Part shown: in pieces, positions 1-64,000 of the stretch
Layout: every line of letters begins with the position of its first letter
How positions within the stretch are numbered: the stretch's first letter is position 1
Assembly (NCBI GenBank): GCA_017545535.1
Contig: JAFWMS010000003.1
Span: 41,991 to 105,990 of the forward strand
Length of the DNA stretch: 64,000 nt
Source: Clostridia bacterium
GTDB lineage: Bacteria > Bacillota > Clostridia > Christensenellales > CAG-138
Reading direction: 5' to 3'
The notes under the pieces: generated by a model
Databases searched by the model: none
What the model was told of the DNA's origin: nothing
What the model saw: the letters and a program-made list of their open reading frames with translations, nothing else
Position numbers and translations under genes: made by a program

Positions 1-317
1 AGATCATGTGCATCCGGGTCCTGGGCGGCTCCTCCCGCAAGTTCGCGGGCATCGGCGATGTGATCGTCGCCTCCGTCAAGACCGCCACCCCCGGCGGCAC
101 CGTAAAGAAGAAGGACGTGGTCAAGGCCGTGGTCGTGCGGACCGTCTCCGAGACCACCCGTCCCGACGGCAGCCACATCCGTTTCGACGATAACGCCGCC
201 GTCATCATCAACGACGATAAGCAACCCCGCGGCACCCGTATCTTCGGGCCCGTGGCTCGGGAACTGCGTGAGAAGGATTACATGAAGATCGTTTCTCTCG
301 CGCCCGAAGTTCTGTAA
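1..317 (+). CDS. rplN: 50S ribosomal protein uL14, 5'-truncated by window edge
   Basis: ORF 6..317 ([23 protein letters not shown]...[30 protein letters not shown]) is the C-terminal ~105 aa of uL14. The frame is open to the window start. rplX follows, as in spc operons. Confidence 0.95.
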
Positions 318-329
318 GGAGGTAGAGAT

Positions 330-659
330 ATGAACAAGCTGAACGTCAAGAAGGGCGATCGGGTCCGTATCATCTCCGGCAAGGACGCTGGCAAGGAAGG
401 CAAGATCATGACCGCGTTCCCCGCGAAGGAGCGGGTCATCGTCGAGGGCTGCAACATGGTCACCCGCCATGTGAAGCCCCGTCGGCAGGGTGAAGCCGGC
501 GGCCGCATCGAGCAGGCCGGCACCATCCACGTTTCCAATGTGCAGCTGGTTTGCCCCAACTGCAAGATGCCTACCCGCGTTGGCCATGCCATCGTGGAGA
601 AGGACGGCAAGAAGGTCTCTGTCCGCGTGTGCAAGCAGTGCGGCAAGCAGATCGACTAA
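330..659 (+). CDS. rplX: 50S ribosomal protein uL24 (with CPNC...CKQC cysteine pairs)
   Basis: 109-aa ORF with a KOW motif (KKGDRVRIISGKDAGKEGKI) and a GGAGG RBS. It sits after rplN. Confidence 0.95.
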   Translation: MNKLNVKKGDRVRIISGKDAGKEGKIMTAFPAKERVIVEGCNMVTRHVKPRRQGEAGGRIEQAGTIHVSNVQLVCPNCKMPTRVGHAIVEKDGKKVSVRVCKQCGKQID

Positions 660-680
660 GGCGGAAGGAGGAAAATGTAA

Positions 681-1298
681 ATGGCTAAGAAAGAAGTCAA
701 GCAGGCTCCCGCGAAGGCCAAGAAGGCCCAGGCTGAAGCCAAGCCCTTTTCCGGCGAACCCCGCCTGAAGATCAAGTACCGTGAGACCGTCGTCCCCGGC
801 CTGAAGGAGAAGTTCCACTACGAGAACGTGATGATGATCCCCAAGCTGGACAAGATCATCATCAACATGGGCCTCGGTTCCGAGAAGGACAACCCCAAGG
901 GCATCGAGACCGCCGTACAGCAGCTCTCCGCCATCGCCGGCCAGGCCGCCGTGGTGACCAAGGCCAAGAAGTCCGTCGCGAACTTCAAAGTTCGTGAGGG
1001 CATGACCATCGGTGCCAAGGTGACTCTCCGCGGCGACAAGATGTACTACTTCGCCGACAAGCTCATGAACATCGTGCTGCCTCGGGTCCGTGACTTCCAC
1101 GGCGTGTCCGACAAGTCCTTCGACGGCCGCGGCAACTACGCCATGGGCGTCAAGGAGCAGCTGATCTTCCCCGAGATCAACTACGACGATGTGGACAAGG
1201 TGCGCGGCATGAACATCGTGTTCGTCACCAGCGCCAAGACCGATGAGGAAGCCAAAGAGCTGCTCGCTCTGCTGGGCATGCCTTTCGTTCAGGAGTAA
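681..1298 (+). CDS. rplE: 50S ribosomal protein uL5 with Lys/Ala-rich N-terminal extension
   Basis: The core ([15 protein letters not shown]...[18 protein letters not shown]) is uL5. AAGGAGG about 10 nt upstream of ATG 681 supports the 205-aa form. Confidence 0.93.
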
Positions 1299-1313
1299 TA
1301 AGGAGGAGCAATC

Positions 1314-1499
1314 ATGGCTAAGTTGAGCAAGAAATTAAAGCAGCAGGCTGCTCCCAAATACAGCACCCGCGCTTACACCCGCTGCCGCATCTGCGGCCGG
1401 CCCCATTCCGTGCTGCGCAAGTATGGCATCTGCCGTATCTGCTTCCGGAACGAAGCGTACGCGGGCAACATCCCCGGCGTCCGTAAGGCCAGCTGGTAA
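1314..1499 (+). CDS. rpsN: 30S ribosomal protein uS14, type Z (zinc form)
   Basis: 61 aa with CRICGRP...CRICFR cysteine pairs and an AGGAGG RBS. Canonical position between rplE and rpsH. Confidence 0.95.
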
Positions 1500-1513
1500 A
1501 GGAGGAAAGCAAG

Positions 1514-1906
1514 ATGACTGATACTATCGCAGATATGCTGACTCGCATCCGCAACGCCCTCGTTGCCAAGCATGAGTCCGTGGACGTGCCCTGCTCCACC
1601 ATCAAGAAGGCCATCGCCGAGATCCTGGTGGAAGAAGGCTACATCAAGTCCTATGAGATCATCGAGGACGGTCTTGTGAAGACCATCCGCATCCAGCTCA
1701 AGTACGGTCCCAACAAGCAGCGCGTCATCGTTGGCATCAAGCGGATCTCCCGCCCCGGCCTGCGCGTGTACGCCCGCAAGGACGAGATCCCCAAGGTCCT
1801 GGGCGGCCTGGGCATCGCGATCCTGTCCACCTCCCGCGGTGTCATGACCGATCGGGAAGCCCGTAAGCTCGGCGTTGGCGGCGAAGTACTCGCCTTCGTC
1901 TGGTAA
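1514..1906 (+). CDS. rpsH: 30S ribosomal protein uS8
   Basis: 130 aa with the classic uS8 N-terminus [15 protein letters not shown]. Operon order fits. Confidence 0.96.
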
Positions 1907-1926
1907 GATAATCAGGAGGAAAAGAA

Positions 1927-2469
1927 ATGTCACGAATCGGAAAACTTCCGGTGAAGATCGACGCCGGAGTGACAATCACGGTCGACGACAACAATGTTGT
2001 GACCGTCAAGGGCCCCAAGGGCACGTTGTCACAGCAGATGCACCCTGATATGCAGATCGAGCAGGACAACGGTGTGCTCACCGTCAAGCGTCCCAGCGAC
2101 GACAAGGCCCATCGGGCCCTGCATGGTTTGACCCGGAGCCTCATCCACAACATGGTGGTGGGCGTGACCGCCGGCTTTGAAAAGAAGCTGGAGATCGTGG
2201 GCACCGGCTATCGTGCCCAGCTCCAGGGCAAGAACCTGGTCCTCAACATGGGCTTCTCCCATCCCGTTGAGTTCCAGCCCCCCGAAGGCATCACCTTCGA
2301 GGTGCCTACCCCCAACAAGATCTCTGTGAAGGGCATCGACAAGCAGGCCGTGGGCCAGGTCGCTGCCAACGTTCGCGAGGTCCGGCCGCCGGAGCCTTAC
2401 AAGGGCAAGGGCATCCGCTATGAAGGCGAGACTGTCCTCCGTAAGGAAGGCAAAGCCGGTAAGAAATAA
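1927..2469 (+). CDS. rplF: 50S ribosomal protein uL6
   Basis: 180 aa, MSRIGKLPV...[21 protein letters not shown]. Operon order fits. Confidence 0.96.
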
Positions 2470-2490
2470 GAGAGGAAGGAGAGCTGAAAG

Positions 2491-2859
2491 ATGTATTCTA
2501 AGATCGATAAGAATGCGGTGCGTAAAGCTCGTCACCATCGTATGCGTCTTCACATCAACGGCACGCCCGAGCGGCCCCGTCTCAATGTGTACCGCAGCAC
2601 CGTGCACATCTATGCACAGGTCATCGACGACACCACCGGCAACACCTTGGCTGCTGCTTCCACTTTGGACGGACAGCTCAAGGAGCAGCTCGCCGGCAAG
2701 AACAAGACCGATGCGGCCAAGCTGGTCGGCAAGCTCATTGGCGAGCGCGCTCTTGAGAAGGGCGTGAAGAAGGTCGTGTTCGATCGCGGCGGTTACCTCT
2801 ACACCGGTCGGGTGGCTGCCCTGGCTCAGGGCGCAAGAGAAGCCGGCCTGGACTTTTAA
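2491..2859 (+). CDS. rplR: 50S ribosomal protein uL18
   Basis: 122 aa, [20 protein letters not shown]...[18 protein letters not shown]. Confidence 0.96.
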
Positions 2860-2871
2860 GGAGGAAACAAC

Positions 2872-3387
2872 ATGCGTAACGACAGAAGAAGAGATTTCGA
2901 GAAGGAAGTTCCCGAATTCAAAGAGCGCCTCGTGTTCATCAACCGCGTTGCCAAGGTCGTCAAGGGCGGCAAGAACTATCGGTTCACGGCCCTCATGGTG
3001 GTCGGCAACGAGAACGGTAAGGTGGGCGTGGGCCTGGGCAAGGCCGTGGAGATCCCCGAAGCCGTCCGTAAGGGCGTCGAGGATGCCAAGCGCCACATGA
3101 TCGAGGTCCCCATCGTGGGTACCAGCATCCCCCATCAGGTGGAAGGCAAGTTCGGCAAGGGCCATGTCCGCATGCTCCCCGCTGAAGAAGGTACCGGCGT
3201 TATCGCGGGCGGTCCCGTCCGTGCGGTCCTGGAGATGGTGGGCATCAAGGACATCCGTACCAAGTCCTACGGTTCCAACAACCCCAGCAACTGCGTGAAG
3301 GCCACGCTGAACGGTCTTTCCCAGCTTCGTACCGCCGAGCAGATCGCGGCTCTCCGCGGCAAGACCGTGGAAGAGATTCTGGACTAA
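2872..3387 (+). CDS. rpsE: 30S ribosomal protein uS5
   Basis: 171 aa, [24 protein letters not shown]...[15 protein letters not shown]. Confidence 0.96.
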
Positions 3388-3400
3388 GGAGGAGGCAATC

Positions 3401-3580
3401 ATGGCTAACTTGAAGATAACGCTCGTCAAGAGCCCCATCTCCTCTCTGAAGGATCAGCAGGACACCGTGAAGGCCCTGGGTCTCCATAAGGTCTATCAGA
3501 CCGTGGAAAAGCCCGACAACGCCTGCATCCGCGGCCAGATCTTCAAAGTGAAGCACCTGGTCAAGGTGGAAGAAGCATAA
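3401..3580 (+). CDS. rpmD: 50S ribosomal protein uL30
   Basis: 59-aa ORF below the track cutoff, read by eye: [67 protein letters not shown]. It lies between rpsE and rplO. Confidence 0.9.
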
Positions 3581-3593
3581 GGAGGGTCAAAAC

Positions 3594-4034
3594 ATGAAGC
3601 TTAACGAATTACAGCCGGCCGTCGGCGCGACCAAGGCCCCCAAGCGGGTCGGTCGCGGCACCGGCAGCGGCCTTGGCAAGACCTCTGCCAAGGGCCACAA
3701 GGGCCAGAAGGCCCGCAGCGGCGCCAAGAAGAACGGATTTGAAGGCGGTCAGATGCCTCTGGCCCGCCGTCTTCCCAAGCGCGGCTTCACCAACATCTAC
3801 GCCAAGGAGTACACGGTCATCAACATTTCCGACCTGAATACCCTGAAGGATGATACGGTCGTCACGGCCGAGCTGCTCAAGCAGGAGGGCATCATCAGCA
3901 AGATCGAGAAGGACGGCCTGAAGGTTTTGGGTCGTGGCGAGCTTGCTCGTAAGCTCACTGTCAAGGCGGCGAAGTTCACCAAGACTGCCGAGGAAGCGAT
4001 CAAGGCAGCCGGCGGAAGTGTTGAGGTGCTCTAA
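3594..4034 (+). CDS. rplO: 50S ribosomal protein uL15
   Basis: 146 aa with the Gly/Lys-rich N-terminus ([26 protein letters not shown]) typical of uL15. Confidence 0.96.
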
Positions 4035-5299
4035 TGTTTACCACATTCGTCAACGCATTCAAGATCAAGGACCTGAGAAAGAAGATCCTGTACACCCTTC
4101 TTCTCATCGTGGTCTATCGTCTTGGCTGCGCCATCCCCATCCCTGGCGTCGACGCGGCGGCCTGGGCCAAGCAGATCGAAGGTCTGGCTCTGTTTGATTT
4201 CATGAGCCTGCTCTCCGGTTCCGCCCTGTCTCAGTTCACCATCTTCGCCATGGGTGTCTCGCCCTACATCACCGGTTCCATCGTGATGCAGCTGCTGGCC
4301 ATCGCCATCCCCTCCCTGGAGAAGCTGAGCAAGGAGGAGGACGGCCGCCAGAAGATCGAGCAGATCACCCGGTATGTGGGCGTTGCCCTGGCTCTCGTGC
4401 AGAGCTTTGGCATCATCGTCACCTACGGTCGCTCCATCGTCACCGGTGAGCCCCTCTGGTGGTCCTACCTGACCATCTGCGTCTGCTCCGCAGCGGGCAC
4501 GGCGTTCCTCATGTGGCTGGGTGAGCGGATCACGGAGAAGGGCATCGGCAACGGTATCTCCATGCTGATCTTCGCCTCCATCGTGAGCCGGGTCCCCGAT
4601 TGGATCATCGAGCGGTTCCGTCTGTTGTTCACCGGCGTTCAGGTGTGGCAGTTCTTCGTGGCGCTCATCGTCATCATCGCCCTGATCACCTTCGTGGTGC
4701 TCATCGAGAAGGCCGAGCGGAAGATCCCCATCATGTACGCTAAACGGGTCGTGGGCCGCAAGCTTTATGGCGGGCAGAACACCTACCTGCCCATGAAGGC
4801 CAACGCCAACGGCGTGCTGCCTCTGATCTTCGCCATGACCCTCATGCAGGTGCCCACCATGATCCTCCAGTTCTTCCCCGGCTCCGCCGTGTCCAACTGG
4901 TGGGAGAAGTACATGAGCTCCAGCGCCGCTGTGCCGGTACCCTACTATCTCATCTACTTCCTGCTGATCATCGCCTTCGGTTACTTCTACACCTCCATCA
5001 CCTTCAATCCGGTGGAGATGAGCAAGAACCTGCAGCAGAACGGCGGCTTCATCCCCGGCATCCGGGCGGGCCGTCCCACGGGCGAATACCTGGGCAAGAT
5101 CAGCAACCGCCTGACCCTGTTCGGCTCCCTGTTCCTGGCCATCATCGCCATCATCCCTACCATCGTGCTGAACTCGCTGCATGTGACCAGCATGTTCGGC
5201 GCCACCAGCGTGCTGATCATGGTGAGCGTGGCTCTGGAGACCACCGAGCAGTTGGAGGCCCAGATGCTCATGCGGCATTACAAGGGCTTCCTCAACTGA
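4034..5299 (+). CDS. secY: Preprotein translocase subunit SecY
   Basis: 421-aa polytopic protein. Its ATG overlaps the rplO stop (TAATG). Canonical position. Confidence 0.96.
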
Positions 5300-5303
5300 G
5301 CCT

Positions 5304-5921
5304 ATGAAAATGATCCTATTGGGCCCGCCGGGCGCGGGCAAAGGCACCCAGGCCAAGGGGATCGCCGCACGGTACGGCATCGCCCATATCTCCACCGGGG
5401 ATATGCTGCGGGCTGAGGTCCGTGAGGGCACTCCCCTGGGCCGCGAGGCCAAGGCCTACATGGATAAGGGACAGCTGGTCCCCGATGAAGTCATCATCGG
5501 CATGGTGAAGAACCGGATCGCGGCTCCCGATTGCGAGAAGGGCTTCCTCTTCGACGGCTTCCCTCGGACCATCGCCCAGGCGGAGGCCCTGGGGAAGATC
5601 ACCGACATCGATCGGGTCGTCGACATCGAAGTCCCCGACGAGCGGCTGATCGCCCGCATCAGCGGACGGCGCATGTGCCCCCTGTGCGGCGCCACCTATC
5701 ACGTCTCCACCTATGAGAGCAAGAAGTGCACCTGCGGCGGCACCCTGTATCAGCGGGATGACGACCGGGCGGAGACGGTGGCGGTACGGTTGGCGGAATA
5801 CCATAAGAAGACCGCGCCTCTCATCGACTTCTATGCCCAGAAGGGCAAGCTCACCACGGTGAACGGCGACGCGCCGGTCGACGTGGTGGCCGACGAGATC
5901 GCCAGGGAGCTGGACGCATGA
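5304..5921 (+). CDS. adk: Adenylate kinase (Cys-containing lid)
   Basis: P-loop [11 protein letters not shown]. Lid region CPLCGATYH...CTCGG. Confidence 0.96.
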
Positions 5922-6676
5922 TCACCATCAAGTCCGCCAGCGAGCTTGTGAAGATGCAGGCCGCCGGCAGGATCGTGGGCGAGACCCTTAAGCTCCTGGG
6001 CGAAAACGTCCGTCCCGGCGTCACCACGGCACACCTTGACAAGCTAGCTCATGAGTACATCCTGAGCTGCGGTGCCAAACCCTCCTTCCTGGGGTACGCC
6101 GGATATCCGGGCAGCGTGTGCATCTCGGTGAACAACCAGGTGATCCACGGCATCCCGGGCAAGCGCGTCCTGAAGGACGGGGACATCGTCAGCTGCGACA
6201 CCGGCGCCATCCTGGACGGGTTCCATGGGGACGCCGCCCGGACCTTCCTCTGCGGAGAGGTAAAGCCGGAGATCCAGCAGCTGGTCCGTGTGACCCGGGA
6301 GTGCTTCTTTGAAGGACTCAAGTTCTGTCGGGTGGGCTATCGGATCTCCGACATCTCCAAGGCCGTGCAACAGCACGCCGAACAGTACGGCTACGGCGTG
6401 GTCCGCGACTATGTAGGCCACGGCATCGGCCGAGAGATGCACGAGGACCCAGAGGTCCCCAACTACTACTCCCCCCGGGCGCGGCAGCGCCTCCACGCCG
6501 GCATGGCCATCGCCGTGGAGCCCATGATCAACCTGGGCACCTATCAGGTGAAGGTCCTTTCCGACGGATGGACGGTGGAGACGGTTGACGGGCTTCCCTC
6601 AGCCCACTTCGAGAACACGATCCTCATCACCGAGGGCGACCCGGTGATGACCACCTACTACGAGGGCGATCTATGA
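5918..6676 (+). CDS. map: Type I methionine aminopeptidase
   Basis: 252 aa with pita-bread fold motifs ([35 protein letters not shown]). ATGA overlap with adk. Confidence 0.95.
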
Positions 6677-6948
6677 GCGTCGATGTAACGGTTGGCGATC
6701 TGGTCGTCTCCCGGGCAGGCCGGGACAAAGGACGTCCCTTCGTGGTGCTTCGCGCCGAGGAAGGGTTCGTGTATCTGGTGGACGGAGACCTTCGACGGCT
6801 CAGTAAGCCCAAGAAGAAGAAACGGATGCATGTGAAGCCCTATCCCAAGAAGGGCTCCTGCCGGATGGAACTCCCTGAGGGAAGGCCCCTGTGCGACGCG
6901 GACATTCGCAAGCACATCGCCGCCCTCACCGCAGCCGATGAGATCTAA
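6673..6948 (+). CDS. KOW-domain small RNA-binding protein
   Basis: 91 aa with a KOW-like [18 protein letters not shown] and a KKKKR patch. This map-infA slot is typical in Clostridia. ATGA overlap with map. Confidence 0.8.
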
Positions 6949-6971
6949 GGGATCAGAAAAGGAGGTACAGC

Positions 6972-7193
6972 TTGTCCAAAGCGGATGTTTTTGAACTGGA
7001 AGGCGTCGTAACGGAAGCATACCCCAATGCCATGTTTGAAGTGACGCTTCAGAATGGACGGAAGATTTTGGCCACCATCTCCGGAAAGCTTCGCATGAAC
7101 TACATCCGGATCTTGCCGGGGGATAAGGTGACAGTGGAAATGTCCATGTATGACCTGAGCCGGGGGCGCATCACCTGGCGCGCCAAGAACTAA
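6972..7193 (+). CDS. infA: Translation initiation factor IF-1
   Basis: 73 aa ([52 protein letters not shown]). TTG start with AAGGAGG 7 nt upstream. Confidence 0.95.
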
Positions 7194-7227
7194 GACCATC
7201 AGAACAAAAGTTTAAGGAGATAGAAAA

Positions 7228-7341
7228 ATGAAAGTCAGACCGTCTGTGAAACCGATTTGCGAGAAGTGCAAGATCATCAAGCGCAAGGGTCGCGTCATGG
7301 TCATCTGCGAGAACCCCAAGCACAAGCAGCGTCAGGGCTAA
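7228..7341 (+). CDS. rpmJ: 50S ribosomal protein bL36 (zinc form)
   Basis: 37-aa ORF read by eye: [46 protein letters not shown]. Confidence 0.92.
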
Positions 7342-7459
7342 GCAAAGGCTTTAGAGAATACTCGCGGGGCGGCTGGCGCATTTCCCAAAGGGGAGGCGCT
7401 TCCTGCGAGCGGATATAGATACATACCCATTTTCAATTTTTTACGGAGGTAGAAACCAT
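7342..7459 (+). promoter_or_regulatory. Structured 118-nt spacer upstream of rpsM (candidate alpha-operon leader)
   Basis: Unusually long spacer for this cluster. On paper, helix CTCGCGGG...CCTGCGAG encloses CCC-AAA-GGG. GGAGG RBS at the 3' end. Confidence 0.3.
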
Positions 7460-7828
7460 ATGGCACGTATTGCTGGCGTAGACCTTCCGAGAGACAAGCG
7501 GATCGAGATCGGCTTGACCTACATCTTCGGTATCGGTCGTGCCCTGGCCAACGACATTCTGGCGGCGACGGGCGTGGACCCTGACATCCGGGTACGGGAT
7601 CTTTCGGAGAACGATGTCAACAAACTGAGAGAGTACATCGACCACAATGTGAAGGTGGAAGGCGATCTTCGCCGGGAAACTTCCATGAACATCAAGCGCC
7701 TGGTGGAGATCGGCTGCTATCGCGGCGTCCGTCATCGCAAGGGCCTGCCCGTTCGCGGCCAGAGCACCAAGCAGAACGCCCGCACCCGCAAGGGCCCGAA
7801 ACGCACCCAGGGCGGTAAGAAGAAATAA
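7460..7828 (+). CDS. rpsM: 30S ribosomal protein uS13
   Basis: 122 aa, [26 protein letters not shown]. Confidence 0.96.
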
Positions 7829-7842
7829 GGAGGGGAGAAGCA

Positions 7843-8247
7843 ATGGCTAAAGTAACGAAAGTCAAGAAGGCTGTCAGCCGTAAGCGTCGTGAAAAGAAGA
7901 ACATCGATCGCGGCCAGGCCCACATCCGTTCCTCCTTCAACAACACGCTGGTGACCATCACCGATATGCAGGGCAATGCCATCGCCTGGTCCAGCGCCGG
8001 TTCTTTGAACTACCGCGGTTCCCGCAAGTCCACGCCCTTTGCCGCCCAGATGGCTTCTGAAGCCGCTGCCCGGGCCGCCATGGAGCATGGCCTCAAGACC
8101 GTGGAAGTGTACGTAAAGGGCCCCGGCTCCGGCCGTGAGTCCGCCATCCGCGCCCTGCAGACGGCCGGTTTGGAGGTCAACATGATCAAGGACGTGACCC
8201 CCATCCCTCATAACGGCTGCCGCCCGCCCAAGCGCAGAAGAGTGTAA
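7843..8247 (+). CDS. rpsK: 30S ribosomal protein uS11
   Basis: 134 aa, [28 protein letters not shown]...[13 protein letters not shown]. Confidence 0.96.
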
Positions 8248-8262
8248 GGAGGCATATTAGCA

Positions 8263-8889
8263 ATGGCAAGATATACCGATTCCGTTTGCAGACAGTGCCG
8301 CCGCGAAGGCGCCAAGCTGTTTCTGAAGGGCGACCGCTGCTACAGCGAGAAGTGCGCCATGACCCTGCGTCATACCCCCCCGGGCATGCACGGCCAGGGC
8401 CGCCGCAAGCAGTCCGAGTACGGCATTCAGCTTCGTGAGAAGCAGAAGGTCCGCCGGGCCTACGGCATCATGGAGGGTCAGTTCCATCAGTACTATCTGA
8501 CCGCCTCCAACATGAAGGGCGTCACCGGCGAGAACATGCTCCAGCTGTTGGAGCGCCGTCTCGACAACGTGTGCTACCGCCTGAACTTTGGCGAATCCCG
8601 CCCCATGGCCCGCCAGATGGTGACCCACGGCCACATCCTGGTCAACGGCAAGAAGGTGGACATCGCCTCTTACGAGCTGAAGGTCGGCGACGTGATCTCC
8701 GTGAAGGAGAAGAGCCGCCAGATCCCCCTGTTCGCCACTCTGCGGGAGCAGGGTGCCAAGCGCACCGTGCCCGAGTGGCTGGAGCTGGACGCCGAGAACC
8801 TGTCCGGTAAAGTCGTGGCACTGCCCAAGAGAGAGGATATCGATCTGACCATCGAGGAGCACCTCATCGTCGAGTTCTACTCCAGGTAA
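8263..8889 (+). CDS. rpsD: 30S ribosomal protein uS4 (Cys-cluster form)
   Basis: 208 aa with [16 protein letters not shown]...CYSEKC and an S4 domain. Confidence 0.96.
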
Positions 8890-8932
8890 GCCTCAACCTC
8901 ACTAAAACGACATTACCGAAGGAGGGTACGAT

Positions 8933-9874
8933 ATGTTGGATTTTGAAAAGCCCAAACTCGAATGCGTTGAGATGTCTGAGAACTATGGCAAGTTCGTGGT
9001 GGAACCCTTAGAGCGTGGCTTCGGCATGACCTTGGGCAACTCCATGCGTCGGGTGCTTCTTTCCAGCCTTCCCGGCGTGGCCGCCACCTCCATCCGCATC
9101 GACGGTGTGCTCCATGAGTTTTCCACCATCGAGGGCGTCAAGGAGGATGTGACCGAGATCATCCTGAACCTGAAGGGTCTCATCTGCAAGCTCCATAGCC
9201 AGGGCCCCAAGAAGGTCATTATCGACGCGGCGGGCGAGTGTGAAGTCACCGCCGGCGATATCCTGCCCGATGCCGACGTGGAGATCATCAATCCTGAACT
9301 CCATCTCGCCACGCTGGACGAGAACGGCAAGCTCCACATGGAGATCATGCTGGATCATGGCCGCGGCTACGTGGTGGCCGACAGGAACAAGCGGCCCGAC
9401 ATGCCCATCGGCGAGATCGCTGTGGATTCCATCTACACGCCCATCACCAAGGTGAACTTCACCGTGGACGACACCCGTGTGGGCCAGATCACCGACTATG
9501 ACAAGCTCACCTTGGAGATCTGGACCAACGGCAGCATCAAGCCCGACGAAGCGGCCAGCTACGCCGCCAAGATCCTCACGGAGCATCTGATGCTCTTCAT
9601 CAACCTGACCGACAGGATCCAGGGCGTGGAGATCATGGTGGAGAAGGAGGAGAGCAAGAAGGAAAAGATCCTGGAGATGAACATCGAGGATCTGGACCTT
9701 TCCGTCCGCTCCTACAACTGCCTCAAGCGGGCCGGCATCAACACCGTGGAGGAGCTGGTGCAGCGGGATGAAGACGAGATGATGAAGGTCCGGAACCTGG
9801 GCCGGAAGTCTCTCGAAGAAGTGCAGCAAAAACTGGCGCAGTTGGGCTTGACCCTGCGCAGCAACGAAGATTAA
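8933..9874 (+). CDS. rpoA: DNA-directed RNA polymerase subunit alpha
   Basis: 313 aa. The N-terminal domain is followed by the CTD motif [22 protein letters not shown]. Confidence 0.96.
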
Positions 9875-9890
9875 TTAGGAGGAAGCAGCA

Positions 9891-10397
9891 ATGGCAAACA
9901 GGAAACTGGGAAAGCCCACTGACCAGCGTGTTGCAATGCTCCGGAACCTGACCACCGCTCTCATCTGGAACGGCAAGATCGTCACCACCGAGACCAGAGC
10001 CAAGGAAGTCCGCAGCATCGCCGAGAAGATCATCACCTTGGCGGTGAAGGAATACAAGAACACGGACATGGTGGAGAAAGAGGTCTACAACGAGAAGGGT
10101 CAGGTCTCCAAGGAGGAGAAGCCCCAGGATCGTCCTTCCAAGCTCCATGCCCGCCGTCAGATCATGAGCTATCTGTACGACATTCCCGAGCCCAAGAAGG
10201 AGAAGGAGACCAAGAAGGAGTACCGGGAGCGCACCAAGGGCACCAACCACGCTGTGGTGGAGAAGCTCTTCCGTGAGCTGGCCCCCAAGTACGACGGCCG
10301 CATCCAGGAAGGCAAGAAGGGTGGCTACACCCGCATCTACAAGCTGGGTGTCCGCCGCGGCGACGCCGCCCCCATGGTGGTGCTGGAGCTGGTCTAA
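9891..10397 (+). CDS. rplQ: 50S ribosomal protein bL17 with internal Lys/Glu-rich insertion
   Basis: 168 aa with [20 protein letters not shown] and a C-terminal [25 protein letters not shown]. About 50 extra central residues. Confidence 0.94.
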
Positions 10398-10419
10398 AAG
10401 ACCGCACAACGCAACTAAA

Positions 10420-10447
10420 GGACCTGCCAAACGACAGGTCCTTTTTC
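10420..10447 (+). terminator. Rho-independent terminator of the alpha operon
   Basis: GGACCTG-N8-CAGGTCC followed by TTTTT, 23 nt after the rplQ stop. Confidence 0.85.
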
Positions 10448-10488
10448 GTTCGTTCGCACCACTTGGCGGCGGGGGGGAGGCGATCTTG

Positions 10489-10517
10489 TTGACATAGGAA
10501 GACAGGTATCCTATAAT
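10489..10517 (+). promoter_or_regulatory. Consensus sigma-A promoter for the MoxR operon
   Basis: TTGACA (10489-10494), 17-nt spacer, TATAAT (10512-10517). Confidence 0.8.
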
Positions 10518-10556
10518 GAATCGAAGTGTAATTTCAGCTGAACAGGAGCATTGATC

Positions 10557-11498
10557 ATGGATGTTGGAGCTTTCGTCAAATTCAAAAACGACGTCGTGAA
10601 AAACTGCAGCCGCATCATCGTCGGAAAGGACGAAGTGATCGAACAGCTGGCTGTTTGCCTTATCGCCTCCGGCCATGTGCTGCTGGAGGACGTGCCTGGA
10701 ACCGGCAAGACCATGCTGCTGCGGGCTTTTTCCCGCAGCATCGGCGGCGAGTTCCGCCGCATCCAGTTCACGCCCGACCTGCTGCCTTCCGACCTGACGG
10801 GCATCAACTTTTTCAATCAAAAGACAGGTGAGTTCGAATTCCGTCCGGGCCCTCTCTTTGCGCAGATCATTCTGGCGGATGAGATCAACCGTGCCACGCC
10901 CCGCAGCCAGTCCGCTCTGTTGGAGGTCATGGAGGAGAAACAGATCTCCGTGGACGGCACAAGCTACAGGATGACGGAACCGTACATGGTCATGGCCACC
11001 CAGAATCCCATCGAATCCTACGGCACCTTCCCGCTGCCTGAGGCACAGATGGACCGCTTCTTCATGCGACTCAAGCTCGGGTATATGACCCGCGAACAGG
11101 AGATCTCCGTTTTGCGCCGTCCCGATGCAAAGCAACTGTTGGAGGAGATTTTCCCCGTCGTCAGCAGCGAGGAGATCGAGGCCCTTCGCGTCGGTTTCAG
11201 CGAAGTCCGCGTCAGCGACGACATAGCCAACTACATCATGGATATCGTCAACAGCACCCGCACCAACGAAACGATCGCCAACGGCGTTTCCACCCGAGGC
11301 TCTCTGGCCCTGTACCGCGCAAGCCAGATCTATGCCGCCATGCAGGGTCGCGATTACGTCATCCCTGAGGATGTGAAGAAGGAGGCTCTCTGTGTCCTTC
11401 CGCATCGCATCATGCTTGTCAGCAGCAGCCATGCCGATTACACACGTTTTATCTCCAATTTGATCGAAGGTATCGAAGTTCCGTTGGAAAAGCTATGA
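10557..11498 (+). CDS. MoxR-family AAA+ ATPase
   Basis: Walker A GTGKT, Walker B ILADEINRA, and the MoxR-type VMATQNPIE...GTFPLPEAQMDRF. ATG 10557 has AGGAG 8 nt upstream, so it is preferred over TTG 10551. Confidence 0.92.
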   Translation: MDVGAFVKFKNDVVKNCSRIIVGKDEVIEQLAVCLIASGHVLLEDVPGTGKTMLLRAFSRSIGGEFRRIQFTPDLLPSDLTGINFFNQKTGEFEFRPGPLFAQIILADEINRATPRSQSALLEVMEEKQISVDGTSYRMTEPYMVMATQNPIESYGTFPLPEAQMDRFFMRLKLGYMTREQEISVLRRPDAKQLLEEIFPVVSSEEIEALRVGFSEVRVSDDIANYIMDIVNSTRTNETIANGVSTRGSLALYRASQIYAAMQGRDYVIPEDVKKEALCVLPHRIMLVSSSHADYTRFISNLIEGIEVPLEKL

Positions 11499-12535
11499 TC
11501 ACCTTACTTATATTTTTGGGCGTCGCTTTCATCCTTGTCATCGAAGCTGTCAGTCTATGGGGCAATACCCGTCAGCTGAAGGTGGAATTCGATTTGGATA
11601 CGACGCTCGTTGAACCGGGGGAGCTTGCGACGCTGTATTATACTGTCAGCAACCCCCATCGACTGCCGATACTGTATGTGGGCTTCTCTCTGTATTTCAA
11701 TCCGGATGTGACCGTCTGCGAAGATAAAGAGTTTTGCAGACTCCACGTCAGCATAGACAGTACGGGCACGAGCGTACGCCATCACTTTTTTCTGCTGCCG
11801 CACAGAAAGTTCAGCGGAAAAGTACATTTTTCGCTAAATAAGCGCGGGCGCACAGAACTTGGCCGATATTTCATAGACACAGGCGATTTCCTTGGCCTGT
11901 ATCCGATCATCGTCACAGATGCGATCTACAAAAAGATCATTTGCACGGCTGAAAAATGCAGCATAGATGAGCTTGCCTTTCCCGGCGGAGAGATCGGCAA
12001 TGTTTCCGTAAAGCGTTTTATCCTCGATGATCCCACGATGCTCCTGGGCTACCGCGACTATACTGGCCGTGAGCCCATGAAGCAGATTTCCTGGAAGCAG
12101 ACGGCAAAGGTCGGCAAATTGATGGTGCGCCAAAATGACCATACCACCGATCGGGTTGCCGTCGTTTTGGTAAACATGGAAGGTTCGCAGCGGTTGCTTC
12201 TGGAAAGTTGTTTGAAACTCGTTCGGACAGTCTGCGAACAGCTCGAAGAGGCGAAGATACCATACGAGCTGATGTCGAATGGAGATCTGTTTTCGATACC
12301 GGAAGGGATAGGCAGAGAACACCTGTTCCTGATCCTGCGTCGGCTTGGATTGTCGCGATTGGGCGGATTTACGTCCTTTAGCGACCTTGTGGAGCGCTGC
12401 GTGCGTCGTAGGCGCAGCAATTGCAGCTACATCGTGATCACGCCGATCATTGGGCCGGAGAGAAAGGCTCAGATAGATTATCTTGGCAGCCATTTGGACA
12501 GCCGTCCTATCGTATTGATCCCCAGTGAGGCGTGA
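11495..12535 (+). CDS. DUF58-domain protein (MoxR partner)
   Basis: N-terminal TM segment. DUF58-like core (YRDYTGREPMKQISWKQTAKVGKLMVRQNDHTTDRVAVVLVNME). ATGA overlap with the MoxR gene. Confidence 0.85.
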   Translation: MITLLIFLGVAFILVIEAVSLWGNTRQLKVEFDLDTTLVEPGELATLYYTVSNPHRLPILYVGFSLYFNPDVTVCEDKEFCRLHVSIDSTGTSVRHHFFLLPHRKFSGKVHFSLNKRGRTELGRYFIDTGDFLGLYPIIVTDAIYKKIICTAEKCSIDELAFPGGEIGNVSVKRFILDDPTMLLGYRDYTGREPMKQISWKQTAKVGKLMVRQNDHTTDRVAVVLVNMEGSQRLLLESCLKLVRTVCEQLEEAKIPYELMSNGDLFSIPEGIGREHLFLILRRLGLSRLGGFTSFSDLVERCVRRRRSNCSYIVITPIIGPERKAQIDYLGSHLDSRPIVLIPSEA

Positions 12536-12573
12536 ACCGATGCATGGTATCGAGCGAAAGAGGAGGTGAGAAC

Positions 12574-13899
12574 ATGAAAACAATAAGCGTATCGAGGCAG
12601 TATGCCCCATTGCGCGTTTGCGCTGACATATGCTTTTATTTTTACACGATCTCCCTTTTTTCGTTTTCTGTGCTGTATACGGCTTCAGATGAACAGGGCG
12701 TCTATGGGGTCGTTACCAACCTTATCGCGCCATGGTCTCTTCAGTTGGCGGTCCTGGTGGCTGCGTGTCTTGTCCTCGGGTTTGTTATCATACGTATAGA
12801 CAACATGGCGCTGCGCTTTCTTTTGTCGCTGTTGCCGGGGCTTAGTTTTCTGATGAGCCCTTTTCAGTTGATCCTGCTGATTCATGCCGCTGCGTGGATA
12901 TACTACGTCATAATACTGACGATCGGAAACTTCGAAATTCATCTCGACGTATACCGGCGGCGGATCCGCGTGATGCTTCTCGCCGCGTTGCTGCTGACGC
13001 TTTGTTTGATCATCTTTCATTTCGGCACCGACGACTGGTATAGCAAGAAGTTGTTTGGCGGAGAGATATACGGCCTGCTCTTTTTCGTGTTGGCCGTGCT
13101 TTCGCTGCGCGGCATGCGGTTGAGTCTTGGCGCCTCGAAGAAGATGAGGATACTGGACGGCACATATGTGGTTGTCTTGCCGGTGCTGCTCGTCGCCGCT
13201 TTCTTCCTGCTGCGCTTTACAGTACCCGCGATCACTTTTCTCTTCTCGCTTTTATCGCGCTTTTTGATCTGGGTGAGTCAGACCTTTTTTCCAGGAAGGA
13301 GAATGCCGGATATTTTCCATCCGCTGGAGGAGGAAGATGTCAATAAAGTGTTGAAAGAGGAAGGATCCCTTTCTTTGCCGTATGGAAATGACCAAAGGCC
13401 CGATGCAGAGTTGGTAGGCAGTGGAGCCCCTGTTCATTTTCATGTATCTATTCCCGTTGTTCTGTGCATCATGATCGCTTTTCTGGCTGGAGCTTTGATC
13501 CTTGTCGCCATCCGGCAGGCCAGCGGCAGACAGAAAAACCAGAAAAAACCCAGGCTCGTGGGCGAACGAATGGAAAGGGTGCCATTTGAAGGGCTGCTGC
13601 GCCATAGATCCGGCGATTCTGGGCTTCCCGTCCATGTCAGGCAGATCCGCAGGATATATCGCACCTATCTGGAGCATATCCGCTCCCTGCGCATGCGAAT
13701 ATCCATTTCCGACACCTCCAAGGATGTGCTGGATCATTCGTCGGCATATTTGGACTTGCCGGAGAACGAACGGCTGCGGGATCTGTACATCGCCGCCCGA
13801 TACGGCGACCCGAAAAAGGTCACCTCCGACCAGGCGGCTGAGGCCAAACGCTGCTTGTCCGCGATCGAATCGGCAAAGCCCTCTGCCATGGATGAGTAG
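12574..13899 (+). CDS. Polytopic membrane protein with DUF4129-like C-terminus
   Basis: About 8 TM segments, then RIYRTYLEHI...LRDLYIAARYGDPKKVTSDQAAEAKRCL, which resembles DUF4129 tails of MoxR/DUF58 operons. ATG 12574 has AGGAGG upstream, so it is preferred over 12532. Confidence 0.75.
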   Translation: MKTISVSRQYAPLRVCADICFYFYTISLFSFSVLYTASDEQGVYGVVTNLIAPWSLQLAVLVAACLVLGFVIIRIDNMALRFLLSLLPGLSFLMSPFQLILLIHAAAWIYYVIILTIGNFEIHLDVYRRRIRVMLLAALLLTLCLIIFHFGTDDWYSKKLFGGEIYGLLFFVLAVLSLRGMRLSLGASKKMRILDGTYVVVLPVLLVAAFFLLRFTVPAITFLFSLLSRFLIWVSQTFFPGRRMPDIFHPLEEEDVNKVLKEEGSLSLPYGNDQRPDAELVGSGAPVHFHVSIPVVLCIMIAFLAGALILVAIRQASGRQKNQKKPRLVGERMERVPFEGLLRHRSGDSGLPVHVRQIRRIYRTYLEHIRSLRMRISISDTSKDVLDHSSAYLDLPENERLRDLYIAARYGDPKKVTSDQAAEAKRCLSAIESAKPSAMDE

Positions 13900-13923
13900 C
13901 AGGACATCCTTCTGCTATTGCAT

Positions 13924-13960
13924 AAAAAAGGAGCCGCATCTGCGACTCCTTGCTGTTTTT
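13924..13960. terminator. Bidirectional terminator between convergent operons
   Basis: A-run, hairpin GGAGCCGCA..TGCGACTCC, then a T-run. It lies between stops at 13899 (+) and 13967 (-). Confidence 0.7.
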
Positions 13961-13966
13961 GGCTTT

Positions 13967-15067
13967 TTAGCTCTGCACCAGATACTCGGAGATGAACGCA
14001 TCCAGATCCCCGTCCATGACGGCCTGGATGTTGCCGTTCTCCACGCCGGTCCGGTGGTCCTTCACCAGGGTGTAGGGCTGGAACACGTAGGAGCGGATCT
14101 GGCTGCCCCATTCGATCTTCTTCATGACGCCCTTCAGCTCGGCCATCTGGGCCTCCCGTTCCCGCTCCTGGAGTTCCAGCAGGCGGCCCTTCAAAATGCG
14201 CATGGCCATCTCCTTGTTCTGCAGCTGGCTCCGCTCGTTCTGGCACTGGACCACGATGCCCGTGGGCAGGTGGGTGATGCGGATGGCGGAGGAGACCTTA
14301 TTCACATTTTGCCCGCCGGCGCCGCCGGAGCGGTAGGTGTCCACCCGAAGGTCCTCGGGATCGATCTCGATATCGTTGCTGTCGTCGTCGAAGATGGGCG
14401 TTACGTCCAGGGAGGAGAAGGAGGTATGCCGCCGGGCGTTGGCGTCGAAGGGGGAGATGCGAACCAGCCGATGCACGCCCTTTTCCGCCTTCAGATACCC
14501 GTAGGCGTTCTCTCCGTCCACCTCAAAGGTGACGGATTTGATGCCCGCGTCGTCGCCCACCAGGAGGTCTATCTCCTTTACGGACCAGCCCCGGCGCTCG
14601 CAATACCGGCGATACATGCGGTAGAGCATCTCCGTCCAGTCCTGGGCCTCGGTGCCGCCGGCCCCCGCGTGGAGGCTCAGCACGCAGTTATAGGCGTCGT
14701 AGGGCCCCTTGAGGAGCATCTCGAGCCGCAGGGCGCTGACCTTCTTTTCCAGTTCGTCCAGCTCTGTTTTGATCTCCTCGATGATGCTCTCGTCGTCCTC
14801 CTCCTCGGCCATCTCGATGAGGGTCTGGATGTCCTCCCGGTTACCGTTGAGCTTATTGAGCCGGTCCAGTTTATCCTTGATGCTCTTGACCCGCTGGGTC
14901 ACCTTGTTGGCGGCGTCCACGTCGTTCCAGAAATCGGCGGCGCTCATCTGCTCCTCCAACCCGTTGAGCTCTGTCTTCAGCTCTTCGGGACGCATCTGGG
15001 CGTTGGCCTGCTCCAGGGTCTTGCTGAGCTCCCCCAGCTTGAATTTATATTCGTCCAATACGACCAT
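13967..15067 (-). CDS. prfB: Peptide chain release factor 2 (uninterrupted ORF)
   Basis: 366 aa with the SPF tripeptide (RISPFDANARRHTSF) and GGQ (SGGAGGQNVNK). GGAGAG RBS. It starts 18 nt after the secA stop. Confidence 0.95.
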   Translation of the reverse strand: MVVLDEYKFKLGELSKTLEQANAQMRPEELKTELNGLEEQMSAADFWNDVDAANKVTQRVKSIKDKLDRLNKLNGNREDIQTLIEMAEEEDDESIIEEIKTELDELEKKVSALRLEMLLKGPYDAYNCVLSLHAGAGGTEAQDWTEMLYRMYRRYCERRGWSVKEIDLLVGDDAGIKSVTFEVDGENAYGYLKAEKGVHRLVRISPFDANARRHTSFSSLDVTPIFDDDSNDIEIDPEDLRVDTYRSGGAGGQNVNKVSSAIRITHLPTGIVVQCQNERSQLQNKEMAMRILKGRLLELQEREREAQMAELKGVMKKIEWGSQIRSYVFQPYTLVKDHRTGVENGNIQAVMDGDLDAFISEYLVQS

Positions 15068-15085
15068 CGTTCTTCTCTCCCTACT

Positions 15086-17839
<2,754 letters not shown>

Positions 17840-17877
17840 TTCTTATTTCTCCATACTTAGTCAATATGAAAGTGTAC

Positions 17878-17907
17878 CACAAAAATCCGCCTCCGTAAAG
17901 GGCGGAT
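17878..17907 (-). terminator. Hairpin plus U-run downstream of the small ORF and upstream of secA
   Basis: Minus-sense ATCCGCCC-TTTAC-GGAGGCGGAT followed by TTTTTGTGG. Confidence 0.6.
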
Positions 17908-17944
17908 AAGGGTTGCTAACAAAAGATTCACATGGTTGCCACGT

Positions 17945-18160
17945 TCAGCTTTTCAGGCGGCGGATGACCTCCCGCATCTTTTCCCGCTGGCGCTCGGAAA
18001 GGAAGGGGGAGAGGGTGTCATAGATCTCCTCCATGCGGGTGGGGCTCATCTCGCCTGTCTGCGCCTGCGCTCTCGTCATTTGGGCAAGCTCCGCCATCAG
18101 GGCGTCCTCGCTGCTGTGTTGCCGGGCGGATAGAAACCGTTCCATTTCTTCGGGCGTCAT
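17945..18160 (-). CDS. Hypothetical small helical protein
   Basis: 71-aa ORF with a strong GGGGAGGTG RBS 6 nt upstream. No family recognised. Confidence 0.55.
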   Translation of the reverse strand: MTPEEMERFLSARQHSSEDALMAELAQMTRAQAQTGEMSPTRMEEIYDTLSPFLSERQREKMREVIRRLKS

Positions 18161-18251
18161 ATGCTCACCTCCCCTTTGCTTTTATAGTATGCATTGGGCG
18201 TTCGCCTATGCCCAGGAACAAGACGGGCGGTGGGTCGCATAGAATAGAGGC

Positions 18252-18590
18252 ATGAACGGATATATGAATCAAAACCGACCCGACTGCTCCGGCGGCCCGC
18301 CTTCGCCGCCGCCCCATCCGCTGACCTGTGCCCTGGTCCTGGCCGAGCAGGTTCGGGCGGAGCGGGGACGATTGGGGGTGGAACAGTATGTGCGCTGCGT
18401 AGGCCCCCTGCTGCCGCCCACCCTGGCCGAGGAACTGTCCCGTCGGCTGGGGGTGCCTCTGCCTTCGCCGGCGACACCTCTCGGACCGCCGCCCGGTCCG
18501 CCGCCACCGCCACCCAAAAAGCCGCCTGACAGCGGCGGCCTGGATATGCAGCAGCTGCTGCGGATACTCAGCTGTATGGGGCGAAAATAA
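18252..18590 (+). CDS. Hypothetical proline-rich protein
   Basis: 112-aa ORF with GC3-rich codon usage like neighbouring genes. The RBS is weak. It fills an otherwise 510-nt gap. A PPPGPPPPPPKKPP tract is present. Confidence 0.4.
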   Translation: MNGYMNQNRPDCSGGPPSPPPHPLTCALVLAEQVRAERGRLGVEQYVRCVGPLLPPTLAEELSRRLGVPLPSPATPLGPPPGPPPPPPKKPPDSGGLDMQQLLRILSCMGRK

Positions 18591-18670
18591 AAAGGCAGCC
18601 TTTCAGATTGTTTTAGGTTTGGCGGGGTATCCTGCTCCCATAGAAACACGAACGACAGGAGCCAAGCACT

Positions 18671-19621
18671 ATGACACTGGAAAAAACGTTCCCCGCCATG
18701 GGGACATTGCACACCGTCACCATATTTGACGCCGAGGACCCCGGGGCGGCCGGCGATGCCCGGGCGTACCTGATGGAGCTCAATCGGGCATGGACCTGTT
18801 TTCAGACGGACAGTCAGATCTCTCGGATCAACCGGGCCGCAGGCAGGGAGGCCGTTTCCGTGGACGGGGACACTCTCCGCGTTCTGCAGCAGGCCCAGCG
18901 CTTTCAACAACTGACGGGCGGCGCTTTCGACGTGACCGTAGGCCCTCTGGCGGATGTATGGCGGCGAGCCATTCGACAGGGGCAGGTGCCTTCCGACGAG
19001 GCTGTCTGGGAGGCTCTGGAACTGGTGGACGGGCGGGACCTGACGCTGGACCAGCCTGGCCGAAAGGCCATGCTGCAAAAGCCGGGGCAGCGGATCGATC
19101 TGGGCGGCATCGCCAAGGGCTACGCCGCAGACGGACTGCGCCAGCGGCTGCGGCAGCGGGGCGTTCGCCGGGCGCTGCTGGACCTGGGCGGCACGGTGGT
19201 AACCCTGGGCTGCCGGCTGCCGGTGGGCATCCGGAACCCCTTCCGACCCGGCGGCGCTCCCCTGGGGACGCTGATGCTGGATGACAGCTGTGTCGTCACC
19301 AGCGGCGTATATGAGCGCTTCGTCTGCATAGAGGGCCGCCGCTATCATCACATCGTGGACCCGCGGACAGGCTTTCCCGCCCAAAGCGGCATCGTCTCCG
19401 CGTCGCTGGTGGGGCAGGACGGGACGGCGCTGGACGCCATGGCCACTGCGGCCCTGATCCTGGGACCGGAGCAGAGCGTGCCCCTGCTGGCGGCGCTTGA
19501 CATGGAGGCCGTCTTCGTCACGACCCATGGCCAGGTTTTCGTCACCAGGGGATTGAAGAGCATATTTCGCTTGTCGAGCAAACCCAATGCCAATATCGGC
19601 GCCGAGCAGAGCGTCGCGTAG
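18671..19621 (+). CDS. apbE: FAD:protein FMN transferase (ApbE family)
   Basis: 316 aa with ApbE motifs AMGT, IDLGGIAKGYAAD and HHIVDPRTGFPA. Confidence 0.9.
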   Translation: MTLEKTFPAMGTLHTVTIFDAEDPGAAGDARAYLMELNRAWTCFQTDSQISRINRAAGREAVSVDGDTLRVLQQAQRFQQLTGGAFDVTVGPLADVWRRAIRQGQVPSDEAVWEALELVDGRDLTLDQPGRKAMLQKPGQRIDLGGIAKGYAADGLRQRLRQRGVRRALLDLGGTVVTLGCRLPVGIRNPFRPGGAPLGTLMLDDSCVVTSGVYERFVCIEGRRYHHIVDPRTGFPAQSGIVSASLVGQDGTALDAMATAALILGPEQSVPLLAALDMEAVFVTTHGQVFVTRGLKSIFRLSSKPNANIGAEQSVA

Positions 19622-19634
19622 ATAGGAGGACATC

Positions 19635-21083
19635 ATGCAAGAGATCAAAATGAAAGTAGCCGCCCTCTGGGGACGGCTGGACAAGACCCAACTGCTGCGC
19701 CACGGGGTGCAGCTTATATCCTTCCTGTTGTTTCCCGGCCTGTTTTTGACCGTCTTTCACGCCCTCAAGGACGTGGTCGTGGCCCTTGTCAGCGGCACCT
19801 TCACCTTCGCCTCCGCATCGTCGAGCCTGGCGATTCTGGTCGTGATCCTGGGGGTGACGGCCCTGTGGGGTCGGTTCTTCTGCGGATATCTGTGCACCTT
19901 CGGGGCGCTGCAGGAGCTGCTGGCGTTCGCGGGAAGAAAGCTGCTGCCGGAGCTCAAAAAGGTGCCCGAAACCGGAGACAGGATCCTGAAATATGTGAAG
20001 TACGGCGTCCTCTTCTCCCTGGTCCTGTTCGTTTGGACCCTGCAGCTTCCCGTGGACAGCACCCTAAGCCCCTGGGGCGTGTTCGGCGCGCTGCTGTCGG
20101 GGAACCCTTCCGTCATGGCCGACGCCGTCCCCACCTTGGGCTTCGCCCTGCTGCTGCTTATCCTGATCCTCTCCCTGTTCGTGGAGCGGGCATTCTGCCG
20201 GTATCTGTGCCCCTTGGGCGCCTTGTTCACGCCCTTGTCTGCGGGCAGGCTTTTCCGCATTCGGCGTCTGGAAACGGCCTGCACCGGCTGTCAGGCCTGC
20301 ACCCGCAGCTGCGCCATGGGTGTCACCGTCCATGAAACCCCCTTCGTACGCTCCGGGGAATGCATCGACTGCATGCGCTGCCTGGGCGCCTGCCAGCCCC
20401 GGGCGCTGAAGACCCTTCCCGCGCCCGCCGTGGCGGGGACAGCCTCGGCATTGGCTCTGTGCGGCCTCATTCAGGTGGGCCGGGTCGCGGTGCCGGAGAC
20501 CGTGGAGCAGACCGCATCGGCGGCGGCCGTTCGCGTCGGTGACTATTCCGGCAGACAGGTGGTCTCCGCGGACGATTCCTCTCCGGCCGCCCGCTACGTG
20601 GACGGCGTTTACACCGGCACCGGCACCGGCTTCCGCGGCGCTATCTCCGCCCAGGTCACCGTGGAGAGCGGCCGTATCACGGACGTGACCATTCTCTCCA
20701 GCTCCGACGACAAAGATTTCTTCCAGCGGGCCCAAAGCGGCGTCATCCCCGCCATCCTTCAGGCCCAGTCCGTCAGCGTGTCCGCTGTCAGCGGGGCCAC
20801 CTATTCCTCCCGGGGCATCCTGGAGGCTGTGGCCGACGCGCTGCAGCTGGACGCCTCCGTCCTGCCCGAAATTACCGATACCCACGGTCGAAGCAAGGGA
20901 AGCGGCGCCAGGGGGCAGAAGGGCACCGACAGCACGGCTTCGTCCGGGGACGAAGCCGGCGGCAGCGGCCGCAAAGGCAAGGGCCAACGCCAGCCCGGCT
21001 CGGACCAGCAAAGCGGCTCCGACGCGGACCAAATCGGCCGTCAGCGCAGAACTAAGCAAAGCGGCGATACAGACAACGGATAA
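19635..21083 (+). CDS. NapH-like membrane polyferredoxin fused to a C-terminal FMN-binding domain
   Basis: TM segments with two CX3CP motifs (FCGYLCTFG, FCRYLCPLG). Two 4Fe-4S motifs (CTGCQACTRSC, CIDCMRCLGAC). FMN_bind-like domain with SAVSGATYSS. Low-complexity Gly/Ser/Lys tail. Confidence 0.85.
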   Translation: MQEIKMKVAALWGRLDKTQLLRHGVQLISFLLFPGLFLTVFHALKDVVVALVSGTFTFASASSSLAILVVILGVTALWGRFFCGYLCTFGALQELLAFAGRKLLPELKKVPETGDRILKYVKYGVLFSLVLFVWTLQLPVDSTLSPWGVFGALLSGNPSVMADAVPTLGFALLLLILILSLFVERAFCRYLCPLGALFTPLSAGRLFRIRRLETACTGCQACTRSCAMGVTVHETPFVRSGECIDCMRCLGACQPRALKTLPAPAVAGTASALALCGLIQVGRVAVPETVEQTASAAAVRVGDYSGRQVVSADDSSPAARYVDGVYTGTGTGFRGAISAQVTVESGRITDVTILSSSDDKDFFQRAQSGVIPAILQAQSVSVSAVSGATYSSRGILEAVADALQLDASVLPEITDTHGRSKGSGARGQKGTDSTASSGDEAGGSGRKGKGQRQPGSDQQSGSDADQIGRQRRTKQSGDTDNG

Positions 21084-21089
21084 CAAACA

Positions 21090-21115
21090 GCGCCGACGGG
21101 AGAACCCGTCGGCGC
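21090..21115. terminator. GC hairpin between convergent genes
   Basis: GCGCCGACGGG-AGAA-CCCGTCGGCGC, between stops at 21083 (+) and 21133 (-). The T-run is weak. Confidence 0.5.
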
Positions 21116-21132
21116 CGGGGTTTATAAAGGAT

Positions 21133-21870
21133 TTATGGGTTGCCCAGCACATGCCCCATGAAGTAGGGCAGCTGCTTTTTCCACCAGGGCCAGTCGTGGT
21201 TCACGTCATAACCCCAAAAGTCGGCCCAGTGAGGCACGCCCTTCTCCGTGAGGATGACGTCCAGGGCGTGGGAATCGGCCCGCATCTCGTCCTCCCAGGC
21301 GCCCTGTCCGCAGCAGAAGATGATGTTCCCCTGGCGGTACAGGTCCATCCAGGGATGGTCCGCGGGCATGTTGGGAAGAAAATGGATGGGTGAGTTGGCG
21401 TAGACCAGATCGTCCATATACCCCTTGAAAAAGTGGGTGGCGTCGAAGAGCCCGCTCAGCGAAATCAGCGTGTCGAACCGATCCGGCCGCCGGAAGAATG
21501 CGTTGGCCGCGTGGACCCCGCCCATGCTGCAGCCCGTGGCCATGGCCTTCTGGTCCCAGGGGAGATACTGGGGCAGCAACTCCTCCATGATGTAGTGGAA
21601 CCACCGCTCCTGCAGCTCGATCCGGTACCGGCCGTCGCCAAACTCGTCGGACCAGGTCTCCTCGTCGATGCTGTCCACCAGCAATATTTTCAGCCGTCCC
21701 GCCTCGATCCAGGGCCGTACTGTCTCCACCATGCCGAAGTTTCGAAAATCCCAGGTGTGCCCGTTCTGGGGCGCGAAGGCCAGGCACAGCTTCCCATCGT
21801 GGCCGATGAGGGCGTGCTCCATGTCCCGGTTCAGCAGGGGACTGTACTGTTTTTCATATCGTTCCCACAT
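21133..21870 (-). CDS. Esterase-family alpha/beta hydrolase
   Basis: Starts at MWERYEK (GGAGG RBS overlapping the upstream stop). GCSMGG nucleophile elbow. The longer track ORF to 22065 overlaps the upstream gene. Confidence 0.85.
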   Translation of the reverse strand: MWERYEKQYSPLLNRDMEHALIGHDGKLCLAFAPQNGHTWDFRNFGMVETVRPWIEAGRLKILLVDSIDEETWSDEFGDGRYRIELQERWFHYIMEELLPQYLPWDQKAMATGCSMGGVHAANAFFRRPDRFDTLISLSGLFDATHFFKGYMDDLVYANSPIHFLPNMPADHPWMDLYRQGNIIFCCGQGAWEDEMRADSHALDVILTEKGVPHWADFWGYDVNHDWPWWKKQLPYFMGHVLGNP

Positions 21871-21883
21871 GGTTCTGCCTCCT

Positions 21884-23077
21884 TCAGGCCCATTCCTGGA
21901 CGAAGCGGATGAACTCCTGGACCTCCTGCTCGCTGTAGGCGTGGGCGGTGTACATCTGGCAGCCCATGGTGGCCCACATGATCTCCGGCATCCGCTCGCA
22001 CATGGCCATCCGGTCTCCGTACTTTTCCATGATCTCCTCATGGGTGTGGCGGTAGGTGTGGGCATCCTTCCGACTGGCGTAGACGCACCAGTGATCCTGA
22101 CCGCTGGGGGGCAGCAGCCGCTTGTCGGCGGTGATCATATCCGCCCAAATCTGATATACGTCCGTGGCGTGGCCGAAGTCCATCATGTCCGGAGTGTAGC
22201 CTCCGGCAGGCCGCATGTTCACCTCCAGCGCCACGAAGTCCCCCACCTCGCCCAGTCCCTTACGGGCCTTGGTCAGGCGGAAGAACTCAAAGTGGATGAA
22301 CCGGCTTCTGACTTTGAAGGCCTTCACCGTCCGGCGGCCCAGCTCCTGCAGGGCCGGAGGGACCTCCTTCAAGGTGTAGTAGGCCAGCTCCAGATCCTTG
22401 TTCACCAGATCCGCGATGGAGGGTGGGAACACGGCGGAGTTCTCGAACAGGACCTCGCTGTGGGAATCCACGATAGCGTCATAGGAGTAAATGTCTCCGT
22501 AGATGAACTCCTCCATCACATAGGGCACGTTGGGCTTATTTTGGAAGAAGTCAACGAGGTTCCCATGGTTTTCCAGCTTCCAGGTGTCCGCCGCGCCCAC
22601 GCCCACGTCAGGCTTCACGATGACGGGGTACCCGCCGATGTCGGCGAGGAAAGCTTTCGCCGCCGCCTCGTCCGTGACCAGATGGGACCGGGCCGTGGGG
22701 ATGTCGGCGGAGGCATAGACCGGCTTCATGCCGTACTTATGCTTCCAGGAGCCGATATCTTCGTATTTCACACCGGTGGTGATGTTGAAATCCGTGCGGA
22801 GCTTGGCGTCCTGGATGAGCCAGTACTCGTTGTTGGACTCCAACCAATCTATTTTCCCGTATTTGAAGGAGAAGAAGGCCACGGCTTTGAAGACCTGTTC
22901 ATAACTCTCCAAGGTGTCCACCCGGTAGTATTCCGTCAACGCTGCCTTCAGGGGCGCCTCCAAACTGTCATAGGGTGCGTCGCCAATGCCCAGCACGTTC
23001 ACCCCTTTTTTCTTCAGTCGGTCGCAAAAGTTCCAGTAGGTGTGGGGGAAGTAGGGGGAAATAAACACAAAATTCAT
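21884..23077 (-). CDS. ATP-grasp domain protein (carboxylate-amine ligase-like)
   Basis: Starts at MNFVFISPYFP (GAGG RBS). ATP-grasp motifs YPVIVKPDVGVGA, MEEFIYGDIYSYD and ALEVNMRPAGG. Confidence 0.85.
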   Translation of the reverse strand: MNFVFISPYFPHTYWNFCDRLKKKGVNVLGIGDAPYDSLEAPLKAALTEYYRVDTLESYEQVFKAVAFFSFKYGKIDWLESNNEYWLIQDAKLRTDFNITTGVKYEDIGSWKHKYGMKPVYASADIPTARSHLVTDEAAAKAFLADIGGYPVIVKPDVGVGAADTWKLENHGNLVDFFQNKPNVPYVMEEFIYGDIYSYDAIVDSHSEVLFENSAVFPPSIADLVNKDLELAYYTLKEVPPALQELGRRTVKAFKVRSRFIHFEFFRLTKARKGLGEVGDFVALEVNMRPAGGYTPDMMDFGHATDVYQIWADMITADKRLLPPSGQDHWCVYASRKDAHTYRHTHEEIMEKYGDRMAMCERMPEIMWATMGCQMYTAHAYSEQEVQEFIRFVQEWA

Positions 23078-23353
23078 GGGATTACCTCGTTTTCTGTCTG
23101 TCAGAAACAGCATAAAAATAATTGGTATATAGTATACGACAGAACGAGCCGAGAATCAAGGCCGCCGGGCCAATTTTTTGCGGCATGCTGATAGCCGCCG
23201 ACGACCGGGCCGGGAGGGAATCAAGCGTGTTGACGGTGCGGGAGCATCTGTCGTAAAATATATCTATGACAGCTGTGGCAAGCCCCTGAGTCGCTTCAGA
23301 TAGCAGCAGATTAAGAGAAGCAAACATGCGATGTCTATTAGGGAGGTATAATT

Positions 23354-24220
23354 ATGGGTGTATGGGGAACAGGTTTGTATGAAGATGATTATACCTGCGA
23401 TATACGGGCGGACTATAAGGACCGGCTCCGCAAGGGGATGACCAACGAGGAAGCGATGCAAGACATTTTGGCACAGAATACAGAGGTGGTGGGTACGGAT
23501 GACGAACCTGTGCTGTGGTTTGCCCTGGCGGATATCCAATGGGAATACGGTCGCCTGTTACCGGAGGTGAAGGAGAAAGCCCTCGCCTTTCTGGATAATG
23601 AGCAGGATGACGACCGCTGGAAAACGCCGCAGCTCATGGAACAGCGTCGGCAGGTGCTTGTAAAGCTAAAGGAGAAGCTTCTTTCGCCGCAGCCGCCTGA
23701 GAAGAAGGTAAGAAAGTATAATTATTTTCGTTGCCCCTGGAAACTGGGGGATGTGTTTGCGTACCAGTTCCATACGGAAGAGAGTGAAAAGTATGGCGTG
23801 AAAGGACAGTATATCGTCTTTAGAAAAATCACGGAGGATTTGTGCTGGCCGGGGCATATCGTTCCAACTGTCCATCTATACCAATGGATAGGGAAAGATT
23901 TACCCACCTTGGAAGAAATTCGTCAATTTCCGGTTTTGACGACCAGCACACGAGCGCAGAATGAGAGAGAACGATATTTGTTTTCGTTTTTGGAAACATC
24001 AAATCGATCTGTGCCTCACAAGTATTTAACATTCTTGGGGAACATCCAGGATGGTCAACTGTTTGATCGAGAGGAACCAGATTCGGGCTTTCTTGGCTAT
24101 GAAGGCAGGAGTTGGCGTGTTTTTGAAGGTTGTTTTTTGTGTTGGTATTCTTGGCTGGTCGAAGAGAGTCGAAAGCAGGAGCGGTGTCAAGGAGATGTTT
24201 CCTTTGATAACTCCATTTAA
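23354..24220 (+). CDS. DUF4259-like N-terminal domain protein (immunity-protein-like)
   Basis: 288 aa. The N-terminus MGVWGTGLYEDDYTCD matches the MGxWGxGxFDND signature I associate with DUF4259. GGGAGG RBS. The gene is visibly AT-richer than its flanks. Confidence 0.75.
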   Translation: MGVWGTGLYEDDYTCDIRADYKDRLRKGMTNEEAMQDILAQNTEVVGTDDEPVLWFALADIQWEYGRLLPEVKEKALAFLDNEQDDDRWKTPQLMEQRRQVLVKLKEKLLSPQPPEKKVRKYNYFRCPWKLGDVFAYQFHTEESEKYGVKGQYIVFRKITEDLCWPGHIVPTVHLYQWIGKDLPTLEEIRQFPVLTTSTRAQNERERYLFSFLETSNRSVPHKYLTFLGNIQDGQLFDREEPDSGFLGYEGRSWRVFEGCFLCWYSWLVEESRKQERCQGDVSFDNSI

Positions 24221-24223
24221 TAA

Positions 24224-24499
24224 GCCAACCGCCTCCAAGCCGTTTTAGCCAGTTACCAGAACGGCAGCGATGCGGCCTACGCCTACGATGACAACGGGAA
24301 CATAACCTCGATCACCCGGGGGAGCACCGCGGTCACATACCAGTACAACGGTGCCAACGAGTTGGTGCGGGAGAACAATGGGCTTGCCATCCGCGGGTTC
24401 AGACGGTATACAGGGCCGGTAAAAGTGAACGAATTGAAAAAGCGGAAAGATTTTTTAAAAAGGAAAGGACAAGACGGACATTCTGTGGTAATATACTAA
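24224..24499 (+). pseudogene. Start-less YD/RHS-repeat fragment
   Basis: Same frame as the preceding gene, after TAATAA. It reads ...YQNGSDAAYAYDDNGNITSITRGSTAVTYQYNGANELVRENNG..., with no start codon. Confidence 0.7.
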
Positions 24500-24544
24500 T
24501 AGACGCGGAGAAACGATATGATCGCGTCAGAGGGAGTGAAAGAT

Positions 24545-25075
24545 ATGCGTATTTCCATTTCCGGAAAAAACCTTGAAGTCTCCGACTACATGCGGGAGAC
24601 GGCGGAGAAGAAGCTGAACAAGCTCTCCAAGTTCTTCCCCCAGGATGCGGATGCCCAGGTGAGCTTGGCCGTAGAGAAGAACCGCCACATCGTGGAGGTC
24701 ACCGTTCCCTATGAAGGCCGTATCGTCCGGGCAGAGGAGACCTCCGGCGACATGTACGCGTCTTTGGACAACGTGGTGAACAAGCTGGAGAAGCAGGTGC
24801 AGCGGTTCCGCACCCGGCAGGACCGTCGGCGCAAGTCCGGTGAGGTCATCGCGGACTTTGCCCCCGTGGCGGTTGAAGAGGAGAAGGAAGCCTTCACGCC
24901 CCGGATCGTGCGTACCAAGAAGTTTGACATCCGGCCCATGAGCGAGGAGGAGGCCATGCTCCAGATGGAGATGTTGGGCCATTCCTTCTTCGTGTTCGAG
25001 AACGCCGAAACCGGCGAGGTGAACGTGCTCTACGTCCGCAAGGACGGGAACTACGGCCTTATCGAGCGTGCGTAA
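24545..25075 (+). CDS. hpf: Ribosome hibernation promoting factor (long HPF)
   Basis: Starts at MRISISGKNLEVSDYMRETAEKKL. C-terminal dimerisation domain (MSEEEAMLQMEMLGHSFFVFENAETGEVNVLYVRKDGNYGLIE). GGGAG RBS. Confidence 0.93.
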   Translation: MRISISGKNLEVSDYMRETAEKKLNKLSKFFPQDADAQVSLAVEKNRHIVEVTVPYEGRIVRAEETSGDMYASLDNVVNKLEKQVQRFRTRQDRRRKSGEVIADFAPVAVEEEKEAFTPRIVRTKKFDIRPMSEEEAMLQMEMLGHSFFVFENAETGEVNVLYVRKDGNYGLIERA

Positions 25076-25092
25076 AATCAACGACTTCATTC

Positions 25093-25120
25093 GCGCTCCG
25101 CATCTCGCGGGGCGCTTTTG
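25093..25120 (+). terminator. hpf terminator
   Basis: GCGCTCCGC-ATCTC-GCGGGGCGC followed by TTTT. Confidence 0.8.
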
Positions 25121-25131
25121 ATAGGGGCGTA

Positions 25132-25160
25132 TTGCCAAGAGGATTGTTTTTTCGTATACT
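25132..25160 (+). promoter_or_regulatory. Promoter placing the TSS at the ATG of the VanZ gene (leaderless candidate)
   Basis: TTGCCA, 17-nt spacer, TATACT. Only 6 nt separate the -10 from ATG 25167, and there is no SD. Confidence 0.6.
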
Positions 25161-25166
25161 GTATCC

Positions 25167-26255
25167 ATGAGTATCTCTGTGAACAGCCCCATCATGCTGA
25201 TCTCGGTGACCGTCTTCGTGGCGGTCTTCGTGGTGCTGCTGCCGATGATCGACCGGAAGGTGTGCTCCAAGCTGGGCCTCAATCTGCACCACGGCCTCAG
25301 CGAGAACGCTAATGCGGACGCCCTGCTGCGGCTTCGGCAGTTGGTGCTGTATCTGGTGTTCTTCATCTACTTGGCGGCGTTCCTCATGATCGTGTTCTTC
25401 TCTCGGACTTCCTCCGATACGTATATGGTCCACGTAGCGCCGCTCCAGGACCTCTATAACGCCGTGGAGACGGACCGAGGCATCATGGACATCCTGTTGA
25501 CCGTCTTTCGGGAGGGGATCGTGGAGGGGCTGTCCCATATCGAGATCATCCGGCCCCAGGACATCGTCCAGGTGTATCTCAACGTGATGCTCTTCGTGCC
25601 CATGGGCTATCTGCTGCCCTACGTGTTCGGCTGGTTCCGGGCCAGGGCCCGGCTGCGGCCTGTGGCGGCCTGCTTTTTCATCTCCCTGGCCACGGAGAAC
25701 ATGCAGCTCATCTATCGCCGGGGGCTCTATGATCTTGACGATATGTTCTCCAACACCCTGGGCGGCTTTATCGGGCAGATGCTCTTTCTTTCCATAGCCT
25801 ACGTACTCACCCACCCGGACTGGAAGCGGGAGCTCAAGTCTTATCATCGCTGGCAGCGCCACGCGCGGCATATGACCCTGTATCCCTTCGCCCGACGGAT
25901 CGGCCTTTCGCGCACCACCCTGTATGCGACCAGTGAAGAATCGGTTTGGGCGTTCTTCGTGGACAAGCTGGGCTTTCGGGTAAAGAAGCAAATCGTCCTC
26001 CTGGACAGAGCAGAGACCCGGTTTTTGCTGGTCATGGGCAGCTCCCAGGTGGAGATCCTCTGCGGCAATCGGCCCCAGCCAGCCATGCTCCAGAAACTGA
26101 CCATTTCCGCCCGGAACCTGACCAAGATCAAGAAACGGCTGGAGAAAAACGGCATCCAGGCCGGGGAGCTCTATCGGGACCCCTATACGGACCTTCGATG
26201 CCTTTCCTTCACGGGTCCGGACGAGGTCTGCATCACCGTCATCGAACAGCCGTAG
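25167..26255 (+). CDS. VanZ-like membrane domain fused to a VOC/glyoxalase-like domain
   Basis: VanZ motifs (NVMLFVPMGYLLP, ENMQLIYRRGLYDLDDMFSNTLGGFIG). The C-terminal ~120 aa is beta-alpha-beta rich and VOC-like. Confidence 0.8.
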   Translation: MSISVNSPIMLISVTVFVAVFVVLLPMIDRKVCSKLGLNLHHGLSENANADALLRLRQLVLYLVFFIYLAAFLMIVFFSRTSSDTYMVHVAPLQDLYNAVETDRGIMDILLTVFREGIVEGLSHIEIIRPQDIVQVYLNVMLFVPMGYLLPYVFGWFRARARLRPVAACFFISLATENMQLIYRRGLYDLDDMFSNTLGGFIGQMLFLSIAYVLTHPDWKRELKSYHRWQRHARHMTLYPFARRIGLSRTTLYATSEESVWAFFVDKLGFRVKKQIVLLDRAETRFLLVMGSSQVEILCGNRPQPAMLQKLTISARNLTKIKKRLEKNGIQAGELYRDPYTDLRCLSFTGPDEVCITVIEQP

Positions 26256-26348
26256 CGGAGCCGCCGTTTTCCGGGCCGGGGCCCTATGGCTTTTTTGGGC
26301 ACAGTCTGCTATACTTATCCTATCTATACGGATGGAGGGATTGGCTAT

Positions 26349-27458
26349 ATGAGCACACCCACCGGCGGGCACAAGAAGATTCGCACCATCGTCATCACCG
26401 GCGGTCCCTGCGGCGGCAAGACCACGGCCATGAGCTGGCTGCAAAATGCCCTCACCAGCGCGGGCTATGCGGTCATCTTCTTGACGGAGACCTTCACGGA
26501 GCTGGCCAACGGCGGCATCTCCAGCTACAACTGCAAGGACAACTTCGCCTTCCAACGCATCCAGGTCCGCTACCAGCTGGAGCGGGAGCGGCTCTATCGC
26601 CGGGCGGCGGAGGCTCTCTCCAACGACAATGTGGTCATCGTCCACGACCGGGGCTCCATGGATGACAAGCCCTATATGACCGCCGAGGAGTTTTCCAGCA
26701 TCCTGGAGGAGCTTGGGCAGGACGAGGTGAGCTTTCGGGACAAGTACGATGCAGTCTTTCACTTAGTCACGGCGGCCAAGGGGGCACTGCCTTTCTACAC
26801 CACCGCCAACAACACCGCCCGCACCGAGACCCCGGAGGAGGCCATCGACCTGGACGAAAAGACCCTGGCGGCCTGGGCGGGGCATCCCCATTTGCGGATC
26901 ATCGACAACTCCACCGACTTCAACGGGAAGATGCTGCGGCTCCTTAAGGAGGTCATGGCGGCCCTGGGCGAGCCGGAGCCCATGGAGCACGCCCGGCGGT
27001 TCCTCATCAAGTACCCGGATCTCGACTGGCTCAACAACAACCCCAACTGCCAGCGGGTGGAGATCATCCAGACCTATCTCACCCCCTACCGGGACGAGGA
27101 GCGCCGCATCTGCATGCGGGGCACCGGCGGCAGCTACATCTATTACAAGACCACCCAGCGGGACGCCCCCGACGGCGGGCGCATGGAGGTGGAGGAGCGC
27201 TTGAGCCAGGAGGAGTATTTCTCCCTGCTCATGGAGGCAGACCCCGCCTGCCGGCCCATCCGCAAGACCAGGTACTGTTTGGTGGACGATGTACAGTCCT
27301 TCGAGGTGGACCTGTATCCCAACTGGAAGGACGTGGCCCTGCTCCAGATCGAGCTCTCCGATCCCGACGCGGAGGTGCATATCCCCGAGAATCTGCAGGT
27401 GATCCGGGAGGTCACCGACAACCCGGCGTACGACAACCATGCGATGGCGCGTCTATAA
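26349..27458 (+). CDS. AAA_28-type P-loop NTPase fused to a CYTH (triphosphate tunnel) domain
   Basis: Starts at MSTPTGG (GGAGGG RBS). Walker A GGPCGGKTT. The C-terminal half begins RRFLIKY, consistent with a CYTH-like fold. Confidence 0.8.
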   Translation: MSTPTGGHKKIRTIVITGGPCGGKTTAMSWLQNALTSAGYAVIFLTETFTELANGGISSYNCKDNFAFQRIQVRYQLERERLYRRAAEALSNDNVVIVHDRGSMDDKPYMTAEEFSSILEELGQDEVSFRDKYDAVFHLVTAAKGALPFYTTANNTARTETPEEAIDLDEKTLAAWAGHPHLRIIDNSTDFNGKMLRLLKEVMAALGEPEPMEHARRFLIKYPDLDWLNNNPNCQRVEIIQTYLTPYRDEERRICMRGTGGSYIYYKTTQRDAPDGGRMEVEERLSQEEYFSLLMEADPACRPIRKTRYCLVDDVQSFEVDLYPNWKDVALLQIELSDPDAEVHIPENLQVIREVTDNPAYDNHAMARL

Positions 27459-27473
27459 GGATCGGAGGACGAT

Positions 27474-28352
27474 ATGTCGAAGATACTGAACATCGGTTCG
27501 TTGAACCTGGATTATGTGTATGCGGTGCCTCACTTCGTGGAGCCGGGGGAGACGCTGCTCTCCGGCCGTCGGGGCGTGTTTCCCGGCGGGAAGGGCCTGA
27601 ACCAGACCGTGGCCGCGGCCCGGGCGGGGGCGAAGGTCTATCACGGCGGGGCCGTAGGGGTGGACGGGGATATGCTCCTGGACCTGCTTAGAAGCGCCGG
27701 GGCGGACGTGTCCGCCGTGGCGCGGGTGGACGTGCCCACGGGCCACGCTATCATCCAGGTCTCGCCCCAGGGGGAGAACGCCATCATCATCCTGGGCGGC
27801 GCCAATAGGGCCGTGAGCCCCGAGACCGTGGAGAAGGCTTTGGACAAGGTGGAGAAGGGCGATATTCTTTTATTGCAGAACGAGATCAACGGCCTCGATC
27901 CCATCATCCGTCGGGCGGCGGAGAAAGGCTTGCGCATCCTCTTTAACCCTGCGCCCATGGAGGCGGCGGTGAAGGAGCTGCCGCTGCATCTTTTGGACAC
28001 CCTCGTCGTGAACGAGGGGGAGGGGAAGGCCCTGGCGGGGGACATGGATGCCCTGAGGGCTGCGTACCCGGACCAGAAGATTTTGCTGACGAAGGGGAGC
28101 CGAGGCGCGTCCCTCTGGACCGGGGCGGAGCTCCTTTTCCAGCCCGCGTTTCCCGTGAAGACTGTGGATACCACCGCCGCCGGGGACTGCTTCCTGGGGT
28201 ACTATGCCGCGGCCCTGGCCGAAGATCTGCCCTATGCCGATGCCCTGCGTCTCGCCACCGCCGCCTCGGCCCTGGCCGTGCAGCGCCAGGGCGCCGCGCC
28301 TTCGATACCGGTTCGGAGTGAAGTAGAGGCATTTTTGAAAGGAACTTATTGA
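27474..28352 (+). CDS. rbsK: Ribokinase (PfkB family)
   Basis: GGKGLNQTVAAARAG and DTTAAGDCFLGYY signatures. 292 aa. Confidence 0.8.
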   Translation: MSKILNIGSLNLDYVYAVPHFVEPGETLLSGRRGVFPGGKGLNQTVAAARAGAKVYHGGAVGVDGDMLLDLLRSAGADVSAVARVDVPTGHAIIQVSPQGENAIIILGGANRAVSPETVEKALDKVEKGDILLLQNEINGLDPIIRRAAEKGLRILFNPAPMEAAVKELPLHLLDTLVVNEGEGKALAGDMDALRAAYPDQKILLTKGSRGASLWTGAELLFQPAFPVKTVDTTAAGDCFLGYYAAALAEDLPYADALRLATAASALAVQRQGAAPSIPVRSEVEAFLKGTY

Positions 28353-28496
28353 AAGCACGCACCTTTCTTGAAAGAAAGGTGCAACCAAAGAACTTTATTT
28401 GGGGAGTATTGCTTAGGCGATACTTCCCATTTTGTTAGGTGAGCTTTTCTTTTTCCGCCGCTTTTTCTTTTCATCGAAAAGAAAAAACGGCAAAAA

Positions 28497-29744
28497 TCAG
28501 GCTTCCCTGTTGTATAACGGCTTCACGTGCCGCCTGCCGCCGCCGATGATGACCAGGGCGGCTACCAGCGCGATGCCCATGAAGACAGCCAGGACCGTGC
28601 GCATGGGCAAAAACGTGGTGCACGCGCCGGCCAGCGCCTCCCCCAGCAAAGACCCGGAGGTGGTCAGCATGATGAACGCCCCGTTGAACCGGCCCTTTTT
28701 ATCGTGGGGCACGTAGGATTGGGTGGCGGAGGAGCGGATGGTATAGGACGTCACACCCAATATCCCCACCAGGAAGCAGGCTACCCGCATGCCGTTCGCC
28801 GGCAGGAACAGATACGAACCCTCCAGCACGTTCACGGCGCAATAGACGATGAAGGCCACGGCGTACTTGATGGCGGCGGGGTACTTGATCCGATACTGCA
28901 TCAGCCCGCCGATGCCCCGGCCTAGGACCGAGAACCCCCAGGTGGTCATGTAGATCCATTCCCCGTTTTCAAAGGCGCCTTTAAAATAGGGCAGGGTGAT
29001 GACCCCCTCGGCGCCGCCGGCGAAGGAGGAGAACACGAAATAGAGGGTGATGCAGAGGAGCCCTTTCTCCGCCCACAAATACCGGATCCCTTCCTTGGCG
29101 TCGGTCCAGTAGGCGGATAGAGAATAGGTTCCCTCGGCCCCCAGGCCCTTCTCCTTTTCCACATCGGAGATGCGGGTCTCGCACAGGGCCGCCCCCAGGA
29201 AGCAGAATCCATTGCAGAGCAGCAGCGGGGCGAGGCCGAACTTCTTGTAGAGGAACAATGACACGGGGACCATGACCGCGCTCAACGTCTCCAGCGTGCC
29301 CGCGATGGAGTACGCCTTGGAAAAGTTCCCATCCGTGATGAGCAGGGGATAAAAGCTCTGGTAGGCCACCTGATATGTGCTGGTAATGGTGCCGATGATC
29401 AGCGTCCAGATCGCCAACAGCCAAAAGTGCAGGAGCCCCAGGTGCAAAATGAGGGCGATGCTCATGTCCAGGGCCGCGGTGAGAAAGTCCAAAAGATAAA
29501 CGGTCTTGCGGCGGCTGAACCGGTCCATGAGGGGGCCGGCGATCAGCGGCGCCGCCAACTGAGGCAGGGTATAAAGGAACACGAACACGGCATAATACAG
29601 GGGCGTGTCCGTGTAGTCCAGCACGAACAAACTGATGGCGAATCCCGCCAGGGCGTTGCCGAACATGGAGATGACGCTGCCAATGGTGATGATGGTGAAG
29701 TCTCTGGTCCACAGGGGCAGATCTTGTTTCGCTTGCTGTTCCAT
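28497..29744 (-). CDS. MFS transporter
   Basis: 415 aa with about 12 TM segments and the MFS loop motif GPLMDRFSRRK. Confidence 0.88.
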   Translation of the reverse strand: MEQQAKQDLPLWTRDFTIITIGSVISMFGNALAGFAISLFVLDYTDTPLYYAVFVFLYTLPQLAAPLIAGPLMDRFSRRKTVYLLDFLTAALDMSIALILHLGLLHFWLLAIWTLIIGTITSTYQVAYQSFYPLLITDGNFSKAYSIAGTLETLSAVMVPVSLFLYKKFGLAPLLLCNGFCFLGAALCETRISDVEKEKGLGAEGTYSLSAYWTDAKEGIRYLWAEKGLLCITLYFVFSSFAGGAEGVITLPYFKGAFENGEWIYMTTWGFSVLGRGIGGLMQYRIKYPAAIKYAVAFIVYCAVNVLEGSYLFLPANGMRVACFLVGILGVTSYTIRSSATQSYVPHDKKGRFNGAFIMLTTSGSLLGEALAGACTTFLPMRTVLAVFMGIALVAALVIIGGGRRHVKPLYNREA

Positions 29745-29767
29745 GGGGGCAGTATAGCACAGGTAGC

Positions 29768-29800
29768 TGAAAAAGAAAAGACGCCCGGAAAAGGGCGTCT
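29768..29800 (-). terminator. Terminator of the zinc-ribbon gene pair
   Basis: Minus-sense AGACGCCC-TTTTCC-GGGCGTCT followed by TTTCTTTTT. Confidence 0.8.
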
Positions 29801-29817
29801 ATGAGCAGGAAATGGGT

Positions 29818-30351
29818 TCAGGCGAAGATCGCCTTCAGCAGATTCTCCACCGCGGGGATCAGCTGTCCCAGGGCGTCGGTGAGGAACCGGCCGTTCTTTA
29901 TCATTGCGACGATCAACAGCGTCAACACCACGATCCAGAACACCAGCCGCAAAATGAGCAGGGCCGCAGAGAACCGCTTCAGGCTCCCGTTCTTGGGATG
30001 GCCCGCGCCGAAGATGAACAGGAAGATAAGCCCGATCACCGGGATGGCGTAGAGCAGGCTCAGCACCACGTACTGGAAAGTGGACAGCATCTGCTTCTTG
30101 GGCGGCACCTGGGTGATGACGGGCATCTCCGCGGCCGGCTGTTCGGGCACGGCCACAGGCACCGGCGCGGGCTCCGCAGCCGCTTCCACGGGCGCCTCCA
30201 CGGGCGTTTCCACGGGTACCTCCACAGGCGTTTCCACGGGCGCTTCCACCGGCGCGGTTACAGGCTCTTCCGCAGGCAGGGACTTGCCGCACTCGCCGCA
30301 GAACTTGGCGTCATCGGCGAGCTCGCTGCCGCAATAAGGACACTGTTTCAT
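29818..30351 (-). CDS. Zinc-ribbon membrane protein with (PVEx)n linker
   Basis: N-terminal CPYCG...CGECG ribbon, a Pro/Val/Glu repeat linker, then 3-4 TM segments. Confidence 0.8.
   Translation of the reverse strand: MKQCPYCGSELADDAKFCGECGKSLPAEEPVTAPVEAPVETPVEVPVETPVEAPVEAAAEPAPVPVAVPEQPAAEMPVITQVPPKKQMLSTFQYVVLSLLYAIPVIGLIFLFIFGAGHPKNGSLKRFSAALLILRLVFWIVVLTLLIVAMIKNGRFLTDALGQLIPAVENLLKAIFA
30183..30256 (-). repeat. 12-nt tandem repeat encoding PVE(A/T/V)
   Basis: About six tandem copies of CCACGGGCGYYT-like 12-mers inside the CDS. Confidence 0.85.
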
Positions 30352-30363
30352 GAGCCCGGCTCC

Positions 30364-30777
30364 TTACTTGATGATGACGGGCAGCCCCTTGATGAAGGGC
30401 AGATAGGCGCCGCTGCCCTTGAGGGCACGAATGATGCCGATGATCTCACAGACCAGCAGGAAGATGCTGCCGATGGCACCCACGATCCAGCCCAGGATGG
30501 GGATGATGCAGACCAAGCCGCAGAGCAGGGACCCGATGAAGATCCACAGGGCCTGGTTCACGTGGTGCATGGCAAAGGCAGAGTTCCGGCAGCCGATCAT
30601 GGGCAGGACGCCCATGGTCAGATACCCCAGCATTGCCAGCATCTTGTTGTCAGCGATATCCTGAGGATCGAACTGGGGGTCCTGGTTGTTCACCACGATC
30701 ACGGTCTCCTTGCCGCAGGTGGGGCAAAAACGAACATCATCGGCGATCTCAGCGCCGCAATGAGGACAATACTTCAT
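30364..30777 (-). CDS. Zinc-ribbon membrane protein
   Basis: N-terminal CPHCG...CPTCG ribbon followed by 3 TM segments. GGGAGG RBS. Confidence 0.8.
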   Translation of the reverse strand: MKYCPHCGAEIADDVRFCPTCGKETVIVVNNQDPQFDPQDIADNKMLAMLGYLTMGVLPMIGCRNSAFAMHHVNQALWIFIGSLLCGLVCIIPILGWIVGAIGSIFLLVCEIIGIIRALKGSGAYLPFIKGLPVIIK

Positions 30778-30854
30778 AGATACATACCTCCCTTAAGATT
30801 CTAAACTACAGTATACAACGCCTTTTTGGCAAAAACCAGCCGTTTTTTGTGAAA

Positions 30855-33251
30855 TTATTGGCGCAAAGGCGCACCATTTTCCCCGAGGACGCGGATGACG
30901 GTCTCGAAAGCCTTTTTGATCTCCTCGTCGGTCAGGGTGTGATCCTCCGCCCGGAAGTTGAAGGTGATGGCCAGGCTCTTCTTTCCAAGGCCTACCGCCG
31001 GTCCCCTGTACACGTCGAACAGCCGCCCTTTCTCCACGATCACGTCCACGGGCGCGGTCTCGATGAGCTCGATCCAGTGGGCGCTCTCGCTTTCCTCCGG
31101 CACCACGATCGCCAGATCCCGGCTCACCACCGGGAACTTGGGCAGGGGCTGGAACGTGGGCGTGTCCACGGACAGCTCCACCAACTTCTCGAAGGACAGC
31201 TCCGCCATATACACCGGTACGGAGATGTCCCAGGCGGCCAGCACGTTCGGGTGCACCTGGCCCAGCTCGCCCAGCTTCTCGCCCTTCACCAGCACGTCCG
31301 CCCGGCGGCCCGGCTGGAAGCAGTCCACGTCGTTCCGCTGATACCTGGCCCCCTTCACGCCAAAGCGGGCGAGAAGCGTCTCGACGACGCCCTTCAAGGT
31401 ATAGAAGCTTTCCCCTTCGCCGAAGAAGGCGAGGCCGATCTTCTTCTCCTCCCGGGGGAGCAGCTCTCCGCCCAAATCGAAGTGGACGTTGCCCACCTCC
31501 ATGAACCGGCCGTATCCGGTCTTGCGGCGGATATTCCTTGCGGCGGAGTCCAGCATCCCCATATAGAGGGTGGTCCGCATGAGGCTCTGGTCCTCGCCGA
31601 AGGGGTTGAGGAGCTTCACCGCGTCGTTCCGGACATCGCCCGCCGCAAAGGCAAGGGCCTTCAGGGCGTTCGGTCCCGTGAAGTTGTAGTTATACATCTC
31701 CAAACACCCGCAGGCCACCAGCACGTCTTTCACCTTGTCTTCCGCCTGGAAGGCCCGGGCCATGCCGCCCTGGAAGGTGTCCCCGTTCATGAGCACGGCG
31801 GGGATGTTGTCAAAGCCATAGATGCGGCCCACCTCCTCGGCGATGTCCGCATCCGCCTCGATACCGCTTTCGATGTCCGTGCGGAAGTGGGGGATCACTA
31901 CGTGCAGATCGTTGCCCTTGGCCGTGGCGGGGACCTCGATGGTGGAGAGGAGCTCCGCCATCTTTTCCCCGCTGAGATTCGTGTTCAGCATCCGATTCAC
32001 GTGGCTCACGTCCACGTCGATCTCCCGATTCTTCAGGTCGGCGGCGCACACGTCCACGGTGCCGCCTACGATTTTCCCGGCGTGGAGCTCGCTGACCAGC
32101 TCGATGCACCGCTCCAAAGCGAGATAGGCGTTGACGGGTTCCACGCCCTTGATGAACCGGGCCGCGGCGTCGGTCACATGGTGGAGCTTCCGGGCGGTGT
32201 GGCGGATGTTGCTGGCCTTGAAGGCCGCGGACTCAAAGAACACGGCCTTCGTGTTCTCGGTGATCTCGCTGTTGAGGCCGCCCATGACGCCGGCTACGCC
32301 CACGCCGCCCTGGGGGTCGGAGATAAGGAGCATGTCTTTGTCCATGATCCGCTCCTTTTTGTCGAGGGTGGTCACCTTTTCACCCTCTGCGGCGTTGCGG
32401 ACGATGATGTGCCCGTCTCGGATACACGCCAGGTCGAAGGCGTGGGTGGGATGGCCGTACTCCACCAAAACATAGTTGGTGATGTCCACGATGTTGCTGA
32501 TGGGCCGCATGCCCATCTCCTTGAGCCGCCGCTGCATCCAGGCGGGGGAGGGGCCGATCTTCAGATCCACGGCCGCCCGGCCCGTGTACCGGGGACACAG
32601 CTCCCCGTTCTCCACGGTGACCTTCACCAGGTCGTTCACGTCCCCTTCGCCCTCGATATGGGGGATGACGGGGGTCTTCATCTTCTGTCCCAGAGCGGCC
32701 GCCGCCTCCCGGACCAGGCCGATGATGCTGTTGCAGTCGGGCCGGTTGGGCAGCACGGAGAAGTCGAAGATCACGTCGTCCCGGTCGATGGCCTTTTCGA
32801 TGGGGATGCCCAGCGGCGTGTCTGCCCGCAGGATCAAAATGCCGTCCACCTCCGCGCCGAGGTACTCCACGTCACTGAGGTTGAACTCCCCGCCGGAGCA
32901 GAACATGCCCTGGCTCTCCACGCCCCGGATGTTGGCTACGGTGAAATCATGATTGCCGATCTTCGCCCCGGCGTAGGCCACGGGCACGATGGCGCCCACG
33001 AACACGTTCTTGGCGTTGGTCAGGATCTGGGCCGTCTTTCCGCCCAGGTCTACCTGACAGACGGTGAGCTTGTCGGCGTTGGGGTGCTTTTCCATGGAAA
33101 GGATCTTGCCGGTGATGACGCCGGACACGTCCTTGAGCTCCTTCTCCACGCCCTCCAGCTCGAAGCCGCGCCACATCATGCGCTCGATGAATTCCTCATC
33201 GGTCACGTTGAAATCCACATAGTCCTGCAGCCAGGATTTAGGAAGTCTCAT
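30855..33251 (-). CDS. pheT: Phenylalanine--tRNA ligase beta subunit
   Basis: 798 aa. MRLPKSWLQDYV N-terminus, with tRNA-binding, B3/4, B5 and FDX-ACB regions. Confidence 0.96.
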   Translation of the reverse strand: MRLPKSWLQDYVDFNVTDEEFIERMMWRGFELEGVEKELKDVSGVITGKILSMEKHPNADKLTVCQVDLGGKTAQILTNAKNVFVGAIVPVAYAGAKIGNHDFTVANIRGVESQGMFCSGGEFNLSDVEYLGAEVDGILILRADTPLGIPIEKAIDRDDVIFDFSVLPNRPDCNSIIGLVREAAAALGQKMKTPVIPHIEGEGDVNDLVKVTVENGELCPRYTGRAAVDLKIGPSPAWMQRRLKEMGMRPISNIVDITNYVLVEYGHPTHAFDLACIRDGHIIVRNAAEGEKVTTLDKKERIMDKDMLLISDPQGGVGVAGVMGGLNSEITENTKAVFFESAAFKASNIRHTARKLHHVTDAAARFIKGVEPVNAYLALERCIELVSELHAGKIVGGTVDVCAADLKNREIDVDVSHVNRMLNTNLSGEKMAELLSTIEVPATAKGNDLHVVIPHFRTDIESGIEADADIAEEVGRIYGFDNIPAVLMNGDTFQGGMARAFQAEDKVKDVLVACGCLEMYNYNFTGPNALKALAFAAGDVRNDAVKLLNPFGEDQSLMRTTLYMGMLDSAARNIRRKTGYGRFMEVGNVHFDLGGELLPREEKKIGLAFFGEGESFYTLKGVVETLLARFGVKGARYQRNDVDCFQPGRRADVLVKGEKLGELGQVHPNVLAAWDISVPVYMAELSFEKLVELSVDTPTFQPLPKFPVVSRDLAIVVPEESESAHWIELIETAPVDVIVEKGRLFDVYRGPAVGLGKKSLAITFNFRAEDHTLTDEEIKKAFETVIRVLGENGAPLRQ

Positions 33252-33269
33252 GCTTTCGTCCTCCTTTTC

Positions 33270-34292
33270 TTAGAACTGGGTCAGGAAGCGGGCATCGTTC
33301 TCGTATTCATAACGAATATCCGAGATGCCGTACTTCAGGCTGGTCACCCGATCCACCCCCACGCCGAAAGCGAAGGCGGACCACTCCTTGGGATCGAGGC
33401 CACAGTTCTCCAGCTCGTGGGGGTTGGTCATGCCGCAGCCCAAGATCTCGATCCAGCCCGTGCCCTTGCACACCCGGCAGCCCTTGCCGCCGCAGATGGT
33501 GCAGCTCATGTCCAGCTCCGCGGAGGGCTCCGTGAAGGGGAAGTAGGAGGGCCGAAGCCTCGTCTTCACGTTCTCGCCGAAGACCGCACGGATGAAGGCG
33601 TCCAGCGTGCCCTTCAGGTTGGCCAGATTCAAATTTCTGTCCACCACGAACCCCTCGATCTGCATGAACACGGGGCTGTGGGAGGCGTCCACTTCGTCCA
33701 CCCGGAACACGCGGCCGGGCATGAGGAAGCGGAAGGGGGGCTTGAAGTTCTGCAGGGCCCGGATCTCACAGGGAGAGGTGTGGGTCCGAAGGAGCACTTT
33801 GTCGTTGATATAGAAGGTGTCCTGCATGTCCCGGGCAGGGTGATCGAGGGGCAGGTTCAGAAGCGTAAAGTTGTTGTCGTCCAGCTCGATCTCCGGCCCG
33901 TCGAAAACTTGAAAGCCCATGCCGATGAGGGCGTCCCGGATGGTCCGATAGGTCTTTGTCATCGGGTGCAGATGCCCCATGGCCACAGGGCTCACCCCCG
34001 CTTCGGTCACGTCCAGCGCTTCCTTTTCAAAGCGCAGTTCCTGAGCCTTTCTTTTGAACTCCGCCCGCCGCTCTTCCATGGCGGATTCCAGCTCCTGCTT
34101 GAGCTTGTTCACGTTGGCGCCCAGCTGGGCCCGCTCCTCCTTGTCCAGCTTCCCCATGGTGCGGAGGATGGAGGTCAGCTCACCGGCCTTGCCGAAGAGC
34201 TGCTGCTGCAGGGCGTTGAGATCGCACTCCTCCTGCATGGCGGCCAGCCGCTTTCGAGCCTCCTCCCGGATCCGTTGCAGTTCGTTTTCCAT
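33270..34292 (-). CDS. pheS: Phenylalanine--tRNA ligase alpha subunit
   Basis: 340 aa with class II motifs (GRVFRVDEVDASHSPVFMQIEG, FPFTEPSAE). Confidence 0.96.
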   Translation of the reverse strand: MENELQRIREEARKRLAAMQEECDLNALQQQLFGKAGELTSILRTMGKLDKEERAQLGANVNKLKQELESAMEERRAEFKRKAQELRFEKEALDVTEAGVSPVAMGHLHPMTKTYRTIRDALIGMGFQVFDGPEIELDDNNFTLLNLPLDHPARDMQDTFYINDKVLLRTHTSPCEIRALQNFKPPFRFLMPGRVFRVDEVDASHSPVFMQIEGFVVDRNLNLANLKGTLDAFIRAVFGENVKTRLRPSYFPFTEPSAELDMSCTICGGKGCRVCKGTGWIEILGCGMTNPHELENCGLDPKEWSAFAFGVGVDRVTSLKYGISDIRYEYENDARFLTQF

Positions 34293-34578
34293 TCGCTTTC
34301 TCCTTTTGTTTCTTCAAAATAAACCGCGCCCCGCCCAAAGGGACGAAGCGCGTCGTGGTACCACCCCAAGTTCGCCGCCAAAGAGGCGGCCTCGTTGCAA
34401 GCTGTATCGGGCTTTCCCGTCGCGAACTACCGAAAGTTGCGGCATCTACCGCAATCTTATTTCCCCCGCGCCGCTCCCGGGCGAACCGCATCCCTTCCTC
34501 GGCGCTCCGCTTTCACCTTACCGGAGCTCTCTTTGGCCGCCTGGGGGACCTTTTCCCGTTCCTCGCGTTCTATAACTT
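34293..34578 (-). promoter_or_regulatory. T-box leader (Phe specifier UUC) with terminator/antiterminator
   Basis: Minus-sense AGAGAG box, distal-loop AGGTGAAAG, UUC at 34475-34473, and T-box AACTTGGGGTGGTACCACG (about 34351-34369). The terminator GCGCTTCGTCCC-TTT-GGGCGGGGCGC plus TTTATTTT ends about 22 nt before the pheS ATG. Confidence 0.88.
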
Positions 34579-34581
34579 CGC

Positions 34582-35445
34582 CTATTCTACCACCCGGGCT
34601 TCCTTTCCGTCAAGAGTAATTTGCACGGCGGGCGCCTCGTCCGTCCGCAGCACTCGACTTTTGGCGAGGGAGAGCCGCAGCAACGTCTCGGCGGTGGGGT
34701 GCCCGTACTCGTTCCCCCGGCCCACGCTGATGACGGACAGGGCGGGGGAGACCACCTGCAAAAACCGCAGGGACGAGGAGGCGGCGGATCCGTGGTGGCC
34801 AACCTTCAGCACGTCGGCCCGGAGCTCCGCCCGATGGTAGCGAAAGAGCAGATACTCCTCCGTCTGGAAGGTGCCGTCCGCCATGAACAGGGCCGCGTTC
34901 TCCCCATAGGTGAGGCGCAGCACGGCGGAGCTGTCGTTGAGGTCGTCGTAAGCCCGTTCCTTCAAGGGGCTCAGGACCGTGAGCCGGGCCTCCCCGTAGG
35001 GGATGGCATCCCCCTCCAAAAGGGGTGTGCAGCGAACGCCTCGCCGGTGCACCTTGCGGAGCAGGTCCCCATAGTCCTCCTCCGTGCCGCCGAAGTAGAC
35101 CTGGGGCACGCTGAACCGGCGGACCAGGGTCAGGAGATTGCCCGTGTGGTCCCCGTGGCCGTGGGTGACATAGACGGCGTCCAGCCTGTCCACCCCCAGG
35201 GCGTGAAGCTGGTCCACCAGCTTGTCCCTGGCCTCGAAGGGCCCCGTGTCGATCATGATCCGCTCCCCCGTGGGGAAGGTCACCAGGCAGGCGTCCCCCT
35301 GGCCCACGGACAAAAACAGCAGGTTCACCTTGTCCGGCTGGATTTCGCCTTGGAACAGCGTCGCCGGATCCGTGGCCTGCCGAGACTGGCGGCAGCCCAA
35401 AAGGATCAGAAGGCAGGCTATAAATAAGGAAAGGAGTCGCTTCAT
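34582..35445 (-). CDS. MBL-fold metallo-hydrolase lipoprotein (ComEC C-terminal-domain-like)
   Basis: Starts at MKRLLSLFIACLLILLGC (lipobox). HGHGDH metal motif. ATGA overlap with trmO. The 781-aa track ORF is a read-through artefact. Confidence 0.88.
   Translation of the reverse strand: MKRLLSLFIACLLILLGCRQSRQATDPATLFQGEIQPDKVNLLFLSVGQGDACLVTFPTGERIMIDTGPFEARDKLVDQLHALGVDRLDAVYVTHGHGDHTGNLLTLVRRFSVPQVYFGGTEEDYGDLLRKVHRRGVRCTPLLEGDAIPYGEARLTVLSPLKERAYDDLNDSSAVLRLTYGENAALFMADGTFQTEEYLLFRYHRAELRADVLKVGHHGSAASSSLRFLQVVSPALSVISVGRGNEYGHPTAETLLRLSLAKSRVLRTDEAPAVQITLDGKEARVVE
34584..34613 (-). promoter_or_regulatory. Promoter of the pheST T-box leader
   Basis: Minus-sense TTGACG (34613-34608), 18-nt spacer ending TGG, TAGAAT (34589-34584). 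It lies inside the 3' end of the upstream MBL gene. Confidence 0.65.
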
Positions 35446-36131
35446 GGTTCCACCACGTCGAAGACCTTCACCACCCCGTCCTCCACATAGAAGCGCACGT
35501 CCTTCCCGGCGTAGGGGAAGCCGTAGGGGTCGCTCCGGCCCGTGAGATATCCGGGACGGGGGTCCAGGGATAGGGCGGCCAAAAGGGCGGGCTGCTTCTC
35601 CTCCGGGATGCGGGCGAGGAGCTCCGGCGGGAACTCCACCGGCAGCCGCTTCTCCGCATGGTCCGCCGCGAATCCGTTTTTTGCTTCCGGGTGGCTGTCG
35701 GTGAAAGACAGATAGGGCTTGATGTCGTAGATGGGAGAGCCATCCATCAGGTCCGCCCCGGCTACGACCAGCACCGTGCCCAGGCCGGGCCGCTTCTCCA
35801 TCCGTATCAGCCCCACGGAGGATAGACCCAGGGGATTGGGCCGGAAGGGGGAACGGGTGGCGAAGACCCCCATGCGGGTGTTGCCCCCCAGCTTGGGCGG
35901 CTTCACCGTGGGGGACCAGCCCTCCTGGCGGACCTCTGAAAAGCCCCAGATGAGCCACAGGTGGCTGTAGCCCTCCAGGCCGCGAAGGGCGTTCTCGTCC
36001 CGGTATGCCGGCTCGAACACGATCACGGCCTCCAGCGACCGTACCAGGTTGGATTGCCGGGGGATGCCGAACTTGCTCGTAAAGTCGCTGTGTATGCGGG
36101 CGACGATGTGTAATTGCAGCTGTTCGTCCAT
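35442..36131 (-). CDS. trmO: tRNA (t6A37-N6)-methyltransferase TrmO (TsaA/YaeB family)
   Basis: Starts at MDEQLQLHIVARIHSDF. Motifs GIPRQ, YSHLWLIWGF and RSPFRPNPLGLS. Confidence 0.85.
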   Translation of the reverse strand: MDEQLQLHIVARIHSDFTSKFGIPRQSNLVRSLEAVIVFEPAYRDENALRGLEGYSHLWLIWGFSEVRQEGWSPTVKPPKLGGNTRMGVFATRSPFRPNPLGLSSVGLIRMEKRPGLGTVLVVAGADLMDGSPIYDIKPYLSFTDSHPEAKNGFAADHAEKRLPVEFPPELLARIPEEKQPALLAALSLDPRPGYLTGRSDPYGFPYAGKDVRFYVEDGVVKVFDVVEP

Positions 36132-36138
36132 ATAAAAC

Positions 36139-36189
36139 AGTATACGCCAGGAAAGCATCCTTGACAAGGTGGTTGCATGGTGATATCAT
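36139..36189. promoter_or_regulatory. Back-to-back divergent promoters sharing overlapping -35 hexamers
   Basis: Plus strand: TTGACA (36161-66), 17-nt spacer, TATCAT (36184-89). Minus strand: TTGTCA (36167-62), 17-nt spacer, TATACT (36144-39). The minus -10 lies 7 nt from the trmO ATG. Confidence 0.65.
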
Positions 36190-36219
36190 AACGATATCAA
36201 AATAAAAAGGAGAACGACC

Positions 36220-37227
36220 ATGAAAGAAATCGTACTGAACTCCCGGAAGAACGGCATGGGGATGCTGCTGTTGCTTATCCTGCTGCATGTGCTGGCCCTG
36301 CTGGGCCTTTTCGTGGGCATCGCCAAGGGCGTGGTGATCTTGATCGTCCTGAGCGTGATGATCTTGGCCTTCGGGTGGATTCTGTTCTGTGGCCTCAAGG
36401 TATTGAAGCCCCAGGAGGCCCTGGTGCTGACCCTCTTCGGCAAGTATGTGGGCACGCTGAAGGAGCCCGGGTTCTATTATGTGAACCCCTTCTGTACCGC
36501 GGTGAACCCGGCCGCCCAGACCAAGCTCAACCAGAGCGGCGACGTGGACGCCAAGTCCCATGCCCCCGTCGTCATCGGCCAGGGCGGTGCCGTCACCGGC
36601 ATGGAGATGCCCACCAAGAAGATCTCTTTGAAGATCATGACCCTGAACAACAACCGGCAGAAGATTAACGACTGCCTGGGCAATCCGGTGGAGATCGGCA
36701 TCGCCGTCATGTGGCGTGTGGTGGACACCGCCAAGGCCGTGTTCAACGTGGACAACTATAAGGAGTACCTGTCCCTTCAGTGCGACAGCGCCCTTCGGAA
36801 CATCGTCCGCATCTATCCCTACGACGTGGCGCCCAATGTGGACACCACCGGCGACGGGGTGGCGGACGAAGGGTCCCTTCGGGGTTCCAGCGAGGTGGTG
36901 GCCGAGCGCATCCGGCAGGAGATCCAAGAGAAGGTAAGGGAGGCAGGTCTCGAGATCATCGAGGCCCGCATCACCTACCTGGCCTATGCTCCCGAGATCG
37001 CCGCGGTCATGCTTCAGCGGCAGCAGGCCTCCGCTATCATCGACGCCAGGAAGATGATCGTGGACGGGGCCGTGGGCATGGTGGAGATGGCTCTCGACCG
37101 GCTCAGCGAAAACAAGGTGGTGGAGCTGGACGACGAGCGCAAGGCGGCCATGGTGTCGAACCTGCTGGTGGTCCTCTGCGGGAATCGGGACGCCCAGCCT
37201 GTGGTGAACTCCGGCAGCATCTACTGA
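36220..37227 (+). CDS. SPFH/Band-7 domain membrane protein
   Basis: 335 aa. Two N-terminal TM segments are followed by an SPFH core ([26 protein letters not shown]...[17 protein letters not shown]). Confidence 0.88.
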
Positions 37228-37228
37228 T

Positions 37229-37450
37229 ATGGCGGAGGGTGGAAAAAAACAGGTGCCTCTGCGCCTGTCGTCCAGCCTCTATGAGGCCATCGCCGCTTGG
37301 GCGGAGGAGGACTTCCGTTCCGTGAACGGACAGATCGAGTATCTGCTCACGGCCTGCGTCCGCCAGCATAAGAAGAACGGCGGGGTAGTGCCGGAGGGGA
37401 TCTCCTCATCTGTCGTCCTGAGCGAGCATAGCGAGTCGAAGGATCTTTGA
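37229..37450 (+). CDS. Arc/RHH-type small DNA-binding protein
   Basis: 73 aa. KKQVPLRLSSSLYEAIAAWAEEDFRSVNGQIEYLL fits a ribbon-helix-helix. It is tightly coupled to the SPFH gene. Confidence 0.7.
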   Translation: MAEGGKKQVPLRLSSSLYEAIAAWAEEDFRSVNGQIEYLLTACVRQHKKNGGVVPEGISSSVVLSEHSESKDL

Positions 37451-37457
37451 ACGCAAA

Positions 37458-38007
37458 AGCTCTGCTGGTGATGGGAGTCTGCGCGCAATCTTCGGGGAAC
37501 TTGCCCTATGGGCGGCGTTCCCGCTCGCTTGCGCTCCCCAGGGGCGGACAAAAGCCCCACCGGGGCTTTTGCATCCCGCCCTCCGACTCCCTTCCGTAAA
37601 ACTTAAAAAGAAAACCACCCTCCACGGGTGGTTTTCTTTTTGGAGCTGGTGATGGGAGTCTGCGCGCAAGCTGCGGGCTGCTGGCCTATTCGGCTGGCGC
37701 AGCCTCTGGCTTGCGCTCCCCAGGGGCGGGAAAAAGCCCCACCGGGGCTTTTTCTGTCCGCCCTCCGACTCCCTTCCACAAAAACGTAAAAAGGAAACCA
37801 CCCTCCACGGGTGGTTTTCTTTTTGGAGCTGGTGATGGGAGTCTACGCGCAAGCTGCGGGCTGCTGGCCTATTCGGCTGGCGCAGCCTCTGGCTTGCGCT
37901 CCCCATGCTGCGGAAAACTGTCCACCGGACAGTTTTCTACCGCGGCTCCGACTCCCTTCCACTGAAAATCCATAAAAATAGCCACCCACAAGGGGTGGCT
38001 GTTTTTA
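37458..38007 (-). repeat. Tandem array of three ~183-bp structured modules, each ending in the tRNA-Thr 3' 20-mer
   Basis: TGGAGCTGGTGATGGGAGTC starts at 37641, 37824 and 38008 (the last is the tRNA itself). A 16-nt version lies at 37464-37479. The periods are 180, 183 and 184 bp, and the hairpin architecture is conserved. Confidence 0.9.
37972..38000 (-). terminator. tRNA-Thr terminator (bidirectional hairpin)
   Basis: Minus-sense AGCCACCC-CTTGT-GGGTGGCT followed by ATTTTTAT. Confidence 0.75.
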
Positions 38008-38084
38008 TGGAGCTGGTGATGGGAGTCGGACCCATGAACCTCGTCATTACCAATGACGCGCTCTACCAACTGAGCTACACCAGC
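38008..38084 (-). tRNA. tRNA-Thr (anticodon GGT), atypical T-loop
   Basis: Hand-folded as GCTGGTG/CACCAGC acceptor, GCTC/GAGC D stem, CGTCA-TTGGTAA-TGACG anticodon arm and ATGGG-TCCGACT-CCCAT T arm, with encoded CCA. It is 77 nt long, with C at position 55 and a 6-nt variable region. Confidence 0.75.
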
Positions 38085-38096
38085 GCTGCACCGCGC

Positions 38097-38125
38097 ATTA
38101 TAGCAAAGACGGTACAAGAATGCAA
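38097..38125 (-). promoter_or_regulatory. Promoter of tRNA-Thr
   Basis: Minus-sense TTGCAT (38125-38120), 17-nt spacer, TATAAT (38102-38097), about 12 nt upstream of the tRNA 5' end. Confidence 0.8.
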
Positions 38126-38169
38126 GCCTTTTTTTCAAATCTTAGAAAAAAAACTAAGGGAGCCGCTTT

Positions 38170-38943
38170 TTAGGCGTTCGGCTTGTTTTTGCTGTACAGG
38201 ATCCGAAGGCCGTCGATGAGGATATCCGGCTCCAGATGGAAGGCATGCCGGCAGTAGGGGACGATGAGGGGGCTGACGCCGCCGGTGAGCACGGGGCTGA
38301 CGCTTTCGCCCAGCTCCTCCTCCAGCCGGTCGATGAGGCCGTCCAGCATGGCCGCCGTGCCGATAAGGGCGCCGGAGCGCATGCAGTCGACGGTGTTGGT
38401 GCCCAAAAGCTTCGCCGGACCGTTCAGGTCGATGTACGGGAGCTGGGCCGCATGGGCGGAAAGGGCGTTCATGCTGGTCCACAGGCCCGGGATGATCATG
38501 CCGCCGATGTAGTTTCCGTTCTTCGCCACCACGGACAATGTGGTGGCGGTGCCCATGTCCACGATGGCGATGGGGGCCTTATACTTCGCCCGGGCCGCCA
38601 CCGCCGCTACGATGAGGTCGCTGCCCACGCTGGCGGGGTTGTCCATGCGGATGGAGAGGCCCGTCTTGATGCCTGGGCCAACCACCAGCAGATCGACGCC
38701 CGTGAGCAGCTTCACGGCGTTGGGGATCACCGTCTGCAGGTAGGGGACCACGGAGGAGAGGATGCCGCCCTCGATGGCCTCGATCCGCACCTTGTGCATG
38801 GTGAGGATGCCCTGGATATCCAGGGCGTACTGATCCGCCGTCTTGTTCCGATCGCTGGAAAGCCGTGCGGAAAAGACCTGCTGGTCGTCTACGATGCCGC
38901 CCAGGACGATATTGGTGTTGCCTACGTCGATGGCCAGGATCAT
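38170..38943 (-). CDS. coaX: Type III pantothenate kinase
   Basis: 257 aa with MILAIDVGNTNIVLGG and ASKHA-fold motifs (IAIVDMGTATT). Confidence 0.93.
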   Translation of the reverse strand: MILAIDVGNTNIVLGGIVDDQQVFSARLSSDRNKTADQYALDIQGILTMHKVRIEAIEGGILSSVVPYLQTVIPNAVKLLTGVDLLVVGPGIKTGLSIRMDNPASVGSDLIVAAVAARAKYKAPIAIVDMGTATTLSVVAKNGNYIGGMIIPGLWTSMNALSAHAAQLPYIDLNGPAKLLGTNTVDCMRSGALIGTAAMLDGLIDRLEEELGESVSPVLTGGVSPLIVPYCRHAFHLEPDILIDGLRILYSKNKPNA

Positions 38944-39680
38944 TTTTGTGCCTCCTTGTCGTCGATCAGTTTCAGGGTGTCGTCAATCGGCACCTCTGAC
39001 GAGGGTATCTCTGTTCCGTCATCTTTGGCCCGATACACGGCCTGCTGGGCTGCCAGAGGATCCCTGTCCCGCTTGAGGGCGTGGGCCACGCCCTTGGCAA
39101 TGGCGCCGCCGATGACCAGGCCCGTTGCCGCTTCCACCAGGCCCTGGACGCCTACCGCCAATATAATGAACATAATGGGGCCGCTGGCGCCCAGCTTGCT
39201 CACCAAATTCTGGACGAATTCGCTCCGGTAGAACACCAGCACGATGAAGCCCATGAAGAACAGGGTGTTGAGCACCGGGGCCAAAAGACCGCCGGCGAAA
39301 TAGCTCCAGGTATGCTTTCTGTCCACCTTGCTGAACAGGCGGAACAGCCAGCCCGTCACCGCGCCCACCAGGGCCCGGGTGCCCACGCAGAGGAGGACCG
39401 TCAAAAAGGGGCTCTCCTGAAAGAAAAAATGCGTCATCGCGGACTTCCCGGTGATGGCGTCGTACAGGCTGGTGAGGCCGAAGAAGGCGCCCAGGATCGT
39501 GCCGGCGAGAGGCCCCAACAGCATAGAGCCGATGGCGATGGGGATCATGGTGAAGGTCATGACCAGGGGGCCAACGGGGATACTGGACAATCCCGTGATC
39601 TTCATCACCAGGATGATGCCCACGAACAGAGCCGCTTCAGCCAGATACCTTGTGCTGAACTTCTTCTTTTCCATATTCAT
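38940..39680 (-). CDS. ECF-transporter S component (pantothenate-type suggested by context)
   Basis: 246 aa with about 6 TM segments, resembling an S component. ATGA coupling to coaX. The C-terminal tail is soluble and charged. Confidence 0.75.
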   Translation of the reverse strand: MNMEKKKFSTRYLAEAALFVGIILVMKITGLSSIPVGPLVMTFTMIPIAIGSMLLGPLAGTILGAFFGLTSLYDAITGKSAMTHFFFQESPFLTVLLCVGTRALVGAVTGWLFRLFSKVDRKHTWSYFAGGLLAPVLNTLFFMGFIVLVFYRSEFVQNLVSKLGASGPIMFIILAVGVQGLVEAATGLVIGGAIAKGVAHALKRDRDPLAAQQAVYRAKDDGTEIPSSEVPIDDTLKLIDDKEAQK

Positions 39681-39800
39681 TTACCTCCTTGCTTGTGTTC
39701 GCTTTTGGCGATACACTGCGTAGAATAGGGCTTTGGGTGCCGCCCCTTCGTCCTGCTGTCCCATAGGGTATAGCAGACGGGCTTTCCCCTTGCCAAGGTG

Positions 39801-39829
39801 ATTATAGCGTATGGAGGCGGGGGATGCAA
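39801..39829 (-). promoter_or_regulatory. Promoter of the S-component/coaX operon
   Basis: Minus-sense TTGCAT (39829-24), 17-nt spacer, TATAAT (39806-01). It predicts a 5' UTR of about 114 nt. Confidence 0.7.
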
Positions 39830-39852
39830 TCCTTTTTTGTTCCGGCAGTGCG

Positions 39853-39881
39853 TTGCATTTATGCCGGGTCTGTGGTATATT
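39853..39881 (+). promoter_or_regulatory. Promoter of coaBC
   Basis: TTGCAT (39853-58), 17-nt spacer ending TGG, TATATT (39876-81). Confidence 0.7.
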
Positions 39882-39920
39882 CTTCTTATCTTGGGATAGT
39901 TTCGAAAAGGAGGATGCGCT

Positions 39921-41114
39921 ATGCTTCAGGGAAAGACCATCGTGCTGGGGGTGACCGGCGGCATTGCCTGCTTCAAGGCGGCAGCGTTGGCGTCCCTGCT
40001 GAAGAAGCAGCATGCCGACGTGCAGGTCATCATGACGAAAAACGCCACGGAGTTCGTCACGCCCCTGACCTTCGAGCAGCTCACGGGGAACCGGGCCCTG
40101 GTGGACACCTTCGATCGGAACTTTAGGTATGACGTGGGGCATATCGCCGTGGCGGACCGGGCGGACTATGTGCTCATCGCCCCCGCCACCGCCAACGTGA
40201 TCGCGAAGCTGGCCCACGGTCTGGCGGACGACATGCTGACCACCACGGTCCTGGCCTGCACCTGCCCCAAGGCCGTGGCCCCCGCTATGAACACCAACAT
40301 GTATGAGAACCCGGTGACCCAGGACAATCTGGCCATCCTCAAGAAGTACGGCTGGGAGGTCATCGACCCCGCCAGCGGGCACCTGGCCTGCGGTGCCGTG
40401 GGGAAGGGCCGGCTCCCGGAGCCGGAGGATCTTTTGGAGGTCTGCCTCCACGCCCTTGCCCGCGAGAAGGACATGGCGGGGAAGCGGGTGCTGGTCACCG
40501 CCGGCCCCACCCGGGAAGCTCTGGATCCGGTCCGCTACCTCACCAACCACTCCTCTGGCCGCATGGGCTACGCTATCGCCAGGGCCGCCGCCCGCCGGGG
40601 CGCTAAGGTGACACTGGTCTCTGGTCCCACGGCTCTGAAAAAGCCAGCCTATGTGGAGACGGTGGACGTGGTCTCCGCTCAGGATATGTTTGAGGCCGTG
40701 ACCGGCCGCGCGCCGGACATGGACATCGTCATCAAGGCCGCCGCCGTGGCGGACTACCGGCCCGCCGCCGTGGCCGACAATAAAATAAAGAAGAAGGACG
40801 GCGACATGGCCATCCCCCTGGAGCGCACAAAGGATATCCTGGGGACCCTGGGGGCCAACAAGCGGCCAGGCCAGTTCCTCTGCGGCTTCTCCATGGAGAC
40901 GGAGAACATGGTGGAAAACAGCAAAAAGAAGCTGGAAAAGAAGCACCTCGACATGATCGCCGCCAACAACGTGAAGGTGGCTGGGGCCGGCTTCGGCGTG
41001 GACACCAACGTTTTGACCCTCATCACCCCCGACGGCATGACGGAGTTGCCCCTCATGAGCAAGGACGATGCCGCCGATGCCCTGCTGGACGCCATCCTGA
41101 GCCGAATGAAATAA
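39921..41114 (+). CDS. coaBC: Bifunctional phosphopantothenoylcysteine decarboxylase/synthetase
   Basis: 397 aa. N-terminal flavoprotein domain (IVLGVTGGIACFKA) plus a CoaB domain (VTAGPTREALDPVRYLTNHSSGRMG). Confidence 0.94.
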   Translation: MLQGKTIVLGVTGGIACFKAAALASLLKKQHADVQVIMTKNATEFVTPLTFEQLTGNRALVDTFDRNFRYDVGHIAVADRADYVLIAPATANVIAKLAHGLADDMLTTTVLACTCPKAVAPAMNTNMYENPVTQDNLAILKKYGWEVIDPASGHLACGAVGKGRLPEPEDLLEVCLHALAREKDMAGKRVLVTAGPTREALDPVRYLTNHSSGRMGYAIARAAARRGAKVTLVSGPTALKKPAYVETVDVVSAQDMFEAVTGRAPDMDIVIKAAAVADYRPAAVADNKIKKKDGDMAIPLERTKDILGTLGANKRPGQFLCGFSMETENMVENSKKKLEKKHLDMIAANNVKVAGAGFGVDTNVLTLITPDGMTELPLMSKDDAADALLDAILSRMK

Positions 41115-41123
41115 GCCCTGTCC

Positions 41124-42206
41124 ATGGAAATCGAACCACTTAACCAGACAAAAGCCTGTTCTAAGACCCTGACTCATCCCACTTGGGCGGAGCTGCAGTC
41201 CCTGCTCTCCCTCTATAGCGTAGAGGGCGTGGCGGGCGCGGGCCTCATCGACACCTCCCACGACGCCCGGGACATCCGCTGGAACTACATCGTCGATAAT
41301 ACATATGTGCTGCGGCTCACCAACGCCCCGGAGATGACGGAGGAACGGCTGGATGATCTCAATCGGCTCATCGGCCGCTATGCCGACTTCGGCCTCCGGT
41401 GCCCCGCCTTTCTGAAGGGGACGGACGGCCGATTCTTCCATAACTGGCGGGAACTGACGGTGTACCTCTCCGAATATGTGGACCTGCCCATAGCCGATGA
41501 AGCGGACCTTACCGAGGCGGAGGAGGACGCCCTGCGGCGGGAGGTAATCCTGTCCATTGGGGCGTTCATGGAGCGATACAAGGGTGTGGACCTGATCCCT
41601 ACCATGGGCATGTACAGCCTCTTCGATCTTAGCCCCTATGATGTGCCGGAGGGCATCGACGAGAAGCAGTGGAACATGAATAACCTGACCGCTGCCCTGC
41701 GCAAGGCGGGGGAGGAGGGCTTGGCTGCCCGTCTGGAAGCGAAGAATCAGGCTGTCCGGGCCCGGCTCCTGACGATGTATAAAGAGCTGCCCAGGTGCGT
41801 GACTCAGGCGGACGAGGGCTTCGGCAACGTGCTGTTGGATGAGGAGAAGCACTTGGCTGGTCTCATCGATTTCAACCTGTCCGGCACGGACGTGTGCGTG
41901 AACCTGATTGCCAACAACGCTGATTTTGATTTGGACATCCGGCACGACAGGCCTTTGGATCCAGACGAGACCCTGGAAAAGGCCATCATGAGCTATCGCA
42001 GCAACGCCGCCAGGATCCTTGAGGCCTATCACGCCACCGAGGCGGAGCGCAACGCCCTCAAGGACTATGCCTGGATCGCTCTCGCTTCCCAATACCCCTG
42101 CGCCAGCGCCTTTGCGGACAGGCTGGAGAAGGAGGCGTCCCGGCCCTCCACACTGGCCCTCCTGGAAATGATCGCGGCGCTGGATACGGGCAGACTGGCC
42201 GTATAG
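41124..42206 (+). CDS. Aminoglycoside-phosphotransferase-like (APH/kinase fold) protein
   Basis: 360 aa with QADEGFGNVLLDEEKHLAGLIDFNLSG, resembling the HxDxxxxN...DF kinase core. No clear RBS, so the start is uncertain. Confidence 0.7.
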   Translation: MEIEPLNQTKACSKTLTHPTWAELQSLLSLYSVEGVAGAGLIDTSHDARDIRWNYIVDNTYVLRLTNAPEMTEERLDDLNRLIGRYADFGLRCPAFLKGTDGRFFHNWRELTVYLSEYVDLPIADEADLTEAEEDALRREVILSIGAFMERYKGVDLIPTMGMYSLFDLSPYDVPEGIDEKQWNMNNLTAALRKAGEEGLAARLEAKNQAVRARLLTMYKELPRCVTQADEGFGNVLLDEEKHLAGLIDFNLSGTDVCVNLIANNADFDLDIRHDRPLDPDETLEKAIMSYRSNAARILEAYHATEAERNALKDYAWIALASQYPCASAFADRLEKEASRPSTLALLEMIAALDTGRLAV

Positions 42207-42299
42207 ACCGCATGTTTATGATCTGACTGCAGAATCAGGTATAGGACCTTCCCGACCGTGGCAGAATAGGCAAAAAGCACGGTCCAGGGAGGTCCTTTT

Positions 42300-43115
42300 A
42301 TGGAGCTGTCAAAGAAGCAAATTTGGGTGATCTCGATCGTCAGCGGGGTGGTCCTGCTGCTGGCGATCGGGGCGGCAGTGTTCCTTTCGCCTGGAGCGGC
42401 TGATGCCCCCGAGACTTCGCCGGAGCCGTCCTCCACGCCAACGGAATCCCCCGCGCCCACCGGGACCCCGACGCCTACGATTTTCCTGCTGCCCCTGGTG
42501 CCTCAATGGGATACGCCCCAGCCTACGGCAGCATCCGGCGCGGTGGGCGACTTTGTACCCCAAACCGGGGCGCCGCCTCAAGAGACGTTAGAGGAGGGGG
42601 AGGAGGGCCCCTGGGTGAGCGCCGGTGACGAGCATAGCAAGGACATTTTGGCGGTCGGCCTTCAGGAGGGAAGGACGGCCGCCTTGCTGTTGCTGCAGCT
42701 TGTGGGGGACGAGCTGACGATCACGGCGCTGCCCATGGAGAGGACGCTCCTGCCGGGACCGACCCTGGCGGACCAGGGGGCTCAGGCGACATCGCTGGTG
42801 GAGGCGGCGACGGGGCGTCGGTACGGGGCCTGGATGGCGCTGGATCTAAAGTGCTTGCCCGCCGTGCAGGCGATCACCGGTCTCTTGGCCGCGACGGGAG
42901 CGGAGACCCTTGCAAAGCCCGGGGATGCGCTGGCCTTGGCGGAGGGGGCGCTGTCCTATGTCCGGCGGGCCTCCGTCTGGCAGTTCCCTTCGCTGAAGCA
43001 GGCCATAGGGGACGGCTTTGCTTCGAATCTATCCGTCTGGGAGCTGTGGAAGCTGCTGTGGGCCCTGCGGAGCCTGGGGACCCTTCGCTGCCAGACGATG
43101 CCCCTTTCTGAGTAA
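42300..43115 (+). CDS. Membrane-anchored hypothetical protein with Pro/Thr/Ser-rich linker
   Basis: 271 aa. GGGAGG RBS, a single N-terminal TM segment, then a PETSPEPSSTPTESPAPTGTPTPT linker. Confidence 0.65.
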   Translation: MELSKKQIWVISIVSGVVLLLAIGAAVFLSPGAADAPETSPEPSSTPTESPAPTGTPTPTIFLLPLVPQWDTPQPTAASGAVGDFVPQTGAPPQETLEEGEEGPWVSAGDEHSKDILAVGLQEGRTAALLLLQLVGDELTITALPMERTLLPGPTLADQGAQATSLVEAATGRRYGAWMALDLKCLPAVQAITGLLAATGAETLAKPGDALALAEGALSYVRRASVWQFPSLKQAIGDGFASNLSVWELWKLLWALRSLGTLRCQTMPLSE

Positions 43116-43134
43116 AAATATTTTAGGAAAGCGG

Positions 43135-43163
43135 TTGACAGAAGCCGACATCTCATATATAAT
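43135..43163 (+). promoter_or_regulatory. Consensus promoter of the tRNA array
   Basis: TTGACA (43135-40), 17-nt spacer, TATAAT (43158-63). Confidence 0.85.
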
Positions 43164-43188
43164 AACTCCCGCATGAAAAATCGTGTGG

Positions 43189-43264
43189 GGGAGCATAGCT
43201 CAGCTGGGAGAGCACTTGCCTTACAAGCAAGGGGTCACAGGTTCGAGCCCTGTTGTTCCCACCA
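43189..43264 (+). tRNA. tRNA-Val (TAC)
   Basis: Hand-folded cloverleaf. GGGAGCA/TGTTCCC acceptor, CTTGC-CTTACAA-GCAAG anticodon arm, ACAGG-TTCGAGC-CCTGT T arm, CCA encoded. Confidence 0.92.
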
Positions 43265-43271
43265 GATATTC

Positions 43272-43348
43272 GGCCCGGTAGTACAGTTGGTTAGTACGCC
43301 AGCCTGTCACGCTGGAGGTCAGGGGTTCGAGCCCCCTCCGGGTCGCCA
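43272..43348 (+). tRNA. tRNA-Asp (GTC)
   Basis: GGCCCGG/CCGGGTC acceptor, CCAGC-CTGTCAC-GCTGG anticodon arm, AGGGG-TTCGAGC-CCCCT T arm, CCA encoded. Confidence 0.92.
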
Positions 43349-43352
43349 ATGT

Positions 43353-43428
43353 GCCTCGGTAGCTCAGTTGGTAGAGCAAGGGACTGAAAATCCCTGTGTC
43401 GGTGGTTCAAGTCCACTCTGAGGCACCA
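43353..43428 (+). tRNA. tRNA-Phe (GAA)
   Basis: GCCTCGG/CTGAGGC acceptor, AGGGA-CTGAAAA-TCCCT anticodon arm, GGTGG-TTCAAGT-CCACT T arm, CCA encoded. Confidence 0.92.
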
Positions 43429-43436
43429 TTTTTTTT

Positions 43437-43512
43437 GCGGGAATAGCTCATTTGGTAGAGCGCAGCCTTGCCAAGGCTGAGGTGGCGGGTTCGAGCCCCG
43501 TTTCCCGCTCCA
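43437..43512 (+). tRNA. tRNA-Gly (GCC)
   Basis: GCGGGAA/TTCCCGC acceptor, CAGCC-TTGCCAA-GGCTG anticodon arm, GCGGG-TTCGAGC-CCCGT T arm, CCA encoded. Confidence 0.92.
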
Positions 43513-43515
43513 TAT

Positions 43516-43589
43516 GGCGCCATAGCCAAGCGGTAAGGCACGGGTCTGCAAAACCCTCATCCCCGGTTCGATTCCGGGTGGCGCCTCCA
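43516..43589 (+). tRNA. tRNA-Cys (GCA)
   Basis: GGCGCCA/TGGCGCC acceptor, CGGGT-CTGCAAA-ACCCT anticodon arm, CCCGG-TTCGATT-CCGGG T arm, CCA encoded. 74 nt. Confidence 0.92.
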
Positions 43590-43590
43590 A

Positions 43591-43627
43591 AAACAAACAG
43601 CATCCGAAAGGATGCTGTTTGTTTTTG
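43591..43627 (+). terminator. tRNA-array terminator
   Basis: CAAACAGCATCC-GAAA-GGATGCTGTTTG followed by TTTTT. Confidence 0.85.
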
Positions 43628-43807
43628 GAGATGCCGCTCCCACATCAACCGATACGCCAGTATCCGGTTCGTTCCGGGCAGCGAAGCTGCGGCTCGGCAG
43701 TGAATGAAGCCCCAGTGGGGCTTCAGAGCCGGGCCGTGACCGAGCCCGCAGGCGAGAGCGCCTCCAAAAACAAAAACCACCCCGAAGCGGGTGGTTTTGA
43801 TTTTTTA
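43626..43807 (+). repeat. tRNA-Cys-linked structured module plus its own terminator
   Basis: It starts TGGAGATGCCGCTCC and ends GAGAGCGCCTCCA. The 17-mer GCGCCTCCAAAAACAAA is repeated at 43581-97 and 43758-74. It contains a GAAGCCCC-AGT-GGGGCTTC hairpin and an ACCACCC...GGGTGGT terminator like those of the Thr-linked modules. Confidence 0.8.
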
Positions 43808-43860
43808 GAGATGTTACTCCCCCATCGACCGGCGCGTCAGCGCCGATTTGTTCCAGACAG
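43806..43860 (+). repeat. Truncated second copy of the Cys-linked module
   Basis: TTAGAGATGTTACTCCCCCATCGACCGGCGCGTCAGCGCCGATTTGTTCC aligns with the module start TGGAGATGCCGCTCCCACATCAACCGATACGCCAGTATCCGGTTCGTTCC. The hairpin sequence is swapped but still pairs. Confidence 0.65.
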
Positions 43861-43917
43861 TGTCCGTTACAACGATCCTCTTTTTCCGTCGACAAAACGT
43901 TTCATTTTCTCAAGGGA

Positions 43918-44154
43918 TCAGGGGCTGACGGCGTGCTCCATTTTGCAGGCGTCCTGCTCAGCGGTGGCGGGATCGATGCACATGGCGATCAGGCAGGATT
44001 TCAGGACATGGTGCGTGTTGGCAGCCTGTTCTGCCGCTTCCCGTTCAGTTTTCGTCAGGCAGATCCGTTTGTCCGCATCCATGGTCAAATAGCTGCCCTC
44101 GCGCAGGTGCTTCATGGCTTTGCTGACGCTGGGCTTGGTCACATGGAGCAGTAG
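43918..44154 (-). pseudogene. 5'-truncated DtxR/MntR-family metalloregulator
   Basis: VTKPSVSKAMKHLREGSYLTMDADKRICLTKTEREAAEQ...DACKMEHAVSP matches the central and C-terminal part of small DtxR-like repressors. The N-terminal HTH (~35 aa) is missing and an in-frame stop lies at about 44155. Confidence 0.7.
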
Positions 44155-44211
44155 TTAGAGAACGCTAACTTGCGGCGAGGGGATGTATCCTCAGCAAAAG
44201 GAGGACGGCCC

Positions 44212-44600
44212 ATGCGATATCTGATGGTGCCTGCAGGGATGTGGGCGCTGTTCGCCAGGAGTTTTCGAGAGGGTCTGACGGAGGTGTTGGGCTATGACGG
44301 TCCTACGGCGGCACAGATCACGAAAAAACCCACAGGGGATACCGGGAACTGATCAAAAGGCTGCCGACCTTTGAAAAGGGCGACCGGTTCAAAATGAACA
44401 TCGTGAGCTGCGTCATGTTGTCGGCCTTCGTGCTGAACATGCCGAAGCGGCCGACCGTGGAGGAGCTGACGAGGTATTACGCCGCCGCCATGATGATCGG
44501 GCCCCTGCGGCGGCAGCTGCGCCTCCTGCGGCCAATGCGGCGCGGCCAAAGGGGCCATAGGGATGATCATACCAGCGGCGTCCCAGGAGGCCCTTTCTGA
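44212..44600 (+). pseudogene. Frameshifted ATC-hydrolase-like (PF14196-like) gene
   Basis: MRYLMVPAGMWALFARSFREGL...AAQITKK continues in another frame as THRGYRELIKRLPTFEKGDRFKMNIVSCVMLSAFVLNMPKRPTVEELTRYYAAAMM. The shift is at the A6 run near 44325 and the tail diverges. Confidence 0.65.
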
Positions 44601-44649
44601 TGGAGCTATAAACCGGAGAAGTCGCCTCCTCCGTTTTGCTGTCATCGGA

Positions 44650-44679
44650 TTGACAGAGGCCGCTGCGCTAAAGTATACT
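44650..44679 (+). promoter_or_regulatory. Promoter upstream of the panE fragment and cbiL
   Basis: TTGACA (44650-55), 18-nt spacer, TATACT (44674-79). Confidence 0.65.
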
Positions 44680-44713
44680 TTTAGGACGACAGTGGGAAAC
44701 GGAAGGATGGACC

Positions 44714-45010
44714 ATGCGGATCCTTGTTTACGGCGCCGGGGTGATCGGTGCCAATCTGGCGGCGGACCTTTTTGCTTCCGGGAAAGACGTGACCCTCCTG
44801 ACGAGAGGCCCGTGGGCGGATACCTTGGAGAGGGACGGCTTGACCGTCAAGCCGGCGTTCTCCCTGCGAAAAAGGACGTATCACATCCCGATCATCCGTG
44901 AACTGAAAAGCTACGACGCCTACGACGTGATCTTTGTGGTCATGCGCTTTACTCAGTATCCCACCTATCGGAAGCTGGAAGCGGACGCCAAAGAGCATTT
45001 GAAGGGCTGA
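44714..45010 (+). pseudogene. 3'-truncated ketopantoate reductase (ApbA/PanE N-terminal domain only)
   Basis: MRILVYGAGVIGANLAADL... is a Rossmann N-terminus. It is only 98 aa where the family is about 300 aa, and the last ~17 aa are unrelated. Confidence 0.65.
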
Positions 45011-45039
45011 ACAGAGAACGGGCAGGAAGGGGACAAAGC

Positions 45040-45747
45040 ATGGGAGGCATTGCATACGGCGTGGGCGTAGGCCCGGGCGATCCGGAGCTGATGACGCAGA
45101 AGGCCATCCGGATCCTGCGGGAGAACGACGTGATTGCCGTCCCGGGCAAGGAGGCTAAGGAATCCATCGCATATACGATCGCCGCGGCCGTGGTGCCGGA
45201 ACTCGTTCAAAAGGAGCTGGTGCCGATCCCCATGCCCATGGTGCGGGATCGAAAGCTTCTGCAAGAGGCCCATATCAGGGGCGTTCGCCTGATAGAGAGC
45301 TATCTGGATCAAGGCAAAAACGTGATCTATCTCACCCTGGGCGACCCGTCCATCTACTGCTCCTTCAGCTATCTGCAGCAGATCCTGCTGTCGGACGGGT
45401 ATGCCGTGGAGACGGTCCCGGGCGTCCCCTCCTTCTGCGCGGCTGCGGCCAGGTTGAACCTGCCCCTGACGGAGTGGGACGAGCCTATGCATCTGATGCC
45501 CGCCGCCCATGAAACGAGAGAAACGCTCCAAGAGCCCGGCACCTATGTCTTGATGAAATCCTCCAGCTCCATGGCGGAGACGAAAGAGCGGCTTCGAAAC
45601 AGCAAAAAAGAGGTTTTCGCCGTGGAAAACTGCGGGATGGGTACGGAAAGGATATTCCGTGGCGTGGAAGAGATCCCCGATGATGCCGGTTATTTATCTT
45701 TGCTCATCGCCAAGGACCCAGTGGGGACGGACCATGCTGCGTCCTAA
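45040..45747 (+). CDS. cbiL: Cobalt-precorrin-2 C20-methyltransferase
   Basis: 235 aa with YGVGVGPGDPELMT, TLGDPSIY and VPGVPSF tetrapyrrole-methylase motifs in the CbiL arrangement. Confidence 0.88.
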   Translation: MGGIAYGVGVGPGDPELMTQKAIRILRENDVIAVPGKEAKESIAYTIAAAVVPELVQKELVPIPMPMVRDRKLLQEAHIRGVRLIESYLDQGKNVIYLTLGDPSIYCSFSYLQQILLSDGYAVETVPGVPSFCAAAARLNLPLTEWDEPMHLMPAAHETRETLQEPGTYVLMKSSSSMAETKERLRNSKKEVFAVENCGMGTERIFRGVEEIPDDAGYLSLLIAKDPVGTDHAAS

Positions 45748-45829
45748 GCCTGAACCGCAACGTCCCTGGACGTGATTTGATCTTGGGTGCTGGTTGCTTT
45801 GGAGGCTCGTTTTCATTTAGGAGGATAGT

Positions 45830-46345
45830 ATGCGGATCGAAACGGAACGATTGCTGATCACGGACTTTCGGGCGGACATGGCCGAGGCCGTGCATAGGAA
45901 CTCTTTGGACGAGGACAACCGGCGCTTCGTGCCGGACGAGGTCTTCGAGACGGTGGAGGAGGCCCGGGAGGTGGTGACCTTCCTCATGGGCCGGTACGGC
46001 GGGACGGAGGGGCCCTTCGTCCATCCCATTCTCTTGAAGTCCGGGGAAAATATCGGCTACGTGCAGCTGGTGAAGCTGCCGGAGGGCTGGGAGCTGGGGT
46101 ACCATGTGGCCAAGGACCATACCAACCGAGGCTACGCCACGGAGGCCGTGCGGGCCTTTTTGCCGGCCATGGCGGAAAGGATGGGGCTCTCCCAGATCCT
46201 CGGCATCTGCCTGGCGGAGAACCACGCCTCCGCCCGGGTGATGGAAAAGTGCGGCTTCCGACCTTTGTTCCGAGGCGTCGGCCCCTATCAGGGCGCGCAA
46301 CGGGAGATCATCAAAAACGCATGGTACCCTGCAGCCCAAGCTTAG
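45830..46345 (+). CDS. GNAT-family N-acetyltransferase (RimJ/RimL-like)
   Basis: 171 aa with RLLITDF and the acetyl-CoA motif HTNRGYATEAVRAFL. AGGAGG RBS. Confidence 0.85.
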   Translation: MRIETERLLITDFRADMAEAVHRNSLDEDNRRFVPDEVFETVEEAREVVTFLMGRYGGTEGPFVHPILLKSGENIGYVQLVKLPEGWELGYHVAKDHTNRGYATEAVRAFLPAMAERMGLSQILGICLAENHASARVMEKCGFRPLFRGVGPYQGAQREIIKNAWYPAAQA

Positions 46346-46366
46346 CTCGATGACGGCCCTTTTGTC

Positions 46367-46396
46367 TTGACAGCGGGGCTGATAAGGGGATATACT
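46367..46396 (+). promoter_or_regulatory. Promoter of the cobalamin riboswitch transcript
   Basis: TTGACA (46367-72), 18-nt spacer, TATACT (46391-96). Confidence 0.7.
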
Positions 46397-46402
46397 GTAA
46401 CA

Positions 46403-46600
46403 AAATTGAATAGTCAGTCGGTGCCCTTGCCGCCCGGAGGGAGGCAAGGGGTAAAAGGGAAACAGGTGAAAGGCCTGTGCGATCTCGTCACTGTATGCGG
46501 AAGAGTCCGTCGGGCGCCAAAAGGCGCGGCCACTGGGAAACCGGGAAGGCGATGGGCGAAGCGCCGCGAGCCAGGAAACCTGCCGTCTGTCGGTACGGGA
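46403..46600 (+). ncRNA. Cobalamin (B12) riboswitch
   Basis: Conserved blocks GGTGCC (46420), AAAAGGGAA (46453), AGGTGAAA (46464) and GCCACTGGGAAACCGGGAAGGC (46529). B12 box AGCCAGGAAACCTGCC (46569-84). It lies upstream of corrinoid uptake and biosynthesis genes. Confidence 0.9.
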
Positions 46601-46783
46601 AAAGATGTTTTCCAGATCACGAGGGATTGATCGTGTACCATGCTCCCGCTTTGGGGCGCTCTTTACACGCAGTCTCTTTGCCAGCAGGTGAAGAGCTTTT
46701 TTCGTGCCGTGGGTTTCGCTGATGTACCTATTATATACATCGGGGGACGCTCGGGCGTCCCAATAAAAAATGAGGAGGAACCT

Positions 46784-49459
46784 ATGAAAAGAAAGATCGC
46801 ACTGTTTCTGGCTCTCTTCATGCTGCTCTCCGTCAGCATGATCGCCCTGCCCGCCTTCGCCGAGGAGGGTGAGGAGCCCTCTGAGGCCGACAAGGAAGCC
46901 GCCGCCCAGGTGGCCGCCCTCATCGACGCCATCTACGTCCAGGAGCGGACCGAGACCACCGACGCGGACTGCGCCGCCGCCAAGGCCGCCTGGGACGCTC
47001 TCACCGACGCCCAGAAGGAGTTGGTGGAAGGCGAGGAAGCCGACCCCGATTACTTCGGCCGTGACACCGGCGACGCCTCCAAGGACGATCCCCGGAACGC
47101 CGACGAGATCGGCGAAAATGAGCTCCTGGTGGTGAGCTTCGGCACCTCCTTCAACGACAGCCGGGCCGAGGATATCGGCGGCATCGAGAAGGCTCTCGAA
47201 GCGGCGTTCCCTGAGTGGGCCGTCCGCCGGGCCTTCACCGCCCAGATCATCATCAACCACGTCCAGGCCAGGGATGGAGAGTTCATCGACAACATGGACC
47301 AGGCCCTGGAGCGGGCCGTGAAGAACGGTGTCAAGAACCTGATCATCCAGCCCACCCACCTCATGCACGGCGCCGAATACGACGAGCTGGTGGAAGCGGT
47401 CGCCAAGTATGCCGACAAGTTCGCCACCGTCGCCGTGGCCGAGCCCCTGCTGGGCAAGGTGGGCGCTGACGCCGCCGCCGTGAACAACGACAAGCTGACT
47501 GTGGCTGAAGCCGTGGTGAACGAAGCCGTGAAGGAGGCCGGGTTCTCCAGCCTTCATGCCGCCGAGAAGGACGGTACCGCCTTCGTGTTCATGGGCCACG
47601 GCACCGCCCACGCCGCCAAGGTCACCTATTCCCAGATGCAGACCATGATGAAGGAACTGGGCTATAAGAACGTGTTCATCGGCACCGTGGAAGGCGAGCC
47701 TGAGGAAACTGCCTGTGAGGAAGTCATCAAGGCCGTCAGCGAAGCGGGCTACACCAAGGTCATCCTGCGGCCGTTGATGGTCGTCGCCGGCGACCATGCC
47801 AACAACGATATGGCCGATCCTGAGGACGAGGAGTCCTGGTTCAGCATGTTCACCGCTTCCGGCCTCTTCGCCGACATCCAGTGTCAGATCGCCGGCCTTG
47901 GCCGGATCGAAGCCGTCCAGAAGCTCTATGTGAACCATACTCAGGCCGCCATCTATGCCATGGCTCCCGCCAATGAGACCGACGCGGAGGCTGCCGCTCG
48001 GGTGGCCGCCCTCATCGACGCCATCTACGTCCAGGAGCGGACCGAGGCCACCGACGCTCAGTGCGCCGCCGCCAAGGCCGCCTGGGACGCCCTGACCGAC
48101 GAACAGAAGGAGTTGGTGGAGGGCGAGGAAGCCGACCCCGATTACTTCGGCCGCGACACCGGCGACGCCTCCAAGGACGATCCTAGGAACAAGAACGGCA
48201 TCGGCGAAAACGAGCTGTTGGTGGTGAGCTTCGGCACCTCCTTCAACGACAGCCGGGCCGAGGATATCGGCGGCATCGAGAAGGCCCTGGTGGAAGCGTT
48301 CCCCGGCTGGGCCGTCCGCCGCGCTTTCACCGCTCAGATCATCATCAACCATGTCCAGGCTCGAGAGGGTGAGTTCATCGACAATATGGACCAGGCCCTG
48401 GAGCGCGCTGTAGCGAACGGCGTGAAGAACCTGCTCGTCCAGCCCACCCACCTCATGCACGGCGCCGAATACGACGAGTTGGTGGAAGCCCTCAACAAGT
48501 ACGCCGACAAGATGAATATCGTGGTGGCCGAGCCTCTGCTAGGCGAGGTCGGCGCGGATGCCACCGTGATCAACGCCGACAAGGAAGCCGTGGCCAAGGC
48601 CGTGGTGGACGCTGCCGTGAAGGCCGCCGGCGCAGAGTCCCTGGAAGCGCTTGAAAAGGACGGCGTGGCCCTGGTGTTCATGGGCCACGGCACCGCTCAC
48701 GTGGCGAAGGTCACCTATTCCCAGATGCAGACCCAGATGAAGGAACTGGGCTATAAGAACGTGTTCATCGGCACCGTGGAGGGCGAGCCCGAGGAGACTG
48801 CCTGCGAGGAAGTCATCAAGGCCGTCAACGAAGCGGGCTACACCAAGGTCATCCTGCGGCCGTTGATGGTCGTCGCCGGCGACCATGCCAACAACGACAT
48901 GGCCGATCCCGAGGACGAGGAGTCCTGGCTCAGCATGTTCACCGCCTCCGGCCTTTTCGCCGACGTCCAGTGCCAGATCGCTGGCCTTGGCCGGATTCCC
49001 GAGGTCCAGGCGCTCTATGTGGCCCACAGCCAGGCCGCCATCGATGAAAAGGGCCTGAAGGTGGAGGCAGCTGCCGCCCCCGCCGCTGTCCTGGCGGACG
49101 GTGTCTACAAAGTCACCTTTAAAACTGACAGCGGCATGTTCCATGTGAACGAGGCCCTTAAGAACCAGGGCACCCTCACTGTGGAGAACGGTAAGATGAC
49201 CATCCATATCAGCCTGGCCTCCAAAAGCATCGTGAACCTGTTCCCCGGTCTCGCCGAGGACGCCAAGAAGGAGGGCGCGGAGCTGCTGCAGCCCACCACC
49301 GACACGGTGAAGTATGACGACGGCACCACCGAGGAAGTCTACGGCTTCGACGTGCCCGTTCCTGTCATCGGCGAGGAGTTCGATCTGGCTCTGGTGGGCA
49401 AGAAGGGAACCTGGTACGACCACAAGGTCATTGTCACCGATCCCGTGCCTGAGGCGTAA
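46784..49459 (+). CDS. Secreted protein: two tandem CbiK-like (class II chelatase fold) modules plus a C-terminal NEAT-like domain
   Basis: Starts at MKRKIALFLALFMLLSVSMIALPAFA (signal peptide; GAGGAGG RBS). Each module has QPTHLMHGAEYDEL and FMGHGTAH. The tail is DGVYKVTFKTDSGMFHVNE...TLTVENGKMTIHISL. Confidence 0.88.
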   Translation: MKRKIALFLALFMLLSVSMIALPAFAEEGEEPSEADKEAAAQVAALIDAIYVQERTETTDADCAAAKAAWDALTDAQKELVEGEEADPDYFGRDTGDASKDDPRNADEIGENELLVVSFGTSFNDSRAEDIGGIEKALEAAFPEWAVRRAFTAQIIINHVQARDGEFIDNMDQALERAVKNGVKNLIIQPTHLMHGAEYDELVEAVAKYADKFATVAVAEPLLGKVGADAAAVNNDKLTVAEAVVNEAVKEAGFSSLHAAEKDGTAFVFMGHGTAHAAKVTYSQMQTMMKELGYKNVFIGTVEGEPEETACEEVIKAVSEAGYTKVILRPLMVVAGDHANNDMADPEDEESWFSMFTASGLFADIQCQIAGLGRIEAVQKLYVNHTQAAIYAMAPANETDAEAAARVAALIDAIYVQERTEATDAQCAAAKAAWDALTDEQKELVEGEEADPDYFGRDTGDASKDDPRNKNGIGENELLVVSFGTSFNDSRAEDIGGIEKALVEAFPGWAVRRAFTAQIIINHVQAREGEFIDNMDQALERAVANGVKNLLVQPTHLMHGAEYDELVEALNKYADKMNIVVAEPLLGEVGADATVINADKEAVAKAVVDAAVKAAGAESLEALEKDGVALVFMGHGTAHVAKVTYSQMQTQMKELGYKNVFIGTVEGEPEETACEEVIKAVNEAGYTKVILRPLMVVAGDHANNDMADPEDEESWLSMFTASGLFADVQCQIAGLGRIPEVQALYVAHSQAAIDEKGLKVEAAAAPAAVLADGVYKVTFKTDSGMFHVNEALKNQGTLTVENGKMTIHISLASKSIVNLFPGLAEDAKKEGAELLQPTTDTVKYDDGTTEEVYGFDVPVPVIGEEFDLALVGKKGTWYDHKVIVTDPVPEA
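46896..49040 (+). repeat. In-frame tandem duplication (period 1092 bp) inside the CDS
   Basis: GTGGCCGCCCTCATCGACGCCATCTACGTCCAGGAGCGGACCGAG occurs at 46910 and 48002. High identity continues for about 1.05 kb. Confidence 0.9.
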
Positions 49460-49488
49460 GCTAAGGCACGGAGTATTCTCTATCCCAA

Positions 49489-49518
49489 GCGGCGCGGCGG
49501 CTTCGGCTGCCGTGCCGC
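49489..49518 (+). other. 13-bp GC hairpin with TTCG loop between cistrons
   Basis: GCGGCGCGGCGGC-TTCG-GCTGCCGTGCCGC (two G-T pairs). No T-run follows. Confidence 0.6.
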
Positions 49519-49567
49519 ATAGCTGTATATATAATAGACAAGTTTTCGGACGGAAAGGACGCTCTAT

Positions 49568-49975
49568 ATGAGGAAAAAGACGCTTTGTTTGGCTCTCGCG
49601 ATCCTGTTGCTGGTGCTTGGTCTGGGCTGTGGGAAGAAAGCTAAGGCCCTGGCGGACGGGACCTATACCGTGACCGTCATCCTCACCGGCGGCACGGGCC
49701 GGGCGTCCATCGCTTCCCCGGTGCAGCTCACGGTGCAGGCCGGCAAGATCAGCGCGACCCTCGTCTGGAGCAGCCCCAACTACGACTACATGAAGGTGAA
49801 CGGCGTCCGCTATGACGCCGTGATCGAGGACGGCCACTCCGTGTTCACCGTGCCCGTAGCTTCCCTGGAGGAACCCCTCCCTGTGGTGGCGGACACGGTG
49901 GCCATGAGCACGCCCCACGAGATCGAGTATACGATCACTTTCGATCCCGCCACTCTGGCGGCGGAAACCAAATGA
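49568..49975 (+). CDS. Lipoprotein with NEAT-like domain
   Basis: Lipobox LVLGLGCG. LADGTYTVTV...LTVQAGKISATLVW parallels the C-terminal domain of the upstream protein. Confidence 0.8.
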   Translation: MRKKTLCLALAILLLVLGLGCGKKAKALADGTYTVTVILTGGTGRASIASPVQLTVQAGKISATLVWSSPNYDYMKVNGVRYDAVIEDGHSVFTVPVASLEEPLPVVADTVAMSTPHEIEYTITFDPATLAAETK

Positions 49976-51138
49976 AGCCGATGATGAAAAAGCTTCTCTG
50001 TCTGTTGCTGTTCATGTCCCTGGCCTTGGGGATTCTTTTGGGCTGCGCAGGGAAGAGGCCGATTGCCAGGGAAGCTACAGGTCCGGACTGGAGCTCTCTG
50101 ACCGTACGGCGGCAGGTGCCCCTTCAAAGCGCCACCCAGTTTTCCCTGACGGAATACGATCAGGGCTACACTCTGCTGGACATTCCCACCAGCGGCCGGT
50201 TTTTGCTGGTGCCGGAGGGAGTGAGCGTGCCCAAGGGACTGGATGAGGACATCGTCCCTCTGCTCGCGCCCCTTGATCGGATGTATCTGGCCGCTACCTC
50301 CGCCATGGACTTCTTTCGGGCCCTGAACTGCGTCGGCGATATCCGTCTGTCCGGCACGGACAAAAGCGGCTGGTACATCGAGGAAGCCAAGGAAGCTCTC
50401 GAGAACGGTAGCATGGTCTTCGCGGGCAAATACAGCGCCCCGGACTACGAGCTGATCTTTGCGGAAAAGTGCGATTTGGCCATCGAGTCCACCATGATCT
50501 ATCACAGCCCCGAGGTGAAGGAACAGCTGGAGAAGCTGGGCGTCCCCGTGCTGGTGGAACGGTCCAGCTACGAGCAGGACCCCCTGGGCCGTATGGAATG
50601 GGTGAAGGTCTACGGGGCCCTGGTGGGGAAGCTTTCGGAGGCGGAAGCCCTGTTCGATCAGGAGGTTTCGGCGGTGGCGCCCTTGCTGGACCAGCCCAGG
50701 ACGGATAAGACCGTGGCCTTCTTTTACATCACCACCACCGGCACTGTGAACGTGCGCAAGAGCGACGACTACGTGCCGCGGATGATCGCCCTGGCCGGGG
50801 GGACCTACGCCTTCCCGGACCTCAGCAGCGGCAGCGCCCTGTCCACCGTGAACATGACCATGGAATCCTTCTACGACGGGGCCAGAGACGCGGATCTGCT
50901 CATCTACAACAGCACCATCGACGGGGAGCTGTTCACGTTGGACGAACTGCTGCAGAAGAGCGCCTTTTTGAAGGACTTCAAGGCCGTTCAAAATGGGAAC
51001 GTGTGGTGTACGGGCAAGAACCTGTTCCAGGAACCCATGGGCCTGGGCAAGCTCATCTTGGACATGCACCGGGTGCTGACGGAGGATGCGCCCGGGGAGC
51101 TCACGTATCTGCATAAACTCACGGGAGGCGCGAACTGA
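49972..51138 (+). CDS. ABC substrate-binding lipoprotein (BtuF/siderophore type, TroA-like)
   Basis: Lipobox LLGCAG. 388 aa with the cluster-A SBP pattern. ATGA coupling to the upstream gene. Confidence 0.85.
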   Translation: MKPMMKKLLCLLLFMSLALGILLGCAGKRPIAREATGPDWSSLTVRRQVPLQSATQFSLTEYDQGYTLLDIPTSGRFLLVPEGVSVPKGLDEDIVPLLAPLDRMYLAATSAMDFFRALNCVGDIRLSGTDKSGWYIEEAKEALENGSMVFAGKYSAPDYELIFAEKCDLAIESTMIYHSPEVKEQLEKLGVPVLVERSSYEQDPLGRMEWVKVYGALVGKLSEAEALFDQEVSAVAPLLDQPRTDKTVAFFYITTTGTVNVRKSDDYVPRMIALAGGTYAFPDLSSGSALSTVNMTMESFYDGARDADLLIYNSTIDGELFTLDELLQKSAFLKDFKAVQNGNVWCTGKNLFQEPMGLGKLILDMHRVLTEDAPGELTYLHKLTGGAN

Positions 51139-52145
51139 TGGAGAAACGGACCCGCCTCTGGATCGGTTTCGGAGGGCTTTTGGTGGCCCTGCTGCTGCTG
51201 ATCGTCTGGAACGTCAACGCCGGGAGCGTCCACGTGACCCCGGGGGAGATCCTGTCCATCCTGTGGGGCAAGGGGGGCGATGGGGCCGTCATCGTCCGCG
51301 GCATCCGCCTGCCCCGCATCTTTGCCGCCGCGCTGCTGGGCGGGGCCTTGGCCCTGTCCGGCTTTTTGCTGCAGACCTTTTTTGCCAACCCCATCGCGGG
51401 GCCCTTCATCCTGGGCATCTCCTCGGGGGCGAAGCTGATCCTTTCGCTGACCCTCATCGTCTTCCTCTCCCGGGGGGTGGCGGTGGGGTCCCTGGCCCTC
51501 ATCGTGGCCTCCTTCTGCGGAGCCATGCTGTCCATGGGCTTCGTGCTGCTCATCTCCTCGAAGGTGAAGCGCATGTCGCTCCTCATCATCTCCGGCGTCA
51601 TGATCGGCTATATCTGTTCCGCCGTCACGGACTTCGTCATCACCTTTGCCGACGACGCCAACATCATCAACCTGCACCACTGGTCATTGGGCAGCTTTTC
51701 CGGCATCACCTGGGGCAACGTAGGCGTCATGGCCGCGGTGATCCTGCCGGCCCTCGTCCTCGCCTTTCTGCTCAGCAAGCCCATCGGCGCCTATCAGCTG
51801 GGGGAGGTCTACGCCCAGAACATGGGCGTAAACATCCGGCTGTTCAGGGCGGTGCTGATCCTTTTATCCAGCGTCCTGTCCGCCGCGGTCACGGCCTTTG
51901 CCGGGCCCATCTCCTTCGTGGGTGTGGCGGTGCCCCACATCGTCCGCACCGTTTTCAAGACCGCCAAGCCCCTCATCATGATCCCCGCCTGCTTTTTGGG
52001 CGGAGCGGTGTTCTGCCTCCTTTGTGACCTCATCGCCCGGACGGCCTTCGCGCCCACGGAGCTGTCCATCAGCTCCGTCACCGCCCTGTTCGGCGCGCCG
52101 GTGGTGATCCTGGTCATGCTCAGGCGGCAGAAGGAAAACCTGTAA
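51138..52145 (+). CDS. FecCD/BtuC-family ABC permease
   Basis: 335 aa with about 9-10 TM segments and FecCD motifs (RLPRIFAAALLGGALALSG). Confidence 0.9.
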   Translation: MEKRTRLWIGFGGLLVALLLLIVWNVNAGSVHVTPGEILSILWGKGGDGAVIVRGIRLPRIFAAALLGGALALSGFLLQTFFANPIAGPFILGISSGAKLILSLTLIVFLSRGVAVGSLALIVASFCGAMLSMGFVLLISSKVKRMSLLIISGVMIGYICSAVTDFVITFADDANIINLHHWSLGSFSGITWGNVGVMAAVILPALVLAFLLSKPIGAYQLGEVYAQNMGVNIRLFRAVLILLSSVLSAAVTAFAGPISFVGVAVPHIVRTVFKTAKPLIMIPACFLGGAVFCLLCDLIARTAFAPTELSISSVTALFGAPVVILVMLRRQKENL

Positions 52146-52154
52146 GGAGGGCCC

Positions 52155-53291
52155 ATGGATACCTGGTACTTGCACACCGAGCATATGGACGTGGGCTACG
52201 ACGGGGTGCCCCTCCTTCGCGACATCGAGATCGGCGTCCGCCGGGGGGAGATATTGACTCTCATCGGCCCCAACGGCTCCGGCAAATCCACCATTCTAAA
52301 GAGCATGATCCGGCAGCTCAGGCTCCTTGCCGGCGTGGTGGTCCTGGATGGACAAACCATGGCCGCCATGAAGGAGGGAGAGATCGCCAAGAAGATGGCC
52401 ATCCTCATGACCGAGCGGCTCCGGGCGGAGCTCATGACCGGCGAGGACGTGGTCTCCACGGGCCGCTATCCCTACACGGGCCGGCTGGGCATCCTCACCA
52501 AGGCCGACCGGGAGAAGGTGCTAGAGGCCATCGCCCTGGTCCACGGGGAAGAGTTCGCAAACCGGCCCTTCGCGCAGCTCAGCGACGGCCAGCGGCAGCG
52601 GCTGCTCCTTGCCAGGGCTGTCTGCCAGGAGCCGGAGGTCATCGTCCTGGACGAGCCCACCTCCTTTTTGGACGTGAAGCACAAGCTGGAGCTGCTGGAG
52701 ATCTTGAAGCGACTGGTCCGGGAGCGGAACGTGGCGGTGGTCATGTCCCTCCACGAGCTGGACCTGGCCCAAAAGATATCCGACCGAGTGGTCTCTGTGA
52801 CCAAGGACGGCGTGGACCGGTGCGATACCCCGGAAAACATCTTTCAAAGCGCCTATATCGAAGCCCTCTACGGCATGGAGAGCGGCAGCTACAACGCCCT
52901 TTTCGGGTCTTTGGAGATGGCGCGGGTATGGGGGGAGCCTCGGGTCTTCGTCATCGGCGGGGGCGGCAGCGGCATCCCCGTCTACCGGGCGCTGCAGCGG
53001 AGGGGCGTTCCCTTTGCCGCGGGCGTCCTGGTTGAGAACGATGTGGACTATTGGGTGGCCCGGGCCCTGGCCGTGGAGACGGTGTCCGTGCCCGCCTTTG
53101 CATCCATCGATGAAGGAGCTGTGGCGAAGGCGCGCGCACTGATCTTAACGTGTGACCACGTTGTCTGCTGCCTGGATACGTTTGGCGAGCTGAACCAGGG
53201 CAACCGCCCATTGCAGGACGAAGCCCAAAGGCAGGGCAAGCTGCTGCCTTTGGAACGTCTTTCGGAGCTGTGGACGGGAGGGGACCGCTGA
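52155..53291 (+). CDS. ABC ATPase (BtuD/FecE-like) with extra ~125-aa C-terminal domain
   Basis: Walker A GPNGSGKST, signature LSDGQRQR, Walker B VIVLDEP. It is followed by a Rossmann-like tail (VFVIGGGGSGIPVY...). Confidence 0.9.
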   Translation: MDTWYLHTEHMDVGYDGVPLLRDIEIGVRRGEILTLIGPNGSGKSTILKSMIRQLRLLAGVVVLDGQTMAAMKEGEIAKKMAILMTERLRAELMTGEDVVSTGRYPYTGRLGILTKADREKVLEAIALVHGEEFANRPFAQLSDGQRQRLLLARAVCQEPEVIVLDEPTSFLDVKHKLELLEILKRLVRERNVAVVMSLHELDLAQKISDRVVSVTKDGVDRCDTPENIFQSAYIEALYGMESGSYNALFGSLEMARVWGEPRVFVIGGGGSGIPVYRALQRRGVPFAAGVLVENDVDYWVARALAVETVSVPAFASIDEGAVAKARALILTCDHVVCCLDTFGELNQGNRPLQDEAQRQGKLLPLERLSELWTGGDR

Positions 53292-54265
53292 TGGGCCTAT
53301 ATGCACTCACCGCTGTATCCGTCTTCGGGGGCTTCCTGCTGGATTGCCTCCTGGGGGACCCCTTAAGCCGGGCTCATCCTGTGGTGCTCATGGGCAAGCT
53401 CATCTCCTTTCTGGAGAAGTCTCTCCGCCCCCGGTTCCCGAAGACGCCCCGGGGGGAGCGGACCGCCGGGACCGTCCTGGCGATCCTTGTTCCGCTTATC
53501 AGCGCGAGCATAGGTTTTTTGCTGCTGTACCTTGCCTGGCGGGTCCATCCCTGGGTCTATTTCGTCCTCAGCGCCTTTTTCTGCTGGCAGTGCTTCGCCG
53601 CCCGGTGCTTGATGACGGAATCGAAGAAGGTCGTTTCCTGCCTGGAAAAGGAGGGCCTGGAGGCCGGCCGCCGTCAGGTCGCCATGCTGGTGGGCCGGGA
53701 CACCGGGCGCCTGAGCGAGGAACAGGTGATCAAGGCCGCGGTGGAGACCGTGGCGGAGAACACCTCCGACGGGGTGGTGGCGCCCCTCTGTTGGATGATC
53801 CTCTTCGGTGCGGTGGGGGGCCTCTTTTACAAGGCTGTGAACACCATGGATTCCATGGTAGGCTATAAGAACGATAGGTATCTCTATTTCGGCCGGACCG
53901 CCGCCAAGCTGGATGACGGGGTGAACTATGTGCCCGCCCGGCTGTCGGCCCTCGCTATGGTGAGCGCGGCCTACCTTTTGAAGCTGGACGGGCCGAATGC
54001 TTGGCGCATCTGGCGGCGGGATAGGCGCAACCACGCGAGCCCCAACTCCGCCCAGACCGAGTCCGTCTGTGCCGGGGCCCTGGGGGTGCAGTTGGGGGGC
54101 AGCGCCAGCTACTTCGGCAAGCTCTTTGCTAAGCCCACCATCGGCGACCCGATCCGGCCCATCGAACGGGCGGATGTGGACCGGGCCTGCCGGCTGATGT
54201 ACGGGACCAGCGGCTTAGTGTTGGTTCTATACAGTGTGATCCTGTTGTTGGGAGGGATGCTATGA
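53291..54265 (+). CDS. cbiB: Adenosylcobinamide-phosphate synthase
   Basis: Starts at MGLYALTAV (TGATG overlap). Motifs DCLLGDP..HPV and NTSDGVVAPL. Confidence 0.9.
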   Translation: MGLYALTAVSVFGGFLLDCLLGDPLSRAHPVVLMGKLISFLEKSLRPRFPKTPRGERTAGTVLAILVPLISASIGFLLLYLAWRVHPWVYFVLSAFFCWQCFAARCLMTESKKVVSCLEKEGLEAGRRQVAMLVGRDTGRLSEEQVIKAAVETVAENTSDGVVAPLCWMILFGAVGGLFYKAVNTMDSMVGYKNDRYLYFGRTAAKLDDGVNYVPARLSALAMVSAAYLLKLDGPNAWRIWRRDRRNHASPNSAQTESVCAGALGVQLGGSASYFGKLFAKPTIGDPIRPIERADVDRACRLMYGTSGLVLVLYSVILLLGGML

Positions 54266-55314
54266 TCCTGGATCGAGGGTATATCCACGGGGGGGACGTC
54301 TATTCCCAGCCCGTCCGGCTGGATTTTTCCGCCAACGTGAACCCTTACGGCGCTCCGGAAGCGGTGAAAGCGGCGGTTCGGGAAGCCGCGTCGAAGTTGT
54401 CCGATTATCCAGACCCCTACTGCGGCCCCCTGCGGGAGAAGCTGGCGGTCCTGAACGGCGTGGATCGGGGAAACGTGATCTGCGGCAACGGGGCGGCGGA
54501 GCTCATCTATCAGTTTGCGGCGGCCCTGAGGCCGAAAAAAGCCCTGATTCCCGTGCCCTCCTTTGCGGACTATGAGGGGGCCCTGGTCGCGGCGGGCTCA
54601 GAACCGATTTTCTACCCCCTGCGGCGGGAGAACGGCTTCTTGCTGACCGAGGAGATCCTGGACCGTATCGGTCCCGATACGGACCTGCTGATGCTCTGCT
54701 CCCCCAACAACCCCACGGGCCGGTCCGTGCCCCGGGCGCTGCTGCTCGCTATCCTGGACCGGTGCCGCAAGACGGGGACCTGGCTTTTTTTGGACGAATG
54801 TTTTTTTGATTTGACCGACGAGGACGAGGCCTTTTCCTTGGCGAACCGCCTGCGGGAGGGGGATAAGGCCTTTCTCCTCAGGGCCTTCACCAAGGCCTAC
54901 GGCATGGCGGGACTGCGCTTGGGCTACGGTCTGTGCAAGGATCGGGACCTGCTGGAAAGGATGTGCCGCCTATCCCAGCCCTGGAACGTGTCCACCCCCG
55001 CTCAGGCGGCGGGAGTGGCGGCCCTGGATCACCCCGAGTGGCCCAAGCGGGCGCGAGAGCTGTTTCAGGGGGAAAAACCCTGGCTGTATGAGCGGTTGAC
55101 GGCCCTGGGATTTGGCGTGCTGCCGGGAGACGCCAACTTTCTGTTCATCACAGGCGTGCCCGGGTTATATGAAAAGCTGCGGGCTCGGGGCGTGCTCATC
55201 CGAGACTGCTCCAACTATCGGGGCTTGCTGCCCGGCGACTGCCGGATCGCCGTCCGTACCCGACGGGAGAACGAGGAACTGCTGAAGACCATGGAGGAAG
55301 CGCTGCGTGTTTGA
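54262..55314 (+). CDS. cobD: L-threonine-O-3-phosphate decarboxylase (class I/II aminotransferase fold)
   Basis: 350 aa, HGGD...DFSANVNP...NPNNPTG...FTKAYGMAGLRLGY, in cbi context. Confidence 0.85.
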   Translation: MILDRGYIHGGDVYSQPVRLDFSANVNPYGAPEAVKAAVREAASKLSDYPDPYCGPLREKLAVLNGVDRGNVICGNGAAELIYQFAAALRPKKALIPVPSFADYEGALVAAGSEPIFYPLRRENGFLLTEEILDRIGPDTDLLMLCSPNNPTGRSVPRALLLAILDRCRKTGTWLFLDECFFDLTDEDEAFSLANRLREGDKAFLLRAFTKAYGMAGLRLGYGLCKDRDLLERMCRLSQPWNVSTPAQAAGVAALDHPEWPKRARELFQGEKPWLYERLTALGFGVLPGDANFLFITGVPGLYEKLRARGVLIRDCSNYRGLLPGDCRIAVRTRRENEELLKTMEEALRV

Positions 55315-56467
55315 AACGGGCATAGAAAGCCATTACGCCCTGGTGGACGGAAAGAAGCTTCGATATGGCTATACCACCGGTACCTGCGCTGCGGCGGCAG
55401 CCAAGGGGGCCACCTTGCTGCTTCTCACGGGCCGTGCGCCAGAGGCGGTGAGTATACACACCCCCAAGGGCATCGATCTTAGGCTGCCTCTGGAGGAAGC
55501 AAGTTCGGACGGGCACAGGGCCCGCTGCGCCGTTCGCAAGTTCAGCGGCGATGATCCGGACGTGACGGACGGGGTGCTGGTCTTTGCTACCGTTCGCATC
55601 AGCGATCTTCCCGGGGTTCGCATCGACGGAGGTGCGGGGGTGGGGCGGGTGACCAAGCCCGGGCTCAAGGTGCCCGTAGGCGCGGCGGCCATCAACCCCG
55701 GTCCTCGGGCCATGATCGCACAGGCGGTGCTGGAGGCCATGGAGGAGACCGAGCCGGTGCCGGGCATGGACGTGGTGATCGAGCTGCCCGAAGGGGCGGC
55801 TCTGGCTCAAAAGACCTTCAACCCCCGACTGGGCATTCAGGGGGGTATCTCCATATTGGGCACCAGCGGCATCGTGGAGCCCATGAGCGAGGCGGCCCTT
55901 ATAGACAGCATCCGCCTGGAGATACGACAGCGCAAGGCCCTGGGGGACGACCGGCTGATCCTGGCCCCGGGGAACTATGGCACGGACTTTTTGAAGGATA
56001 CCTTTTCCATCGGCGAGGAGCGGATCGTCAAAATATCCAACTTCGTGGGCCTCGCCTTGGACGCGGCGGCGGAGGCGGGCTTCCAGGAGGTGCTTCTGGC
56101 GGGCCACATCGGGAAGCTGGTCAAGCTCTCCGGCGGCATCATGAACACCCATTCGAAGGAGGGGGACGGCCGGGCGGAGCTCATGGCCGCCTGCGCTCTG
56201 CGGGCGGGGGCGGACGCCGATACTGGCCGAGCTATCCTCGATTGCGTCACCACCGACGAGATGCTGCGGATCCTCCGGGAGAAAGATTTGATCTCCCCGG
56301 CCATGGAGATCATGGCCCAGCGGATCGAGCTCTATGTGAATGCCCGAGTGAAGGGGCTCTTGACCGTTGGAGTGCTGGTGTTCTCCGACGGCTACGGGCC
56401 CCTGTGCGCCACCGGCCCCGCCAGGGCGTGGCTGAAAAGTATAGACGAAAAGGAGAAAAGACCATGA
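55307..56467 (+). CDS. cbiD: Cobalt-precorrin-5B C1-methyltransferase
   Basis: 386 aa with LRYGYTTGTCAAAAAKGA and GISILGTSGIVEPMS. GTG start overlapping the cobD end. Confidence 0.9.
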   Translation: MFETGIESHYALVDGKKLRYGYTTGTCAAAAAKGATLLLLTGRAPEAVSIHTPKGIDLRLPLEEASSDGHRARCAVRKFSGDDPDVTDGVLVFATVRISDLPGVRIDGGAGVGRVTKPGLKVPVGAAAINPGPRAMIAQAVLEAMEETEPVPGMDVVIELPEGAALAQKTFNPRLGIQGGISILGTSGIVEPMSEAALIDSIRLEIRQRKALGDDRLILAPGNYGTDFLKDTFSIGEERIVKISNFVGLALDAAAEAGFQEVLLAGHIGKLVKLSGGIMNTHSKEGDGRAELMAACALRAGADADTGRAILDCVTTDEMLRILREKDLISPAMEIMAQRIELYVNARVKGLLTVGVLVFSDGYGPLCATGPARAWLKSIDEKEKRP

Positions 56468-57222
56468 TCCATTTTGTGGGCGCGGGCTGCGGAGCGGCGG
56501 ATCTGATCACGGTGCGGGGCAAGCGGCTGTTAGAGGAAGCGGACGTCATCGTCTACGCAGGGTCCCTGGTGAATCCGGCCCTGCTGGATTATAGGAAGGA
56601 CGGCTGCCAGGTGTACGACAGCGCCAAGATGACCTTGGAGGAGGTTCTGAACGTGATGCTGGCGGCGGAGGAAGCGGGAAAGATCACCGTCCGTCTCCAC
56701 ACCGGCGATCCCTGCCTCTACGGGGCCATCCGGGAGCAGATGGACGAATTGGACAAGCGAGGCGTGGCCTACGACTACTGCCCCGGGGTCAGCGCCTTTT
56801 CCGGGGCAGCAGCGGCATTGAAGATGGAGTATACCCTGCCGGAGGTGTCCCAGAGCGTCGTCATCACCCGCATGGCGGGCAGGACCCCCGTGCCGGAGCG
56901 GGAGAGCGTTCGCTCCTTCGCCGCCCACGGGGCCACCATGGTCCTGTTCCTCAGCGCGGGGCTGCTGAAGCAGACCCAGGCGGAGCTGCTGGCCGGGGGC
57001 TATTCCTCCGATACCCCGGCGGCCATCGTCTACAAGGCCAGCTGGCCCGATGAGAAGCGGTGTTTGTGCACCGTGGGGACCCTCGATGACTGCGCCCGGG
57101 AGAATGGCATCTCAAAGATCGCCCTTATCATCGTGGGGAACGCGGTGAAGCAGAGCGGCTATGCCCGCTCCAAGCTCTACGATCCCACCTTCTCCACGGA
57201 ATTTCGAAGGGCCAAGGAGTGA
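56464..57222 (+). CDS. cbiF: Cobalt-precorrin-4 C11-methyltransferase
   Basis: Starts at MIHFVGAGCGAADLITVRG (ATGA overlap). Motifs HTGDPCLYGA and PGVSAF. Confidence 0.9.
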   Translation: MIHFVGAGCGAADLITVRGKRLLEEADVIVYAGSLVNPALLDYRKDGCQVYDSAKMTLEEVLNVMLAAEEAGKITVRLHTGDPCLYGAIREQMDELDKRGVAYDYCPGVSAFSGAAAALKMEYTLPEVSQSVVITRMAGRTPVPERESVRSFAAHGATMVLFLSAGLLKQTQAELLAGGYSSDTPAAIVYKASWPDEKRCLCTVGTLDDCARENGISKIALIIVGNAVKQSGYARSKLYDPTFSTEFRRAKE

Positions 57223-57225
57223 TCT

Positions 57226-58254
57226 ATGGGGATTTGGCTCATCTCCTACACCGCCCGGGGCCGGGCCCTGGCCGCCCGGGTGGCGGACATATTGAAGGAT
57301 TCAGGCCACGACTGCCGGACCTTTGCCCTGCCCAAGTTTTGTGAGGGAGAAGACGAAGCTTTGACTGCCTCTGCCTCAGACTGGGCGGGGGCGGGCTTTG
57401 CCGAGGCGGACGCCCTGATCTTCTGCTGCGCCTCGGGCATCGCCGTCCGAGCCATCGCCCCCCACGTACGGGATAAGCGGCGGGACCCGGCGGTGCTGGT
57501 GCTGGACGAGGGCGGGACCTTCGTCATCCCCCTTTTGAGCGGCCATCTGGGCGGGGCCAACGCTTTGGCGAAGGAGCTGGCAGCAAAGCTCCCTGCCACC
57601 CCCGTTTTGACCACGGCCACAGACGTGAACGGTCTCTTTGCCGTGGACGTGTTCGCCAAGAACAACGATCTGTTCATCGAGGACATGGCCCTCGCCAAGG
57701 CCGTGTCCGCCGCCCTCCTTTCCGGGGAGGCGGTGGGCTTTCGATCCGATCTGCCCGTAGCGGGCGCCCTGCCCAAGGGGCTCGCGGCGGGCAAAGCGGA
57801 TCTGGGCATCCTCGTTTCTTCCTCGGATGAAAAGCCCTTTCCCCGCACCCTGCGGCTCATCCCCCGGCGCTACGCCGTGGGTCTGGGCTGCCGCCGGGGG
57901 AAAGACGAGGCGGCGCTGGAAGCGTTTTTGCGGGAGAATCTGAACCGGTGCGGCGTGGGCCTCCACCAGGTCATGGCCCTTGCCAGCATCGACATAAAAG
58001 GGGACGAGCCGGGCCTGGTGGTCCTGGCCAAGGAGCTGGGGCTGCCCTTCGTCACCTACTCGGCGGAGGAATTGAAGCGCGCGCCCGGGGAGTTCACCCC
58101 CTCTGCCTTCGTGCAGGGGGTGACGGGCGTGGATTCGGTGTGCGAGCGGGCGGCGGTCCTGGCCTCCGGCGGAACGTTGATGGTACGGAAAGTGGCGGAG
58201 AACGGCATGACCTTCGCTCTGGCGAAGAAGGAGGAGGGGATACGATTTGAGTAA
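57226..58254 (+). CDS. cbiG: Cobalt-precorrin-5A hydrolase
   Basis: 342 aa with CASGIAVRAIAP, PLLSGHLGGAN and C-terminal GVDSVCERAA. Confidence 0.88.
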   Translation: MGIWLISYTARGRALAARVADILKDSGHDCRTFALPKFCEGEDEALTASASDWAGAGFAEADALIFCCASGIAVRAIAPHVRDKRRDPAVLVLDEGGTFVIPLLSGHLGGANALAKELAAKLPATPVLTTATDVNGLFAVDVFAKNNDLFIEDMALAKAVSAALLSGEAVGFRSDLPVAGALPKGLAAGKADLGILVSSSDEKPFPRTLRLIPRRYAVGLGCRRGKDEAALEAFLRENLNRCGVGLHQVMALASIDIKGDEPGLVVLAKELGLPFVTYSAEELKRAPGEFTPSAFVQGVTGVDSVCERAAVLASGGTLMVRKVAENGMTFALAKKEEGIRFE

Positions 58255-58978
58255 GCTATTCGTGGTGGGCATCGGCCCCGGCAAGTTCGAGGGCATGACC
58301 CATGAGGCGGCCCGGGCCCTTAATGAAAGCGACGTGATCGTGGGCTACACGGTCTATGTGGATCTGGTGAAGGACCGCTTCCCGGACAAGCAGTATTTGA
58401 CCACCCCCATGCGCCGGGAGGTGGAGCGGGTGGAGCTGGCGCTGCAGGAGGCCGCGGCGGGCAAGACCGTGGCCATGGTCTGCAGCGGCGATCCGGGGGT
58501 CTACGGCATGAGCGGCCTGATAGAGGAGCTGGCGGAGAGGTACCCGGGCGTGGAGGTCAGGACCGTGCCCGGCGTGTCCGCGGTCCTGAGCGGGGCGGCC
58601 ATCCTGGGCGCGCCCCTCATGCACGACTTCGCCGTCGTCAGTTTGAGCGACCTTATGACCCCCTGGCCCACCATCGAAAAGCGGCTCAGGGCGGCGGCCG
58701 GGGCGGATTTCGTCATCTGTCTTTACAACCCCGCCAGCCACAGGCGGAAGGACTACTTGCAGCGAGCCTGCGACGTCGTCCTCGAATCCGCCTCCCCTGA
58801 GACCGTCTGCGGCGTGGCCCAAAACATCGGCCGTGAAGGGGAAAATATCCGCATCCTGACCCTGAAGGAGCTGCGGGATACCCAGGTGGACATGTTCTCC
58901 ACCGTCTTCATCGGCAATTCCCAAACGAAGGTCATCAATGGGAAAATGGTGACGCCCCGGGGGTACGACCATGACTAA
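58247..58978 (+). CDS. cbiH: Cobalt-precorrin-3B C17-methyltransferase
   Basis: 243 aa with VVGIGPG, SGDPGVYGM and VPGVSA. TTG start overlapping cbiG. Confidence 0.88.
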   Translation: MSKLFVVGIGPGKFEGMTHEAARALNESDVIVGYTVYVDLVKDRFPDKQYLTTPMRREVERVELALQEAAAGKTVAMVCSGDPGVYGMSGLIEELAERYPGVEVRTVPGVSAVLSGAAILGAPLMHDFAVVSLSDLMTPWPTIEKRLRAAAGADFVICLYNPASHRRKDYLQRACDVVLESASPETVCGVAQNIGREGENIRILTLKELRDTQVDMFSTVFIGNSQTKVINGKMVTPRGYDHD

Positions 58979-60953
58979 GGCGCTGCTGTTTGCGGGCACC
59001 ACCGAGGGGCGGAAGATCGCCGAGGGGTGCCGGGGAAAGAAAATAGAGCTGACCGTCAGCGTGGCCACGGAGTATGGGGAGGCCCTCATCGAGCCGGCGG
59101 AGAACGTGCATATCGTTTCCGGCCGCAAGGATGAGGGCGAGATGGCCGATCTGATCCGGGAAACCGGTGCGGAACTGGTCATCGACGCCACCCATCCCTA
59201 TGCCGCTGAGGTGACCAAGACCCTGAAAGCGGTCTGCGCCCGGGAGGGCGTGGACTATCTTCGGGTCCTGCGCCGGGAGGACCATGAGGACCTGACGGGC
59301 TGCGTCTGGGTGGACGACACCCAGGGAGCCGTGGATTATTTGAACGGCACCGAGGGGAAGGTTTTGCTCACCGTGGGCAGCAAGGAGCTGCCCGCTTACA
59401 CCGCCGTGACCGATTGGCAGACCCGGCTCTTTGCCCGGGTGCTGCCCCTGCCCGCCTCTGCGGAGCAGGCCTTCAGCCTGGGCTTCGAGGGGAGCCACCT
59501 CATCTGCATGCAGGGGCCCTTCAGTCAAGAGATCAACGAAGCCATGCTGCGGATGCTGGATATCCGGTACCTCATCACCAAGGACACCGGCGCGGCAGGG
59601 GGCTTCGCTGAGAAGATACGGGCAGCCAAGGCCTGCGGCGTCACGCCCGTCGTCATCCGCCGTCCTCTCGCCGAAACCGGGATCGACGTGGACGTGTGCC
59701 TGCGGCTGCTGGGGGAGCGCTGCGGCTGGTCTTCAAACACGAAAAAGCAGATCACCATCCTGGGCGTGGGCATGGGGGATCCGGGGACGCTGACGAAAGC
59801 CGCCGAGGACGCCTGCCGGGCAGCGGATCTGATCGTTGGCGCCAGGCGGGTGACGGAGGCCCTGAGCCTCTTTGGAAAGCCCGTGAAAAACGCCGTGGCG
59901 GCGAAAGAGATCGAAGCCATCCTCCGGGCTGCGCCCGCCGAGCACATCGTGGTGGCCATGTCCGGGGACACGGGATTTTACAGCGGGACGAAAGGCCTGC
60001 TGCCCCTCGTCCGGGATCTGGACCCCGTGGTGCTGCCCGGCATCTCCTCCATCGCCTGCTTTGCCGCCAAGGCGGGGATCAGCTGGGACGACGCCCTGCT
60101 GCTGTCCGCCCATGGCCGGCCCTGCAACTATGTGACCAAGATCCGCCGCTCCCCCAAGACCATCCTGTTGGTGGGCGGGGACAGCGGCGTTCAGGATCTG
60201 CTGACGGCCCTCGTGGACAACGGTCTCGGTCACCTTCCCGTGACCGTAGGCGAAAACTTATCCTACCCCGAGGAGCGTCTCACCCGGGGCGCCGCCCGAG
60301 AGCTGGCGGAACAAAGCTTTGCGCCCCTGGCCCTGGTGCTGGTGGAGAACCCGGACGCTGAGAACGCCGTGCTCACCCAGGGCCGCCCCGACGGGGACTT
60401 TCTCCGCACCGAGGTGCCCATGACCAAGTCCGAGGTCCGGGCTGTGACCCTCTCCAAGCTCCGCCTGACCAAAAACGCCCTCTGCTGGGACGTGGGGGCC
60501 GGCACCGGCTCTGTGTCGCTGGAGATGGCGGAGGCGGCGGAGGACGGTACGGTCTACGCCGTGGAGAAAAAGCCCGAGGCCTGTGCGCTCATCGAGCAAA
60601 ACAAGCGCCATCTGGGCGTCACCAACGTGCAGGTGATCCAGGGGGCCGCGCCGGACGCCCTCCGGGATCTGCCTGCCCCCACCCATGTGTTCGTGGGCGG
60701 CAGCGGCGGGGAGTTGAAGGATATCCTGGCCCTGGTGTTGGAAAAGAATCCCGCCGCCCGGATCGTGGTGAACACGGTGACGGCGGAGACCTTCGCCCTG
60801 GCCCTGGACGCCATGAAGACCCTGCCCGTGACGGAGGTGGAGCTGGTGGAGCTGTCCGTGTCCCGGGGCCGGCCCGTGGGTGGATACCACCTCATGACCG
60901 CCCAGAACCCGGTGTATCTCTTTTCCTGTAAGGGAGGGCGAAACGATGGATAG
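58971..60953 (+). CDS. Triple fusion: precorrin-6A reductase (CbiJ) + CbiE + CbiT (precorrin-6B methyltransferase/decarboxylase)
   Basis: The N-terminal ~250 aa is CbiJ/CobK-like (LLFAGTTEGR...IDATHPYA). The middle is a CbiE methylase (ILGVGMGDPG). The C-terminus is a CbiT SAM-MTase (CWDVGAGTGSVSLE). Confidence 0.88.
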   Translation: MTKALLFAGTTEGRKIAEGCRGKKIELTVSVATEYGEALIEPAENVHIVSGRKDEGEMADLIRETGAELVIDATHPYAAEVTKTLKAVCAREGVDYLRVLRREDHEDLTGCVWVDDTQGAVDYLNGTEGKVLLTVGSKELPAYTAVTDWQTRLFARVLPLPASAEQAFSLGFEGSHLICMQGPFSQEINEAMLRMLDIRYLITKDTGAAGGFAEKIRAAKACGVTPVVIRRPLAETGIDVDVCLRLLGERCGWSSNTKKQITILGVGMGDPGTLTKAAEDACRAADLIVGARRVTEALSLFGKPVKNAVAAKEIEAILRAAPAEHIVVAMSGDTGFYSGTKGLLPLVRDLDPVVLPGISSIACFAAKAGISWDDALLLSAHGRPCNYVTKIRRSPKTILLVGGDSGVQDLLTALVDNGLGHLPVTVGENLSYPEERLTRGAARELAEQSFAPLALVLVENPDAENAVLTQGRPDGDFLRTEVPMTKSEVRAVTLSKLRLTKNALCWDVGAGTGSVSLEMAEAAEDGTVYAVEKKPEACALIEQNKRHLGVTNVQVIQGAAPDALRDLPAPTHVFVGGSGGELKDILALVLEKNPAARIVVNTVTAETFALALDAMKTLPVTEVELVELSVSRGRPVGGYHLMTAQNPVYLFSCKGGRNDG

Positions 60954-62307
60954 CCCTCGCCTGCTCTTCGCCGCCCCCGCCTCGGGAAGCGGCAAGACCA
61001 CCTTGGTCTGCGGCCTCTTGCGGGCGCTGAAAAACCGGGGCAAGAAGGTCCGGGCCTTCAAGTGCGGGCCGGACTACATCGATCCCCTGTTCCACGAGCG
61101 GGTCGTGGGCGTGCCCTCAGGCACGCTGGATCTGTTCTTCAGCCAGGAGGACCAGCTTAGACGCCTCTATTGCCGCCATGCCGCCGGGGCCGAGATCAGC
61201 CTCATCGAGGGGGTCATGGGCTACTACGACGGCCTGGGGGCCGCCACGGACAGGGCCTCCTCTTACGCCGTAGCTAAGGCCCTGGACGCCCCCGTGATCC
61301 TGGTTGTGGACAGCCGGGGACAGAGCCTGTCGGCCCTGGCCACCCTGGAGGGTTTTCTTCGGTTCCGAGAGGACAGCCGCATCCGGGGCGTGATCTTCAA
61401 CCGCATGGGCGAGGGCGTCTATGCCGCCCTGCGGCCGGAGGTGGAGCGGCTGGGCGTCACGCCCCTGGGGTATGTGCCCAGGGCCCCGGAGCTGATGATC
61501 GAAAGCCGGCATCTTGGGTTGGTGACCCCGGGAGAGATCGAAGATTTAGGCCAAAAGCTGGATGCTTTGGCCGCCCTTTTGGAAAAGACGGTGGATATGG
61601 ACGCTCTGCTGTCCCTAGCTGGGTCGGCTCCGGCCCTGGAGGCGCCGCCCGCGCCGCCTATGCCCATTCTGCCAAAGACAAAGATCGCCGTGGCCCGGGA
61701 CGAGGCCTTCTGCTTCCTGTACCGGGACAACCTGGAGCTTTTGAAGGACTACGGGGCGGAGCTCGCCTTCTTCTCCCCGATCCGTGACGGCGCCCTGCCG
61801 AAGGGGGCCCAGGGGCTTCTGCTGCCCGGGGGTTATCCGGAGCTGTACGCCCGGGCCCTGTCCGAGAACGGACCCATGCGCCGGAGCATCGCCGCGGCCA
61901 TAAAGGAGGGCATGCCTTGCCTCGCCGAGTGCGGCGGCTTCCTCTATCTGCACCGAGAGCTGGCGGACATGGAGGGGAGTTTTTTCCCCATGGTCGGGGT
62001 CCTACAGGCCCGGGCCTATCCCACGAAGAAGCTGGGCCGCTTTGGCTACGTCACCCTGACCGCCAGGGCGGACACCGCCTTTCTTCCCGGGGGAGAGAGC
62101 ATTCGGGGCCACGAGTTCCACTATTTTGAAAGCGAGGATTGCGGCGATGCCCTCCACGCTCAAAAGCCCACGGGCAGCCGGAGCTGGGACTGCGGCCACA
62201 GCCGGGGGAGTCTTTTGATGGGCTTCCCCCACCTCTATTATCCCTCGAACCCCAAGTTCGTCGAACGCTTTTTACGCGCTTGTTTCCAAGGAGGCATACA
62301 TGGCTAA
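60946..62307 (+). CDS. cbiA: Cobyrinate a,c-diamide synthase
   Basis: 453 aa with [19 protein letters not shown] and a GATase domain (AECGGFLYL). Confidence 0.9.
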
Positions 62308-63802
62308 ACCGATCATGATCCAGGGCACCATGTCCAACGCGGGCAAGAGCCTGTTGGCGGCGGGCCTGTGCCGGGTGTTTCATCAGGACGGCCGCAAGGT
62401 GGCCCCCTTCAAAGCCCAGAACATGGCCCTCAACTCCTTCATCACCAGGGAGGGCCTGGAGATGGGCCGGGCCCAGGTGGTCCAGGCGGAGGCGGCGGGG
62501 GTGGAGCCGTCCGTGCTCATGAATCCCGTCCTTTTGAAACCCACCAACGACATGGGTTCCCAGATCATCGTCAACGGGGAAGTCTGGGGGCAGATGAGCG
62601 CCCGGGAGTACTTCGCCGTAAAGCGGCAGCTGCTTCCCGAGGTCATGAAGGCTTACGACGCCCTCTCCGCCCAAAACGACGTGATCGTCATCGAGGGGGC
62701 CGGGAGCCCGGCGGAGATCAATCTGAAGAACGACGATGTGTTCGTGAACATGGGCATGGCCCGGGCAGCCAAAGCCCCCGTGCTCCTGGTGGGGGACATC
62801 GACCGGGGCGGGGTCTTTGCACAGCTCTACGGCACGGTGGCCCTGCTGGACGAAGCAGAGCGGGCCATGGTGAAGGGCGTGATCATCAACAAGTTTCGGG
62901 GAGACGAGCGCATTTTGACCCCCGGTCTGCGGCAGCTGGAGGACCTTATTCACATCCCTGTGGTGGGGGTGGTGCCCTACGTGAAGCTGGACATCGACGA
63001 CGAGGACAGCCTTTCCGAGCGGCTCACCAACGGGGCGGCCAAGCTCATCGACATCGCCGTCATCCGCTTGCCCCGCCTGTCGAACTTCACGGACTTTCGG
63101 GCCCTGGAGGCGGTGGAGGGCGTGTCCGTCCGGTACGTGGGGAAGACGGCGGAGTTCGGGGAGCCGGACCTTGTCATCCTCCCCGGCACCAAGAACACCA
63201 TGGCGGACCTTCTCTGGCTCCGGCAAAGCGGCCTTGAGGGGAAAGTGCTCCGATTCGCCCACGACGGCAGACCGGTGCTGGGCATCTGCGGCGGGTATCA
63301 GATGCTGGGAGAGGAGCTATCTGATCCCATGGGCGTGGAGCAGGGAGGCACCCTCCGGGGCATGGGCCTGCTGCCGGTCAAAACCGTCTTCACCCGGGAA
63401 AAGACCCGCACCCGGGTCTCCGGTACCTTCGGGGCTGTGGATGGCGTCCTATCGACCCTGTCCCGTCAGCCCTTCGAGGGGTACGAGATCCATATGGGGG
63501 AAAGCGAGGGCGGCAAACCGCTGACCGCTTTTGTCAACGAGCTTTCCGGCGAGGGACGAGCTGACGGCTGTCAGCAGGGGAACGTGTACGGTACCTACAT
63601 CCACGGCATCCTGGACCATGACGCCGCAGCGGGGGCCATCGTCCGGGCCCTGGCGGAACGAAAGGGCATCAACCCGGCCCTTTTGGGCCGTGTCTCCGGG
63701 GAGGAGCATAAGCAGCAGCAGTACGACCTGCTGGCCCAGACTCTGAGAGAGCATATGGACATGGAAGCGATCTATCGGATCGTCGAGGAGGGCATCGCAT
63801 GA
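62300..63802 (+). CDS. cobQ: Cobyric acid synthase
   Basis: 500 aa with [24 protein letters not shown] and GATase ICGGYQMLG. Confidence 0.92.
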
Positions 63803-64000
63803 ACATCCAGAATTTACCGCCCATGGAGATCGAGAAGGAGAGCTTTCGCATCATCACTGAGGAGCTGGGGGATCGGCCCCTGGACCCGGAGCAGGCGCCC
63901 ATCGTCAAGCGAGTCATCCACACCACGGCGGACTTCGACTATGCGGACAACCTGTACTTTTCGCCGGACGCGGTATCCCTCGCCAAGGCTGCTATCCGGG
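63799..64000 (+). CDS. cbiC: Cobalt-precorrin-8 methylmutase, 3'-truncated by window edge
   Basis: Read by eye: [71 protein letters not shown] overlap with cobQ. Confidence 0.85.

Follow-up and report, generated by a model that had tools for sequence, protein, structure and literature searches.

Why should the end of a tRNA gene be repeated, unit after unit, in the non-coding DNA behind it? We addressed this question in a 64,000-nt stretch of DNA from a Clostridia bacterium (the window), where three non-coding units of 183 bp lie in tandem 3' of tRNA-Thr(GGT) and span 37464-38011. The original prediction described three tandem modules beside tRNA-Thr that carry its segment from the T-loop to CCA, with only 16 nt and no CCA in copy 1, and this description holds: Tandem Repeats Finder reports a period of 183 with 3.1 copies and 84% matches over 37464-38027. 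The repeated core, O, is the last 20 nt of the tRNA (positions 57-76), GACTCCCATCACCAGCTCCA. Its 16-mer GACTCCCATCACCAGC occurs four times (37464, 37645, 37828 and 38012, all on the minus strand) against 0.05 occurrences expected, and the full 20-mer with TCCA is present in copies 2 and 3 and in the tRNA itself. The units thus end in tRNA-Thr(GGT) positions 57-72 (module 1) or 57-76 (modules 2 and 3); we call the copy that ends a unit O', and the antisense copy near its start anti-O. The features of the locus are as follows.

37405-37463, minus strand: conserved distal flank (CGTTCAAAGATCC...CTCAGGACGACA), overlapping the final codons of the plus-strand RHH ORF
37464-37600, minus strand: module 1, distal and oldest, with anti-O at 37581-37591 and O' at 37464-37479 (16 nt, no CCA); covariance model R1 matches 37464-37596, minus strand, with 150 bits
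37605-37641, no strand assigned: hairpin T1, perfect 16-bp arms
37641-37783, minus strand: module 2, with anti-O at 37763-37773 and O at 37641-37660 (20 nt with CCA); R1 matches 37645-37778, minus strand, with 155 bits
37788-37824, no strand assigned: hairpin T2, 16-bp arms
37824-37966, minus strand: module 3, with anti-O at 37946-37956 (reverse complement of tRNA 54-63), then arm A, joiner GGGGAG, arm B and the sense copy O at 37824-37843 (20 nt with CCA); R1 matches 37828-37961, minus strand, with 148 bits
37969-38011, no strand assigned: hairpin T3, abutting tRNA-Thr, a 19-bp near-perfect palindrome including TCCA/TGGA, bidirectional terminator-like
38008-38084, minus strand: tRNA-Thr(GGT), found by ARAGORN and Rfam

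Precomputed Pfam calls place no integrase, transposase or RT within ~8 kb on either side of the array. A 166-aa ORF (37406-37906, minus strand) spans the array and is annotated as a gene in some public assemblies (L003, L004, L006); we rejected it as coding sequence, since the unit lengths differ by non-multiples of 3 and the substitutions are stem-compensatory, and it is almost certainly spurious. The distal flank was considered as a dispersed REP and rejected, being single-copy in the window, where the RHH ORF (plus strand) takes its last codons and stop from it. Metagenome contigs of the same species (L001-L007), which encode identical flanking proteins, carry an identical three-unit array. 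A strain variant (L008) has a distal unit without arm A, followed by a module-1-type unit in which CCA is still present, and its hairpins show compensatory changes. The T-loop of tRNA-Thr(GGT), TCCGACT, has C at position 55, where U is near-universal in tRNAs. Elsewhere in the window, a cobalamin riboswitch (RF00174, 97 bits) lies at 46402-46601 on the plus strand.

Read in the sense of the tRNA, a unit consists of a hairpin starting at CCA, anti-O, arm A, a purine joiner, arm B and O' (57-72/76). The hairpin and U-run that the original prediction placed right after CCA are seen at each CCA: a long near-perfect hairpin (16-19 bp) with flanking A and U runs, in which UCCA pairs with UGGA. The hairpins between units score as intrinsic terminators, with a G+C-rich stem followed by a U-run. 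The best conserved part of anti-O, GGGAGUCGGA, is complementary to tRNA positions 54-63 without a mismatch and so takes in the entire T-loop with its unusual C55. Positions 54-56, which are absent from O' (starting at position 57), are therefore complemented too, and the match of anti-O to the tRNA is longer than its match to O'. In the predicted fold, pairing of anti-O with O' closes a three-way junction through the helix GGGAGUC/GACUCCC and leaves the acceptor 3' strand and NCCA as a free tail. The single three-way junction proposed for all modules was recovered in each unit, on either strand, with z from -3.7 to -5.8 and 0/200 shuffles folding equally well. The proposed mosaic of arms was likewise found, arm B being common to modules 2 and 3 and arm A to modules 1 and 2.

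Two further details tie the body of the unit to the tRNA. A diverged complement of the acceptor strand sits between the hairpin UGGA and anti-O, so that tRNA end, hairpin and anti-O together make up one long palindrome. The joiner (U)GGGG repeats positions 50-53, the 5' strand of the T-stem, and the 3' half of a unit thus corresponds to tRNA 50-76, copied with an arm B insertion in its T-loop. A hairpin, AAGCCCC(R)GTGGGGCTT, is shared by Thr and Cys units (window 37552-37568, 37734-37750 and 43707-43723); the loop sequence is RGU in tRNA sense and, in antisense, ACY, which stands for Thr codons, probably by coincidence. T-box or anticodon mimicry by the arm A loop was rejected, given that the Cys unit has this hairpin too and that its triloop is closed.

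A scan with the 20-mer, taking one genome per species, returned 46 loci, of which 34 contain the identical tRNA-Thr(GGT). Nearly all are MAGs labelled Christensenellales or Clostridia, and the relatives are not the Oscillospirales named in the original prediction. Every one of the 34 Clostridia-type loci has this C55 tRNA-Thr(GGT), and the antisense motif in the units follows C55. At least 16 species genomes and 15 further metagenome contigs have units 3' of tRNA-Thr(GGT), oriented in tRNA sense, confirming the anticipated additional copies; their number varies between relatives (one to four copies, with the maximum of four in L081), and some Christensenella-like genomes have no units. The distal flank (CGTTCAGAGATCC...GGGATGACA) recurs 3' of the terminal unit in many species. 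Several loci show additional sequence: a ~330-nt insertion with ends CTGTCA...TGACAG in arm A of a Thr unit (L044 96-530), a ~230-nt insertion in a type II unit (L059), and short tandem repeats, ...GGGATGACAAGAAGAAAG..., downstream of the terminal unit (L069 ~4050-4250, L078, L085).

The structure of the units is maintained while their sequence changes. Among 26 non-identical units, standard pairs fill 98.3% of pair cells, compared with 83.4% in shuffles and 34-50% with slid partners, and double (compensatory) changes occur at 24 of the 39 base pairs; the observed values were reached by 0/500 shuffles, a result of the kind that the original prediction required. Many of these changes are whole alternative stems (e.g. 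GCCCC/GGGGC versus CUGUCC/GGACAG) reshuffled by recombination; the covariation therefore stems largely from a few recombining arm alleles, and independent events are fewer than the cell counts suggest. A further limit is that the closing helix, with the GGAG next to it, does not vary in the Thr family, and neither do the joiner GGGGAG and O'. GGAG and GGGGAG are unpaired. Larger 'type II/III' units (L049, L064, L065, L070, L072) keep these invariant parts.

The family extends beyond tRNA-Thr. Covariance model R1, built from Thr units only, matches Gly units over their full length (74.6 and 70.6 bits), a Lys unit with 28.2 bits (E 1e-5) and Cys units weakly (E 0.3-0.5; the Cys module of the window, 15.7 bits, E 0.29). 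In answer to whether such matches abut tRNA 3' ends, a point raised with the original prediction, all of them adjoin a tRNA 3' end, in tRNA sense. The Cys-linked second copy that had been reported in the window is present at 43590-43870, in the following context.

43516-43589, plus strand: tRNA-Cys(GCA), last gene of the Val-Asp-Phe-Gly-Cys operon
43580-43635, no strand assigned: tRNA-Cys-abutting hairpin, 26-nt arms including GGCGCCTCCA, the longest palindrome in the window
43627-43768, plus strand: Cys-linked module, with a diverged antisense tRNA-Cys 3' end, a direct T-arm copy, inserted hairpins and GCGCCTCCA
43762-43870, plus strand: second hairpin and truncated second Cys module

Cys units of the window and of four further loci (L112-L115) share this composition, with a diverged antisense of the last 28 nt, a T-arm copy, hairpins and GCGCCUCCA, and their number differs by one between strains. 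Downstream of tRNA-Lys(CTT) in L082, a hairpin is followed by CUCCCUCAGGGACUCGAAG (the complement of 54-71), a Thr-like arm A and O' GAGTCCCTGAGGGGGTACCA, which matches the end of tRNA-Lys at 20/20 positions from G57. At tRNA-Gly(GCC), in L066 and L045, a unit of ~220 nt occupies the spacer between the Gly and Cys tRNA genes, a spacer of 3 nt in the window; it carries anti-O GGGGCUCGAA and O' GAGCCCCGUCU.., and its CCA-abutting hairpin has no U-tract; the operon-internal Gly hairpins do not score as terminators. The O' of the operon-internal Gly unit is mutated and without CCA. At each of the four tRNAs (Thr, Gly, Lys, Cys) the sense and upstream antisense copies match the local tRNA, and all four kinds of unit are predicted to form closed multibranch folds. 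The closing helix changes with the tRNA: GGGAGUC/GACUCCC for Thr, GGGGCUC/GAGCCCC for Gly and GGGACUC/GAGUCCC for Lys.

This distribution bears on the suggestion that the units are MITE-like transposons with inverted ends that mimic a tRNA target. Each unit is indeed flanked by tRNA-end copies in imperfect inverted orientation; however, across the window and ~400 kb of related loci copies occur only beside the cognate tRNA, the unit ends differ from one neighbouring tRNA to the next, and no transposase was found. We regard this reading as hardly credible, and that part of the original prediction is set aside.

A more serious alternative is suggested by the behaviour of phages, which in relatives use the same site. 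A viral contig (L016) carries GGGTCCGACTCCCATCACCAGCTCCA with a terminator, an attP, beside a tyrosine integrase (PF00589, 27.5 bits), and in two loci (L015, L086) AT-rich prophage DNA is joined to the core, followed by hairpin and unit; at the L015 junction only the 5' part of the unit is left before host genes. A phage-like scar follows the O' of a unit in L049, and an integrase fragment lies beside tRNA-Cys in L108. The repeated 20-mer is thus a phage att core in relatives, and the integrases targeting the tRNA-Thr end that the original prediction envisaged there do exist. Direct GTACACG-AAAAA-GTACACG repeats beside the att core, found in one prophage end and two scars (L015 3460-3480, L049 ~500-560, L056 ~150-180), are likely integrase arm-type sites. 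Another viral contig (L014 1-1937) carries eight tRNA genes, including a tRNA-Thr(CGT) with the same 3' 20-mer.

The units could then be miniature integrative cassettes, non-autonomous and mobilized by a tyrosine integrase in trans, that accreted serially through crossovers in the core; anti-O and O' could form a folded single-strand mimic of an att site. The identity block does span T-loop to CCA, the array is polar, with a degraded distal copy that lacks CCA, and the phage attP, junctions and scars all fall at this core or beside these tRNAs. Arrays of integrase att sites or CIME-like elements resemble the locus in their direct T-loop-to-CCA repeats, in having the newest copy beside the tRNA and in a core used by phages in relatives. 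They differ in that the units are 183 bp long, geneless and unrelated to phage att arms, and are conserved and structured, with an antisense copy of the core. BLAST against phage and plasmid records gave no relevant match, and unit motifs in viral contigs amount to chance matches (coding regions, group II introns) and the L015 host flank, so that in phage, plasmid and viral collections a unit appears only as host flank. No integrase lies within ~8 kb of the array, phage P arms are unrelated to the unit, and homologous bodies stand beside tRNAs for which different integrases would be required. Identity begins at position 57, inside the T-loop, which would leave the T-loop overlap mismatched. 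Of the accretion reading in the original prediction, the identity of core and att core stands, and the units themselves, homologous across species and tRNAs, absent from phage, plasmid and viral collections and changing copy number by homologous crossing-over, do not bear it out; we judge cassette accretion unlikely. The view of the modules as mere prophage leftovers fails on the same grounds, the units being neither phage leftovers nor MITEs. Repeated tRNA ends are hence not always prophage scars, even where phages integrate.

How copy number changes can be seen in pairs of related loci. The single unit of L087 equals the proximal unit of L074 up to about position 83 and the distal L074 unit from position 58, and the flanks of the two loci are 95.7% identical: L087 is a hybrid of both L074 units and lost one unit by homologous unequal crossing-over. 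L113 likewise equals L112 less one Cys unit. Arrays therefore grow and shrink through unequal homologous recombination between units, and these crossovers within the body speak against the cassettes, as do L083 (7944-8260) and L089 (841-1240), where four to five tandem units of ~80 nt made up of the O' 16-mer and the conserved distal flank have amplified too.

In another alternative, the units are a neutral by-product: template switching at the CCA-abutting and next hairpins would yield inverted and direct copies of the tRNA end in alternation, in the manner of tandem inversion duplication, and unequal crossing-over would multiply the product, with no RNA function. Tandem inversion duplications and quasi-palindrome template switching occur in Salmonella and E. 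coli, and they share with the units a direct-inverted-direct order of segments joined at palindromes. The layout direct-hairpin-inverted-hairpins-direct is found at four tRNAs, the hairpins are near-perfect palindromes including CCA, and templated correction can imitate compensatory change. Wobble pairs show no strand bias, and no associated gene or promoter was found. By contrast, the segment duplicated here has just 20-28 nt, structures are kept from one species and one tRNA to another, and bodies are common to different tRNA loci and species. Unpaired motifs are invariant, O' is kept to exactly position 72 although the Thr anti-O lacks its complement, and a non-terminating hairpin is retained in the operon-internal copies. 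A purely neutral origin seems fairly unlikely to us; both it and integrase-driven accretion are live alternatives.

Rfam, searched at gathering thresholds and at E <= 10, finds the tRNA alone, and RtT (RF00391) has no match at gathering (45 bits) or at E <= 10 on 37300-38300. The statement in the original prediction that no RNA family matches is therefore accurate for Rfam, but the design is that of the E. coli RtT RNA and the tyrT repeats. These repeats and rtT RNA have been known since 1978-1991 and have no accepted function or origin. According to Egan & Landy 1978, Rossi et al. 1981 and Bosl & Kersten 1991, rtT RNA is reportedly released by processing of the tyrT transcript. Two papers trace the RNA to a single repeat unit and give its mode of action as unknown (10.1101/2024.07.17.603846; PMC3318445). 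In MG1655 the tyrT locus has a period of 178 with 3.1 copies and four RtT matches, one of them in the tyrT-tyrV spacer, with rttR and tpr annotated; E. coli RtT copies score 133-138 bits and number 1-10 per genome. In the RF00391 consensus, GgGaaGG pairs with the tRNA-Tyr-derived CCuuCcC to close the structure, and the tail ccaCCACCA is unpaired.

The likeness between the two systems is extensive. Both consist of ~180-bp tandem units (178 versus 183) in 3.1 copies 3' of a tRNA gene, on the tRNA strand, with units also in a tRNA-tRNA spacer (tyrT-tyrV; Gly-Cys) and with copy numbers that vary between strains. In both, a unit ends in the last ~19-20 nt of the upstream tRNA with CCA (16 nt in module 1), and in predicted folds a 5' complement closes a multibranch structure while the acceptor strand and CCA are unpaired; a predicted read-through fold also swaps the tRNA 3' end for the distal copy in both. 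Sequence similarity is undetectable in either direction (R1, for its part, has no match in the E. coli tyrT locus), and the hosts are Clostridia, not Enterobacteria. The Clostridia units further differ in the perfect 19-23-bp hairpin that starts from each CCA, none being visible in the E. coli tyrT spacer, in an anti-O that spans the whole T-loop, in one family serving at least three or four different tRNAs, and in having no tpr-like ORF. A motif, CGAGCG-NN-AGCGAGA, shared at 13/15 positions by Cys units (L112 ~3880-3900) and E. coli RtT (L116 ~1640-1660) was not judged significant. Comparisons with primer-binding-site/retroelement systems, bridge RNAs, omega-RNA guides, integron attC sites and casposon-type duplications were rejected, the defining protein or motif being absent and none of these analogies explaining the paired sense and antisense copies.

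The question of strand can be approached from the Gly units. Lying in the spacer between tRNA-Gly and tRNA-Cys behind a CCA hairpin that lacks a U-tract, they must be transcribed, in tRNA sense. Wobbles in the closing helices of L049 and Lys units also favour tRNA sense. A promoter scan found no promoter-like site on either strand, and G-U versus A-C counts (15 versus 11) show no strand bias in a test that has no power, the terminator hairpins being equally symmetric. The opposite case is that of an antisense (anti-tRNA) small RNA made from the window plus strand, its 5' end complementary to the tRNA-Thr 3' end, with C-rich unpaired motifs and each unit ending in a terminator. The plus strand does fold better in 30/36 units, by a mean of 2.5 kcal/mol and with more G-U pairs, and a U-run hairpin follows every unit on that strand. 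Yet no promoter was found for it, the inner units have nothing but a terminator ahead of them, the UGG complementary to CCA is missing from terminal units, and both the Gly units inside a tRNA operon and the closing-helix wobbles count against it, as does the E. coli precedent, RtT being in tRNA sense. We consider an antisense RNA very improbable, and the anti-tRNA variant raised in the original prediction is not favoured; Gly context, wobbles and RtT precedent together make tRNA sense the favoured orientation.

On balance, the units are somewhat better explained as RtT-like tRNA-trailer elements, transcribed in tRNA sense, than in any other way, and we hold this view with moderate confidence. 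It corresponds to the third reading of the original prediction, a structured RNA family bearing a tRNA 3' end, which fits best: the family is widespread, covarying and always in tRNA sense, one set inside a tRNA operon must be transcribed, and the design matches E. coli RtT. Transcription of the units would proceed by read-through, or as an operon spacer, from the tRNA promoter, and may be rare, given the strong terminator-like hairpin before most Thr units. Processing would release each unit as a separate RNA of ~140-160 nt whose 3' end resembles that of a tRNA, as reported for E. coli rtT. In a read-through precursor, the T-loop and 3' end of the tRNA itself may be bound by anti-O and its 5' acceptor strand by the distal O', and the unit could act in cis on tRNA 3'-end formation. 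For Thr, Lys, Cys and E. coli Tyr-RtT, minimum free energy (MFE) folds of tRNA, hairpin and unit join the 5' strand of the tRNA to the distal O', and its T-loop and 3' end to anti-O; these are thermodynamic predictions that ignore co-transcriptional folding and tRNA tertiary structure. For Thr, the precursor MFE is -136.6 kcal/mol versus about -117 for separate folds, and the operon-internal Gly unit, whose O' is mutated, shows no swap of the tRNA 5' strand to the distal O' in its MFE. These predicted precursor folds suggest that a unit, in a read-through transcript, may influence in cis how the tRNA 3' end is formed.

RtT, as far as Rfam shows, has been treated as an enterobacterial oddity tied to one tRNA. 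The units described here are a second, sequence-unrelated family of the same design in gut and rumen Clostridia, strongly covarying and serving several tRNAs with ends that track each of them, which argues that the design itself is selected, or is made by a general mechanism. It also brings comparative data that can now be used: constrained nucleotides, a predicted 3'-end swap and a disarmed O' in operon-internal units. More tentatively, and as a possibility we rate as doubtful, RtT and the units may be two members of a widespread unrecognised class, defined by a structured body with sense and antisense copies of the local tRNA 3' end and by 3'-end exchange. If so, the class would be a cis-acting switch or quality control of tRNA 3'-end formation, or alternatively a decoy for tRNA-end-recognising enzymes or phage integrases, and could re-target itself to new tRNAs by templated copying.

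Follow-up and report, generated by a model that had tools for sequence, protein, structure and literature searches.

The 64,000-nt stretch of Clostridia DNA analysed here (the window) contains a tRNA operon that is followed, directly after its terminator, by a 141-nt module ending in a further copy of the 3' end of the last tRNA gene. This raises the question of whether such a module is a discrete element, the gene of a structured RNA, or an accident of local slippage around a terminator, and of how it is related to the modules lying beside a tRNA-Thr gene in the same window. The module is one unit of a 'tRNA-trailer' array, whose units are each built from a copied tRNA 3' end (S), a bidirectional terminator, an inverted mirror copy of that end (A) and a four-helix core of about 85 nt.

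Organization of the module downstream of tRNA-Cys

The tRNA operon Val-Asp-Phe-Gly-Cys occupies positions 43189-43589 on the + strand upstream of the module, is headed by a promoter of perfect consensus (43135-43163), and leads from tRNA-Cys through a bidirectional terminator into the module at 43626-43766. The module starts with TGGAGATGCCGCTCC and ends with GAGAGCGCCTCCA; this terminal sequence (GCGCCTCCA) equals the final 9 nt of tRNA-Cys, the tRNA 3' end (S1) being the sequence that is copied within the module. The features of the locus are:

43516-43589, + strand: tRNA-Cys(GCA), last gene of the operon (ARAGORN; Rfam RF00005, 63 bits)
43581-43597, + strand: 17-mer GCGCCTCCAAAAACAAA, copy 1, comprising the tRNA acceptor 3' strand, CCA and A-tract
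43590-43625, no strand assigned: bidirectional terminator 1, with A-tract, hairpin CAGCATCC-GAAA-GGATGCTG and T-tract
43626-43651, + strand: mirror arm A, TGGAGATGCC..., an inverted copy of the tRNA-Cys 3' end followed by the conserved CTCCCACATCaACCG
43648-43668, + strand: small 'tip' hairpin ACCGATAC-GCCA-GTATCCGGT, 5' of the sense T-arm-like segment
43664-43678, + strand: sense T-arm-like segment CCGGTTCGTTCCGGG, a direct repeat resembling the tRNA-Cys T arm CCGGTTCGATTCCGGG
43674-43761, + strand: conserved core of about 85 nt with four helices (covariance model R1, 87.3 bits, E 9e-17)
43758-43774, + strand: 17-mer GCGCCTCCAAAAACAAA, copy 2 (S2), with the tRNA-Cys acceptor 3' strand, CCA and A-tract
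43767-43806, no strand assigned: bidirectional terminator 2, AAAACCACCCC-GAAG-CGGGTGGTTTT, of a stem type common to the Thr array
43803-43860, + strand: partial third unit, with mirror arm, tip hairpin CGGCGC-GTCA-GCGCCG and a degenerate T-arm-like segment

The duplication of the 17-mer at 43581 and 43758, reported in a preliminary description of this DNA, is confirmed: the direct copies lie 177 nt apart (the repeat period), where about 0.02 matches are expected by chance, and an inverted copy with 2 mismatches is found at 43618-43634. Terminator 1 forms the centre of a palindrome with 26-nt arms (43580-43605 and 43610-43635, 92% complementary) that takes in the tRNA 3' end. The TGGAG at the start of the module, previously interpreted as the terminus of an element, is instead the far arm of this palindrome, and the ends TGGAG ... 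TCCA that modules had been proposed to share amount to the 3' end of the tRNA plus a mirror copy of it. The stem of terminator 1 in the window is unlike the CCACCC-type stem found there in all relatives (L009, L010, L012 and L021). In the 64 kb of the window the CCACCC-N3-8-GGGTGG terminator type occurs four times, and all four lie at the Thr and Cys module loci against an expectation of 0.11, in agreement with the terminator type proposed earlier to be shared by the two.

Within the Cys module the order is mirror arm, tip hairpin, sense T arm, core and acceptor 3' strand with CCA, the core being positioned at the junction of the T stem with the acceptor strand. The CTCCCACATCaACCG part of mirror arm A is suggestive of a link with the antisense T arm; a shuffle test for an antisense tRNA-Cys T-arm origin of the mirror arm was not significant beyond TGGAG and ATCG(A)ACCGG. 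The resemblance of CCGGTTCGTTCCGGG to the tRNA-Cys T arm had already been pointed out; the segment is a sense copy of that arm, and one orthologous module (module 2 of L228) has CCGGTTCGATTACGGG at this position, 1 mismatch away from the tRNA. The tip hairpin has had its stem sequence swapped in orthologues and in the second unit, with the pairing kept. The truncated copy of the preliminary description is likewise present as the partial unit, which aligns with the first unit in 78 of 108 columns, has ACCGATAC-GCCA-GTATCCGGT replaced by the alternative stem listed above, is without a core and also occurs in L009. With module, 17-mer and partial unit all found where they had been placed, the descriptive part of that account holds.

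Two alternative readings of the segment were rejected. A 157-aa ORF (43619-44092) lies antisense to a repressor-gene fragment, and hairpin indels in the orthologues break its frame. Similarly, a tRNA or pseudo-tRNA is not supported, as ARAGORN and Rfam see only the 6 true tRNAs and an E-value scan of 43500-43920 gave no tRNA-clan match on the module; its tRNA-derived parts are the T-arm-like 15-mer and the 9-nt acceptor end only.

Structure and covariation of the core

In the proposed structure the core folds into two mini-hairpins flanking a long P2-P3 hairpin, with the following parts on the + strand:

43679-43689: mini-hairpin CAGC-GAA-GCTG with a GNA triloop
43689-43697 with 43729-43737: P2 of the long P2-P3 hairpin
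between P2 and P3: 7/3 internal loop CAGUGAA / GAG
43705-43725: P3 of the long P2-P3 hairpin
43736-43745: invariant unpaired GUGACCGAGC
43746-43752: mini-hairpin CC-GCA-GG with a C-GNA-G triloop, followed by CGAGA

Across 114 distinct copies the stems covary and the unpaired bases are invariant, the invariance of the bases in the search pattern being partly circular because the metagenome copies were picked by a pattern that fixes them. In this alignment 93.5% of the cells are paired and changes on both sides are seen in 16 of the 22 pairs; none of 500 shuffles matches the observed values, and slid pairings are only 25-46% paired. The counts of G-U versus A-C did not identify the folded strand once one doubtful pair was dropped. 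The internal loop is a poor fit to a K-turn, a reading that was rejected on account of one A too many. GCGAAGC and the related GCGNAGC or C(GNA)G triloops are classic, extraordinarily stable DNA mini-hairpins (PMC13037366). The presence of three triloops in one element leans towards a core that might fold as single-stranded DNA.

Scans of the window and seven related loci with the Rfam 15 covariance models, taking in tmRNA, Y RNA/YrlA, omega/HEARO RNAs, self-cleaving ribozymes, 6S and SRP, recovered tRNAs only under the gathering and E-value thresholds; the best non-tRNA matches were generic hairpins against microRNA models, far under the thresholds.

Spread of the core family

A search pattern assembled from the invariant stretches of the orthologous Cys modules (GTGAATGA..CARAGCC..TGACCGAGC) matched at least 120 stretches of human gut and rumen metagenomes as well as 7 viral contigs. 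The matches listed contain 138 distinct copies of the core, with up to 3 per 14 kb, and the similarity between copies is limited to about 100 nt. A BLAST search of the family consensus against cultured phages and plasmids gave no match.

Among the matches listed, 121 copies are dispersed and not linked to a tRNA. These include several subfamilies, each with a different, complementary closing stem, and in one of them (about 22 copies) a block upstream is conserved and a terminator of its own is present, in the manner of an sRNA gene. In most non-tRNA copies GGTAG precedes the core, many dispersed copies are nested inside another palindromic repeat family, and some non-tRNA copies are bracketed by direct repeats of 12-34 nt, as exemplified by a copy between dnaK and dnaJ and by a duplicated terminator hairpin. 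In L113 a tandem unit is present both with and without the core, resembling an empty site. L210 is a genuine phage region (with portal, terminase and capsid genes) that has three intergenic copies on both strands. The dispersed copies are unbiased in orientation relative to their flanking genes, terminators show no side bias around copies (37 vs 33), clustering of the 477 ORFs adjoining copies revealed no recurrent protein family, and no transposase, integrase or reverse transcriptase was associated with any copy. Across 1 Mb of related genomes the core was found at tRNA-Cys only, indicating that it is not a high-copy repeat in that clade. The core family comprises small, non-coding, hairpin-folded repeats of gut and rumen Clostridia and their phages that are widespread and uncatalogued.

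Copies linked to tRNA and tmRNA genes

At no fewer than 12 independent loci (a lower bound) a tRNA or tmRNA gene is followed, on its own strand, by the core, and the tRNA-linked cores are bracketed there by inverted and direct copies of the neighbour's 3' end. Seventeen copies among the matches listed have a tRNA at most 700 nt upstream on the same strand, with the upstream tRNAs including Cys, Ser-GGA (three loci), Ala-TGC, Ala-CGC, Ala-GGC and Thr-GGT. The tmRNA-linked copies are those of L110, L161 and L207, where the tmRNA 3' end was recognised by eye, and L149 has its copy between the tRNA-Ala and tRNA-Ile genes of a 16S-23S spacer.

The layout of the linked copies is constant and runs from the tRNA through a terminator to the tRNA 3' end in reverse complement, T loop included (...GGATTCGAAC), then to the core ending in ...GCGAGA, to the sense tRNA 3' end from T54-C56 to CCA, and usually to a terminator again. 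The left flank is the reverse complement of the neighbour's 3' end including the T loop (ATTCGAAC). The expectation that copies carry the 3' end of their cognate tRNA is borne out at most linked loci, where the right flank is identical to that end over 8-21 nt (Cys, Ser-GGA, Ala-TGC, Ala-CGC and Thr-GGT); it is reduced to only 6 nt for Ala-GGC (L197), and 2 of the 17 copies (L174 and L191, after tRNA-Gln) have no tRNA-end copy. The one exception in strand is L145, where the core is antisense and lies in a duplicated 5' part of tRNA-Leu. In L106 tRNA-Arg copies stand in tandem with the core inside their T loop, and an intact copy follows downstream.

The direct repeats flanking the modules are variable, at 12-68 nt overall, and reach 20-40 nt or more in L096, L110, L138, L149 and L179. 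In L138, L179 and L149 the duplications run past CCA, through the terminator and beyond the T-tract; they are tandem duplications at the DNA level rather than copies of mature tRNAs. RNA-primed copying of a mature tRNA is disfavoured for the same reason, and also because the S copies of L106 are without CCA. An inversion of the core between inverted arms was likewise rejected, as the cores at tRNA 3' ends are all in the tRNA sense. No integrase lies between the tRNA-end repeats, which enclose only the terminator, the mirror arm and the core.

The Thr-linked modules and their orientation

The second set of modules in the window lies beside a tRNA-Thr gene:

37517-37963, - strand: three Thr-linked modules, putative diverged relatives of the core in the tRNA-Thr sense, from R1 matches and repeat structure
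38008-38084, - strand: tRNA-Thr(GGT), whose 3' 16-20 nt (GACTCCCATCACCAGC[TCCA]) end every Thr module

Covariance model R1 was run on the whole window with filters off; its E-values are rough. After the Cys module, its best matches, each of them on the minus strand, are the three Thr modules at 37882-37963 (28.6 bits, E about 2e-4), 37699-37780 (21.4 bits, E about 7e-3) and 37517-37598 (19.0 bits, E about 0.02), and everything else in the window scores at most 12.3 bits. The covariance scan suggested in the preliminary description thus recovers the Thr array, on the minus strand. That account had both sets of modules in + orientation despite their oppositely oriented tRNAs; this is wrong, since the minus strand is the tRNA-Thr sense, and linked cores are in the tRNA sense throughout except in L145. 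The motifs on which the common orientation had been based, 'AAGCTGCGG' and 'AAGCCCC..GGGGCTT', fit either strand, being short or palindromic.

Each Thr module starts with a partial reverse complement of the tRNA-Thr 3' end. The Thr modules are without the UGAAUGA/UCAGAG loop and retain GAGC, the CCGGUGG apex and the geometry of P2-P3. In pairwise alignments of the Cys and Thr modules in both orientations the similarity stays within the shuffle range. By the model matches, the Thr modules are weak but specific relatives; the two loci are related in kind, in tRNA-sense orientation, and probably share descent. A second small repeat (of the GTCATCC...GAAGGATCTCTGAACGG type) is inserted after ...CATCACCAGC, with the tRNA-Thr end duplicated over 16-23 nt.

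Conservation and copy-number change among relatives

Orthologous tRNA-Cys loci were retrieved via the neighbouring CoaX gene. The Cys module is kept in L009, L010, L015 and L028, with CoaX identity down to 79%, and in L128; the orthologous modules show compensatory changes in two stems (P2 and P3), and their unpaired stretches are invariant. L012 and L021 have truncated modules, and mirror arm A decays along the Cys lineage. The number of Cys modules is two in L228, two in L230 and one in L229, with an identical neighbouring protein in all; the paired modules of L228 and L230 differ by compensatory stem changes, and the deletion in L229 joins S copies. The Thr modules vary similarly, with three in the window, one in L009, two in L010, one each in L012, L013 and L015, and at least two in L014; the number ranges from 1 to 3 among relatives with 92-98% CoaX identity, and the more distant L231 has two. 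Contigs of the window's own strain are identical to the window. This polymorphism, together with the presence of the core at many loci in many genomes, upholds the earlier view of a discrete element rather than slippage at a single site.

In a related species the Cys module is absent, and a truncated integrase with a DnaB-like remnant lies directly after tRNA-Cys, which marks the 3' end of tRNA-Cys as a genuine site of integration. No core is present at the far end of the island remnant of L231 and L234. In L028 the module is followed by AT-rich, foreign-looking DNA, the start of which resembles the island end in L224. The loci compared yielded no clean pair of empty and filled tRNA sites.

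Comparison with known systems

The closest general likeness is to repeats of the MITE, REP-REPIN and BIME type (Correia, ERIC, RUP, bcr1 of B. cereus), which are likewise short (100-150 nt), non-coding, hairpin-forming, multi-copy and intergenic, often beside terminators, in either orientation and without a gene of their own. As in such repeats, many non-coding copies of the core are dispersed over unrelated contexts. The core differs from them in having strongly conserved unpaired bases and variable stems, and a closing stem that is not a fixed terminal inverted repeat and is copied from the neighbouring tRNA at tRNA loci. The duplications flanking the modules vary in length as described above instead of being short target duplications of fixed size, and no cognate transposase (RAYT or IS) was identified among the neighbours of the copies.

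The modules also recall integrative elements that target tRNA and tmRNA genes, and the integrase-less derivatives of these (CIME-like accretion): the tRNA 3' end is directly repeated from the T loop or acceptor onwards (the 17-mer here, longer segments elsewhere), a replacement 3' end and terminator are supplied, tandem arrays are formed, and an integrase remnant is found at tRNA-Cys in a related species. However, the module unit measures only about 180-190 nt and has no genes, besides a folded core it includes the attachment segment in inverted form, and the core occurs at many non-tRNA sites too. The integrase, rather than lying between the repeats, is seen only as the remnant in a different species without the module.

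Integron attC sites and the CTX-phage attP hairpin offer a structural parallel, with about 60-140 nt, a conserved structure of covarying stems and a few conserved unpaired bases, two inverted target-like copies that pair into a duplex site, and tandem arrays. The attC boxes (GTTRRRY/RYYYAAC, R''/R') are absent from the base of the hairpin in the core alignment, and in the tRNA-linked copies the T-loop GTT/AAC lies near the apex, unlike the basal position in attC. No link of IntI or Xer with core copies was found. Group I introns of tmRNA and tRNA T loops share with L106 and the tmRNA-linked copies an insertion exactly in the T loop. Intron-form tmRNA genes measure at least 545 bp in total (PMC11915505), whereas the tRNA-like end with the ~85-nt core is far smaller, has no group I architecture or Rfam match, and in most copies stands beside an intact tRNA rather than inside one. 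With regard to IS200/IS605 (PATE) elements or TnpB omega-RNAs, the 477 ORFs adjoining copies included no recurrent one, no consistent target motif could be defined, and there was no IS605-related Rfam match. Small structured intergenic repeats and tRNA-end duplications at attachment sites are both known kinds. The core family and its wrapping in copies of the neighbouring tRNA 3' end appear to be undescribed, as searches of Rfam and of full-text literature found no description of the core modules.

Functional and evolutionary interpretation

The above observations are best accommodated, at a probability of roughly 45%, if the module family is a repeat-type element, non-autonomous and folded into hairpins, that is mobile or duplicative and colonises the 3' ends of tRNA genes, with arrays that change by recombination. 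This reading builds on what is established above of the anatomy, the covariation, the spread over many loci, the tie to the cognate tRNA end, the constant orientation with respect to tRNAs and the polymorphic copy number, from which we infer mobility, a single-stranded DNA form, a copying mechanism and the involvement of an enzyme. It draws its support from the multi-locus copies, the phage copies on both strands, the lack of a recurrent neighbouring gene, the stable DNA-type mini-hairpins, the arrangements in L106 and L113, the local flanking repeats, the polymorphic module number and the integration site at tRNA-Cys in a related species. The core element would settle within or next to hairpins that are already present, be they tRNA T arms, terminators or other palindromic repeats. 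Beside tRNA and tmRNA genes its orientation would be that of the tRNA, with a closing stem formed by locally templated copies of the tRNA 3' end. Fold-back copying or template switching across the hairpins of terminator and core might generate these copies; alternatively, the closing stem could serve as a folded single-stranded attachment site. Once two direct tRNA-end copies were present, recombination between the S copies could expand or contract the array. Against mobility count the low copy number in related genomes and the lack of any associated transposase, integrase or reverse transcriptase. The retention of the orthologous Cys module to 79% CoaX identity with compensatory changes also counts against it, as it resembles what purifying selection on a host function would leave, and not the decay of an insertion.

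That retention, with its covarying P2 and P3 and invariant loops, is what a functional structured non-coding RNA would lead one to expect, a possibility that we regard as unlikely though still a serious competitor. Such an RNA would be produced by read-through or processing of a highly transcribed tRNA, tmRNA or rRNA operon and end at its own terminator; the tRNA-linked copies could represent a tRNA-trailer RNA with an acceptor/T-stem minihelix and a CCA end, acting as a decoy, sponge or processing substrate. The position of cores at tRNA 3' ends, downstream on the tRNA strand with a terminator after each (L145 being the sole antisense exception), the perfect consensus promoter driving the tRNA operon, and the sRNA-gene-like subfamily of about 22 copies all fit this proposal. 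It is countered by the strength of terminator 1 and the lack of a promoter between it and the module, by the unbiased orientation of the non-tRNA copies, which occur several per 15 kb and on both strands in phage structural operons, and by the lack of a matching Rfam family. Mini-hairpins with C(GNA)G triloops are more typical of DNA than of RNA. The decay of mirror arm A in the Cys lineage further implies that the minihelix is not maintained.

Integrase-bearing islands or phages might instead have entered repeatedly at tRNA 3' ends, bringing a replacement end and terminator, with their interiors subsequently deleted and palindromes extended, so that the modules would be passive scars without function or mobility of their own. 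The T loop and the acceptor, where the direct repeats begin, are the classic attachment-site positions, and the integrase and DnaB-like remnant after tRNA-Cys in a related species, the foreign-looking DNA of L028 with its island-like start and the second small repeat after the tRNA-Thr end with its duplications all agree with such a history. We nevertheless consider it improbable, as the independent tRNA and tmRNA loci share the ~85-nt core and nothing else between terminator and core, over 100 sites among the matches listed are unrelated to tRNAs, and random deletion remnants would not display covarying stems with invariant loops. A chance or generic likeness of GC-rich terminator hairpins with local slippage at one site could appeal to the shuffle-range similarity of the Cys and Thr modules and to the short or palindromic motifs by which they were first compared. 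It is excluded by the 138 distinct copies elsewhere among the matches listed, the 87 bits of R1 against a background of at most 12, the covariation that none of the 500 shuffles reached, and a 17-mer and terminator type far above expectation.

A more specific proposal, which we hold to be distinctly improbable, is that a 'snap-back' copying element of bacteria, non-autonomous and of a SINE-like or 'genomic-tag' type, gives rise to the modules. Here the 3' end of a nascent strand or of a terminated tRNA precursor would fold on the bidirectional terminator, its T-tract pairing with the A-tract, and elongation would carry it across the 3' end of the tRNA as far as the T loop; a polymerase or reverse transcriptase might then jump onto a core template and back to a T loop. 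The tRNA and tmRNA 3' ends would act both as primer and as landing pad, and the enzyme would recognise the conserved core.

Implications

If the mobile-element reading is true, gut and rumen Clostridia and their phages would harbour an abundant, uncatalogued small structured element that specifically decorates tRNA and tmRNA 3' ends with mirror and direct copies. This would explain why metagenome-assembled genomes recurrently break at tRNA loci and show spurious ORF calls there, and the additional tRNA ends would present islands and phages with extra copies of their attachment sites. The core is short, highly conserved and readily tested experimentally, and would provide a tractable system for the copying of flanks by hairpin elements or, were the non-coding RNA explanation correct, a new class of tRNA-trailer RNA.

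Surroundings of the tRNA-Cys locus

Several features were recognized around and beyond the array that follows tRNA-Cys (43516-43589, +), which consists of a 141-nt module and a partial second unit:

43598-43617, stem CAGCATCC/GGATGCTG of the terminator proximal to tRNA-Cys
43918-44142 (-), truncated gene of a DtxR-type repressor
46402-46601 (+), cobalamin riboswitch (97 bits)
46640-49459, long ORF downstream of the riboswitch

The stem of the tRNA-Cys-proximal terminator is found only in the strain of the window, while all relatives compared display at the same position a CCACCC-type stem, with the flanking A- and T-tracts being retained. The hairpin of this terminator has been exchanged as a whole.

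The repressor gene fragment comprises the Fe_dep_repr_C part alone (74 aa). The sequence of the window diverges at ~44142, while the related locus L021 runs on into the apparent remainder of the DtxR-type gene, which suggests a rearrangement immediately downstream of the Cys array. The counterpart in L001 of the ORF downstream of the riboswitch possesses CbiK/CbiX domains.

In a related species (L224, positions 4031-4495, and L231-L236) a tyrosine integrase gene and a DnaB-like gene, both truncated, lie directly 3' of tRNA-Cys and represent an old island remnant. The module is absent from this site in that species; L231, the one locus of this set that was checked, has two Thr modules (diverged relatives of the core that lie beside tRNA-Thr) despite its lack of a Cys module.

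Surroundings of the tRNA-Thr locus

37229-37450, RHH ORF
37400-37462, member of a second small repeat family of the GTCATCCTGAGCG...GAAGGATCTCTGAACGG type
38008-38084 (-), tRNA-Thr(GGT)

The T loop of this tRNA-Thr is TCCGACT: position 55, a near-universal U, is occupied by C. The same loop is present in all close relatives with Thr modules, and more distant species with the standard TTCGAAT loop are without them. The second repeat family also occurs downstream of the Thr arrays of L012, L009 and L231. The window copy supplies the final codons (VVLSEHSESKDL*) of the RHH ORF. Copies in relatives are inserted behind ...CATCACCAGC and have perfect 16-23-nt duplications of the tRNA-Thr end on their flanks.

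Core copies in other contexts

Among other carriers of the ~85-nt hairpin-folded core, L106 (7661-7951) has it within the T loop of tandem tRNA-Arg(CCG) copies, with an intact copy downstream, and L149 (206-734) has a module in the 16S-23S spacer, with tRNA-Ala and tRNA-Ile on either side and a 40-nt duplication. On the IMG/VR contig L210, three copies (4440-4485, 9078-9123 and 12711-12756) occupy intergenic gaps, on both strands, within a cluster of phage structural genes (capsid, portal, terminase). A subfamily (L168, L181, L182) is typified by a core-containing unit of ~290 nt with its own terminator-like hairpins, which is located between dnaK and dnaJ in L168 and L181, or, at another insertion site (L182), directly 3' of a terminator hairpin and 5' of its T-tract; these insertions are flanked by direct repeats of 24-31 nt.

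Follow-up and report, generated by a model that had tools for sequence, protein, structure and literature searches.

What does an exported CbiK-type protein do at the head of a cobalamin operon? The window analysed here, a 64-kb stretch of DNA from a gut or rumen member of the Clostridia, raises this question: the first gene behind its cobalamin riboswitch encodes a protein that a first-pass annotation had proposed to bind corrinoids or other tetrapyrroles outside the cell. All features described below are on the + strand.

A cobalamin riboswitch precedes an exported CbiK/NEAT-like protein

The riboswitch that had been named ahead of the first gene was confirmed with Rfam. The RF00174 aptamer was matched at 46402-46601 with 97.1 bits (gathering score 31.5; E 5e-23) and over model positions 1-189 of 189, identifying a full-length cobalamin riboswitch. 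It begins 5 nt past the end of a sigma-70-type promoter-like site at 46367-46396 (TTGACA-18 nt-TATACT; 11/12 consensus matches). Position 46367, given earlier as the start, does not hold as a gene start; it falls on the -35 box, where a spurious TTG ORF also begins, and the gene's ATG is at 46784, with GAGGAGG upstream. A terminator-like hairpin of 9 pairs with a CTTTTTTCGT tail (46674-46705), located downstream of the aptamer and before the start codon, is a candidate expression platform; it is a pattern match only, of a kind no rarer in shuffled sequence.

The gene (46784-49459) encodes an 891-aa Sec-exported protein comprising a signal peptide, two units of a leader plus a CbiK module, and a NEAT-like domain. 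The first gene after the riboswitch is thus not a transporter gene, as the first-pass annotation had recognised. An identical database protein, P0121, is named 'sirohydrochlorin cobaltochelatase'. By inspection, aa 1-26 (46784-46861) form a type-I signal peptide with a KRK n-region, a hydrophobic core and cleavage between AFA and EE (MKRKIALFLALFMLLSVSMIALPAFA followed by EE). The type-I signal is kept in close homologues and replaced by a lipobox in more distant ones; one or the other was found at the N-terminus of 115/120 closest homologues, the remaining five having truncated or unclear N-termini. A search of the 891-aa protein for an LPXTG-like motif found none. The earlier calls of a signal peptide and of no sortase anchor are borne out; the idea of free secretion without an anchor applies to the present lineage and not to most relatives, which are lipoproteins.

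Pfam CbiK matched the protein twice (E 9e-134), in agreement with the two complete modules described at first pass, and the two leader plus CbiK units were 86% identical over 314 aa. Leader A (46874-47113; ~75-80 aa, probably helical) is followed by CbiK module 1 (47114-47968), which has a class II chelatase fold and the metal ligands His272, Glu303 and His338. Leader B (47969-48205), a repeat of leader A, is followed by CbiK module 2 (48206-49042), which is 85-86% identical to module 1. The leader motif, LIDAIYVQERT..AK.AWDALTD.QK..VEGE.ADPDYFGRDTGDAS.DDP, was conserved across 240 modules; leader A gave no Pfam match and no PDB sequence match. Both of the His motifs noted before, QPTHLMHGAEY and FMGHGTAH, are present, and the equivalents of S. 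enterica His145/Glu175/His207 were invariant among 239 exported CbiK modules. Metal ligands this invariant would be expected of an enzyme no less than of a passive binder. Among solved structures, the module was closest in sequence to FetB/IhtB (PDB 9B86, E 2.5e-38), the other solved CbiK matches being S. enterica 1QGO (E 2.5e-35) and D. vulgaris CbiK(P) 2XVX (E 4e-27). The module was 40% identical to a cytoplasmic clostridial CbiK, and both modules together scored 343.7 against the NCBIfam CbiK equivalog, below its cut-off of 400. No second CbiK is present within the 64-kb window. Among relatives, exported proteins carried 1 to 3 CbiK modules, and identity was higher within one protein (median 85%) than between lineages (71-79%). 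Variable module number and high within-protein identity would be expected if the modules serve binding capacity, as in multi-NEAT haemophores.

Two small domains are predicted to be NEAT-like

The C-terminal domain of the 891-aa protein (49049-49456; ~120 aa) is a NEAT-like beta-sandwich with eight predicted strands, in which D27, M30, F31, H53, W122, Y123, D124 and H125 are among the invariant residues (modelled-segment numbering). The next gene (49568-49975) encodes a 135-aa NEAT-like lipoprotein with the lipobox ...LGLGC, an invariant lipobox cysteine (Cys21) and the conserved motifs GGTG, WSS..YDY and TxAMSxPHEIxY. Its homology to the C-terminal domain, detected by BLASTP (E 8e-4) and hhalign (89%, E 2e-6), agrees with its earlier description as a lipoprotein made of a single homologous domain.

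Against Pfam NEAT (gathering score 32.8), the lipoprotein scored 25.5 bits and the C-terminal domain 17-22 bits, both below threshold. AlphaFold2 modelled the two domains with pLDDT 90 and 78, and the PDB matches found by Foldseek for both were almost all NEAT domains (Hbp2-N2, IsdX1, IsdX2-N5, Shp, IsdH, IsdC), with moderate similarity (E 4e-5 to 7e-4, TM 0.5-0.6, rmsd 5-9 Å). The profile of the C-terminal domain also weakly matched the IsdX2 and IsdX1 sequences (E 0.004-0.01). The canonical haem-iron motif YxxxY is absent from both domains. The predicted structures suggest that both small domains are NEAT-like in fold, so the suspected NEAT resemblance holds for the models and falls short at the Pfam threshold.

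Transporter and cobalamin biosynthesis genes follow

The BtuFCD-like genes reported after the lipoprotein gene were found at 49972-53291. The first (49972-51138), whose start overlaps the stop codon of the NEAT-like lipoprotein gene, encodes a BtuF-like class III substrate-binding lipoprotein (Peripla_BP_2; lipobox ILLGC). The best PDB relative of its profile was Listeria Lmo2184 (E 1e-6), a protein encoded in the Hbp haem-uptake locus. It is followed by a BtuC-like permease gene (FecCD; 51138-52145), whose best NCBIfam match was BtuC at 202 bits (equivalog cut-off 334 not reached), and by a gene for a BtuD-like ATPase extended by ~130 aa at its C-terminus (52155-53291), whose best match was 'corrinoid ABC transporter ATPase' NF007082 at 219.9 bits (cut-off 537 not reached). 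Co-oriented, tightly packed cobalamin biosynthesis genes occupy 53270-63802: cbiB, cobD, cbiD, a tetrapyrrole methylase gene, cbiG, a second, cbiH-like methylase gene, cbiJ-cbiET, cbiA and cbiP, all probably co-transcribed with the cassette.

The cassette recurs with riboswitch and transporter genes

The cassette was found in hundreds of species of Clostridia, and the C-terminal domain in at least 527 species-level genomes. We inspected 80 loci, taken as the top matches to a single domain and so not an unbiased sample: a same-strand cobalamin riboswitch lay upstream in 65/66 (from different species, with enough upstream sequence), BtuF was encoded downstream in 57/71, and the NEAT-like lipoprotein with BtuF, BtuC and BtuD followed directly in ~80%. 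The riboswitch is kept in Jingyaoa (L081) although the protein stands alone there. Eubacterium ramulus, Butyrivibrio and others, including distant representatives, encode the NEAT-like lipoprotein and BtuF as one fused protein. In L082 and L064 the C-terminal domain is a separate lipoprotein, and the L082 operon additionally encodes a 266-aa CbiK without a signal peptide. CbiP-CobT-CobU-CobS directly follow the cassette in Roseburia zhanii; in several other loci, corrin-ring synthesis genes were not detected nearby. The co-occurrence of this architecture with riboswitch and transporter, which the first-pass annotation had made a test of its proposal, is thus general among these loci.

A possible extracellular corrinoid-acquisition relay

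Riboswitch linkage, export signals, intact CbiK metal sites, NEAT-like folds, synteny and fusions argue for the reading we favour and consider reasonably likely, that the cassette is a B12-repressed, Isd-like extracellular relay for corrinoid acquisition under a cobalamin riboswitch. When intracellular adenosylcobalamin is low, the riboswitch would permit transcription beyond the terminator-like hairpin. An outer capture protein, combining one to three CbiK-type modules for tetrapyrrole binding with a NEAT-like domain, would be exported, secreted in the present lineage and lipid-anchored in most relatives, together with the membrane-anchored NEAT-like lipoprotein and the BtuF-like binding lipoprotein. 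The corrinoid, which could be a cobamide, cobinamide or a cobalt-corrin from earlier in the pathway, would be bound extracellularly, presumably handed by the outer protein to the NEAT-like lipoprotein and then to BtuF, and imported by BtuCD; it could then supply the late and salvage enzymes encoded downstream. This supports the earlier proposal of an extracellular binder by fold, export and linkage; we infer the corrinoid ligand from regulation and synteny only. The CbiK modules may just bind, for example through His coordinating the corrin cobalt, or may also catalyse metal insertion or exchange, which is possible because their metal ligands are invariant. On the opposite side stand the ligands of the two characterised exported CbiK homologues, haem or porphyrin and not corrinoids, Lmo2184 as best solved relative of the binding protein, the moderate fold similarity and the BtuC and BtuD scores below the NCBIfam cut-offs. 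NEAT domains are known only for binding haem or haemoglobin.

Alternatively, the CbiK modules may be enzymes working at the cell surface, which either load cobalt into corrinoids or precursors that lack a metal or carry the wrong one, or take the metal out or exchange it, with the NEAT-like domains and BtuFCD handling substrate or product. This overlaps with the relay, the distinction being catalysis versus capture, and we consider it unlikely, if worth weighing. The invariant His/Glu/His ligands of the 239 modules and the resemblance of the module to a cytoplasmic clostridial CbiK are consistent with an enzyme, and the conserved acidic leader motif ADPDYFGRDTGDAS.DDP could, speculatively, bind metal. 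The surface lipoprotein FetB, nearest to the module among solved structures, acts as a chelatase for Co and Mn on a porphyrin analogue, but did not show the reverse reaction with haemin (PMC13065792). The varying number and very high within-protein identity of the modules suit avidity better than catalysis, and the conserved histidines might just as well be ligands to the cobalt of a captured corrinoid. Gut and rumen habitats are also not known to contain a natural supply of metal-free corrinoids.

We regard as improbable an Isd/Iht-type system for haem or porphyrin acquisition or detoxification, linked only indirectly to the B12 riboswitch. It would account for the NEAT-like folds, the haem- or porphyrin-binding exported CbiK homologues and the match to Lmo2184, but not for a cobalamin riboswitch in nearly every informative locus, a position inside cbi or cob operons, a permease and an ATPase that score best against BtuC and a corrinoid ATPase, or the missing YxxxY motif; moreover, the transcript of the haem-type precedent, the iht operon, is unresponsive to haem or iron (PMC12094164). 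About as improbable is a cassette that supplies B12 synthesis with cobalt, imported as the ion or as a chelate, in which the CbiK modules would bind Co2+ outside the cell and pass it to a BtuF-like cobalt transporter. CbtJKL of Sinorhizobium meliloti is BtuFCD-like yet carries Co(II) (review PMC7689651), the CbiK metal site is intact, and no CbiMNQO cobalt transporter was found among the genes scanned in the window, which covers part of the genome. An ion, however, needs no two tetrapyrrole-type folds (CbiK cleft and NEAT-like pocket), and neither the late-pathway genes directly after the cassette in R. zhanii nor the several loci without detected corrin-ring synthesis genes fit this explanation. 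That the protein is the plain cytoplasmic sirohydrochlorin cobaltochelatase of the pathway with a mis-called signal peptide, as its database name, the cbi operon setting and the lack of a further CbiK in the window might suggest, is very improbable given the export signals of its homologues, the fusion to a NEAT-like domain with lipoproteins downstream, the signal-less CbiK coexisting in the L082 operon and a score below the CbiK equivalog cut-off.

Comparison with known systems

The searched literature yielded no description of such a cassette, which probably represents a previously undescribed means by which Gram-positive cells capture B12-type cofactors extracellularly. As precedents, P. 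gingivalis FetB/IhtB and D. vulgaris CbiK(P) come nearest to it. The latter (PDB 2XVX), which purifies with haem bound, is likewise an exported CbiK, but is periplasmic and single-module and lacks NEAT-like partners, leader and duplication. FetB/IhtB (PDB 9B86) shares with the cassette an exported CbiK homologue, in its case a surface lipoprotein, with retained metal ligands and an adjoining FecCD-type ABC importer; unlike the cassette, it is Gram-negative, works with a TonB-dependent receptor and is a single module without leader or NEAT-like domain. It has been linked to haem, PPIX and Mn-PPIX, and no riboswitch link is reported in these studies (PMC13065792, PMC12094164). FetB and CbiK(P) both bind metalated porphyrins (PMC13065792). 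Desulfovibrio, offered at first pass as a partial precedent, is closer than claimed, as a comparative-genomics study placed both cbiK-cbiL and btuCDF of Desulfovibrio species under the control of a B12 element (PMC545781); the title of a cited paper indicates a second, cytoplasmic CbiK in D. vulgaris. S. enterica CbiK (PDB 1QGO) has the same fold, family and His/Glu/His metal site, but is a single-domain, 264-aa cytoplasmic sirohydrochlorin cobaltochelatase without leader, NEAT-like domain or export signal.

The surface lipoproteins BtuG, BtuH and BtuJ, which capture corrinoids in Bacteroides, are also accessory exported binders in riboswitch-controlled B12 transport loci and work as an extracellular relay that delivers to the transporter (PMC6143338, PMC8941943, PMC13616437). 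Unlike the cassette proteins, they act at the outer membrane with BtuB, and their folds are unrelated (no such Pfam families were matched here). A 2026 review calls any Gram-positive counterpart of Bacteroides surface capture 'entirely uncharacterized'. The cassette resembles in layout the Isd/Hbp haem relays of Firmicutes (S. aureus IsdB/H-IsdA-IsdC-IsdEF; B. anthracis IsdX1/X2; Listeria Hbp1/Hbp2-Lmo2184), in which exported NEAT folds adjoin a Peripla_BP_2 lipoprotein, a FecCD permease and an ATPase. Both have secreted and anchored variants and multi-domain repeats, and the best fold matches (Hbp2-N2, IsdX1, IsdX2-N5) and the nearest PDB relative of the binding protein (Lmo2184) come from these relays. 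In contrast to Isd/Hbp, which are under iron or Fur control, the cassette is under a cobalamin riboswitch; its domains are sub-threshold for Pfam NEAT, without canonical YxxxY or sortase signal, and are paired with CbiK modules inside B12 operons, with a corrinoid, not haem, as the likely ligand.

A cobalamin riboswitch precedes the gene for an exported double-CbiK protein

The first-pass annotation had placed a cobalamin riboswitch ahead of a gene for something other than a transporter. In an Rfam search, RF00174 matched over its whole length (model positions 1-189 of 189) with 97.1 bits (gathering score 31.5), which puts a complete aptamer on the + strand at 46402-46601. TTGACA-18-TATACT, a promoter-like site close to consensus (46367-46396, + strand), ends 5 nt 5' of the aptamer, and a terminator-like hairpin with a T-run, which is a pattern match only, lies between the aptamer and the ATG (46674-46705, + strand). 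The downstream ORF is listed from 46640; its true start is the ATG at 46784, with GAGGAGG just 5' of it, and the 891-aa product is identical to the database protein P0121. Just 5' of the promoter and riboswitch, and outside riboswitch control, two genes on the same strand encode a tetrapyrrole methylase resembling CbiL (45040-45747) and an acetyltransferase of the GNAT type (45830-46345). Immediately 5' of cbiL is a 98-aa ORF (44714-45010) that matches only the N-terminal half of PanE/ApbA (ketopantoate reductase) and is probably a truncated gene remnant. The window also holds a five-tRNA cluster (Val-Asp-Phe-Gly-Cys; 43189-43589, + strand) and a single tRNA-Thr (38008-38084, - strand). Very long antisense ORFs of up to 918 aa stand opposite real genes (for example 45704-48460, - strand); we take them to be high-G+C artefacts rather than genes.

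By inspection, the N-terminus of the 891-aa protein, MKRKIALFLALFMLLSVSMIALPAFA/EE (the slash marks the cleavage site), is a textbook type-I signal peptide. Pfam CbiK (PF06180) matched in two full-length stretches with 445 bits against a gathering score of 26.2 (E 9e-134), and aligning one half of the protein with the other gave 86% identity across 314 residues. The two CbiK modules span 47114-49042. The proposed combination of a signal peptide with two complete CbiK modules was thus confirmed, as was the lack of a wall-anchor motif, no LPXTG-like motif being present in the protein. No further CbiK-like sequence was found elsewhere in the 64-kb window.

The exported CbiK modules retain the metal site and carry a conserved leader

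The closest solved structure to module 1 was Porphyromonas gingivalis FetB/IhtB (9B86, E 2.5e-38), followed by Salmonella enterica CbiK (1QGO, E 2.5e-35) and Desulfovibrio vulgaris periplasmic CbiK(P) (2XVX, E 4e-27). The S. enterica metal ligands His145, Glu175 and His207 align to His272, Glu303 and His338 of module 1. Across 239 modules from the 120 closest homologues, these His/Glu/His ligands and the histidine of the QPTH motif are invariant or nearly so; the metal site of the exported proteins is therefore strongly constrained. Both modules together scored 343.7 bits against the NCBIfam CbiK equivalog model NF047852, below its cut-off of 400. The exported module is 40% identical to one cytoplasmic clostridial CbiK, and the sequences hint that exported CbiK was recruited here independently of FetB and CbiK(P), rather than the three forming one clade.

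The repeat unit exceeds CbiK by a leader of ~75 aa, encoded at 46874-47113 and 47969-48205 (+ strand) and carrying the motif LIDAIYVQERT..AK.AWDALTD.QK..VEGE.ADPDYFGRDTGDAS.DDP. This leader is kept in 240 modules of relatives, ahead of every exported CbiK module, and it had no match in Pfam or in the PDB. Its acidic, D-rich loop might bind metal.

Where a protein of the set P0121-P0240 has two modules, their identity to each other is 71-100% (median 85%), compared with only 71-79% between modules of different lineages. Relatives carry one, two or three modules, with three seen in one relative. Since identity within proteins exceeds that between lineages, the alignments suggest that the CbiK modules were repeatedly duplicated or are in concerted evolution by gene conversion; the 100%-identical pairs could also be assembly artefacts. 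Such labile copy number would be typical of binding-capacity domains, by analogy with the multi-NEAT haemophores.

The C-terminal domain and the adjacent lipoprotein have a predicted, divergent NEAT-like fold

The gene that follows, at 49568-49975, is for a lipoprotein of 135 aa whose lipobox cysteine (position 21) is invariant. Remote homology links this lipoprotein to the ~120-aa domain that ends the 891-aa protein (BLASTP E 8e-4; hhalign 89%, E 2e-6), in agreement with the first reading of the locus. That reading had also likened the C-terminal domain to NEAT tetrapyrrole-binding domains, and here the resemblance held for the fold but not for the curated family or the haem motif. AlphaFold2 models built from alignments of relatives gave eight-stranded sandwiches for both domains, with mean pLDDT values of 90 (C-terminal domain) and 78 (lipoprotein). 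When the models were compared with the PDB using Foldseek, the top lists of both consisted almost only of NEAT domains (E 4e-5 to 7e-4, TM 0.5-0.62), including Listeria Hbp2-N2, Bacillus anthracis IsdX1 and IsdX2-N5, Shp, IsdH, IsdC, IsdA and IsdB. A profile of the C-terminal domain reached the IsdX2-N5 and IsdX1 sequences at E 0.004-0.01, and its invariant SSMFH segment aligns with the ESSRMNRY segment of IsdX1, the haem-contacting lip of that protein.

The gathering threshold of Pfam NEAT (PF05031, 32.8 bits) was missed by both the lipoprotein (25.5 bits) and the C-terminal domain (17-22 bits). Sub-threshold NEAT matches were obtained for 30 of 32 members of the lipoprotein family and 9 of 25 members of the C-terminal-domain family, and a distant relative with three repeats, P0241, passed the threshold at 55 bits. 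The canonical YxxxY haem-iron motif is absent from both domains, the last strand reading WYDHKV in the C-terminal domain and HEIEY in the lipoprotein; across 226 diverse domains, Tyr, His and Met are conserved at this strand in a non-canonical pattern. The small domains are accurately described as having a predicted NEAT-like fold, on a divergent branch outside the curated Pfam NEAT family and with apparently different pocket chemistry. An exhaustive profile search placed 1520 cluster representatives in the family of these domains; many of them hold between two and six copies in tandem, with protein lengths of up to 1605 aa, and some are fused to Peripla_BP_2.

The cassette continues into a BtuFCD-type importer and cobalamin synthesis genes

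As the first-pass annotation had stated, BtuFCD-like genes follow the lipoprotein gene. Tightly packed or overlapping, they encode a BtuF-like binding lipoprotein (Pfam Peripla_BP_2, E 1e-27), a FecCD permease (E 2e-75) and an ABC ATPase (E 3e-27). The best-scoring family was BtuC for the permease (202 bits, below the equivalog cut-off of 334) and the corrinoid ABC transporter ATPase for the ATPase (219.9 bits, below the cut-off of 537). As a single sequence the BtuF-like protein had no match in the PDB; a 10-sequence profile matched only Lmo2184 and unnamed binding proteins, and did not separate BtuF-type from IsdE-type. The BtuD-like ATPase (52155-53291) has 378 aa with a C-terminal extension of ~130 aa that is covered by the archaeal-type model NF007082; its homologue in L082, a locus from another genome, carries Pfam MJ0874 in the extension. 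The importer genes are followed on the + strand by cbiB, cobD, cbiD, tetrapyrrole methylase genes, cbiG, cbiJ-cbiET, cbiA and cbiP, extending to 63802. The riboswitch and this operon context suggest that the BtuFCD-type importer transports corrinoids.

The cassette is conserved in gut and rumen Clostridia

The protein collection contained more than 6000 relatives of the 891-aa protein. Lengths among the closest 120 are 650-1155 aa, and the few of these that come with a source name are labelled sirohydrochlorin cobaltochelatase or CbiK. An export signal, either a signal peptide or a lipobox, was found in 115 of the 120, the remaining five having truncated or unclear N-termini; an AxA signal-peptidase-I site is present in the window's own clade and a lipobox cysteine in most others. 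The C-terminal domain occurs in at least 527 species-representative genomes, mainly of Lachnospiraceae and other gut and rumen Clostridia. Cultured carriers include Roseburia zhanii, Eubacterium ramulus ATCC 29099, Butyrivibrio hungatei, Petralouisia muris, Parablautia muri, Waltera hominis and Pseudoflavonifractor.

For a survey of context, the window's proteins and an nhmmer riboswitch profile were mapped onto the 80 loci that best matched the domain. The commonest order among the 80 was riboswitch, leader-CbiK-NEAT-like domain, NEAT-like lipoprotein, BtuF, BtuC and BtuD. One CbiK module precedes the C-terminal domain in 65 of the 80, two in 9 and none in 6; three of these six are Butyrivibrio-type loci in which the C-terminal domain stands ahead of the CbiK module. 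A same-strand cobalamin riboswitch was found upstream in 65 of the 66 loci with enough sequence (62 by the nhmmer profile and three more by Rfam), and Rfam alone detected it in all nine checked loci from named strains or isolates. Downstream, 58 of 71 loci encode the NEAT-like lipoprotein and 57 of 71 BtuF; in several of the exceptions BtuFCD lies upstream, in a permuted operon. The linkage of homologues to riboswitch and transporter, without which the original reading would have failed, extends well beyond the window. In Jingyaoa, a 1115-aa protein stands alone, yet has its own riboswitch.

E. ramulus, Butyrivibrio and others encode the NEAT-like lipoprotein and BtuF as one polypeptide of ~500 aa, with the lipoprotein part N-terminal. 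Fusions of this kind, with one or two NEAT-like domains at the N-terminus of the BtuF-like binding protein, occur at six loci from other genomes (L036, L038, L064, L018, L065 and L071) and in the proteins P0248, P0250 and P0275. Conversely, the C-terminal domain is a separate gene in E. ramulus, and in L082 it is a lipoprotein of its own, encoded after a double-CbiK lipoprotein. By sequence, these fusion and fission events tie the parts of the cassette together.

The L082 operon ends with a gene for an ordinary CbiK of 266 aa with no signal peptide, and the presence of this protein in the same operon suggests that exported and cytoplasmic CbiK have distinct functions. The 891-aa protein as a mis-called cytoplasmic enzyme, a reading that would suit the chelatase names of some relatives, was rejected on this separate CbiK, the N-terminal signal peptide, the missed NF047852 cut-off and the export signals of the homologues. 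L082 has two cobalamin riboswitches. The second (9259-9440, - strand, in the L082 region 1-9440) is divergent from the cassette and heads an operon for a methyltransferase, an Opp/Nik-type ABC importer and NifH/NifD-like proteins (Fer4_NifH, Oxidored_nitro), an unusual B12-controlled set that possibly belongs to another tetrapyrrole or metal pathway. Downstream of its cassette, Roseburia zhanii has CbiP-CobT-CobU-CobS. At many loci CbiP comes right after BtuD; import of incompletely amidated corrinoids was considered as an explanation and set aside, since in R. zhanii CbiP is simply the start of the usual late-pathway block.

Discussion

The cassette is real, widespread and unannotated. We consider it likely that it serves corrinoid acquisition in some form. 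The putative corrinoid ligand is suggested by the near-universal riboswitch control, the placement in cobalamin operons, and the best matches of permease and ATPase to BtuC and corrinoid ATPases, albeit below the cut-offs. Beside this evidence haem uptake, with which a NEAT-like fold would agree and the missing YxxxY motif would not, ranks lower, as does uptake of cobalt ions as in CbtJKL (PMC7689651).

With somewhat less confidence, we favour a specific mechanism for corrinoid acquisition, a B12-repressed extracellular relay. B12 would repress expression of the cassette; when it is expressed, the outer capture protein, secreted here and lipid-anchored in most relatives, would bind a putative corrinoid outside the cell and pass it to the membrane-proximal NEAT-like lipoprotein, which would in turn pass it to BtuF and then BtuCD. 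The invariant metal site leaves two options for the CbiK modules: their histidines may coordinate the cobalt of the bound corrinoid, or the modules may insert or exchange metal extracellularly, by analogy with FetB. Most tentatively, the cassette could be the first Gram-positive 'corrinophore' relay, in which a divergent NEAT branch has switched from haem to corrinoids, an exported and multiplied class II chelatase acts as the outer capture or metal-editing module, and corrinoids are handed to BtuF.

Competition for B12-type cofactors shapes gut and rumen communities and, to our knowledge, extracellular B12 capture has so far been worked out in Bacteroidota only. The cassette, with its at least 527 species-level genomes, is a concrete and widespread candidate for such capture in Gram-positive bacteria, a process described as 'entirely uncharacterized' in a September 2026 review (PMC13616437). 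It is directly testable because its carriers include cultured Roseburia, Eubacterium ramulus, Butyrivibrio and Pseudoflavonifractor. If the proposal is correct, the ligand range of the NEAT fold would reach beyond haem, and exported CbiK paralogues, of still debated function in Desulfovibrio and Porphyromonas, would gain a physiological role. Annotation would be mended as well, the proteins now being named 'sirohydrochlorin cobaltochelatase' or 'hypothetical protein'. Chelatase annotations in non-producers confuse genome-based prediction of B12 producers; a comparative-genomics study found cobalt-chelatase annotations in genomes without the pathway, and CbiK (COG4822) assigned to Firmicutes was among the proteins detected in a metaproteome study of the human gut. 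Exported CbiK paralogues could explain both observations.

Parts of the cassette have clear precedents. With FetB/IhtB and CbiK(P) it shares the CbiK fold, an export signal and an adjacent FecCD-type importer, although these precedents are Gram-negative. FetB is a cobalt and manganese chelatase on a porphyrin analogue (PMC13065792), and IhtB/FetB is also a haem-binding surface lipoprotein whose operon shows no transcript response to haem or iron (PMC12094164). A B12 element controlling cbiK-cbiL together with btuCDF was reported in 2004 for Desulfovibrio species (PMC545781). The Isd/Hbp haem relay likewise places NEAT domains beside a class III binding protein and a FecCD permease. Bacteroides BtuG, BtuH and BtuJ capture B12 at the surface for a transporter, but their folds are unrelated, and no cassette protein had a Pfam match to their families (for example DUF4465 for BtuJ). 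Full-text searches of a literature with few subscription-journal papers found no description of the cassette architecture; an early comparative-genomics note, for example in the 2003 B12 regulon paper, may have escaped. The new features are the pairing of CbiK modules with NEAT-like domains of a divergent branch, a conserved leader, the multiplication of modules, the Gram-positive setting and the tight linkage to the riboswitch.
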